The notes beneath the pieces are model-generated. The model was not told the origin of the DNA, searched no databases, and was given only the letters and a program-made list of their open reading frames with translations. From Paraspadella gotoi (Eukaryota > Animalia > Chaetognatha), in assembly GCA_051294375.1 (NCBI GenBank), contig CM119266.1, positions 5,255,210 through 5,319,209 of the forward strand: DNA of 64,000 nucleotides, read 5' to 3'. Numbering within the stretch: position 1 is the stretch's first letter; each line of letters starts with the position of its first letter. Shown in pieces: positions 1-64,000 of the stretch. A program made the position numbers and the translations under genes.

Positions 1-1799
1 AATGACTTATGATATTAGAATTACAAAATAATTTTATCTATATTTGAACTTGTTTATTGTAATAGACCATCATCATCAACAGCAAAGATTTTCAAAAAGA
101 TTTTTCAAAAGAGCAATCTTTTGCCAATATTAGAGTTACCCAAATTTTTAATTAAACCAGATGAAGGGTCACGACTCATTTTATTAGGTTTTTTTTTGTC
201 TGTAGAAGACGTTGGGACTGTTAAACCTGAAAAAACTTGACCGGAAAGGAACTCTCCAGAGTTTCTAAGTGATGGAGTACTTTTGCGGTTTTTCTTTGAT
301 CGTAATCTTTCGTATGAAATTAATTTAAAGGATTTCTTAAATAAAATAATGATTAAATCTATACTTGATTAATTTTGAAATATTTTTCGATGTAGACTTT
401 ATATTTTTTATTAAACCTTTTATTTTTAATACATTTTATTAATAATATAATATTATATAAAAATATAAAGATGATCATTAGTTCAGATTCAAATCTAAAA
501 CAGTATTTTATAAAAAAAATTTTGAATCTACTTTATCGTGCCTTTTATTAGATAGCTAGACTGCATATATTATTGATAAAGTAATGAAATAATTTTTGCT
601 TTATGAATATGTATCAAACATAATAAACTAAGGGGAAAAAAATTATATTTCATTATTATTGTATTAGTATAGATTTATAAATGGCCAAAATAAATAAGAA
701 GTATATGTAAAAATTTATGCTGGAAATAGTTATGTAAACAAAACTTTTCTTCCTTCTGTTTAGATATTTTGACTCTTTGGTGGAGAATTTAGTGATGACC
801 CTGAATGAGAGTGGTGTTGTTCGTAAGAAAGTAAATTAGGATCCGGTAGAAGGCTTGCTGCATGGTCTAACTGATGCATTATTTTTTATTTTACTACAAG
901 TCTAAACTAGTGTTAAACTTATAATAAAACTTACTAACTACAGTACAGTTTATTATGCTATAATTTAAACAGAATGATCGATTAGTTCAGAACAAGAATT
1001 CAGAGAAACAAAGTATCTTGTCCAAATTTCAACTTTTACACTGTATTTTACTGTATCATTCTTGGCCGAATTATATTTTGCATGTATTTGTCCAGCATAA
1101 CTGTCAGGAAGGGATTTATTTATTTAGCTGATTACCCCTTAATTATTGTGGGCAGATCCGACATTGTTTGCTCAAACTTGTTTTCTTTTATTTGATCGTT
1201 TGCTCAAACTTGTTTTCTTTTATTTGATTATTAATTGGCTGGCGTTATTTTCATTCTTATTTGATTTCTTTCTATCTTTATTTTTTATCTTCTGTTTCTT
1301 TTTTCTTTTTTCTGCTACGAATTTGACCTTACAGAGAACATAGATACCGTCTCATCTGGCAGAAAGGAGAAGAAAAGATATTCGAAATCCCGGAGGAACT
1401 TCAAGGCGCTTACTCAAAATACTATTTCGATATATATTTGGTAAACTCCTACGAATAAAACAAATAATTTTTAGTATTGTTATTGAGATAAGAATATAAT
1501 ATGGTACCAATTATTTCAGGATATAGATTATCGGTTTAACAAGCATCACCGGATCAGCATAGCCCGCATCAAAATGTGGACATACGACTGAAAAGGGTTG
1601 TCTCGTCATCAGAATAAAGCCTACGGACCTGTGGCAACAGACCCCTCAAATCATAAAAATTTTTGAAAAATTTGCTCACCTAAAAAATTTTAGCATTCTA
1701 TTTAAAATTTGGACAATATTAGTATTATTGTTTTTGTTTTTTTACTTATTATTTACTTTTTTACTTTTATTATCAAGAAATGATTTGAGATATTGACTC

Positions 1800-2010
1800 T
1801 TATAATTGGAGTGGCTCACCTTCTATCTTTATACTTAACAAAAATAAACGATTGAGAGAGACTGAAGTCTCTGAAATTCGGTGCTGAATTAAAAATAAAA
1901 TCATGTTACCTTTAAATTTATTTCGTTTTATTTTCCTATTTTCGGCATGTGAGGACCAAATGAATTTCTTATCAATAATTAGCAGATGCATTGTCTTCCA
2001 TGAATCATTT
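1800..2010 (-). pseudogene. Possible degenerate non-LTR reverse transcriptase fragment
   Basis: Minus-strand translation contains LIIDKKFIWSSH (resembles the LGxxIDxKLxWxxH motif of Jockey/L2/CR1-type RTs) and IKIEGEPLQ. The motif order is scrambled and there is no long ORF. Confidence 0.3.
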
Positions 2011-2319
2011 CAAGAGAATCTAGAAATTCCTATTAGAGATGAATTTAAATTTTGATTTTGAATAAATAGATCACCCCAATCAATATGACTTATTCGAGTG
2101 CCTAACAAAAATAAAAAAACACAATACTTAAAAATATATATTATCATTTAACAATATAAGGAGAGAGGAAAAATGGAAGTCTCTGGATAAATTTCACTGC
2201 TCTGGACCAATACGAAAAATACTCTTAGCATCGACATTGATATTTTTGGTCTTATTTTCCCAGAACTCCCTATTTTATCATAAATTCGAAATTTTGACAA
2301 TTTTTTAAATTAAAGATTA

Positions 2320-2630
2320 TGTTAAAGGTTAGGATATAGATTAGTGATTAAGGCGAGGGATTTAGTTACTGATTTGTATTAGTGACTAGGGTTTAGGATG
2401 AGTGTTTAGAATTAGGTTAGGGTTAGGGATTATGATTGGGGTTCTGAATTAGCTTAAGGTTAAGGTTAAGGTAAGGGTTCTGAATTAGGTTAGGGTTAAG
2501 GTTAAGGTTCTGAATTAGCTTAGGGTTAAGGTTAAGGTTCTGAATTAGGTTAGGGTTGGGGATTATTGTTAGGGTTCTGAAGTAGGTTAGGGTTAGGGAT
2601 TATGGTTAGGGATTAGGTTTAGTGTTTGAT
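2320..2630 (+). repeat. Degenerate TTAGGG/TTAAGG-rich tandem array (30-36 bp higher-order unit ggttctgaattaggttagggtt...), mirrored at ~15465-15750
   Basis: Repeated ttagggttagggattatg and ggttctgaattag units are visible directly. Confidence 0.85.
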
Positions 2631-2725
2631 TTATATTTTTAAAAATATATATATAATAGTCACATAGTATTTTTTTGGTGCATAGTTTCCAACCTTTTCT
2701 TCCATGTAATTTTTTTTCTTGTTAA

Positions 2726-3620
2726 GGCCTGGGATCATTCAAACAAGAATTGCATAAAGCTTTGTAGAATCTGTTATTATGCCAAAGAAAGTGTATTCTC
2801 TTCACGTTTCAAAAAAAAAACTCTAAATTTGATTAAGGTTCAGCTTCATGAGGCAACTAAAAATCGGGCAATTTTTTTAATCAGTAAACCTTAAAAATTT
2901 CATCCAACACGGTAAAGTCATTTTTAAATGCAATTTTTTAAATTTTTTTTCAATTAACAGCACCTACCTCAGTGTAATACTAGAAACTAAAACCAGGTCA
3001 TTCCAATTATGTTATACAATTAATTAATGATAAAAACATAAACGTTTATGTAGAGAGAGAGCAGAACGCCTATATAAGGATGTCTATTATCATTTTATTA
3101 CAAAAAAAAATGATTAAAAATTGTAAAATTGTAAAATTCAAAGACATTCGTCTACTGGCATCTGAAGTTATAACAGAGAAGAGATAACAACCCTCAATGG
3201 TGCCATAGACTGCCACAGATTCCACAGACGGACCAGCCTCATGCTCTGCTTTTGACATTTAGTTTCTGTTCCCCAGGTTCAAAACTGGCGTTAAAGCTTG
3301 ACCGAAGACTGAGAAAGAAATAAATAAACTCTTTGCAGCATTCCTCCTTGTTTACTGACTGCTTTCCCCAGCCACAGCCGTTTGTAAATTTTAATTTACA
3401 ATTTTAATTAAATTTACTTGAGGACAAGGGTCCCAATTCTATGAGAGAGATTTTTCAAATTCACTTATCTTCATAAGAAAAAAAAAGAATAATAACATTT
3501 TGGCATTAAATTCTAAATATCTTGAAAACTAGTAACATTTTCCAAAATCCTTCTCATAGAATTTCTACCACCTTTCCATTCTTATAAAAAAATAATTTTA
3601 GTTTATTTTGGGTATGAGCA
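2726..3620 (+). mobile_element. Partial copy of the Kolobok-like element family (left TIR only)
   Basis: TTAA (2722-2725) is followed by ggcctgggatcattcaaacaag, identical to the left end at 57822. Colinear similarity continues to ~3390. Segment ~3410-3610 matches ~58690-58890 in inverted orientation. No right TIR found. Confidence 0.8.
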
Positions 3621-4959
3621 TCATTTCTAAACCATTAAGTATTTTTCAATGAATTGGGCACCAATCGATAGGAAATTCTGAATATTATCTGCATGCAAAA
3701 TTATATCAAAATGGGATAATCCGTTCGAAAGTTATGACAAAAAAACGATCGCGAAAATCGGGCTTCAAACCGATCAACTTTCGCTTAAAATTTACTCATT
3801 TTGATCCAACAAGGATTTGTACTATGCGTAGTTCTAGCTTTAGATCCGGGCGATTCGGATTAGGCGCGATCCGGGCCTCATAAGAGGTAATTAAATAAGC
3901 AAAGCCAGGAAAATATAGAATTCTAATGAGTATAAAGTTATAAAAAGTACTATAATTATGATAGAATATAAAAGAGAAAAGATAAGAGAACAAAAGATAG
4001 GGACCAGAAGTGTTTGGTGAGATTTTTATTTCTCTATTTCCCAAAAAACATAGGGAATTCGAAACAAAAAAGAAGAATTTTAAAAAAATTACTGTATAAA
4101 AGATATTGAAGATGAGAACTCAATCTTTGATATACAAACGTACAAACATAATTTTAACTGTAAAAGCAAAAAAGTAATATTTTAAATTACAATATTTTAG
4201 TAATATTTTAAAGTTTACATTTGTTTGTACCACAGTATGAAGAAAACAAAATTTCGGGTAAAACCTGAAAGTAACATATGGTGCTGAAAGCCTTTGCTTA
4301 ACCTTTATCACCATCTTTTAAACCATGAAAATGAGTCCCCCGATGTCCGGCCAATAATAGTCGATAATTTTTTTTACAAAAGTTTTTTATCTGTGTATCA
4401 TTAGGAAAAATTTATGTATGAGTATAAAATTTGTGTATTCTCTTCCTATTATGTTAAGAATCTATACATGTTTTCTAGACTCCTGGTATATTCTATAGTT
4501 TAGATTGATTTGTCTCATACTTTCATTTATTGTTTAATTAAATATCTTTATATTGATAAAATTTTTTCCAATTTTAACATGAAATACAGATACATTTATC
4601 GCAACATTTAACGAAAATTTAAAAGAAAATTGATTAAGTGGTGGGTATGGGACGAACGTAAATTTTTTTTTTATTCCTCAATTTAACTCTTTTTCAACGT
4701 TATTCATTGATTTTTTCAAGTTGCAAGAATAAAACGAAAAAAAATCTGCGGAGATTGTTATAGAAATAAAGGCAGAGGAAAGGGAGGAGAGGAGATCAAA
4801 GGTTGCGTGGCGTAGCGCCATTTATGTAATGATAACCAAATGATTGATGCGATGATAGTCATTTATAGATGTGATGATAATCATTCATTGATACGATGAG
4901 ATCATTCATTGACGCGATGAATCATTCATAGTAAATAAAACAAACAAATGCGTGTTATG

Positions 4960-4984
4960 AGTGAAAGAGAGAGAGAATGAGAAT

Positions 4985-5064
<80 letters not shown>

Positions 5065-5430
5065 AAGAGATAAATCAACGACAATCTCTGGATGTAAATT
5101 TGGGATTTTGTCTTCCTCTTCGATGTCACTTTCGTCGTAATTTTCGTTGTAATCTTTGTCATCGTCATTTCGTCGTCGTCAATTTGTCGTCATCATTTTC
5201 GTTGATGCCTTCGTCGTCGTCGTCTTTCTGTCTTCTTCGTCGTTTTCTTCATCGTCGGTTTTGACGTTGCCGTCATTTTCGTCGTTGTCTTCGTCGTCGC
5301 CTTCTTTGTCGTCTTCCTCGTCGTCCTCTTCATCGTCGTTTTCGTCGTCGTCTTCGTCGTCATTTTCGTCGTCATCTTCGTCGTCATCTATGCCGTCGTT
5401 TTAATCGTTTTCTTCCTTGTTGTTGTTGTC
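4960..5430. repeat. (GA)n microsatellite followed by a TCG/TCT-rich low-complexity tract
   Basis: Directly visible. It accounts for the spurious poly-RE/S/T ORFs here and in the mirror at ~12180-12690. Confidence 0.9.
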
Positions 5431-8040
5431 GGTTTTCTTCTACCAATCAATCAATCAATCAGAAACTTACGTAGAAGCCATTTGCAGATTTGCAGATTTA
5501 CAGTTAGGAACACTTTTAAACTGATTCACTGATTCACACAAGAAAAAAAAGAGAGAGGGAGGGAGAGAGACAGAGAGACCAAAGTTTCCAATAAAGAATT
5601 GAGAAAGGACAGTGTTTAGAGGTGAGGTCAGGGTAAGTTCAAGACAGATTTTAATAAGATTTTGAAGAGAAACGAAATTTGGTAAAAGAGAGTAAAAGAG
5701 AGAAAAAGAGAGAATAATGGATAATAAATTTAAATTAATTGATTAAAAAAATTATTAAAAAAAACTTCTGGAAGGCCTCTGGAACGTATTGATTTCCAGG
5801 AATGCCAAATCTAACTATAACAGGCCGAGAACGGTTCCCAAACTTTAAACGTAGGGTAAAGCAATATTTTAATTTCGTTTTTATCTAGCCCGGATAGCGC
5901 ATGAACAATGCTTATTTTTAATTGAAGTCCTCATTGAATGCGGTTCTTTTGGGCAAACCTCGAAAGAACGTAACTTGATTTTCGTTCGGAAAATCGGCCA
6001 AGGAGCACGACCTCCTTGCGACGAGCCATAGTCAATGCTTTCCCTCAATTATCCATGTTCCGCGCGGGAACGGCGTCAGACGGGTCGCGGTCATTGTTTT
6101 GGGGGATCCGGAACGCGGGCCGAGTCATGACGCCGCAGCGCGGCGGGTCTAAAAGGTTCGTCTGTCGCGAAACCAAAACAACATGGTCCTTGAATCCGCA
6201 AAAAATTGGCCATTCGCCAGACATTTTTCCGAAAGATAGTTGTATCGTCAGTGTATGTGTCGAAGCAAACTGACAGAACAAATGATAATTAGAAGATTGA
6301 AAATTTTTTTTTTCTTCAATCCAAAATTTAAATTTAAAATAAGAGGAAAATACAAGAACACGAAGCGGATGCTCTTTTGTTATGTTGATTTTTTCCCGAA
6401 AATATATTTACCCGTAATTCAGTCGGCGCAGATTTCGCGACAGATAGGGCGGCGCTAAAAAACGGTTCCAAACTCAATAAGACAAATGAATCAACGCGGC
6501 AGATTATTGAACGATAGAAAATAAAATTTGAAATAACTCCGAATTTATCAAATTAGACGAAAATTCGGTATGATGAAAAAAAAAATGACATATAATTTAA
6601 ATCCACGTACACAGACGACATTTATCCGCGAAAATAGTAAAATCTCGATTATTGTTTATTTGTTTATTTGGCCGAGTAATCCACTGTAGGTCGCGTAATC
6701 CGGCAAGTAGAAAAATAATAATCCAAATTTCCGGACGATTGAATAGGGCGATATTGAGAACCAAAAATTAACTATCGTAAAATTAAAAGTCATTTATTTT
6801 AATAAAATACCAATAGTCCGCTCGTAACTCACACAAACGGACTATCTAAATTGTCATGGAAAAACCTAAGAAAGAAAACAGAGACGCGGTCACCATCTTA
6901 TATGTATTGACACCGCCAATCTAATGTGTTTTCTAATCCTCTATTTCAAAGATGAGAAAGCCATATTCTAAATTTTTAACTTAACTATGATCCACACAAC
7001 TATTTGTAAAACTTTATGCATAATTCATAATAATTTTATTTAAAAAAGAAACGTTAAGTCCGAACCAAACTCTATAAAAAAGCGTAGTAGTTTTATAATA
7101 TAAAATGCGTGAGCGCCGACGACGACGATGACGACGCACACGACGAGCGGTCACAAAGAAGCTACTCCGAACATATCGAGCCTGAACTCGGTTTTTTTTG
7201 CGCTCGCCGTCATGCTCGATAATTTAAATCGGCTGCGCATCGTTCGAATGCGAATTTCCGATCAAGATTCATTTATATTTCACTATTATATTCAAAACTG
7301 GGCATAGTCAAGGGCCCCAATGCCAAATTATATCCAAATATGGCAGATTATTAAAAGTGTGGCGTCTTGGTGAATGCCTAACGGAGGTAGAGCGCGATTA
7401 CGGAAATTCCCCATTTTATTATCATGTGCCGCAAAATGGGATTTAAATGAACTGGTCAGCCGCCGTTTTTTCCGTTTTTCAAAAACGTGCTGATTTTGGT
7501 AAATTAGAACAATCATGAGCATATCAGTTACGTGTTTCGGAATAGCTTATGGTCTTCTCTACAAGATGAAAAAGAAAGAAAATATTAAAAATCTTGGCAA
7601 TCTCAATTGACTTGATCAGCATCAATGAACTGTTTTTGTAGGTGAATAGTAGGGCCGGAAAAAAAACATGAGGTTTTGAAAAAACGCCCTAGAAAGTTTT
7701 CTATCAATAAACAATAATGGTTAAGAGTGACTGTTAGAGAATATGAAAATAAAGAATTATATTATATTAAAAAGCGAGACCTTAAGTTATTTTAATTAAG
7801 CGCATGAAGCTAATTAAAGAGTATTGAAAGACAGATTTTTGAATTTTTTCAATTTTTCTTTTGACTATAATTCTGATAGAGCTTTAAAAGTTAGATAAAT
7901 GTTATTAAAACAAATTGTTAAAAATTTTTTTGGTTTTATTGATATGATGCGATAACACCTTTCGTTTTCCGTTGTTATTAGGGGAATTTAGAGAAAAACA
8001 AAGTTTTTAATTTGTGGTACAACGAAATTTAAATGTGGAA

Positions 8041-8088
8041 TACGGTACATGGATGTTCGGCTCACATTTCGAGCCTTCATCAGGTTTT
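8041..8088 (-). ncRNA. Penelope-type minimal hammerhead ribozyme motif, copy 1 (noisy)
   Basis: Minus strand reads CTGATGA-A-GGCTC-gaaatgt-GAGCC-GAA.CATcCATG. It has the core CUGAUGA and a 5-bp helix II. The GAAA/helix III part is corrupted in this copy. Confidence 0.5.
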
Positions 8089-10033
8089 ATTGATAAAAAT
8101 TTAAAAAAACCATAAAATTCAAGTACCAAATGATGATAATGATGATGCATTTTTTATCGTTTTTTAAATTTTTTAACAATTTCTTGTCAAAATTAAAAAA
8201 AATTGTAGGTACTAAACGTTTCATTTAACTTTTCAAGGCCTGTAAGAATCCGTTCTAAAAAATAAATTTTAAATTTTTTTTTTTATTGTTATATAGTTGT
8301 GAAATGAGTTTAAAAGCTTCAGTGCAACAACCCAATGAACTAATTCAAAAAGTTGCATTGAAATCGATTTAGTAATAGAAGGAATAAAAGAATGATTTTT
8401 TGAGAGAATTAGAAGTTAATAAAAAGTGGTTTCAATTTTGGCGCCGCCTTACTTGCATAGTCAAGCCTTCATTTTTTTTATTGATCTAAAACCATCGAAA
8501 GAAAACTGTATTGTTTTAAAAACTATCTGTTTCAGGTAGATGCGCGGAGGTTAATTTAGAGCGGTTTATATTGAAATTTTGACCAATAGAAAGGAAGGCA
8601 GTTTTTTGCACGCTAAACAGCCTTTGTTAAAGCGCGTTCCGGTCTGGTCATTTGAAATCGGTGATTAATATCNNNNNNNNNNNNNNNNNNNNNNNNNCTG
8701 TGAAGCGGCCGATTTTTTAAAACCCGAAACCCGGGAGCGATAGAAAAATTGAGAATAAAGGGATGAACCCGGAAGCGGATAATAACCCTGCGCGTGTTCG
8801 CTTCCTGATTCACTTTGTTTTTATGTGTGTAGAAATGAAAGGTATTAATGTATTAAAATGCTTTGGCAACCCCCTGCTCTTTTCTCTTGATCTATTTTCT
8901 TTAAAAATTTATTTTAATATTTATCTTTCAACATTTAAAATTGTTTGCTCCTAATTTTTTTTAATTCACTTTTTCTTACTTCTGCTTCTTTTATTTTTTT
9001 GTTTTTCTTTATTCTCTTTTCCTCTATTGGTCATATAGAGAATCTATGAAAAAATTACATATTTATTTTTTCTATAATAGAAAAATAATGCAGAAGGGCT
9101 ATTTCAAAGATGAGAAGCCATATTCTAAATTTTTAACTTACTATGATCAACAACTATTTGTTAAAACTTTATGCATAATTCATAATAATTTTTATTTAAA
9201 AAAAAAACGGTTAAGTCCGAACCAAAATCTATAAAAAGCGTAGTAGTTTTATATATAAAAAATGCGTGGCGACGACACGAGACGACGAATCGACGACGTC
9301 ACAACAGAAGCTGACCCGAACATATCGAGCCTGAACCTGGTTTTGTGCTTCGCACGGTCATGGCTCGATAATTTAAAATCGGGCTGGCGCATCGTTCGAA
9401 TGCGAAGTTTCCGATCAAGATTCATTTATATTTCACTTATATTACAAAACTGGGCATAGTCGAATAGGCCGCCAAGCAAAATTATATCAAATGGGCAGAT
9501 TTTAAAAAGTGTGGCGTCTTGGTGAAGCCAACGGAGGTAGAGGGGGTCTGATCGGAAATTCCATTTATATTCTTGCCGCAAAAATTGGATTTAAATGAAC
9601 TGGTCAGGCCGTTTTTTCGCCTTTTTCCAAAACACCTGGCTAGATCTTTTGTAAATTAGAACAAATTATAGGCATATCAGTCAGCGTTTTGGAATAGCCT
9701 TATGGTCTTCTCTACAAGATGGATAAAAAAGAAAATATTTAAAAAATCTTGGCAATCTCAATTGCTTGTCAGGCAATCAAATGAACTATGTTTTTTAGGT
9801 GAAATAGTGGCCGGAAAAAACTAGGTTTTGAAAAACCCCTAGAAAGTTCTCTTCAAATAAAATAATGGTAAAGTGACTGTTAGAGAATATGAAAATTAAA
9901 AAATAATTTATAAAAATTAATTTCATTAATAAGGCGCACGGAAGGCCTTAAAGATTATTTTATTACTATATAAATAAAAAAACAATTTTTGAATTTTTCA
10001 ATTTTTTTTGACTATAATCTGATAGAGCTTTAA

Positions 10034-11046
10034 GGCCAGGATCACCAACCTAAAAATTTAGAAATCTTAATTTACTGTAACTTAACATTTTCTCATGATC
10101 ATGTAAGAGGTTTATCTATATAAAAATGTATTCGAAAAACACTCTTTTAAAAATCTACTAAACATGTTGCATCAAAAATTTAAACAAAATTTTTCTCTCG
10201 GTTAAAACTAGATTTTCAGAGAAAAATTTTTTTTTATGATGTAGCTTAAATTTCTAACAACTAAATTTTTAACTTAAAAGCTGATTTCCTTTTACAGTAG
10301 CTGCAATTTCTACTTCTGTATATTTAAATTCTATCCCTTTGGTACAAGTACATTACAATGGGGTTGTATCACTTAATAAGTATAAAACTAAAACTACTAT
10401 CTTCACATTTTCCAGACGGTTTTTTATACTTTCATGAGTTTTAATGAGTTAAAAAACTTATCGAATTTATTTGCAATTTGACTTTCTTACTTTATGTAAA
10501 GTGTTTAATCGTGTAGTTTAATAGTCATAGAATTTAACTTCTTGACGGAAGTGAAGTTAAAAACGAAGAGTTGCAAGCTTCAAACCCGTTTGACTCTCTT
10601 GAAGAAAAAATATCATTGCGGCTAAAGAAACGGAAAGGTGGGGAGATTCTATGAGCGCGTTTTTGAAAAAAATGTTTTCGTTGTCAAAGATATCAACGGA
10701 ATTAATCCCGAAAAATGGATTAAAAATATCAAATTTTTATATAAGGAAGGCAAGTATTTTGGAAAATACCTGTTTCATAGAAAAGTTGGAGTTAGTGAGC
10801 CGTAAAAGTAATTGCATGCCAATATTTCATGAGCAGACCGCCTTACCGCGTGTTTGGGCTGCAACGTCTTCAAATAAGGGTTTCTCTTTATTTTATATAT
10901 ACAAAAAAAAAAAAACCGAATGAACGCCCTTTGAAAAAAGTAGTAAAGTGAATACATTTTCCGGATATCGTTCAGGCAGCATCTCCTTTCGAAATCCGAG
11001 CTCGGTTTAGGCTAATTATGAATTTGAATTGAGTGATCGCGGCAGC
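10034..11046 (+). mobile_element. Non-autonomous TTAA-inserting DNA transposon (Kolobok-like), ~1.0 kb
   Basis: Flanked by TTAA (10030-10033 and 11047-11050). Ends ggccaggatcac / gtgatcgcggcagc are degenerate TIRs. The last ~200 bp resemble 58910-59110. The empty site gatagagctTTAAaagttagat is at 7876-7896. Confidence 0.85.
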
Positions 11047-11196
11047 TTAAAAAGTTAGATAAATGTTATTAATACAAATTTTAAAAATTTTTTGGTTTTA
11101 TTTGATATGATGCGATAAACTTTCGTTTTCGTTGTTATTAGGAATTTAGAGAAAAACAAAGTTTTTAATTGTGGTAGCAACGAATTTAATTGGAGA

Positions 11197-11238
11197 TACG
11201 GACATGTTTCGGCTCACATTTCGAGCCTTCATCACGTT
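11197..11238 (-). ncRNA. Penelope-type minimal hammerhead ribozyme motif, copy 2
   Basis: Minus strand reads acg-TGATGA-A-GGCTC-gaaatgt-GAGCC-GAAA-CATG-TC-cgt. It has helix II, GAAA, a palindromic CATG mini-helix III, a GUC cleavage triplet and an acg/cgt helix I. The first C of CUGAUGA is missing here but present in copy 1. Confidence 0.55.
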
Positions 11239-14200
11239 TATTGATAAAATATTAAAAAAAACCATAAAATTCAGGCCAATGATGATAATGATGATGATTT
11301 TTTATCGTTTTTTTAAATTTTAACCAATTTCTTGTCAAAATTTAAAAAAATTGTAGTACTAACTTTCATTTAACTTTTCAAGCTCTGTAAGAATCCGTTC
11401 TTAAAAAATAAATTTAAATTTTTTTTTTTATTTGTTATATATTGATAAATATTTAAAAGCTTCAGTGCAACAACCCAATGAACTAATTCAAAAAGTTGCA
11501 TTGATAATCGATTTAGTAATAGAAGGAAAAAAGAATTTTTTTGAGAGAATTAGAAGTTATAAAAAGTGTTCAAATTTTGGCCCGCCTTACTGCATAGTCA
11601 AGCTTCATTTTTTTTTGTGATCTAAAACCATTCGAAAGAAAACTGTATTGTTTAAAAACTATCTGTTTCAGGTAGATGCGCGGAGGTTAATTTAGAGCGT
11701 TTATATTGAATTTTGACCAATAGAAAGGAAGGCCAGTTTTTTGCACGCTAAGCCTGTTAAGTCCGGCGGTCATTTGAAATCGTATTAAACAGGACTAATT
11801 AAAATAGATTGTTGGCCTATCGGCTACGGATAATGTTTAAAGCTGCGTTGAAATGGAACTCGTCTCGGCCTGTTATAGTTAGATTTTGGCATTCCTGGAA
11901 ATCAATACGTTCCAGACGGCCTTCCAGAAGTTTTTTTAATAATTTTTTTAACTCAAATTATATTAATATTTATTATCCATTATTCTCTCTTTTCTCTCTT
12001 TTACTCTCTTTTAACCAAATTTCGTTTTCTCTTCAAAATCTTACTAAAATCTGTCTTGAACTTACCCTGACCTCACTCTAAAGCACTGTCCTTTCTCAAT
12101 TCTTTATTGAACACTTTGGTCTCTCTGTTCTCTCTCCCTCCCTTCTCTCTTTTTTTTCTTGTGTTGAATCAGTGAAGTCAGTTTAAAAAGTGTTTCCTAA
12201 CTCTAATCTGCAAATCTGCAAATGGCTTCTACGTAAGTTTTTCTGATTGATTGATTGGTAAAAGAAAACCGACAACAAAACAAGGAAGAAAACGATAAAA
12301 AGACGGCATAGATGACGACGAAGACTGACGCGAAAATGACCGACGAAGACGACGACGAAAACGACGAATGAAGAGGACCGACGAGGAAGACGACAAAGAA
12401 GGCGACGACGAAGACAACGACGAAAAGACGGCAACCGTCAAACCGACGATGAAGAAAACGCACGAAGAAGACAGAAAGCACGACGACGAAGGCATCACAA
12501 TGATACGAAAATGCGACAAAATTGACGAGACGAAAATCGACGATGACAAAGATGACAACGAAATTGAGACGAAAAGTGAATCGTGAAGAGGAAGACAAAA
12601 TCCAAATTTACATCCGAGATTGTCGTTGATTTATTCTCTTTCTTTCTCTCTGCTCTTCTCTCTCTCTCATTCTCTCTCCTTCACTCATACACGCATTAGA
12701 TTTTGTTTTATTTTACTATGAATTGATTCTCGCGTCAATGAATACTATCATCCGTATCAAATGATGATTATCATCACAGTCTATGAAATGACTGTCATTT
12801 CGCATCAATCATTTTGGTTATCATTACATAAAATGGGCGCGTCGCCACGCAAACCTTTGATCTCCTTCCTCCTTGTCCTCCGCCCTTTTTGATTGTCTAT
12901 ACAATCTCCGCCGATTTTTTTCGGTTTTAATTCTGCAACTTGAAAAAATCATGAATAAGCGTGAAAAAGAGTGTAAATTGAGATAAGAAAAAAAATTTAC
13001 GTCGTCGCATTACGCCAACCACTTAAATCAATTTCTTTATAAATTTTCGTTAAATGTTGCCGATACTAATATGTATCTTGTTGTTTGTTTCATGTTAAAA
13101 CTTGGAAATTTTACAAATATAAGATATTTAATTAAATTCAATAAGATGAAAAGTATGAGACAAATCTACTATCGTATAGAATATACGCCTAGAGTCTAGA
13201 AAACTGATGTATAGTGGATTCTAACATAATAGGAAGGAGAATACAGCAAATTTTAATACTCATGACATCAATTTTTCCTAGATGATAGCACAGTAAAAAA
13301 ACTTTCTGTAAAAAAATTATCGACATATGATTGCCGGGAGCATCGGGACTTTTCATGGTTTAAAAGATGGTGAAAAGGTGGGTAAGCAACAGGCTTGGGC
13401 AGTGCTACCATATGTTACTTTAGTTTTCCCCGAATTCTTTTTTTGCATATACTGGTGGTACATAACAAATGTAAACTTTAAAAAATATGGCGGTTACTAA
13501 AATATTTTGTAATATAAAATATTAATGTGTTGTGACTTTAACAGTTAAAAATTATGTTATGTACGTTTTTGTAATTCAAAGATTGATCTCATCTTTCATA
13601 TTTTTGAGTATACAGTAATATTCTTGTAAAATTGGAGTTCTTCTTTTTGTTTGTCGAATTCCCTGATGTTTTTGGGAATTTAGAGAATAAAAATCTCACC
13701 AAACACTTTGGTCCTAATCTTGTTCTCTATCTTTTTCACTCTTTTACTTCTATCATGAATTAATAGAACTTGGTTATAATTACTTATTACTCTTTAAATT
13801 CTATAGATTTTCCTGGCTTTGCTTTTTATAACGTTACTCTTATAGGCCCGATCGCGCCTAATCCGAAAAATCGCCGGATCTAAAGCTTCGGATACTACGC
13901 ATAGTACAATCCTTGTTGGATCAGAAATGAGTTAAAATTTTAAGCGACTAAACAAGAATATGAGGCAAAAAAGTTTGATCGTTTGAAGCCCGATTTTTGT
14001 GTGGCCGTGATCGTTTTTTGTAGATAACTTCGAACGAGATTTATCCCATTTTGAATATAATTTGCATGCAGTATATTGATTCAGAATCTGTCTATCGAGT
14101 GGTGCCAAATTCATTGAAAATATTAATGGTTTAGAAGATGAATGAGTGCCTATAGGCGCAAAAATACAACTAAATGATATTTTATCTATAAGAATGGAGA

Positions 14201-17087
14201 AGGTGGTAGAATAGTTATGAGAGAGCGATTTTGGAAAATGTTACTAGTTTCAAGATGTATTTAGAATTTAATGCAAAATGTATTATTCTTTTTTTTTTCA
14301 GTATGAAGATTAGTGATTGTGAGAAATCTCTCTTCATAGAAGTTGGGACCGCTTGTCTCAAGGGTACATGACCTGTATTTGAAATTAATTGTACGATTAC
14401 AATTGTTACAAATCGGCTGTGGCTGGGGAAAGCAGTCAAGTAAACAGGAAGGAATGTGCTCTGCAAATGAAGTTTATTTATTTCTTTCTCAGTCTTCCGG
14501 TGCAGATTTAATCAGCCAGTTTTGAATGCTGGGAACAGAAACTAATATGTCAAAGCAGAGCATAGGCTGGTCCGTCTTGGAATCCTGTGGCAAGTCTATG
14601 GCACCATTTAGGGTTTGTTTTATCTCTTCTCTGTTATAACTTCAGAATGCCATTTGTACGAATGATGAGATTGTTTGCTAGATTGGTGTGATCGGACGCT
14701 CGCGCTCTTCCGCGCTTATAATGTGTGTTGATGGTCTTCCTGTTTAGGGTTTTTATGTTGATCATGTTGTGCTACGTCGGTTATGTGATGTGTGTTGTTC
14801 CGTCTTTATTCTTTTTTTTGGATGAAGTAACAATGTCTTTGAATTTTACAATTTTACAATTTTAAGTATCATATTTTTTTTGTAATCAAAATGATAATAG
14901 CATCGCCTTACTGATAGGCGTTCTGCTCTCTCTCTACATAAACGGTTTATGTTTTTATCATTAATTAATTGTATAACATAATTGGAATGACGCTGGTTTT
15001 AGTTTCCTAGGTAATTACACTTGAGCGATAGAGTGGCTGTTAATTGAAAAGAAATTTAAAATTGCATTTAAAAAATTGATTACTCGGTGTGAGTGAGAAT
15101 TTTTAAGGTTTACTGATAAAAAATTGCCCGATTTTTTAGTTGCCTCATAAACTGAACCTTAATCAAATTTAGAGTCGTTGTTTTTTTGAGACCGTGAAGT
15201 AGAATACACTTTCTTTGGCATAATAACAGATTCTACAAAGCTTTATGACAATTCTTGTGTTGAATGATTCCCGAGCCTTAACAAGGAAAAAAATTACATG
15301 GAAGAAAAGGTTGGAAACTATGCACCAAAAAAATACTATGTGACTATATAGCTATATATTTTTAAAATTAAAATCAACACCAAACCTATCGAAACACTGG
15401 CACCCAGTGATTTGGTGCGGTGTTAATGGTGAGTGGACGAAGAGCTGACACCGATTGCCGCAGGACATCCCTACCATAATCCCTCCCTAACCTACTTCAG
15501 AACCCTAACAATAAATAAAAAAAATCCCACCTAACCTAATTCAAACCTTAACTTAACCCTAAGCTAATTCGAACCTTAACTTAACCCTAACCTAATTCGA
15601 ACCCTTACTTAACCTTAACTTAAGCTAATTCAGAACCCCAACATAAATCCCTAACCGCAACCTAATTCTACACTCATCTAAACCCTAGTCACTAATACAA
15701 ATCAGTAACTATCTCCGCCTTAATCTACTAATTATAATCCTAGACTTAACATAATCTTTAATTTAAAAATGTCAAAATATTCGAATTATGATAAATACGG
15801 GAGTTTCTGGGAAAATAAGACCAAAAATATCAATGTCGAATGCTTAAGAGTACTTTTTCGTATGGTCCAGAGCAGTGAAATTATCCAGAGAACTCCATTT
15901 TTACTCTCTCCTTATATTGTTTAAATGATAATATATATTTCTAAGTATTGTGTGTTTTATTTTGTTAGCACTTCCGAATAAGTCATATTGATGGGGTGAT
16001 CTATTTATTCAAAATCAAATTTAAATTCATCTCAATAGGAATTTCTAGATTCTTTGAAATGATTCCATGGAAGACAAGTGCATCTGCTAATTTATTGAGA
16101 TAAGAAATTCATTGGTCCTCACATGCGGAAATAGGAAAATAAAACGAAAATCAAATTTAAAGGTAACATGATTTTATTTTTAATTCAGCACCGAATTTCA
16201 GAGACTTCAGTCTCTCTCAATCGTTTATTTTTGTTAAGTAGATAAGATAGAAGGGACCACTTCCAATTACAGAGTCAATATCTCAAATCATTTCTTGATA
16301 ATAAAGTAAAAAAGTAAATATAAGTAAAAACAAAACAATATACTAATATGTCAAATTTTAAATAGAATGCTGAAATTTTTTAGGTGAACCAAATTTCAAA
16401 ATTTTTATGATTTGAGGGGTCCTGTTGCAAGGTCCGTAGGCCTTTTATTCTGATGACGAGACACCTTTTCAGTCGTATGTCCACATTTTGATGCGGGCTA
16501 TGCTGATCCCAGGTGATGCTTGTTAAACCGATAATCTATATCCTGAATAATTGGTACCATAATTATATTCTTACTCAATACATACTAATTATTTGTTTTA
16601 TTCGTAGGAGTTTACCAAAATATATCGAAATAGTATTTTGAGTAAGCGCCTTGAATCCTCCGGATTTCGATATCTTTTCTTCTCCTTTCTGCCAGATGAG
16701 ACGGTATCTATGTTCTCTGTAAGGTCAAATTCGTAGCAGAAAAAGAAAAAAGAAACAGAAGAATAAAAATAAAGATAGAAAGAATCAAATAAGAATGAAA
16801 ATAACGCCACCAATTAATAATCAAATAAAAGAAAACAAGTTTGAGCAAACAATCAATAAAAGAAAACAAGTTTGAGCAAACAATGTCGGATCTGCCCACA
16901 ATAATTAAGGGGTAATACAGCTAAATAAATAAATCCTTCCTGACAGTTATGCTGGACAAATACATGCAAAATATAATTCGGCCAAGAATGATACCAGTAA
17001 AATACAGTGTAAAGTTGAAATTTGGACAAGATACTTGTTTCTCTGAATTCTTGTTCTGAACTAATCGATCATTCTTTTAAATTATAG

Positions 17088-17722
17088 TGAAGAGGCTGGT
17101 TTTACAGGGCGCCACACCGCAGCGGGTTCACCTCGTGGCGACACGAGACAGCATGTTCATGTAGTCAGAGCTTTGGATCTGGCAGTAGGCCATGCCTAAG
17201 GCGGGTTACCCGGTCATCCCACTTTACATGACAACTCAGGGCTCGAACCAGGACGCACATTGGGATGGTGATTAGTCCAGCTGAGCACTGAGGCGCTGTG
17301 AAAGTAACAGCTTTAATCCATCTGTGGTGATAGGACCACCAGACAGCGCCCAGGACCTCTCGATATGAGAGTACGAAGCAGGGGAATGAAGCGAATGTCT
17401 CTCCGCTGAACCTCTCTTCATTCTGGTGGCCTTGCTTTGAGTGGCAGCTGTGTAGCTCAACCACATCAAGGGCAGAGGAGTATTATTCGATGCCCGGGTT
17501 GCGTGTTCGGATCACGTCGGGTCACCATTGAAGAGGCTGGTTTTACAGGGCGCCACACCCGCAGCTGGTGTCACCTCGTGGCAACAGCGAGACAGCATGT
17601 TCATGTAGTCCAGAGCTTTGATCTGGCCAGTAGCCCATGCCCTACAGGCGGGTTACCCGGTCCATCCCACTTTCACATGAAACCTCAGGGCTCGAACCAG
17701 GACGCACATGGGATGGTGCATT
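17088..17722. repeat. GC-rich island with 441-bp period (17088-~17280 repeated at 17529-17722)
   Basis: tgaagaggctggttttacagggcgccacacc starts at both 17088 and 17529. Composition differs sharply from the AT-rich flanks. Confidence 0.85.
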
Positions 17723-17862
17723 AAGCTCTGTGGATTTGGATCCGTTTCTTCGCGTTTTGAACCGAAGAAGTGAGGCAACTGCCAAACAATATTATGAATG
17801 TGTTTACCTTTAAATAATGTACAATGAAATTTATAAACGATTTAATCAAATCAAAAGAAAGA

Positions 17863-17936
17863 GTTATCTCCGGGTTCGATCCCGGGACTTCTTGTTCGTG
17901 AGTTGCGTCTCCTGCTTTATCACCTTGGTACATAAC
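17863..17936 (-). pseudogene. tRNA-like element (pseudo-tRNA or tRNA-derived SINE head)
   Basis: 74 nt: GTTAT...ATAAC acceptor-like stem, T arm CCGGG-ATCGAA-CCCGG resembling a B box, and a CT-CAC-GA anticodon-like loop. The D and anticodon stems pair poorly. Confidence 0.45.
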
Positions 17937-18984
17937 AATAGATATTCAATTATGTTTAGTTATTATAGCATGTTATTATAATTATGTAAAGACAAATGAA
18001 CATCATACCTATTATATTTACTAGATCACACTAGTAGTAGTTTTATGTTTCCATTATTGTAACATCTTCTTACTTTCTCATGTTCGCTTACGCTTTCCGG
18101 ATCGCGTCCACATCTCTGGTGTTCCCTCTCTGAGCCAATGGATTTGGCTGTAGGATGGTGGACGTGAGGCGGTGTGAATATACCGCCACACCAGGACAAT
18201 AAGTGAATAAGTGAATAACCATTCCTCTTCCTGATTAAGTGGAATAACAAGAATCGATTCAAAACGGAAGGACGCGTCGTGATCCAATGTGTCCAAATGT
18301 GGTCGTGGCAGTGAAAAGTGAAAAGTGCAGACGGGATCCAAGATCGAAGAGATTGAAGAAGATTAGATCGATAGAGGGGGAAAGAGAGGGGGGCGACGGT
18401 CGGCGACGGTGGGCGTGGCATTGATTATTCAATTCTGTCGCCGGCTAAGACAAAAAAAAAAAATAAAGAGCAATTCAAACCGTTTCGACGTCGGATTAGA
18501 TTTTAAAATCATTTTTGTTAATTTTAATTCTGAATTAAATAAAATACATATATTTGAATTTTTTATAATTTTTTTAAGTATTTTACTTTACTAATAGATA
18601 TATAATTTCTCGATCGCACATAGCTTTGCGCATTGGATTAGCCATGCAACATCTTGAATATCAAAACTTTACTTTTCGTATATCTCTTATCCGTAATTTT
18701 GATACTGTGTATACTGCGAATGCTCAGTGTTTTTAGCATATTAATTTTTTAAAGGGCTGTACTAATTAACTCAAACGAGTTAAACGACAAACGACAAACC
18801 ATCGATCTTTCAAAAGAATTTTGGATTTTCAAGTTTTTGCTTTTAATTCAATTGAACTAAAAAATCTTCTCATCTTCGTCGTAAAGAGAAATATTTTACA
18901 TATAGAATTATATAATTTTCAATTTTTTGTAAATGACTAGAGTCGCCAAAGATTCTTTGTTTTGAAAGAAAGAAATATGGTACC

Positions 18985-19195
18985 CAGGGGCGGCCCTTTG
19001 CGGGCCTCCCCTGCTCTCCAAAATTTAGTTTTTAGTTTTTCGATAATTGCTCCAGTGCTCAAACTTCACCTCTTCTTTTATTTTTTCTTCTTCTTTTTTT
19101 TCTTCTTTCTTACCTACTTTTTTCTCTATTCTCAGGGCATCCCGAGCCCTCCTGGGCCGGCCTCTCCCGAATGAAACCCCCTCCCGCCGCCCCTG
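18985..19195. mobile_element. hAT-like MITE, 211 bp
   Basis: Perfect 10-bp TIR caggggcggc...gccgcccctg. Flanks atggtacc / atgtactc resemble a decayed 8-bp TSD. CAGGG termini are typical of hAT elements. Confidence 0.6.
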
Positions 19196-19477
19196 ATGTA
19201 CTCCCCCCAACAAAAAAAGAAATTCAAAATTTATAACGATATAATTGACAAAGTTCGAAACCATCTTAAAGCCTATTATTGGAATTAAAAAGTATGAGTC
19301 TTGTCAGGATAATTTGTCATCCTTTCTAGTTTCTTATTTCTTTTTTTCCATTCATAGATTCGAAGGCTTTTGGCATTTTGCTCGTCTTGAAATTTTAAAA
19401 ATAATTTAAGTTTTTTTAATTTTTTTTTTTTTTTTTTTGCCGATCCGTTTCTACTTTGGGTAGGTTTTATTATCCTG

Positions 19478-19694
19478 CGATGTTTTCCAAACGGGCCCAT
19501 TTCAGCTTAAATTCAGAATCAAATTTTCATGTTTAACGATTCGGTCAGGGGTTAAGGGTTAGGTTAGACATTACGGGTTAATTTAGGTTAGTATAAGGTT
19601 ATTGATTTAGGGATTAAATATTAGGATTTAATATTAAAATCATAAAAAAACTGAAGTGTTAGAAACATGAATGGGCCGGTTTAGGAAAATATTG
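19478..19694. mobile_element. MITE-like element with ~25-bp imperfect TIRs and internal ttagg/ttaaggg repeats
   Basis: gatgttttccaaacgggcccatt (19479-19501) versus aatgggccggtttaggaaaatatt (19670-19693). Confidence 0.5.
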
Positions 19695-20260
19695 ACGAAA
19701 TATAGGGTCCTACATGTCTATTAATGGTTATGAGAAATCCATAACATTTAATTCATATTTGAACCATTCTTTTACCAGAGAAGAAATTCTTATGCTCAGT
19801 CGAATGTGACCTTATCTTTATCTCAATCCTCGTCTGCATATTATTAGCTCGATCTGTTTCGGTCCAACACGGTAAGGTCTAATCGATCAAGGTAAGTTTA
19901 ATCAAACCGGTTCGACTGGTCACGTGATAATTATCCTCCTCTTAATTTAATCGAACTAAAAAAAAATTCAGATTTTTTTTCTCAACTTTTTTAACGAAAT
20001 GACATTTAAAAATGTATCATTAGATGTAACATGTGTAATATAAATTCATCCGTTTGTCCATATGTCTTTCTGTCCTTCTAGGCTTCCGTAAACCCAACCG
20101 AGTTTTAAAAATGTGACGTAACGAGACTGATACAGAACTGTGAACTCAGTGAATAGTGAATAGTGAATCTGTGAATTTGAAAATCGCGATTTCATCGTCT
20201 CTTTTGTGATTATGTAATCCTGGTGTAAAGTCTTTGATCAAAGAGCTAACAAAATTTTAA

Positions 20261-20314
<54 letters not shown>

Positions 20315-21582
20315 TCTCTCTCTCTCTCAAGTTCACACACACTTTGGACTTCGACGATTTCTCGCGTTTTTTTTTTTCATTTTTTTTTTCTCACGAAACT
20401 CGATTTTTTTAAAAAGTTTTTTGTTCGCTATTTTTTTTTTTTTTACAATAATTTCACTGGAAGTCAATCGTTAAGTAGTCACGTTTAAAGTCAGCATTAA
20501 GAAATTAATTACAGTTGTGGCGAATTTTATTTGTTAAAGTGATTGTTATATAAACTAATATATATTTATTATTTATTTTTGCAGATCATTTCTGATCATT
20601 TCTTTCGATTCGACATAAAACAAGGTATCTACAATCCCTCTTTCACTATAGATATGTCGCTCCGCGCTTAAAAAAATTCGAAAGAAAGAGAGATATAATA
20701 GAGAAATTTTTGGTTCCTTGCAATTTTTGCACCAGTGTTTGGGCTATCCAACGCCCGCCGGAACAAAGAAAATCCATAAAGGTCTTGACTAAAAAATACT
20801 GAAAATAAACACGGCGCTTAGTCAGAATTCTTGTTAATTTTTTTTTATTTTGCGATATTTACTGTATAAGTCAAATAAATATACAGCGGTCATGCACTGA
20901 TTCTGATTCTGTTGGGTTTAGCCTAACTTTCAAGCACATAACGAAAAAAATAAATTGACGTCATAGTAAGAAATAATAGCAATTAATCCATTTTTTTTTT
21001 CTCAAAATTTTTTTTCATTTTTGTTTCTTACTGTTTTTGCCAAACATGCCCTTTAAAATTATAAAAATAAAGATTAGCTAATGAAACTATGTCTTATGTA
21101 CATTTCGTTGCCGGAACAAAGAAAATTCATTGAAATAACTCATTTTCTTTGCAATTTACCCCTTTATTGATAAAACCCCTTGTATTATAATAAAACATAA
21201 AAACAACAATTTTACATACAGCTACATGCATTAGCGTGGAAAATGACCATTTTTTGTAGATTATTTTTCAACGCGTGGGTCGATTGATTTTAAATGTTAC
21301 ATCATTTCCTATCAGTAAATGTAAAAATATTTAAAATAACATTATAAACGACCAGATAACTTGCCTATCTATTCACTATCTCTAAATATAAATGCATGTT
21401 TTCTTCCTACTCAATCTATAAACTCAACAATTAAAAAAGAATGAAATAAAATTATTAGGTTGCGAATTTGTTGTGAGGTCCTACTCGTATATAACATAAC
21501 AAAAATAAAACAAATGAATAGCTCTTCTTTGATTGATTGTCTAATAGATTTAACTGCTCTATTGATTACCCGATTTGATTGA

Positions 21583-31407
<9,825 letters not shown>

Positions 31408-31955
31408 TCACGTGACCGGAAGTGGGCGTGGCCACAAAGAATTACGATCGTTTCATTCGGCGAGATTTATTTTGGGTTTTTTTCCGCGGGATTTGGACGG
31501 ATTTATAATTTTTGGATTTACATTTATTCACGACGAACTAAATAAACAAAATTTTCGGTGTCGAGTCGAACTCGTATCTTTAAAAAAATACTAATTTGAT
31601 TTATTGTAAATGTTAATTTAATATATATTTGGCTACTCAATGCTTAAATAGGCGAATTTAACGCGACGGGAACGGAAGCCGTGCATGGTTTTTGTTTATT
31701 TTGGACGACTTTCGGGATCCTTAGTTACAAATTAATGTTACGATATTAAAAAAATAATAAAATTAGTACTGATTTATTATTGAATAAAATGAACACAGTC
31801 GAGTAGTAATGTGGAAGTTAGGAAATTGGTTTCCTGAATTATTTTTAAAAAATGACAACTGGAAAAACAAACTACATAATAATTGTTTGAAATCTAATTC
31901 TAGAAGTTCTACTAAAGATGTCGCGGCGGAAAATGAAAATAATTTCAACAAAAGA

Positions 31956-33556
31956 TCAGAGTAACCAAATTTTCGATTCGTTTCCTTCTTCGTCAATTTC
32001 CACGAGTTCTTTGCCTCGATCATCCTCCTCCTCTTCTTCCTCCTCCTCCTCCTCATCAGCCGTAACGCCTTCTCGTTCTTGTTGTTCCTGTTGTTCTACT
32101 TCCTCCACATTCTCGTCTTTGGGATCGAGACACAACAGCGCCTCCTCGTGATCGAAACTCGCGAGATAAAATCCATTCAGCGCCTCAAGATTCGGCTGCG
32201 AGTTCAAGTTGTTGTTATTGTTGTTAGCGGCGTCCTCGGCGTCGTTTTTATCCCCAAAGTCCTCGACGAACGGCGCCGCTTTCCACTCGACTCCGCCACT
32301 CACCGGCGCCTTTTCCAAAAACCCCGGATGTTGGCGCCAATTTCGACGTCTCTCTTCGATCTTAAATCGGTGTCGCTGGAGTCGATCCTCGTCTAAGACG
32401 CGATCCGGTTTCATTCCGATCCGAATGCATTTGCGGAGTCTACAGGATTGACAATCGTTGCGGGTCGATTTGTCTATGAAGCAAGAGTTGGAACGACGAC
32501 AGCTTTTTGGAAAAATGGGGTGGGGGAAATTGGGGGGGTAGTAGGTTAAACCTATTAGCGGTGAAAGTTGGTTGAATCGCGCTTATATTTTTCTGTTTCG
32601 AAAGAGTAACTCGTTTGTTTTTGTGATGCTATTGTTACCATAACCATATTATTTTTTTTTCAATTAGAGGAAAACAGAACTCTTAATAAGTAATTAGCTT
32701 TTTTGATTATTGTCGGGCAGATTAACAAATTGTTATTTTAGTTGGAAAAAAAACATTTTCTTACAGCATTCCGCCTACACCCCATCAAAGCTTTCAAACC
32801 TTTCCTACATAATTCGACGCACCTATACTCAAGCATCTTCTGCATCGATCGACGAAAGAATCCCTTGCATGCTTCGCACGTCAACGCCCCGTAGTGAATC
32901 CCCGACGCGTCGTCCTCGCAAACGCGGCACCGCTCCTTCGGCTGCTGCAGAATCTGCAGATATTGCTGCAGATCGACGCCTTTCGGCAGGATGCTGCGCG
33001 GGCGGAACGTTGGTGCTGCTGCGGCGATGGCTGCGGCGTCGAGGATGGAAGCGGAGGAAGTCGGCGACGACAAATCGGCGCCGATTTCGACAGCAGACGG
33101 AAACGAGACGAGAGATCCGCCCGTCGGCTGCAGCTCCTGCTGCCGCGGAGGGAAGTCTTCGCCTGTCCTTAAACTTACTCGTTCCGCTTCTCTCTCCCTC
33201 ACCATTTCCTCTCTCTCCCTCCCTCTTTCCGCAGCGCCTTCTAAACTCCTCATCCGCGCGCCACGTTCGTGCGTCGCCACGTGACGCCGAAAATCAGCGC
33301 CATCTTCGGATGCGTATCCGCATTTGACGCAAGAGAATTCGCTCTTCTTAAAATGGACGCGAGAATGTCGGTTGAGGTCGCTCGAGTAGTTGGTCGCGTA
33401 GGGGCACAACCTGCATCGAAAGGGCTTCCCGCCCGTGTGCTTCAACTGATGCTTTTTGAGATTAGTTTTGCTTTCGGTGACGTAGTCGCATTGGGCGCAT
33501 TTGTAGCGAGGGGTGAACGGGCGGTGTTGCCAATGCTTGGGCAGGATCGGTTCCAT
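31956..33556 (-). CDS. Chimeric transcription factor: 3x C2H2 zinc finger + nuclear-receptor C4 DBD + acidic tail, no LBD, 426 aa
   Basis: Exons 33556-32823 and 32502-31956 (GT-AG, phase 2). Three C-x2-C-x12-H-x3-H fingers at aa 20-96 with a TGGKPF linker. DBD at aa ~210-275: [66 protein letters not shown], with canonical spacing. About 150 aa of mostly E/N-rich sequence follows, ending at TGA. Confidence 0.92.
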
Positions 33557-33929
33557 GTGGGTTGTTTTTTTTATGAGTCTCAAAAGAAAAAAAATAACAA
33601 TTTTTTGGGATTATAATGGTTGTTTTTTTTTTGTTGTTTTTTTTATCAAACTTAATTCCTTGTAAAGCCCGTTTTTTTCTCTCCTTTATTAATTTCTCCC
33701 GGGTTATTGAATCCAAAACAAGTTTCTTTGAATTTAGTTTTTTGTTCTTATTATAGATCCAGGATCATGTTTCAAATTTTGCTTCCTTTTCCGCTTTGAC
33801 TTCAGGAAAGCAAAAAAACAAAAAATGTAACCGCGAGAAAGGAACTATAAGTAAAACTTGGCTTTTTGGAGTGACCTCTCCTCCTTGTTCCTATATCACG
33901 GTTTCGGGGTTTTCCCTAAAATTAACCTG

Positions 33930-34110
33930 CACTTCCGGACCAATAGGAACTAAGGTCTCTCGAGTCTCGACCAATGAGGGAACGAGGAAGTTTAAAAACG
34001 TTCGTCGCTTTTCTCGATCTGGCGTCGATCGTTCGGCGGCCACTCCGCGTTCGATCCCTGGACGGCGTTGACCAATAGGAAGCCGCGATTCGAGGCTGCG
34101 GAGGTCACGC
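33930..34110 (-). promoter_or_regulatory. Putative promoter of the ZnF-NR gene
   Basis: CpG-rich patch with three CCAAT boxes (33940, 33971, 34072) and an ETS-type CACTTCCGG (33930), 400-550 bp upstream of the ATG. Confidence 0.45.
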
Positions 34111-34757
34111 GGTATGAAATTTGAGAGGCAACAGCAGAGAGGAATAGGATATTAAGGACAAATTCGACAGCAAGGCCCCCGAAAAAGGAAGGAGTGTGCC
34201 ACTGGTGTTGAGGCTGTCGGAAATATATTTTTTGAAGGTAAATACTAATCGAAATTATTAATAAAAAATTAATAATTTAAATATTTCTAATTATTTGAAA
34301 TATAAATGATAAACTAAAAATGATTATTATCATTTTTTAAAAAATTTATGTATAAAAAATAAATCAATAGAAATAAATTATTATAACATTTTATATAATA
34401 TACATGACATTTATAATAATATTTTTTTTAATAATTGGATTATAATTATGTAATATCATTATAATCATTATAATTATTATATTAGTAAATTAAGTTAACA
34501 AAGTATCTCCGATTCTCGCTTAATCAAAATGATTTTTGCACAGCATGTAACTAAAAAAAAATTTTTAGGCTTTTTAGTTATAATCAATATAAGGGTAAAT
34601 TATATATATAAAAGTATTGAGCATACCTTTTACTATTGGTCATCTATACAAATGCGTTTTTTTCCGATTTTTTAATGTCCGGTGTACAACTGGACCAGTA
34701 AGTTTTGAGGAAGCCGGAGAGAGAGTGTTCGATAGAAACAAACGACCACGAGAGAGA

Positions 34758-34794
<37 letters not shown>

Positions 34795-34995
34795 CCGGGA
34801 TCGTTTACGAACTGGATCGAACAGGATCGTCGCCCTTAAAATATCCGCTGAACGACGGACCGACGGACTGACGGACTGACGGACCGTGACCAAACTCAAA
34901 AACGAAAATGAGAAAGCAGGAGAATTTTAATAACAGACAGAATATCTCTTTTTAAATAATAAACAATACAAATTAAAAAAAAGCATGAAATGTAA

Positions 34996-36903
34996 TCATT
35001 GTAAACGATTGAACATCCACTGAAATCCGTCCTCCACTCCCTGCATATCTGAGAGATCGATTGAGTTGACCTAAATAAAACAAATGAACCATTCTAAATA
35101 TAGAAAAAAGGAAAGAATGTCAGGTAGACAGACAGACGGAAAAACCGTTGCCATTTAGCAAATTTTTGTAATTTCAATGATAATGATGCCGCGGCCAAAA
35201 AGAAAAAAAATAGTCCGAGGATTGCGGCGGTTGCTAGTTTTTTTATTTTTGCTATAATACTGTTAATAGTTAATACTATTAATAGCTGTCGTGATGAGAA
35301 TGATTTGATAAAATTACTATGATAATTGCTAAGAACATTCCTTTCGTTTCGTCGTTGGATTTATTTTGGTATTATGACCAGCAAGTTTTTAGTTTACTTA
35401 TAAAATAATTTTGAACAAACCTAATTGCAAAACAAAAGAAAGTAAAAAAAAATTATTTATTTTCTCCTTTTTTTTTTGGCTTTGCTGTCTCCTATATTTT
35501 CTTTGTTTTGCTTTCTTTTGATCAGTTTGGCTTTTTTGCGCTTATGTTTTGCTTTATGTTTTTTTGTGTGTTTTGTTTAGGTTTTCTCCGTTGTATTTAC
35601 CTGCCAGGGTCGACCCATGAGAAGATATTCTCGTTGAAACATGTGAACAACGTGGAATGCTGAAGCGTATTTTACTGTAGAACCTTTTTTGAAAGAAAAA
35701 AATGAAATCAGTTGAGTTAAAAAATGTCGCTTGGACGTGAGGGTGATTGATTGATTGATTGATCGCGAACGATATTAAGTATTTATTTTGATCAAGAGAG
35801 TAGTTTACTGGTACTGATGGACTGATTGACTGACAGCGATTAATTGGTTAGAATGTCGCGTGATTGGTTGTGATTGGAAGACGCAATTGATTACTTGGTT
35901 AAAACACTACGGAAAAAAACCTGTCAGTAAATAATACACAGTAGATTAAATTGTTTGGCTACAGCTAAACGAAGGCGGAACATTAATTGAGAGATCAATC
36001 AAACCAATCATTTGATTTATACGTACATTGATTGACTGATTTCTCGATCGCTTAATTATTTGATTTAGAGATTGATTGATTGATTGACTCACCCTCCACC
36101 TCCGCCTTGGCGATCTCCCTCGAGTTCCTGCACGAGAGAACCAGCAGCGGCGCCGCCTTCTGCGTCAGCGCCGCCGAGTGGGCGCGGCGTCGCAGCAGAA
36201 TCGCCAATTCGTCGTTCCACGGCCGCCGGGCGCCGCCGACCGGCGCTGCTGCGGCTGCAGCGGCGGGGGAAGCGGCGTCGACTTCCTCCGCTACTTTGCA
36301 GGCGTCGACGACGTAGACGAAGGCGTCCGCTTCGTCGAAGAGGGCGTGGAAGCATGGGGCGAGACGAACGACGCGAGAGTCTGGATTAGAGAGGGCGTTG
36401 TCGTCGTCGTCGTCGAGGTGGTCGTCGTTGTTGTCGTCGTCGCCAAAGTTTCTGATGAGGAGTCGACCGAATTCGAATCCGTCGGGACTCGCCTCTCGTT
36501 CGGCCTTTTTGGGGGGGGGCAGTGGGGGGGTAAATGCTTGAAAAATTAAATATTTACAAAGAAATATGAAAAAACCGATTTATTTAGTATAGTTTTTTCT
36601 ATGGATAAACGTAGGAAACTTTCTGATAAATTTATGAAATGATTTTTTTTATATTAGACTTTTTCTTTTAATTTACAACTAGTCCTAATGGGACAGAAAA
36701 AAATATTAATATATTTTCACATATTGTACCACATTCATATATATCATATGCATATCATATATAAATTTCAGTAAGTGTTCACCTTGAAGGAATTATAAAT
36801 CGTGATTAAAGTAAAATGAATTCCACGAAATTCGATGGAGATTCCAGCACCGACTCCGTTGTTTCCTGTCGGAACCAGGCCTGTCACCTGGGAAAAGAAA
36901 TAA

Positions 36904-36939
<36 letters not shown>

Positions 36940-38534
36940 ATGTATAAATAAATGTAATAAATAAATAAATAATGTATAAAAAAATAAATAAATGTATAAT
37001 AAATGTATAAATAAATGTAAAATAAATAAATTATTGTATAAATAAATGTTTAAATAATTGTATAAATAAATGTATAAATAATAAATATATGTATATAAAT
37101 AAATGTATCAATAAATAATGTATAAATTAAATAAATAAATAAATATATTTATGTATTTAATATCATGAACTGACCCTGAATTCCGGCTGCCTAATTTTAG
37201 AATTGACGCCCAAAATGTTTTGCAACAATTTGCGTCCTCCTTTGAGCGAATTTAATCCAGAACCGTACAGGATTATCTGCGCCAAATGAAATGTCATAGT
37301 TGATTGTTAATATTTATTAAAAACGTGTTTAAATTAGGCAGTAATTAAAAATAAATAACTAACTAATATACTTAACGATGTTGTTACCTTGGGCGGTTTT
37401 TTGGGCGACATCATGTTCCAAATGGACATAAGACTTTTTCTAAAAATATCGTCTCTTTTTAATTCTTGCTCTTTTTTGAAATCCTTGTGTTCAGGATTGC
37501 AGGAAGTGTATATTTGCTTGGACGAGATTTTGCTGTGGAACAAATAATATGATCGCATTCAATTTGTTATAATATTAAAAATAACATTCTAAGTATAGAA
37601 AATATTTCTTGGAAGAGTGATGGAGGCCTTAAACCACCAAAGCCTGTCCAAAGTTAGGGGAAAGATAGCTTATTTATTAAAGGAAAGGATAATTTTTATA
37701 TTGGTTGTACCAATTTCATATAAATATAGAAAAATATATTAGGGAAATGTAGGCTTGTAAAAGAAAACGAAGATAATGTATTTTAAAACCAGGTACAAAA
37801 TAAATTTAAAAAAAAAACCCATAAAACCTTGGAACGCAAAGGACCCTAAAATCTACATCTGTCAACTCTACCCGTTGGGTTGACTGAAATTGAGAACATT
37901 TGGATCTTGAAGCGCGTGAGGGTTGAGGCTGTGGTTGATCATCGTCCACTTGTGGATGTCTCGTTTCAAAATCCCCCGCCAGAGGAGCTCGTCGTCAGAG
38001 AGGTTGTTCCAGATTCTATATGGCAAATCGGTAAATAAGAAGAAATAAATTAATATGATAATTGTTTTGTTTAATACAAATTTAGCTCATATTCTACTGC
38101 TTGTGATAATGAAATTAAAAAATTAATAATTTAGCGATTTGCATGTGAATACACAATAAATATCTTGGGAACAATACCAACTTTCAAATTATTGAATCAA
38201 CCAATGAACCTTTGTTAGTATCCCAGCTACATACGTCCAAAATGTCAATCAACTATTCAACCAATCAATAATTAAAATCACTAAAAAAATATAACAAACA
38301 AACTACAAACAACACACACATCGCGATTGGTTCCCCCCCCCCTCGCCTGCAAACTTGCGACGTCTTGCACAAATCTTGCGGGGACAAAAAATTGAAGATC
38401 TGCAAGAGCATGATGTCTGGCAGATCGTTGATGTGAAAAGGGGCGACCCTCTCCGTTGGCGGACTGCTCTGCCACATGGCCGATTGGTTTTGGATCAAGA
38501 GTTCCAGACATTCTTCGTCCAACAGGTATTCCAT
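34996..38534 (-). CDS. FBXO4: F-box only protein 4 orthologue, 417 aa, 8 exons
   Basis: Exons 38534-38347, 38015-37872, 37532-37388, 37276-37175, 36887-36783, 36504-36093, 35683-35601 and 35070-34996; phase-consistent, 1254 nt. F-box LPDIMLLQIFNFLSPQDLC...LLWRGILKRDIHKW. FBXO4-type C-domain motifs occur in order: LYGSGL, GVGAGISI, DAFVYVVDA, WNDEL, PLLVLSC, RPWQV, GVEDGFQWM. Confidence 0.88.
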
Positions 38535-38714
38535 TTTTTTGTGTGTGTTTAGGGGAGAAAGAGAGAGAGAGAGTGAGACAGAGACGGTTACGATTTTCAC
38601 ATCATAAATATGTCAGCCCGGTAGAAATATTTGTTATGCCTGGTGCTCGTCTTGCGAAAAAAAAATTTCAATCGATGTACTTCTGTCTGAGTCAGGATCC
38701 TGAATTTTCTTCGC

Positions 38715-38815
38715 TCTCATTGGTCGAATTTTTAGTCTAATGGAGACGAGCGAGGATTCTTATTGGCTGAAATACCGTACCCGGGAGGTCGGATTGGACA
38801 AGAGGTGACGTCATC
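38715..38815 (-). promoter_or_regulatory. Putative FBXO4 promoter
   Basis: Three CCAAT boxes on the minus strand (attgg at 38719, 38762, 38793) and a perfect CRE TGACGTCA at 38806-38813, ~200-280 bp upstream of the ATG. Confidence 0.5.
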
Positions 38816-39533
38816 GGAGAAAAATCGAGTTAAATGTGGACGACGTGTTTAGGTTGATGCTGGCGGGAGAAGAGAGAGAGAAAGAGAGAGAGAGGAATTC
38901 CGTATTTGGAATCCGGGTTGCAATTCCGTAATTCGTTGAAAGCTAATGGTGGTTGTTTTTCATTTAGTTTTTGTATTTTAATGCGCATATCATAAGAGAG
39001 AGACATAAATTTTATTGATGGAAAAAATATCATATGAGACAGTACTACTTCAATTGTTTTATGGACGATTTGATATTTGTCATTGAGTTTGAAATAGGTT
39101 TCTCGTAAACTAGCATGAACTAGTATGAAATTCTAAACAAGGCTTTTTCCTTAGTTTACTTAATAATAATTATATAATAAAGACAAATAATCAACTTTAT
39201 TCCTTCGTGACGAGCTATTTCAAAGTTTATCTATTATTCTTATATATGTACATTTTTTTTTATTTATCAGAAAAACTTTGTTCTAAACTGAAGTTTCTAT
39301 CGTCATTTTTTTTTCAGAACAACCGGAGAAGAATAGGTTATTATTTAAAAAAATAATCCTATGGGCATATTTTATAACAACTTATCAATTTGCAACAACA
39401 ACCAGATTTTTTTTTTATTTTCCATAAATCCAATTAACGTCCGAAAGAGCAATCCGACAAAACTACACTTCTGCCAAGCATAAGACAAAATAATAATACA
39501 ACTAGTAAACAACAATGTAATAATAAAACCAAA

Positions 39534-42500
39534 TCAAAATCTTTCTTTTTCTTCTTCTTCTTCTTCTTCTTCTTCTTCTTCTTTGTCGTCGTCGTCGTCG
39601 TTGTTGTTGTTATTCTCTATCGCTTCGTTTTGATTATTGAAGCATCTCTGTCGAACTTCGATCAAAAAGTATCCTGAAATAAAGAAATTATTTAATCATT
39701 ATTTAACAATTAGTTAACCATAGTCAATGACTTTTTTTAGACATCTGGGCCCCAAAAAATTTCTTTCCGACATTTGCCTTGCATTTCGGAATGACAAAAA
39801 GTCCTGCTAACGGTCAACATGCCAAAACCGTTCCGTAAGCTATACATTTGGGTTAAAACTAAAGAGATTATGATTTAGTATATCCCTAGACATTGAACAC
39901 CTTCCCCCATAAAACGTTACTCATCATCTCTTGACATTGATAACCTTACCCCATCAATACCTACTCATTATTTCTCCTTACCCCATCTCCCCATCGCTCC
40001 TTACCCATCATCCCGAGAGTCAGCGTGATCAAGAGAACGAAAATCTTGGATCTAATGGAAATGAGATCCGCGTAGATGAAAGCGATGATGAAACCCGTCG
40101 ATTCCCAGAGGCGATAATTGGCGAATCCTGCCTCTTGATTCTTCATGAAGAGGACGCCGTACAGGGCTAGAGGGAGAGGAGGAATTAAGCATTGTGACAA
40201 CTGACAAGAAACATATGGAATTGTCTATGTCGAGACTAAACGCTCTGATCTAACATTCTTTGAAATATTATACCACTTCATTGATAGGGAAGCCAGGTAC
40301 TCTGGGAGTGAATAAACGAGACTGTGAGAGAGTCTTGATTGAAAGCTTGCAGGGACCTGCTATGTCATTATCTTGTAAGAGTGATGGAGGCCTTAAACCA
40401 CCAAAGCCTGTCCAAAGTCAGGGGCAAGATAGCTTATTTATTAAATGAATGGATAATTTTTATATTGGTTGTACCAATTTCATAGTAGTGCAAGATTTAT
40501 TGCGTGTCATATTGGGCTGGAACGATATCATTATCAATTGGTTAAGAAATAATTGTATACATGCTTTAATTTATAACAGAAACGCTTAAGCAAAGCGAGA
40601 ATGAATAATAGTAAAAAAAAATTATTTTGTAATTTTAATTAATAAAATGAATATAAGACGAGAGAAATGTTTTTCCTTTCGTTGGTAAATTGTAACCGAA
40701 ATATTACTTTCTTTATTGTAACATTTTTTAGTTTCAAAAATCATACTCTTAAACGAGATAATTATCAATGACAGAAATCACTGTACCATTTATCTGAGTT
40801 TGCCAAACGGCGTCGCTGATTCCCCACATTGCCGCCAGGATAAAGTAAATCGAATTGTGATCCTCGTCCGAAGGAAACCAAAAGAGCATCGCCAAAATCG
40901 CGGCGTAATTGAAAGCCGCCGCCAGGGTGTAGAAGAAAATGCGGCCTGGGAGAAGGAAAAAACAAAATAGCAAGAAAATTGGTTCATTTAAGACATTTAA
41001 TAATATTAATAAGAGTTAAGCTTTATGGATATGTTTTTTGTTTGTAATGAACAGCGAACAACAAAAAAGTAAGTCTCACCCAAATGTTTGACGAGTCTCC
41101 CAAAAAGGAAGGAACAGATAGAATTGGTCAAACCGAATGCAATCATCGTGTAGCCAATTTTGTCCATTCCCATCGAGCAGCTGACCCAAGCCTGTCGAAA
41201 TTGAATGAGGGTTATTGTCATATCCGCAGTCGGTTGTACTGTCTTGTATTTCATTTCTTTTTATCTTTTTTTGTTAATTAGTGTCTGCACACCTTGTTAA
41301 CTCAATTATGTTATTGCGACATGGCCTGTTTAACAGTTTTGACTTTTGACATCTATATATCTGTCTGGCTGTCTGTCTGCGACTGTCCATCTTGGAACTT
41401 ATATAAACCTGTCCCTCAGTCCGTTTTTTCACTCGCCTTCTAACCTTAGTATAATCGGATATGATAAAGCCTTGCTCGAGTCCGCTCCAGATGGTCAGCG
41501 GGACGAACAACGCCTGATTGGGGTCACCCAGATTCTTCAAAGTGACCAAAAGGAGCGAGAGAGAAAATCCTCGTTTCTTCTCGCCGACGCGTCGAAAATT
41601 ATCGAGGAGGAAGAGAAAGACAAGAGAAGAGGCGACGGCGCAACCTATGAACACGCTGCACAGCGACACCTGGTGAGGAAAATAGGAAGAAGGAAAGTGT
41701 TCTTTTGTTTGGCGGGAGAATTTTGTTTTTGGTTTAATTTTTGATATTTTTTTAAGATGGAATCCAAAAATTCATTTTTTAAAACAAGAACGAAATTTTT
41801 TTCTTGCACTTATTAGGTTTTAGTATAATTTAAATCTGTTTTATTTTTTTTTAAAAGATTATGTATTTTTCTTTAACATTTTATTTTTTTCCATTAAACT
41901 TTAATTTTAAATGTTGGTTTGATTTTATTCTTACTTTTTCTAGTTCGACTTCTTTGTCGCTACAAGCCTCCGATGATGTTTTGTTCGGTAGTTTAAACTC
42001 GTTTCCGCAAGAGAGGCTTGTATTGTCTCTTTGGAAAAAACTATTATTAATACAAAACTGTTTTTTGGTAATACATTTGGAAATAATTATGAAATCATAC
42101 TTACAGAGTATTGTTAACTGCCTCTTGCTTTAAAATTTCCGACGAGATAAGATTTCCCCAAATTTGCCCTGAAAAACATTTCCTAAGTGCTGTCACGTAT
42201 TTATTTATGTATTTATTTTTTTATTTTTTTATTTTTTTAATTTATTTAGTTATTTTTTTAAAATTTATTTATTTATTTTATTAATTTATTTATTCAATTA
42301 TTTATTCATATATTTAAAAACAAGTGAACATCCCAAACTCACCGGATTGAAAGAATAAGAAGAAAACTCCAAAGAATCTATTAATGACTGCCTCTTTCGT
42401 TTCTCCCGTCAATTTCGAATACATAATCCCGAGTTCCGTCATGTACGAAGACTTCGCCGTCCACATCGGCGCCGCAAAAAGACCCAATAGCGACGCAGTG

Positions 42501-42674
42501 ATCATCATTGCAGCCCTGGACGTTGAGGATTTAAAAAAAAAGTCGATGAAGAGCAAAACTTGATAAACTGTTTTTTTTTTTTACATAGAGAGAGAGTCGG
42601 TCATAAAAGGGAAATGGGTGAGTGAGAGATGACTGAAAAAAGGTGAGGCCGTCCGTAAAGGTCCTCTCTTCTCT

Positions 42675-42754
<80 letters not shown>

Positions 42755-43470
42755 CTCTGTACCAATCTCAAACTCAAAACGGTTCCATTTTTTTTAATTT
42801 AATTCAGATGTTAAAGAAAAGTAAAATTTGGCTCCTGACGAATTCGACGAAAAAGTAAAACGAACTTTTTTGTTAAAAAAAAAAGAAAAAAGAAAAAAGA
42901 AAAGAAGAATTTTCTTCGGTTTTGTTTGATGACAAATTCCTCAGGTTTTTCTTTTTTATGTCTTGATGATCATGATGATGATGGATTGATGATGATGACG
43001 ACCATGACCATGATTGTGACGACGATGAGTGTATATCCATTCTGATCATGTATGTAAAGTTAATTAAGAAATACTTCAATAATTATAATGACTATGATGA
43101 CGATGATGATTAACATCATTGCGAAAATAGTTCCAAGTTTGAAGAGTGAACTCGATTTGCGAATTTTTTATGACTCAAGTTAAAGAGGATCTTTTAAGTT
43201 ATTTTAAATCGACAACATTTTGAATCCTGAAACTATTTCAATAAATTGATGTTGTGTTAAATTTGCGAGTAACGAAGACGAAGAATTTATTTAAAAGACA
43301 CAAATATATCTTTATTTCTCGAGTTTTGTTAAGATTTTATACACATTCCCTTTGTATGAAATTGGCAAACTAAAGGATATCGAACGTTTATTTACATAAG
43401 TTAATAATTTTATTGCAGTATATATAAAAATGGTCAGTTTTTAAAAAATAAACAAATAACATTCCCTTTC

Positions 43471-43530
<60 letters not shown>

Positions 43531-43971
43531 TTGTATTAAATATTATTTTTCTCCCTCGTGAGACATTTCAAGTGTGATATTTTTTGCTTCATCAAGATTT
43601 TCGTGTTAAAAATGGAGAATTATTAAAACAGTGATCTAAAAAAAGTCAGTGTCTTTAAAATTAAATAACTAGTTTAGCTAATTTGAAAAATAGGAATGCA
43701 CCTGGCCCGGCATATATAAAATATTATCAATCTATGTAAATTAAGATTAAAATTTTTTTTTAAAAATGTAAAATCCTTATCATGAAGTAACGGTTTCTGG
43801 CCTGACTAATTTGTTAAAAAAAACATGATCTTATCTACTTGGCTAAATAGAAAAAATAATTCTGCCGCCTTACAAAAAAGGACAAGCAAATAAAATCGCC
43901 TCTTGCAAAAAGAAAATTTAAATTCTATTAATTAGTCTAAAGGGATCTGGAGGTCGTCGCGGATGACAACA

Positions 43972-44018
<47 letters not shown>

Positions 44019-46122
44019 ACGACGACTTTTATAATTTCGTCTCAATTTTCGCTTAAAAATCGCGACCTAATTTTTTCATAATTAGGGTTCGGATGAAGAG
44101 AAGGTGAAGATGAAGAGGAGGAGTTTGAAATGAAGTAGAATGAAGAATAGGTCGGGAGTAGAATGAATCAGGGGAGAATTGAAAAAAAGGTGAAATTTCG
44201 AGGAGTGAGATCGACAATTGGGTCAGAGGTCAGAATCTCGAAACAGAGAAACATCCATCAAATATGTCACAACCGAAGGATCGGTCGGTCGATCGGCGGC
44301 GTCCGTCGGTCGTTTTGTCGTTGACGATCGTAATGTCAACCATCAAAGTCGGATCGACACTTCGATTTCTCATTTTTATTTTTCCTTTTTATTATGAATA
44401 ATTTACTTTTATTATTTTTAATTACGAACCATTTGATCAACTTGATTTAAAAAGTTTTAAAAAATTTAGAAAACTCCTCAAACAACCGAATATAAAAGCT
44501 GTCTGGTCGCGAACGCTGAACTCGCGACCGACGAGAGCGCTCGAACGACGGCCGTAATCACCCGGATTTAGATTTAGATTTAGATTTAGATCAGAGGTCC
44601 ATGAACCCAAACCCTCGCCGGTTCTTCTCAGACCTCAGGATTTTCTCGCCGTAATAATGCCGCATTTCGTAATCTCACGGTATCGCTAGGGTACGAGATT
44701 AGTACATCCGCAGCATCTTAACTTATTTTCTCCTTTTAACCCAATATTCTTATCTCTTTATTTACTTTGTTATTCTCATCTCTCCTCCTCCTCCTCCTCC
44801 TCCTCCTTTCGTTAAACCCGTTCTCGATCCAGTTTTACCGAAAATCCGCTTTTTGCGAATCACGTTATCTCGAGTCGACGTTCGCGGTCGACGAAATTGG
44901 GTTTTTCGCGGTATTTTTTCGACGCGTCGAAAAAAATTACATAAATAAAAATTTTAAAAAAAGATAAAATAATAAGTAATAATTAATTAAATATATAATA
45001 AATGGTAAATAAATAATAAATTATAAATTAAATTTATAAAGATTCATTCTGGAACGAAACAAAAGTAGGTAAGTGCTGGCCAACAAAACAACAAAAACAA
45101 CAAAAACAACAAAAGCAAATAAAACAACAAAAACAACAAAAAACAACAAAACAAAATCAACTAAATAACAAAAGCAACAAAAAAAACATCAACAAAAACA
45201 ACAAACAAACAACAAACAACAAAAACAACATCTAAACAGCAGCAACATCAGATCTACTTCTTTGATTCACATAATAACTAAAATTTTGGTAAAATTACAA
45301 TTGGAACAAGTTGATCAGAAATGGTCATCCAAGATCGGGAAGCGAGTTCGTGACACATCCGGCTCAGAATTTGACCTGGGAGAGATCAACGAGGGAATGA
45401 TCCTTCCGAGACGGAGAGAGAAGGGTCGAAAGATGGAAGCAAGGATCGGAAGGGTCACTCGGTGAGAAAGGGAAGGGTCACTTGCTAAGGATCGGAGATC
45501 GGTAGAGTCATTTTTAGTGAGAAAGATTAATTTCTGCGAATAAACTCATTTATCTTAAAAATTAATTCAACTAACTAATTAAGAGTGTTTAATTGTAGAT
45601 GGTTGGTTTAAATGAATGGATAGATCGTGAAACGTTAGCTCAATTGAAACAAAGCGCTAAAGGTTTATGGCTTGAAATCCGATTTTAATTCATGCGAATA
45701 ATCTTACATTATTAAATAATAAATAAACCTAAATTAACCTAAAACTCTCACTTTCCAAGAAGTCAAAATCTTCTCCATCGAAAGTAAAAAAGTCAAATTC
45801 TCCACCGTCTCACGATTCCACGACACACGACACGACGACGACGACGACGACGACGACACTATGCCACGCCCACCTTCGACCTCCCGTCCTCCTCCTCCCC
45901 TCCGTCACCTCACCCACACCTCACCTCAAACCCTACGACTTTTGGTCGCCCCGAACGCGCATGCGTAAATTGAGAATTTGGAAAAACGTGATCGTTCTAT
46001 CGATAGGATTCGTTCTCATGTTCACCGCCTTTCAAAGCATCTCGAATCTGCAGAGTACGATGAACAGCGACGAGGGGTTGGGGACGTCGTCCTTGGCGAT
46101 GGTTTATGGTGAGAGGGAGGGG

Positions 46123-46161
<39 letters not shown>

Positions 46162-46183
46162 AAGAGAGAGAAGAGAGAGAGGA

Positions 46184-46237
<54 letters not shown>

Positions 46238-47111
46238 CTCATTCATAGCGACATTAGTCCGTCCCTTTTTTCATTCGTTCCTTTTTTTTTCTATTTCATC
46301 TGTTCCTTCTTTCATTCATCCGTCTCTTTCTCATTCATTACTATTATCACTTTTTTTTCCTTCAATCGTTAGTTCATTTTTTTTTATTCGTTCATTCCTT
46401 CCATTAATCCTCCATTCCTTCGTTCATTTCTATTTTCTTTCCTCCATCGACTCCCTCATTCCTTCCTTCTTTCCCTTCCTTCCCTCTTCCCTTCCTCCCT
46501 TCCTTCCTTCCTTCCCTTCCTTCCCTCCTCCCTTCCCTTCCCCTTCCTTCCTTCCCTTCCCTTCCTCCTTCCCTTCTTCCCTTCCTTCCCTTCCTTCCCT
46601 CCTTCCCTTCTTCCCTTCTCCTTTCTTCCCCTCTTTCCCTTCCTTCCTTTCTTCCCTCTTCCCTTTCCTTCCTTCCCTTCCCTTCTTCCCTTCCTCCCTT
46701 CCTTCCTTCCTTCTCCTTTCCTTCCCTTCCTTCCCTTCCCTTCCCTTCCTTCCCTCTTCCTTCCTCCCTCCTTCCTTCCTTCCTCTTCCTTCCTTCCCTT
46801 CCTTCCTTCCTTCCCTCCCTTCCCCTCCTCCCTTCCCTACCTTCCTTCCCTCCCTCCCTTCCCTCCCTCCACTCCCTCCCTCCATCTCTCCCAGCCGCCC
46901 TGGTCTTCTCCTGCATGTTCCTCCCGCCCGTCATCGTGGGTTTCCTCGGCTTCAAATGGACTCTGGTCATCGCCCCACTTTGCTACGGGTCATACATGGT
47001 CGCCCAACCTGGTCATCAACTTCATTCCTTGCGGATTCCACATTGGAGGCAACGCCGTCGAGGGAAAGCATTTCAGATGGTAGAGGGGCAATTGGCTATT
47101 GGTTGGGTGAA

Positions 47112-47190
<79 letters not shown>

Positions 47191-48013
47191 AAAGAAANNN
47201 NNNNNNNNNNNNNNNNNNNNNNCTGAAATGCTTTCCCTCGACGGCGTTGCCTCCAATGTGGAATCCGCAAGGAATGAAGTTGATGACCAGGTTGGCGACC
47301 ATGTATGACCCGTAGCAAAGTGGGGCGATGACCAGAGTCCATTTGAAGCCGAGGAAACCCACGATGACGGGCGGGAGGAACATGCAGGAGAAGACCAGGG
47401 CGGCTGGGAGAGATGGAGGAGGGAGGGAGGAGGGAAGGGAGGGAGGGAAGGGAAGGTAGGGAAAGGAAGGAGGGAAGGGAGGGAAGGAAGGAAGGAAGGA
47501 AGGAAGGGAAGGAAGGGAAGGAAGGGAAGGAGGGAAGGAAGGGAAGGAGGGAAGGGAGGAAGGGAAGGAAGGGAAGGAAGGGAAGGAAGGAGAAGGGAAG
47601 GAAGGAAGAAGGAGGAGGGAAGGGAAGGGAGGAAGGGAAAGAGGGGAAGAGAAGAAGGAAGGGAAAGAGGGAAGAAAGGGAAAAGCAAGGGAAGGGAAAG
47701 GGAAAGGAAGGGAAGGGAAGGAGGAAGGGAGGAGGGAGGAGGAAGGAAGGGAAGGAAGGGAAAGAAGGAAGGAATGAGGGAGTCGATGGAGGAAAGAAAA
47801 TAGAAATGAACGAAGGAATGGAGGATTAATGGAAGGAATGAACGAATAAAAAAAAATGAACTAACGATTGAAGGAAAGAAAAAGTGATAATAGTAATGAA
47901 TGAGAAAAGAGACGGATGAATGAAAGAAGGAACAGATGAAATAGAAAAAAAGGAACGAATGAAAAAAAGGGACGGACTAATGTCGCTATGAATGAGTTTT
48001 TCTCTCTCTCTCT

Positions 48014-48070
<57 letters not shown>

Positions 48071-48383
48071 CTCTCTTCTTCTCTCTCTCTCTCTCTCTCT
48101 CTCCCTCTCTCTCTCCCCTCTCCCTCTCACCATAAACCATCGCCAAGGACGACGTCCCCAACCCCTCGTCGCTGTTCATCGTACTCTGCAGATTCGAGAT
48201 GCTTTGAAAGGCGGTGAACATGAGAACGAATCCTATCGATAGAACGATCACGTTTTTCCAAATTCTCAATTTACGCATGCGCGTTCGGGGCGACCAAAAG
48301 TCGTAGGGTTTGAGGTGAGGTGTGGGTGAGGTGACGGAGGAGGAGGAGGAGGACGGGAGGTCGAAGGTGGGCGTGGCATAGTA

Positions 48384-48421
<38 letters not shown>

Positions 48422-49666
48422 TGTTGGGAATCGTAGAGACGGTGGAGAATTTGACTTTTCTACTTTCGATGGAGAAGATTTTTACGTCGCCTTGGAGTTT
48501 TTAGGTTAATTTAGGTTTATTTATTATTTAATAATGTAAGATTATTCGCATGAATTAAAATCGGATTCAAGCCATAAACCTTTTAGCGCTTTGTTTGCAA
48601 TTGAGCTAACGTTTCACGATCTAATCCATTCATTTAAACCAACCATCTACAATTAAACACTCTTAATTAGTTAGTTGAATTAATTTTTTTAAGATAAATG
48701 AGTTTATTCGCAGAAATTAATCTTTCTCACTAAAAATGACTCTACCGATCTCCGATCCTTAGCAAGTGACCCTTCCCTTTCTCACCGAGTGACCCTTCCG
48801 ATCCTTGACTTCCATCTTTCGACCCTTCTCTCTCCGTCTCGGAAGGATCATATCCCTCGTTGATCTCTCCCAGGTCAAATTCTGAGCCGGATTGGTCCGA
48901 ACTCGCTTCCCGATCTTGGATGACCATTTCTGATCAACTTGTTCCAATTGTAATTTTACAAAATTTTAGTTTATATGTGAATCAAAAGAAGTAGATCTGA
49001 TGTTGCTGCTGTTGTAGATGTTGTTTTTGTTGTTTTGTTGTTTGTTTGTTGTTTTTGTTGATGTTTTTTTTGTTGCTTTTGTTATTTTAGTTGATTTTGT
49101 TTTGTTGTTTTTTGTTGTTTTTGTTGTTTTTATTTGCTTTTGTTGTTTTTGTTGTTTTTGTTGTTTTTGTTGGCCAGCACTTACCTACTTTTGTTTCGTT
49201 CCAGAATTGAATCTTTATAAATTTAATTTATAATTTATTATTTATTTACCATTTATTATATATTAATTAATTATTACTTATTATTTTATCTTTTTTTAAA
49301 ATTTTTTATTTATGTATTTTCGACGCGTCGAAAAATACCGCGAAAAACCCAATTTCGTCGACCGCGAACGTCGACTCGAGATAACGTTGATTTCGCAAAA
49401 AGCGGATTTCGTGGTAAAACTGGATCGAGAACCGGGTTTAACGAAGGAGGAGGAGGAGGAGGAGGAGGAGGAGGAGGAAGAGGATGACAATTACAAAGTA
49501 AATAAAGAGATAAGAATATTTGGGTTAAAAGGAGAAAATAAGTTAAGATGCTGTCGGATGTACTAATCTCGTACCCTAGCGATACCGTGAGATTACGAAA
49601 TGCGGCATTATACGGCGAGGAAATGCTGTGAGGTCTGAGAAGAACCGGCGAGGAGTTTGGGTTCAT
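39534..49666 (-). CDS. UNC-93 family (UNC93A-like) MFS membrane protein, paralogue 1; 5' exons tentative
   Basis: Core exons: ~48490-48131 (RIWKNVIVLSIGFVLMFTAFQSISNLQSTMN), ~47403-47223, 42515-42343 (AAPMWTAKSSY), 42168-42105, ~42028-41935, 41669-41444 (WSGLEQGF), 41191-41080, 40945-40787 (WGISDAVWQTQIN), 40166-40004 (FANYRLWESTGF) and 39673-39534 (stop). Possible upstream exons at ~48927-48747 and 49666-~49577. The gene is interrupted by the inverted block 42581-47197. Confidence 0.85.
40287..40484 (+). repeat. Dispersed intronic repeat family (other copies ~22660-22756 +, ~37607-37720 +, ~59762-59895 -, ~62695-62823 -)
   Basis: Shared strings ctctggga.tgaataaac.agactgtgagagagtc and gagtgatggaggccttaaaccaccaaagcctgtccaaagt...gttgtaccaatttcata. 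Confidence 0.75.
45961..47078 (+). pseudogene. Redundant inverted copy of two 5' UNC93A paralogue-1 exons, with no downstream exons
   Basis: Exons 45961-46108 and ~46895-47078 are essentially identical to the minus-strand copy and end at the gap. Confidence 0.7.
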
Positions 49667-49772
49667 GGACCTCTGATCTAAATCTAAATCTAAATCTAAA
49701 TCCGGGTGATTGACGGCCGTCGTGTCGAGCGCTCTCGTCCGGTCCGCGAGGTTCAGCGTTCGCGACCGACAG

Positions 49773-49780
49773 CTTTTATA
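49773..49780 (-). promoter_or_regulatory. TATA box (TATAAAAG) upstream of UNC93A paralogue 1; mirrored at 44491
   Basis: Consensus TATA at the edge of a CpG-rich patch, ~110 bp upstream of the candidate ATG at 49666. Confidence 0.45.
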
Positions 49781-50242
49781 TTCCGGTTGTTGAGGAGTTT
49801 TCTATAATTTTTTAAACTTTTTAAATCAAGTTGATCAAATGGTCGTAATTAAAAATAATTAAAAGTAAATTATTCATAATAAAAAAGGAAAAATAAAAAT
49901 GAGAAATCGAAGTGTCGATCCGACTTTGATGGTTGACAATTACGATCGTCAACGACAAAAACCGACCGACCGATCGACCGACCGATCCTTCGGTTGTGAC
50001 ATATTTGATGGATGTTTCTCTGTTTCGAGATTCTGACCTCTGACCCAATTGTCGATCTCACTCCCGAAATTTCACCTTTTTTTCAATTCTCCCCTGATTC
50101 ATTCTACTCCCGACCTATTCTTCATTCTACTTCATTTCAAACTCCTCCTCTTCATCTTCACCTTCTCTTCATCCGAACCCTAATTATGAAAAACAAAATT
50201 AGGTCGCGAATTTTAAGCGAAAATTGAGACGAAATTATAAAA

Positions 50243-50292
<50 letters not shown>

Positions 50293-50750
50293 TGTTGTCA
50301 TCCGCGACGCCTCCAGATCCTTTAGACTAATTAATAGAATTTAAAAGTTTTCTTTTTGCCAAGAGGCGATTTTATTTGCTTGTCCTTTTTTGTAAGCGGC
50401 AGAATTATTTTTTCTATTTAGCCAAGTATAATACTTCTAGGAATCAGCATGATTTTTTTTTTTAACAAATTAGTCAGCCAGAAACCGTTACTTCATGATA
50501 AGGGATTTTACATTTTTAAAAAAAAATTTTAATCTTAATTTACATAGATTGATAATATTTTATATATGCCGGCCAGGTAGCATTCCCTATTTTTCAAATT
50601 AGCTAAACTAGTTATTTAATTTTAAAGACACTGACTTTTTTTAGAGCACTGTTTTAATAATTCTCCATTTTTAACACGAAAATCTTGATGAAGCAAAAAA
50701 TATCACACTTGAAATGTCTCACCGAGGGAGAAAATAAATATTTAATACAA

Positions 50751-50782
<32 letters not shown>

Positions 50783-51519
50783 GGAGAGAGAGAGAAAGGG
50801 AATGTTATTTTGTTATTTTTAAAAAAAAAACTGACCATTTTTATATATACTGCAATAAAATTATTAACTTATGTAAATAAACGTTCGATATCCTTTAGTT
50901 TGCCAATTTCATACAAAGGGAATGTGTATAAAATCTTAACAAAACTCGAGAAATAAAGATATATTTGTGTCTTTTAAATAAATTCTTCGTCTTCGTTACT
51001 CGCAAATTTAACAAACGATCAATTTTATTGAAAATAGTTTCAGGATTCAAAATGTTGTCGGATTTAAAATAACTTTAAAAGATCCTTCTTTAACTTGAGT
51101 CATAAAAAATTCGCAAATCGAGTTCACTCTTCAAACTTGGAACTATTTTCGCAATGATTGTTATCATCATCGTCATCATAGTCATTATAATTATTGAAGT
51201 ATTTCTTAATTAACTTTACATACATGATCAGAATGGATATACACTCATCGTCGTCACAATCATGGTCATCGTCGTCATCATCATCATCATCATCATCATG
51301 ATCATCAAGACATAAAAAAAGAAAAACCTGAGGAATTTGTCATCAAACAAAACCGAAGAAAATTCTTCCTTTTCTTTTTTTCTTTTTTCTTTTTTTTTTT
51401 AACAAAAAAGTTCGTTTTACTTTTTTCGTCGAATTTCGTCAGGAGCCAAATTTTACTTTTCTTTAACATCTGAAATTAAAAAAATTTAAAAAAATGGAAC
51501 CGTTTTGAGTTTGAGATTG

Positions 51520-51590
<71 letters not shown>

Positions 51591-51830
51591 CTTTACGGGA
51601 CGGCCTCACCTTTTTTCAGTCATCTCTCACTCACCCATTTCCCTTTTATGACCGACTCTCTCTCTATGTAAGTTTTAGAAGTTACTGACGAAACAACGAA
51701 ATAAAAAACGCGAACGAAAACAAACGAAAAATAAAAACAAAACAAAACAAAACAAAATAGTTATTTTCTTAATCCGTTAAAATGTTTTACTAACTGTAGG
51801 TCTTTTTCATTTCTCTCTCTCTCTCATCTG

Positions 51831-51876
<46 letters not shown>

Positions 51877-52134
51877 TCTCTCCTCTCTCTCTCTCTCTCT
51901 TTAATACCAAGTCACCAGTCTTCGGTCCAAACTTGATTCCAGATTTCCATCGTTAATGACCTCATGACCTTTTATTCTTTATTCTTCTATTAAGCTAACG
52001 GAATTAATAAATAAATCAATTATTGGAATAAGGAATGAATGAATGAATGAATGAATGAATGAATGAATGAATGAACGCAGAACAAGACGAATTAAATGAA
52101 TTTATTTCAACTTCTGCTCCTTTCAACGTCGCTT

Positions 52135-52406
52135 AAAATTTAAATTAAATCTCAAATAAGATTTTAAACTCAACAACTGAAAATTAAATTAAATCTCAAA
52201 TAAGATTTTAAACTCAACAACTGAAAATTTTAATTAAATCTCAAATAAGATTTTAAACTCAACAACTGAAAATTTAAATTAAATCTCACATAAGATTTTA
52301 AACTCAACAACTGAAAATTTAAATTAAATCTCAAATAAGATTTTAAACTCAACAACTGAAAATTTAAATTAAATCTCAAATAAGATTTTGAACTCAACAA
52401 CTGAAA
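52135..52406 (+). repeat. 45-bp minisatellite, ~6 near-identical copies
   Basis: Unit aaatttaaattaaatctcaaataagattttaaactcaacaactga. Confidence 0.95.
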
Positions 52407-55400
52407 ATGCAAAACTCAAACGGAGACGGTAGAGACAATTTCGGTTTCGCTTCATCCGACGACCAAAGAGAAGAGGAAAATCCGCCGGGTAAGTCTTCCC
52501 ATTCTCATCGGGTGAGTTTCAAAAAAGTAGGGAAGTGGAACAGTTGAAACGTTTTAATTGGGATGACCTTTTTTTCGTGGTGAAAACAACTTTTAAAAAA
52601 TATCATTAAGAATGTCACCGCACGAAAAAATTTATGTACTATAGAGTTATATATATGCTTTCATTGTATTAAAGTATGAAATGTTTTTATTAATATTAGT
52701 TTGACAAGCGATTATTATTTAACTATAGGAAGTATGCTTTCGGTCTGTGTGATTTCTGATTAGGAAATTGTTCATTTGTCGAATTCCATCGTGACTTTTT
52801 TCCTTTCGCCTTCAACCAGAATTCTTTGCTTCTGCGCATCAAATGTCAAAAAATCTTTTTCAGTCTTTTTGTGAATTTCACACTTTTATTCTCTCACGTT
52901 TACCTTCGGTTCGTGAATTTCTCGTCAGCGAACGGATTTTGTAAAAAAAATTTTAATTCTTTTATTGCCAATCTGGTTTAAAACATTTATTAGTTTTTAA
53001 CTTTTTTTTTCACCGATGATCCGTTTCCCTCAAAAGTTCAACGATGAAATACGTAAAAATTCGATCACTTTCTTTAATAAGTACTGATATAAGATATGGC
53101 GTTAATACTAAGAAACTTCGTGAACAAAATTAATGGACAAGAAAACGTTTATGATAAATTTTTTTAAAAAAAATCTCAGTGTAAGATAGTTTTTTTAAAT
53201 TCACGAAGTTTTTTAGTATTAACGCCAAATGCTTCACATTTTATCATCAATTAAAGCCAACCGTATTCAACTGGAAACACAAAAAATAATCATTTCTTCT
53301 CAATACTGTTAATAAATAATATGTAAATTCCTGACTATAATTTTCTATTTCAAACTATTTCAGGCTACGACGACATCGATAAGATGAATTCCGATGGATC
53401 GATCGTCGTGAATCCCAAATTCACTCAGCAAGATTCACAACCAGGTAACTTATTCATTTGGGTAATTATTTTTTTTGGGTAAAATATCAAAAATGTAATT
53501 TTTTATGAGATATTTTGTTTTTCAATATCTTCTCGATTTTTTTTTAGTTGCAGCCCTCAAATGCCATCTGTCTCTGATACTGACATTTCTGTGTTTCATT
53601 TAACCTCGTAGTCTTTTCAAAATGTTCTGCTTCAAAATTAAGAAAAAGTTATACAATTTGTGTTTCACATTTTTTCATGGCAAATAAATTACTAATAAAC
53701 AACTCGTAATAAAACTACCAGCGTTTATAATCTACATAAAACTACGTAACAAATTCGTTTCTCACAACACAGATAATTAATTCCCCTGCCATTACTTTTT
53801 TTATCCCTCCCCCAACCGACAGGAGTCCTCAACTTTTGGTCTCCTCGAACTCAGATGGCAAAACTTCGGATTTGGAAGAACGTATTGATTCTCTCATTCG
53901 GCTTCGTTCTCCTCTTCTCCGCCTTTCAGAGCATCTCGAATCTCCAAAGCACAATGAACAGCGACGAAGGGTTGGGGACGTCGTCCTTGGCGATGGTTTA
54001 CGGTGATTACGCTGTAGACAGGGTTGTCCGATTGAAATGGACGGCTTGTATGTGGAGTTTATCTTTGTTGAAAATGTTTGTCTGAATTGGATGCATTCTT
54101 ATATTCCAACACGGAAGAGTTAACATTTTCTTAATTTAGGCACATTGTGTAATATATTAAAGTTAGTAGGCATGGATTTCAATACAAAACTAAGTGAAAT
54201 CTTACATGTTAAATACAAATTTTAATCCAAACGTCGTCTCCTTTGGAGTTGTGATTATAAAATCCAATTAATCTAAACAATGCAACAATTTATTCCTTCT
54301 CTTCTTCCTCCTCCTATTCTTCCTTTCCTTCTTCCTCCCCCTCTTCTTCCTTCCTCTTTCCTTACTCCCCCTACCCTTCCCCTTCTTCCTTCCTCCCCTC
54401 CCTCCTCTCCCCTCCCTCCCTCCCTCCCTTAGCCGCCCTCATCTTCTCCTGCCTCTTTCTCCCTCCCGTCGTTTATTGGTTTCCTCGGATTCAAATGGAC
54501 GCTGGTGGTCGCTCCTATTTGCTACGGGTCATACATGGTCGCCAATCTGGTCAAGAACTTCATTCCCTGCACCATTGATGTCAACGGCGACGAAGTCGAG
54601 GGACGATATTTCAGATGGTGAGGGGAGGCGTTGACAGTTTGCAATTTTGGGTCATCGTCTTAGATTTCTCTGTTTAATGATTAGTTTATGATTAATGTTT
54701 ATTTAACTTTTTTTGTTGGGGCGCCTAAAGACTTGTTGTCCGTTAATCAAGCCTCAAACCAGCTTTAAATCGGGTTATGGATTACGAAGCTGAGATTAAA
54801 ACTAGGGATAAGCGGTGGTTAGTGTCTGAAGGCAGTTTAAGGGCGTTCCCTGAGATGATACAGGTTGGGGAATGGTACCGGAATTAGCTAGCCACTGCTA
54901 GCCACTGCTAGCCACTGCTAGCCACTGCTAGCCCCTGCTAGCCACTGCTAGCCACTGCTTGCCACTGCTTGCCACTGGAACCAGTCTGTTACTGTCATCG
55001 GGATTTAAAATTGTGTGTTGCCACCAAGATTAACTAATCTCTCCCCCCTCTCACGTTCTAAAGGACTGTGATGATGCTGTCCGCTGCGCTGCTGGGGCTG
55101 AGCGCGGCGCCGATGTGGACGGCGAAGTCTTCGTACATGACGGAACTCGGGATTATGTATTCGAAATTGACGGGAGAAACGAAAGAGGCAGTCATTAATA
55201 GATTCTTTGGAGTTTTCTTCTTATTCTTTCAATCCGGTGAGTTTGGGATGTTCATTTGTTTCTAAATAAATGAATAAATGAATATAGGCATGAATAGATA
55301 AATAAATGTAAAAAAGTACTTAAATAAGTAAGTAAATGAACAGATAAATTAGAAAAATCAACAGAAAAATCAATGAATTAATAAATCAATTTAATTTAAT

Positions 55401-57060
55401 TCATTATAAACAAAAATAGGTTGCTTATATTTAATGACATTTTAAACAAAAATATCCTTTTTCTTTCAGGTCAGATTTGGGGTAATTTGATCTCATCCGA
55501 AATTCTTAAAAAAGATAAAAACTCTGAAATGGCACAAGGTTTGTAATCAATGAAACTTTAACTCTGAATCCCCATATTAAAAGACATTCTTTTGTTAGTT
55601 TTGTTTAATATTTACAGTTTAAACTCAACCAAGCGATGCGGCGTGGAATGGAGTCTTTCAAATTCAGCTCCAGGCGAAGACTGCGCGCCGAAACTGAGAT
55701 CGAACAAAACAAAGTGAGTTTGTTTGACAGAGAAGATCGAAGATGGCGCGTCGAACGATTTCGTTTTTGTTTTTTAAACAAAAGCGAAAGAAGCAATTTC
55801 AAGTTATGGCTTAAGTTTAAAGAAAAAATCTTTCTTAATCTTTCCCGACAAACCAGTATTTCCTACAAATCTTTCCCATTCTTTTTTTTTCAAATCTTTC
55901 CCGTTTTCCCTGAAAATTTCTCGCCCAATCTCACTTTTCTGACCGACGCTTTTCCTAAATCCTTCCCTATTTCTTGTTAAATCCATGAAATGTTTCTGAT
56001 TTGCTCTTTTTGTTAAATTAAAACTTCTTTCCCACCAAATCCCTTCTACTAGTACTAATAAATCCTTGCCCTCTTTCCACCAAATCAACCCTAACTTTAA
56101 ATCTTCCCCCACTTTAAAATTAAATCCTTCCCCTCTTCCCAACTTTAAATCTCTGCCCCCCACACAAATCTCACAGGTCAGCCTCTGCCGCCATTCTTCA
56201 TCTTTGCGCCGCCGCCTCTTCATCTCGTCTTTCTCTTCCTCCTCGGACGAACTTTCGACGCGGACGACGCAAAACAACGAACGCACACGACAACAACAAG
56301 GGCGTCTTCTCGCTTCTTCTCGTGACTGTGAAGAAATTTGAAAGACGTGGAATCAATATTCTTTTCGTTCCTTCTCACATTTGGAGCGGAATAGAACAAG
56401 GTCTCATTCTCTCGGACTATACCAAGGTGTGTGCTGAAGTGTGAAAGCTGGACGATGAGCATTGAGCACTGTGCTTGTATTGTGCGAAAAATGAAAAGGT
56501 CACTTAATTAAACTACAAAATAGGTCTCTTTGAAAACAGACTTTAGCTTCTAAAATTCTTAAATTATCACTAATTTGACTCGAGGCTCTATGAGATCAAT
56601 TTCACGAGCAAAATAGCTTGAGCAACATAAATTGTACATAACTTTAAAATATTAGCACATTGATTTCTAAATTAAGAATTGATTCTTTAAAAGATTTATT
56701 AATTCTTTTAAATCACAAACATCGTTAATAAATCAATTTGTTCAGTATTGATATTGAACCATTTCTATTTATAGATTTAGAGATAAAGAAACAATAAATC
56801 TTAACCTTTCTCAAATGTTTCAGGCTTGGGTTAGTTGTGCAATGGGGATGGAAAATATCGGATACACGATGATTGCCATTCGGACTCAGCGACTTCCGTT
56901 TGTTCCTTTGTTTTTGGAAGACTCGTCAAGTGGCTCGGTAGGTGGCAAAACAATCGATTCGAATTTTTTTGAAAAAAACAAAAAGATTACGCTACCTTTA
57001 AAACTGACCAATAAATAGATTATCCCCATATTGGGCGAGAGAAAGTTAAAGATTCTTTCT

Positions 57061-57095
<35 letters not shown>

Positions 57096-57104
57096 TCTCT
57101 CTCT

Positions 57105-57168
<64 letters not shown>

Positions 57169-60100
57169 CGTCAGGCCGAGTCTTCTTCTTCGTGTTGGCG
57201 GCTACAGTAAACCTGGCGGCGATTTTCGCGATGTACTTTTGGGTTCCGGTTAATCCGGATCTCACTGTCGTCTTTTACGTTTTGGCCGCCATGTGGGGCG
57301 TGGCTGACGCCGTCTGGCAAAACGCAAATCAACGGTGAGACGGTTGTTGTTGTTATTATCTAATAAGTAAATTTTATAGACTAATTTCATACGATTTGAT
57401 TGTAAAGATCGTTGACGTTTAGTCAAATAACGAGGGTAAATAATAAGTTGGCAAAGTATTTGGTTGACAATAGTTTATTAATGACGGACAATGATTAGGG
57501 TGATGACATAGGAAAACGATGACACGATAACAAAGGTTAAAACAAAGGTTGATGCCAATATTAAACAGTTCAATAATTATTTGAAGAAGTGTTCTTTCTT
57601 GAGTTTGAGTGTAGAGGTGAATGCCTAGAGTTCTCTTAGCAATTTGACCATCAATCCCTCCGTCGGTTCCTCTGTCGGTCAGTTGGTCATTCTAAGGTTG
57701 AAGTAAGGTCTGTGATTCGTCGGTATTCGAGTGATTCGTGAAGGAGACGAGCAATCACATCACTAGGCCAACCAAGTCCGTTTATAGGTCCATTCCGTTG
57801 ATTGAGATCTAGTAATGTTAAGGCCTGGGATCATTCAAACAAGATTGCCATAAAGCTTTATACAAATTATTTTATGTAAACAGAAGTATATTTCGCTTCG
57901 TGTTTCAAATAAAAAAATTCAAATTTGAATAAGGTTTAGCTTCAAGAGCCACCAAAAATCGGGCAATTTTTTTTATCGGTAAACCTAAGAAACTTCATTC
58001 AAGACGGTAAAGTCATTTTAAAAGCGAATTTGTAATTCTTTTTTATTCAATTAACATCAGTTACCTCAGTGTAATACTAGTACCTAAAGCCTAGTCATTC
58101 TTATGATGTAATTGGATCAATTAAGGATGAAAATATAAACGTTTATGTAGAGAGAGTGCAGAATACATATTTAACGATGCCTAATACCATTTTTTTACAA
58201 AAAGAGTTATACAAAAATTGTACAATTTTTAAAAGTCAAAGACAATCGTCCATTGGCATCTGCAATCGGATCCTCTGAGATAGAAACACTCTATGGTGCC
58301 ATAGATGGTCTCTGATTCCACAGATGGACAATCGTTATGCTCTCCTCTTGTCAATTAGTTTCTGTTCCCCACATTCAAAACTGGCTTTAAAGCTTGACCG
58401 TTTGCCACAGATGAAAATAAGTAAACCCCTTGCAGCATTCCTCCTTGTTCACCCATCCGTGTTTTGTTGTCACAGCATTTTTTAAATTTAAAAAAAAAAA
58501 TTTAAAAATTGGATAAAACTTCAGAGAACGGTTAAAGCCATCATTTAAACTAGAAATGAAAATAGATTTTACAAAAGCATGTCGATTTTAGAGTTCTCTG
58601 CTCGACTTTCAGTTCTTTAAAATCTACAGAAAAAAAAAAAAAATAAAAGATAAATAAACAAAAAGAGTTGGAGCGCAAACTGTTTGAAAAAAAAATAAAC
58701 TAAAATTATTTTTCGTTAGTATGGAAATGTGGGAGAGAATTCTATGAGAGGGATTTTGAAAATGTTATTCGTTTTCAAGATTATTTAGAATTTTAACGCC
58801 AAAATTTCATTATTCTTTTTTTTTCCTATGAAGAAAAGTGAATTTGGAAAATCCCTCTCATAGAATTGGGACCTTCACCTCAAGTAAAATTATGTTAAAT
58901 TTCATCGAAATCCGCTTCGCCGTTTGGGGCTGCAACTCTTCCGATAGGTTTCTTTTTATTTTATATAGTAAATATAAAATTCGAAAAAACACCAACGGTT
59001 TTGAAAAAATAATAAAGTGAATACATTTTCGGAATCGAACTGGACCTCTACTTTCAAAATCCAAGCTTTGTGTTACCCTATTTATAACTTTTGGTGAGTG
59101 ATCCCAGGCCTTAATAAAGAATATTAATAAAACTCGGTTTACTATTGATATATAATATACTGTTCATTTGTGAGAGAGGATAGCGGAGAGAGGGAGAGAG
59201 AGAGAGAGAGTAGATTAGAGGAAAGACCAGAGGAAGAGAGAGAATATTTACATTTACATCAATCCTTTTGCGACGAAATAATATTTAAGAGAAAACTTTA
59301 TATATTTTTTCAACAAGGGCAAAGAGAACTGATTTGCTCTTCTCTCGTTTAATCAATAAATCAATCAATCATAATGAACCCCATTCAATCACACCTCCTC
59401 TCTCCCCTCTTTCTCTAATCCTTCTAGGCCCTGTACGGACGTCCTCTTCATGCAAGAATCAAGAGGCAGGATTCGCCAATTATCGCTTGGGAATCGACGG
59501 GTGTTCATCATCGCTTTCATCTACGCGGATCTCATTCCATCCAAACTAAAATCTTCGTGCTCATCCTCGTTTGGCCGCTGGAATGTCAGGTTGAGTTAAT
59601 TGATTGCGGTTAAATCGGTTAATTTTATTAATTAATAATGTAATTAATGACCTTAATTAATCTGGTCGTTTTTGGGTCGGTTTGCCTAAACTGTTAAAGA
59701 TTTAAAATTTGCGTTTTAAGAATAGGGGCGGTTAACCGATTTAAATTTGTCAGTAATTTAACTAAATAAACTATCTTGTCTCTGACGTTTGGATGATGGG
59801 CAACTAATGAATCCCTCTTACAGGATACTTGGAAGCTTTTAATCAAGACTCTCTCATCAGATCTATTTATTAACTCCCTGAGTTCCTGGCTTCATTCAAT
59901 CGAGTGTCATTATAGTTTTTACAGTGTTACCGACTGCGGTTTGCAATTGGTAGTCATTTGAGAATTCCATTTGAAATTGAATTTTTTGCGGACGCTACTA
60001 TAATGAGTAGTTTAAGTTTATCGTTCATCCAATGTCTACCGATAACTAAGCCATACAGTGTTTTTCATTTTTTTTTTTAATCTTAGGTATTTCTTGATCG

Positions 60101-60201
60101 AAGTTCGAGAGCGATTTCTCAAAAAATTCGAGGAGACGAACAAAATACTCAAACTGAAGACCAAAGAATCCAACGGAGAAACGACTGAATTTAATTTGTA
60201 A
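52407..60201 (+). CDS. UNC-93 family (UNC93A-like) MFS membrane protein, paralogue 2, ~12 exons, several apparent indel errors
   Basis: Exons 52407-52488, 53364-53444, 53823-54002 (RIWKNVLILSFGFVLLFSAFQSISNLQSTMN), 54433-54617, 55064-55236, 55470-55538, ~55618-55712, 56176-56425, 56824-56937, 57175-57334 (WGVADAVWQTQIN), ~59428-59589 and ~60087-60201. The core intron positions match paralogue 1. Frameshifts in exons 9-11 are absent from the duplicate copies at 60.3-62.5 kb. The stop position is approximate. Confidence 0.85.
54887..54977 (+). repeat. 10-bp tandem repeat (gctagccact)n, ~9 copies, intronic
   Basis: Directly visible. Confidence 0.95.
57822..59110 (+). mobile_element. Complete non-autonomous Kolobok-like DNA transposon, 1289 bp, in an intron of UNC93A paralogue 2
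   Basis: TTAA TSD at 57818-57821 and 59111-59114. 16-bp TIR ggcctgggatcattca / tgagtgatcccaggcc with 1 mismatch. Empty site tctagtaatgTTAAtgaaat at ~60813-60832 and 61011-61030. GG...CC termini fit Kolobok rather than piggyBac. No transposase ORF. Confidence 0.9.
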
Positions 60202-60340
60202 TATTTGTCCCTATTAACTAATTAGTTTGTTTATACTTTATGTATATGAATTCAATTAAACTTAAACATAGAAACTATATAGAGTTACATTAGTTAAAAT
60301 AGTATGGTGGTCTCTNNNNNNNNNNNNNNNNNNNNNNNNN

Positions 60341-60535
60341 TCGGATACACGATGATTGCATTCGGACTCAGCGACTCCGTATGTTCCTTTATTTTCGGAA
60401 GACTCGTCAAGTGGCTCGGTAGGTGGCGAAACAATCGATTCGAATTTTTTGAAAGAAAAAAAACAAAAGATTGCGCTACCTTTAAAACTGACCAATAAAT
60501 AGATTATGCCCATATTGGGCGAGAGAATGTTAAAG

Positions 60536-60576
<41 letters not shown>

Positions 60577-61962
60577 TCAGGCCGAGTCTTCTTCTTCGTG
60601 TTGGCGGCTACAGTAAACCTGGCGGCGATTTTCGCGATGTACTTTTGGGTTCCGGTTAATCCGGATCTCACTGTCGTCTTTTACGTTTTGGCCGCCATGT
60701 GGGGCGTGGCTGACGCCGTCTGGCAAACGCAAATCAACGGTGAGACGGTTGTTGTTGTTATTATCTAATAAGTAAATTTATAGACTAATTTCATACGATT
60801 TGATTGTAAAGATCTAGTAATGTTAATGAAATTATACAGAACTCGGTTTACTATTGATATATACTGTTAATTTTAGGTAGAGAGAGAGAGAGAGGAAGAG
60901 AAAATANNNNNNNNNNTGATTCGTCGGTATTCGAGTGATTCGTGAAGGAGACGAGCAATCACATCACTAGGCCAACCAAGTCCGTTTATAGGTCCATTCC
61001 GTTGATGAGATCTAGTAATGTTAATGAAATTATACAGAACTCGGTTTACTATTGATATATAATATACTGTTCATTTTAGGTAGAGAGAGAGAGAGAGATA
61101 GAGGAAGAGAAAATATTTACATTTACATCAATCCTTTTGTCTCTTAAATATTTATTTCGTCGCAAAAGGATTGATGTGTAAATGTAAATATTCTTCTCTT
61201 CCTCTATCTCTCTCTCTCTCTCTACTAAAATGAACAGTATTATTCATATATCAATAGTTAACCGAGTTCTGTATAATTCATTAACATTACTAGATCTCAT
61301 CAACGGAATGGACCTATAAACGGACTTGGTTGGGCCTAGTGATGTGGATTGCTCGTCTCCTTCACGAATCACTCGAATACCGACGAATCACAGACCTTAC
61401 TTCAACCTTAGATATGACCAAATGACCGACAGAAGGAACCGAACGGAGTGATTTGATGTCAAAATTTGCTAAGAGAATCAAATAATTATTGAACTGTTTA
61501 ACTATTGTTCATCACCCTTTGTCTTAACCTTTGTTTTATCGTAGTGTCATCGTTCCTATGTCATCACCCTAATCATTGTCCGTCATTAATAAACTATTGT
61601 CAACCAAATACTTTTGCCACTTATTATTTACCCTCGTTATTTGACTAAACGTCAACGATCTTTACAATCAAATCGTATGAAATTAGTCTATAAAATTTAC
61701 TTATTAGATAATAAACAACAACAACCGTCTCACCGTTGATTTGCGTTTGCCAGACGGCGTCAGCCACGCCCCACATGGCGGCCAAAACGTAAAAGACGAC
61801 AGTGAGATCCGGATTAACCGGAACCCAAAAGTACATCGCGAAAATCGCCGCCAGGTTTACTGTAGCCGCCAACACGAAGAAGAAGACTCGGCCTGACGAG
61901 AAAGAGAGAGAAAGAGAAGAAGAAGAGAGAAAGAGAGAGAGAGAGAGAGGGAGAGAGAGAAG

Positions 61963-61996
<34 letters not shown>

Positions 61997-63280
61997 TAGA
62001 GAAAGAATCTTTAACTTTCTCTCGCCCAATATGGGGATAATCTATTTATTGGTCAGTTTTAAAGGTAGCGTAATCTTTTGTTTTTTTCAAAAAATTCGAA
62101 TCGATTGTTTTGCCACCTACCGAGCCATTGACGAGGTCTTCCAAAAACAAAGGAACAAACGGAGTCGCTGAGTCCGAATGCAATCATCGTGTATCCGCAT
62201 ATTTATCCTCTCTNNNNNNNNNNNNNNNNNNNNNNNNNAACTTTGATATAATTTTTTTCAACAAGGGGCAAAAGAACTATTTGCTCTTCTCTCGTTTAAT
62301 CAATAAATCAATCAATAAATGAATCAATCAATCAACCCTCTCTCTCCCCCCTTTCTCTAATCCTCTAGCCCTGTACGGCGTCCTCTTCATGAAGAATCAA
62401 GAGGCAGGATTCGCCAATTATCGCCTCTGGGAATCGACGGGTTTCATCATCGCTTTCATCTACGCGGATCTCATTTCCATCCAAACTAAAATCTTCGTGC
62501 TCATCCTCGTTTTGGCCGCTGGAATGTCAGGTTGAGTTAATTGATTGCGGTTAATCGGTTAATTTAATTAATTATTAATTAATTAATGACTTAATTAATC
62601 TGGTCGTTTTGTGGGTCGGTTTGCTAAACTGTTCAAGATTTAAATGGTTTTAAGAAATAGGCGTTCAACCGATTTAAAATTTGTCAGTCATTTAATAAAT
62701 AAACTATCTTGTCACTGACTTTGGATGATGGGCTAACTTATGAATCCCTCTTACAGGATACTGGAAGCTTTTAATCAAGACTCTCTCTCAGTCTATTTAT
62801 TAACTCCCTGAGTTCCTGGCTTCCATGTCAAAGTGTTACGAGCTGTTTCAATTGTTTGATTATTGTGTGTTTTTACAAGTGTTTTTTAACCGAATTTCTG
62901 GCAAACGCGTTTGCAATTTGGGTAGTCAGATTTGAACGGAATTCTCTATTAGAAAAATGTTGAATTTTTTTTTAAGCGAGATTCTCGTCTACTATAATGG
63001 TAGTTTAAGTTTATTCGTTCATCCAATGTCTACCGATTACTAAGCCATAAAGTTTTTCATTTTTTTTTTTAATCTTAGGTTATTTCTTGATCGAAGTTCG
63101 AGAGCGATTTCTCAAAAAATCGAGAGACGAACAAAATACTCAAACTGAAGCCAAAGAATCCAACGGAGAAACGACTGAATTTTAATTTGTAATATTTGTC
63201 CCTATTAACTAATTAGTTTGTTTATACTTTATGTATATGAATTCAATTAAACTTAAACATAGAAACTATATAGAGTTACA
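60341..63280. repeat. Patchwork re-duplication of the 3' part of UNC93A paralogue 2 (direct 60341-60906, 60917-61139 and 62239-63280; inverted 61140-62213)
   Basis: Exon and intron sequences match 56859-60290. The pieces are separated by N gaps and one gap-free fold-back. Confidence 0.92.
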
Positions 63281-63625
63281 NNNNNNNNNNTAGAAATTAT
63301 TATCTCGCTACTTTTGAGCCAGGGTTGAGAAAAATTAAAACAACAATTTCGTCGTCGTCATTAATCACAATCTTTATCTAAATTTCGTTTCTAAGCTAAT
63401 TTGGCAACACGTAAATATTTCAAGACCACAAAAAAACAAATACACAAAACTAACAAATAAAACAAAATATAACAAATCCGCATACAAATATTTAAAAACT
63501 AAATCTTCGAATTTTTCGATCGTGTTCAAAAGTAAAACAAAAAGATAAAAAAAAAATCAGAATAAAAACATTAATACTGGTTCGTTCTTTAAAAGATATT
63601 TGCCGCTCGGAAAATTAAAGTTTAT

Positions 63626-64000
63626 GCTTCGGAGATTTCGAAAGAGAATCGGCCGGAAGTTGCGCCGTCGCCGCCGCCGCCGCCGCCGCGTCGTCCGTCT
63701 ACATCAGATTCCCTCGTCTCGTCTCCATCCACATAATCATCTCCCCTCCGCCCATCTTCCTCTTCCTCCTCCTCTCTCACTCCCTCTCTCCCGCCACGCC
63801 CACTCTTCCCACAACAACAACAACGCCGACAAGACCGGCGCCAATTCCTCCAAGCGGCGCCGACGACGCCGGGCGCGTGGAGGAGGAGGAGGAGGAGGAA
63901 GAGGTGGAGGCAATGGATGAAGAAGAGGAGGACGAAGACACCGACGAGGTGATGAGGAAGAAGGAAGACGAGGGGACCGACGAGGAAAGAGCGTGGGTGG
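63626..64000 (+). CDS. Possible 5' part of an unidentified low-complexity protein running off the window
   Basis: GC-rich segment with the composition of the other exons. MLRRFRKRIGRKLRRR... is followed, in another frame, by [58 protein letters not shown], open to the window end. No recognisable domain. Confidence 0.35.

What the first reader, a model, noticed from the sequence alone, without database searches (positions are those of the whole stretch)
31956..33556. Nuclear-receptor DBD fused to three C2H2 zinc fingers, with no ligand-binding domain
Seen: one uninterrupted 734-nt exon encodes three well-formed Kruppel-type C2H2 fingers, a ~110-aa linker and the first finger of a nuclear-receptor DBD, so the fusion is not a gene-model join. 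One GT-AG intron later the second C4 finger is completed with all cysteines intact. Only ~150 aa of acidic/Asn-rich tail follows before the stop, and the convergent FMO gene ends 550 bp further on. Known: atypical receptors include DBD-only NR0A (knirps type), LBD-only NR0B and 2DBD receptors. I do not know a described class that carries a C2H2 array. Inference: a ligand-independent factor with two DNA-reading modules, which could bind composite elements or compete at hormone response elements.
Basis: partly seen in the sequence, partly recalled or inferred. Interest (0 to 1): 0.9.

Follow-up and report, generated by a model that had tools for sequence, protein, structure and literature searches.

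The report
Zinc-finger array fused to receptor DBD
This animal gene makes one spliced transcript that joins three C2H2 zinc fingers to an intact hormone-receptor DNA-binding domain with no hormone-binding domain, so it likely encodes a hormone-independent gene regulator that would read DNA with two different modules.

Summary
Observation confirmed. A two-exon gene (minus strand, 426 aa) encodes three C2H2 fingers, a ~113-aa linker, a nuclear-receptor DBD with 22 of 23 conserved positions intact, a 25-aa T/A-box extension and an acidic tail. One 1,552-nt cDNA-type contig runs from the 5' end (33872) through all three fingers, the linker and the exact splice into exon 2, so the fusion is neither an assembly join nor a gene-model join. 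No LBD was found in the tail or in any of 2,617 six-frame pieces of the window. A second version, 7-9% diverged, matches from finger 3 into the DBD. The DBD is a divergent NR1-like one with the long A-helix of TR/VDR/HR96; it lies outside crown TR and could not be assigned to a subfamily. No orthologue was found, and no paper describing the architecture. The domain pairing is not unique: C. briggsae CBG19506 has it in reverse order, the PLZF-RARα oncofusion has it with an LBD, and this scan noted a C2H2 + 5-DBD gene in another genome (unchecked). Likely a lineage-specific, ligand-independent two-module transcription factor; function untested. New variant of the LBD-less receptors.

The parts
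33873..34080 (-). Likely core promoter: ATTGG (CCAAT-box) at 34076, 33975 and 33944; CCGGAAGT (ETS-like) at 33938; TCA.T. initiator-like motif starting at 33874
   Evidence: Motif scan: 3 CCAAT boxes in 300 nt, shuffle p=0.015, region chosen after the fact. Motif meanings are recalled.
33557..33872 (-). 5' UTR, 316 nt, with one 5-codon upstream ORF at 33768
   Evidence: X6 contig 21 ends at 33872 with a 21-nt loose end that I recall as a template-switch adapter; upstream ORF. Contigs cannot prove a start site.
32823..33556 (-). Exon 1 CDS, 734 nt, aa 1-244
33437..33505 (-). C2H2 finger 1 (aa 18-40); recognition residues -1 S, +3 N, +6 K
   Evidence: beta-beta-alpha fold at pLDDT 70-85 in a single-sequence model
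33353..33421 (-). C2H2 finger 2 (aa 46-68); -1 Y, +3 D, +6 R
   Evidence: not folded in the low-confidence model
33269..33337 (-). C2H2 finger 3 (aa 74-96); -1 D, +3 D, +6 R; atypical linker before it
   Evidence: beta-beta-alpha fold with a helix predicted to run on to aa 130
32930..33268 (-). Linker, aa 97-209: charged helix-like stretch, then Ser/Ala/Pro-rich
   Evidence: No Pfam hit on aa 98-182; spanned by the RNA contig
32823..32929 (-). NR DBD first C4 finger, P-box CEACKG followed by FFRRS (aa 210-244)
32503..32822 (-). Intron, 320 nt, GT..AG, phase 2, in the Ser codon before the fifth Cys
   Evidence: Joint 32502/32823 in X6 (side 255) and X9 (side 22); absent from X1 and X5
32412..32502 (-). 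NR DBD second C4 finger, D-box CRRSNSC, ending in GM (aa 245-275)
32337..32411 (-). C-terminal extension of the DBD (T-box and A-helix), TR/VDR/HR96 style (aa 276-300)
31956..32336 (-). Acidic tail (32% D+E over aa 303-426), no LBD similarity, stop at 31958-31956
   Evidence: covered by X6 record 21 to 32096 and X9 record 24 (31969-32504)
31736..31955 (-). Probable 3' UTR, with AATAAA at 31778; abuts or overlaps the FMO 3' end (poly(A) at 31763)
   Evidence: X6 record 20 (31736-32013); signal. Strand and this gene's own poly(A) site were not shown.

Best explanation
This is a spliced gene that joins three C2H2 fingers to an intact nuclear-receptor DBD with no ligand-binding domain, and it likely works as a ligand-independent, monomeric transcription factor that would read DNA with both modules. 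Shown: the in-frame fusion, its splicing, the intact DBD and the missing LBD. Inferred: it arose by lineage-specific domain shuffling between a C2H2 array gene and an NR1-like receptor that lost everything behind its A-helix. The DBD keeps the base-reading E, K and R of the P-box helix and would bind an AGGTCA-like half-site, helped by the long A-helix. Without an LBD it would lack the usual RXR heterodimer surface and AF-2 (general NR knowledge). The C2H2 triplet, with Arg/Lys at +6 and Asp/Asn at +3, would bind a neighbouring GC-rich 9-mer and so replace the dimer partner. The flexible linker of about 110 aa would allow variable spacing. The acidic tail would replace AF-2 as a constitutive activation surface.
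For: A single cDNA-type contig spans the 5' end, the fingers, the linker and the spliced DBD. The DBD keeps 22 of 23 positions conserved in at least 80% of the 96 comparison DBDs, including all nine Cys. All 12 C2H2 zinc ligands are present. No LBD: best E=0.51 among 2,617 six-frame pieces, while 4 of 5 control LBD pieces of 40 aa were found at E<=0.05. A second version, 7-9% diverged, matches from finger 3 across the linker into the DBD, with balancing -1/+1 indels near 32975-32984, in X5 and X9; part of it is also in X1. Ordinary variation at the locus is about 1% or less (X6 record 21: 3 differences; X5 record 9: 6 in 708). Promoter-like motifs lie at the RNA 5' end. P-box EACKG occurs in rotifer 2DBD receptors and is one residue from the NR1 P-box EGCKG (PMC10497141, passages). 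C2H2 proteins and NRs cooperate on composite elements in trans, e.g. CTCF with TR (PMC6348741, passages).
Against: No binding, localisation or activity data. No orthologue: the best single-stretch hits among 1.84 billion representatives are about 51 bits and 43-52% identical, so conservation across species could not be tested. The second version differs by 17 in 232 nt over finger 3 plus linker and 22 in 256 nt over linker plus DBD. The few listed changes include non-silent ones (I202L, R211P), which may mean relaxed constraint; only 40 of 99 variant rows were shown. The finger 2-3 linker is atypical, and a linker this long gives little forced cooperativity. Acidic tails can also be inhibitory. 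The second version is known only from short overlapping contigs, so its whole frame is not shown.
Confidence: 0.5

Rival explanations
1. A real but young or decaying chimera: only one module works, or neither does, and the other is carried along under weak selection.
For: No orthologue. Coding divergence of 7-9% between the two versions, with some non-silent changes. Atypical finger 3 and finger 2-3 linker. C2H2 families have the most varied domain arrangements among the families compared (correlation 0.92 between family size and number of arrangements; PMC5291267, passages).
Against: The DBD is at most 54% identical to any compared DBD, yet keeps 22 of 23 conserved positions, which implies long purifying selection on it. 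All C2H2 ligands are intact. The listed indels in the second version cancel out.
Confidence: 0.23
2. A dominant-negative competitor or repressor in the manner of knirps or v-erbA: the DBD occupies hormone response elements without a ligand switch, and the C2H2 array serves for anchoring or protein contact rather than as a second reader.
For: Intact NR1-like DBD with A-helix and no LBD. LBD-less NR0A receptors exist (PMC7827873, table passage); their repressor role is recalled, and my search on it returned nothing. PLZF-RARα has C2H2 fingers in front of an NR DBD.
Against: The tail is strongly acidic (32% D+E), more like an activator. No PxDLS (CtBP) motif is seen in the sequence (motif recalled). 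The fingers carry typical base-contact residues.
Confidence: 0.2
3. An isoform splices on from exon 2 (for example at the phase-0 donor CCG/GTGAGT at 32303) to LBD exons elsewhere, giving a C2H2-DBD-LBD receptor.
For: A good donor consensus lies at 32303, just behind the A-helix. Contigs drop rare isoforms.
Against: X6 and X9 contigs read straight through 32303 with no joint. No LBD-like piece anywhere in the window (Pfam on 204 of 216 selected ORFs). A highly expressed convergent FMO gene lies downstream.
Confidence: 0.05
4. An assembly chimera of two unrelated genes.
For: The window has short N gaps and inverted duplicates, one about 99% identical by substitutions across an N gap, so the assembly is imperfect.
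Against: One cDNA-type contig spans the fusion; X5, from a different study than X1, tiles 32888-33609 with overlapping contigs; there is no N within 5 kb of the gene.
Confidence: 0.02

Closest known systems
NR0A, DBD-only receptors (knirps, knirps-related, egon, ODR-7; PMC7827873 table passage, PMC10497141 passages)
   Same: Intact two-finger NR DBD and no LBD.
   Different: It carries three N-terminal C2H2 fingers. Its extension is of the TR/VDR/HR96 long-helix type; I see no knirps box (motif recalled). No named NR0A sequence was in my trees.
Thyroid hormone receptor (NR1A) and NR1I/NR1J (VDR/PXR, HR96)
   Same: Finger 2 plus extension match TRβ best among solved structures (44.9 bits against 32 for the next). 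The nearest rows by tree path are TRs, and a sister position to TR is not rejected (p-AU 0.45).
   Different: It lies outside the TR clade (support 99/98). It has HYGALTC where TRs have HYRC(I/M)TC, P-box EACKG, no TR N-terminal signature (PMC2045677, passages) and no LBD. The extension alone scores higher with HR96-like and VDR-like sequences than with TRs.
C. briggsae CBG19506 (P0076)
   Same: zf-C4 and C2H2 fingers in one predicted protein, with no Hormone_recep hit.
   Different: Reverse order (three divergent DBDs, then weak C2H2 fingers below Pfam's cut-off); 25-39% identity in short stretches only; a singleton gene model that I did not check against RNA. Likely an independent origin.
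PLZF-RARα oncofusion (PMC6348741, figure legend passage)
   Same: C2H2 fingers N-terminal to an NR1 DBD in one chain.
   Different: A somatic translocation product with BTB/POZ, two fingers and an intact LBD; not a germ-line gene.
2DBD-NRs (PMC10497141, passages)
   Same: Two DNA-binding modules in one receptor; P-box EACKG occurs in the second DBD of some rotifer members.
   Different: Both of their modules are C4 DBDs, and they have an LBD and a G-box extension. The query does not group with them.

Membership tests
Nuclear receptor superfamily (DBD) | Two C4 fingers, C-x2-C-x13-C-x2-C and C-x5-C-x9-C-x2-C, with P-box and D-box | tested here: met
   pattern as given in PMC10497141
Canonical nuclear receptor | Ligand-binding domain | tested here: not met
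   Pfam; custom LBD profile with a positive control; RNA contigs
NR0A (structural class) | DBD present, LBD absent | tested here: met
NR0A1-3 (knirps group) | Groups with knirps/egon and carries the knirps box | not tested
   No named knirps sequence among my hits; the box is not seen by eye (motif recalled)
NR1A (thyroid hormone receptor) | Falls within the TR clade on DBD plus extension | tested here: inconclusive
   Outside crown TR (99/98), but TR+query is not rejected, p-AU 0.454; 94 columns, 46 rows
NR1A (thyroid hormone receptor) | P-box CEGCKG identical in all TRs, and N-terminal signature (G/P)YIPSY(M/L) | tested here: not met
   The query has CEACKG and no signature
NR1A/I/J-type C-terminal extension | T-box followed by a long basic A-helix | tested here: met
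   By sequence only:
2DBD-NR | Two C4 DBDs plus an LBD | tested here: not met
   One zf-C4 domain, no LBD
C2H2 zinc-finger DNA-binding array | Tandem C-x2-C-x12-H-x3-H fingers with 7-residue linkers | tested here: met
   the second linker is not TGEKP-like
Two-module transcription factor | Both modules bind DNA with sequence specificity in one chain | not testable with these tools
   Needs SELEX, DAP-seq or ChIP

The most novel reading that the evidence does not exclude
C2H2 arrays and nuclear-receptor DBDs have fused repeatedly in invertebrates (here, in C. briggsae CBG19506, and in the scan's other genome), each time without the LBD. That would make an unrecognised recurrent class in which a zinc-finger array replaces the dimer partner and the ligand switch of a receptor, hard-wiring in one chain the C2H2-receptor cooperation that vertebrates achieve in trans.
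Probability: 0.3. Interest if true: 0.8.

Novelty: new variant of a known kind. Interest (0 to 1): 0.56.

Why it matters
The atypical receptors listed in the papers I read are DBD-only, LBD-only or two-DBD forms. A germ-line, transcribed receptor DBD joined to a different kind of DNA-binding domain is not among them. It is a natural test of whether a receptor DBD can trade its ligand and dimer control for a tethered zinc-finger reader, and the two modules can be assayed separately and together. Its weight is limited by the lack of orthologues and of functional data.

Tried and rejected
(1) My lead that this is a TR derivative. The exon-2 match favours TR, but finger 1 does not (TR 42.8 bits against 48-49 for ROR, EcR, ERR and Rev-erb), nor does the extension alone, and the trees leave it unplaced. 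In one search it pairs with one unnamed long-branch sequence, P0109 (92/69), which I do not trust. Tree limits: 97 of 152 DBD rows (the query included) were kept and 46 chosen. The hit set had few or no named NR1B/C/D/H or NR0A members. Group labels other than those named rest on recalled motifs. (2) Orthologue searches. The word-based search with exon 1 gave 1 of 970 candidates, a plain C2H2 array; the first-finger region gave none. A two-domain profile was swamped by long C2H2 arrays: 0 of the 120 listed (of 5,569 hits) carry an NR DBD, which is weak evidence. The Atlas showed only C2H2 or unassigned clusters, none with zf-C4. Of the 150 listed hits (of 544), 3 matched a C2H2 pattern; on Pfam only P0076 gave C2H2 hits. 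(3) No genome is held for this window, so paralogues and a parent receptor could not be sought. (4) The run search listed no holder on record as RNA; X6 and X9 are read as RNA from their spliced contigs. Only 4 of the 11 listed runs were laid; X7, X8 and the two runs of other organisms are unexamined, so further isoforms and relatives stay open. (5) The single-sequence fold of exon 1 was poor (mean pLDDT 52.8) and was used only for fingers 1 and 3. (6) The organism's phylum was not determined. (7) Ten paper searches gave no description of a natural C2H2 + NR-DBD gene. Six returned nothing; the others I saw as listings with abstract starts. Passages of PMC5291267, PMC4434323, PMC8122590 and 10.1101/2025.01.27.634690 held nothing on it. 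In supplements I saw only the first two zf-C4 places each for PMC5291267 (of 142; file 1 not searched) and PMC3499355 (of 3; files 13-16 not searched). The supplements of PMC4434323 were not searched. InterPro and CDART were not available, so unseen tables may list the architecture.

Full report
Observation. The gene lies on the minus strand: exon 1 CDS 33556-32823 (734 nt), a 320-nt GT..AG intron, and exon 2 32502-31956, giving 426 aa. Three C2H2 fingers start at aa 20, 48 and 76. Pfam finds zf-C2H2 and zf-C4 in the exon-1 frame, zf-C4 in the exon-2 frame, and no Hormone_recep.

Is the fusion real? Four public runs were laid on 29700-34700. X6 behaves as cDNA: the FMO introns are spliced out and poly(A) loose ends occur. 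One X6 contig of 1,552 nt covers 33872-32823 and then 32502-32096, with 3 differing letters. It therefore holds the 5' UTR, all three fingers, the linker, both halves of the DBD and most of the tail. Its 5' loose end looks like a template-switch adapter (recalled), which puts the probable start at 33872. An initiator-like motif, three CCAAT boxes and an ETS-like site lie there (p=0.015 for the boxes, post hoc). X9 shows the same joint. X1 and X5 show no such joint, and X5 tiles 32888-33609 with overlapping contigs. The assembly has fold-back-like duplicates elsewhere, but the fusion does not depend on it.

Is there an LBD? A phase-0 donor sits at 32303, but X6 and X9 read through it. X9 record 24 bridges the acidic repeat to 31969, and X6 record 20 covers the stop and the probable 3' UTR to 31736. 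A profile built from 58 post-DBD segments of receptors found nothing in the tail or in 2,617 six-frame pieces of the window (best E 0.51). Rebuilt without the control's relatives, it recovered 4 of 5 forty-residue LBD pieces at E<=0.05. Pfam found no LBD in 204 of 216 GC-richer ORFs (594 ORFs of 45 aa or more in all). Rare isoforms are not excluded.

A second version. X5 and X9 hold a variant with 22 differences and 2 balancing gaps over 32888-33143. X1 and X9 hold one with 17 differences over 33117-33348. Divergent flanks appear inside the intron and the 5' UTR, and an X1 contig joins 33513 to 33685 with unknown sequence between, which would replace the first 14 codons. Other variation at the locus is about 1% or less, so this looks more like a paralogue than an allele, but short contigs cannot settle it. 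It suggests that the fusion is older than a 7-9% split. The few listed changes are a mix of silent and non-silent ones; 59 of 99 rows were hidden, so no dN/dS was computed.

What kind of DBD? It keeps 22 of 23 positions conserved in at least 80% of the 96 comparison DBDs. Finger 2 with the extension matches TRβ best among solved structures; finger 1 matches ROR, EcR, ERR and Rev-erb slightly better than TR. TRs share the P-box CEGCKG and an N-terminal signature (PMC2045677, passages); the query has neither. In a 46-row, 94-column tree it lies outside the TR clade (99/98) and is otherwise unresolved; TR+query is not rejected (p-AU 0.45). The extension alone ranks HR96-like and VDR-like sequences above TR (group labels partly recalled). 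It is best called a divergent NR1-like DBD with a long A-helix.

Relatives. A full HMMER search with exon 2 against 1.84 billion representatives gave 544 hits and no close relative. Among the 150 listed, one has both domain types: C. briggsae CBG19506, with three DBDs followed by weak C2H2 fingers and no LBD; it is only distantly similar. The other protein searches found only plain C2H2 arrays. This scan has an unchecked note on another genome, a gene with about 12 C2H2 fingers and five DBDs and no LBD (e1-7392212). I did not test it and do not count it as support; it gave me the lead for the recurrent-class reading.

Mechanism. Shown: transcript, frame, intact modules, no LBD. Inferred from general NR and C2H2 knowledge: the DBD would bind an AGGTCA-like half-site. 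Without an LBD there is no ligand switch, no AF-2 and no LBD dimer surface. The three fingers (+6 K/R/R, +3 N/D/D) would bind a GC-rich 9-mer and supply the affinity that a dimer partner normally gives. The acidic tail (32% D+E) would act as a constitutive activation surface. C2H2 proteins and receptors do cooperate on composite elements in trans, e.g. CTCF with TR (PMC6348741, passages). I give this 0.5; a passenger or decaying chimera 0.23; a competitor or repressor 0.2; a hidden LBD isoform 0.05; an artefact 0.02.

Novelty. The atypical classes named in PMC10497141 and PMC7827873 (passages) are DBD-only, LBD-only and two-DBD receptors. This gene meets the structural definition of the DBD-only class and adds a C2H2 array. 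Ten full-text searches found no description of such a natural gene; subscription journals, InterPro and most supplements were not seen. PLZF-RARα is the known pathological analogue. Verdict: a real, well-supported new variant of the LBD-less receptors, lineage-restricted on present evidence, function untested; interest 0.56.

Noticed in passing
window 21583-31763 (+): The neighbouring FMO is intron-containing, but its solved-structure matches are the bacterial-type trimethylamine monooxygenase FMOs (best E 1.6e-18; the bacterial label is recalled). It is spliced and polyadenylated at 31763. Loose ends at 30270/30301 suggest further FMO copies.
   Followed up: partly
window 27101-27397 (+): An exon matching Pfam Il2rg (PF15874, E 4e-12) lies inside what RNA shows to be one FMO intron (the exon at about 24416 joins 29867). 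The interval also holds N gaps and long simple repeats, so it is a nested gene or misplaced sequence.
   Followed up: no
window 42695-47076 vs 47223-51588: Inverted duplicate of part of an UNC-93-like gene either side of the N gap at 47198-47222, about 99% identical by substitutions: likely a fold-back or uncollapsed haplotype. A third copy of the first exon at 53832-54006 is 82% identical.
   Followed up: partly
window 958-8616 vs 9099-17087: Several further inverted duplicate blocks at 82-92% identity, rich in Asp/Glu-type simple repeats, without Pfam hits on the ORFs scanned.
   Followed up: no
window about 35000-38612 (-): F-box gene upstream on the same strand (F-box E 8.6e-10); its later exons look like FBXO4 (recalled, not tested).
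   Followed up: no
window 31736-31763: The 3' ends of the convergent FMO and receptor transcripts abut or overlap by about 30 nt, a possible route for antisense interference.
   Followed up: no
window 32741-32822 (-): The exon-1 frame runs on 27 codons into the intron (four Cys) before a stop, so an unspliced RNA would give C2H2 plus half a DBD. X9 has a contig of the divergent version that crosses this boundary; it may be DNA or pre-mRNA.
   Followed up: no
proteins P0115 and P0114: DBDs from the nematodes Trichuris and Caenorhabditis auriculariae fall in the TR clade (99/98), although PMC7827873 (passage) lists THR as lost in ecdysozoans; 10.1101/2025.01.27.634690 (passage) already mentions ecdysozoan THR genes.
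   Followed up: partly
proteins P0003, P0008, P0011, P0013, P0017, P0049, P0081, P0055: Proteins with 3 to 6 zf-C4 stretches and no LBD are frequent among the hits; P0055 has four plus an aminotransferase class V domain.
   Followed up: no
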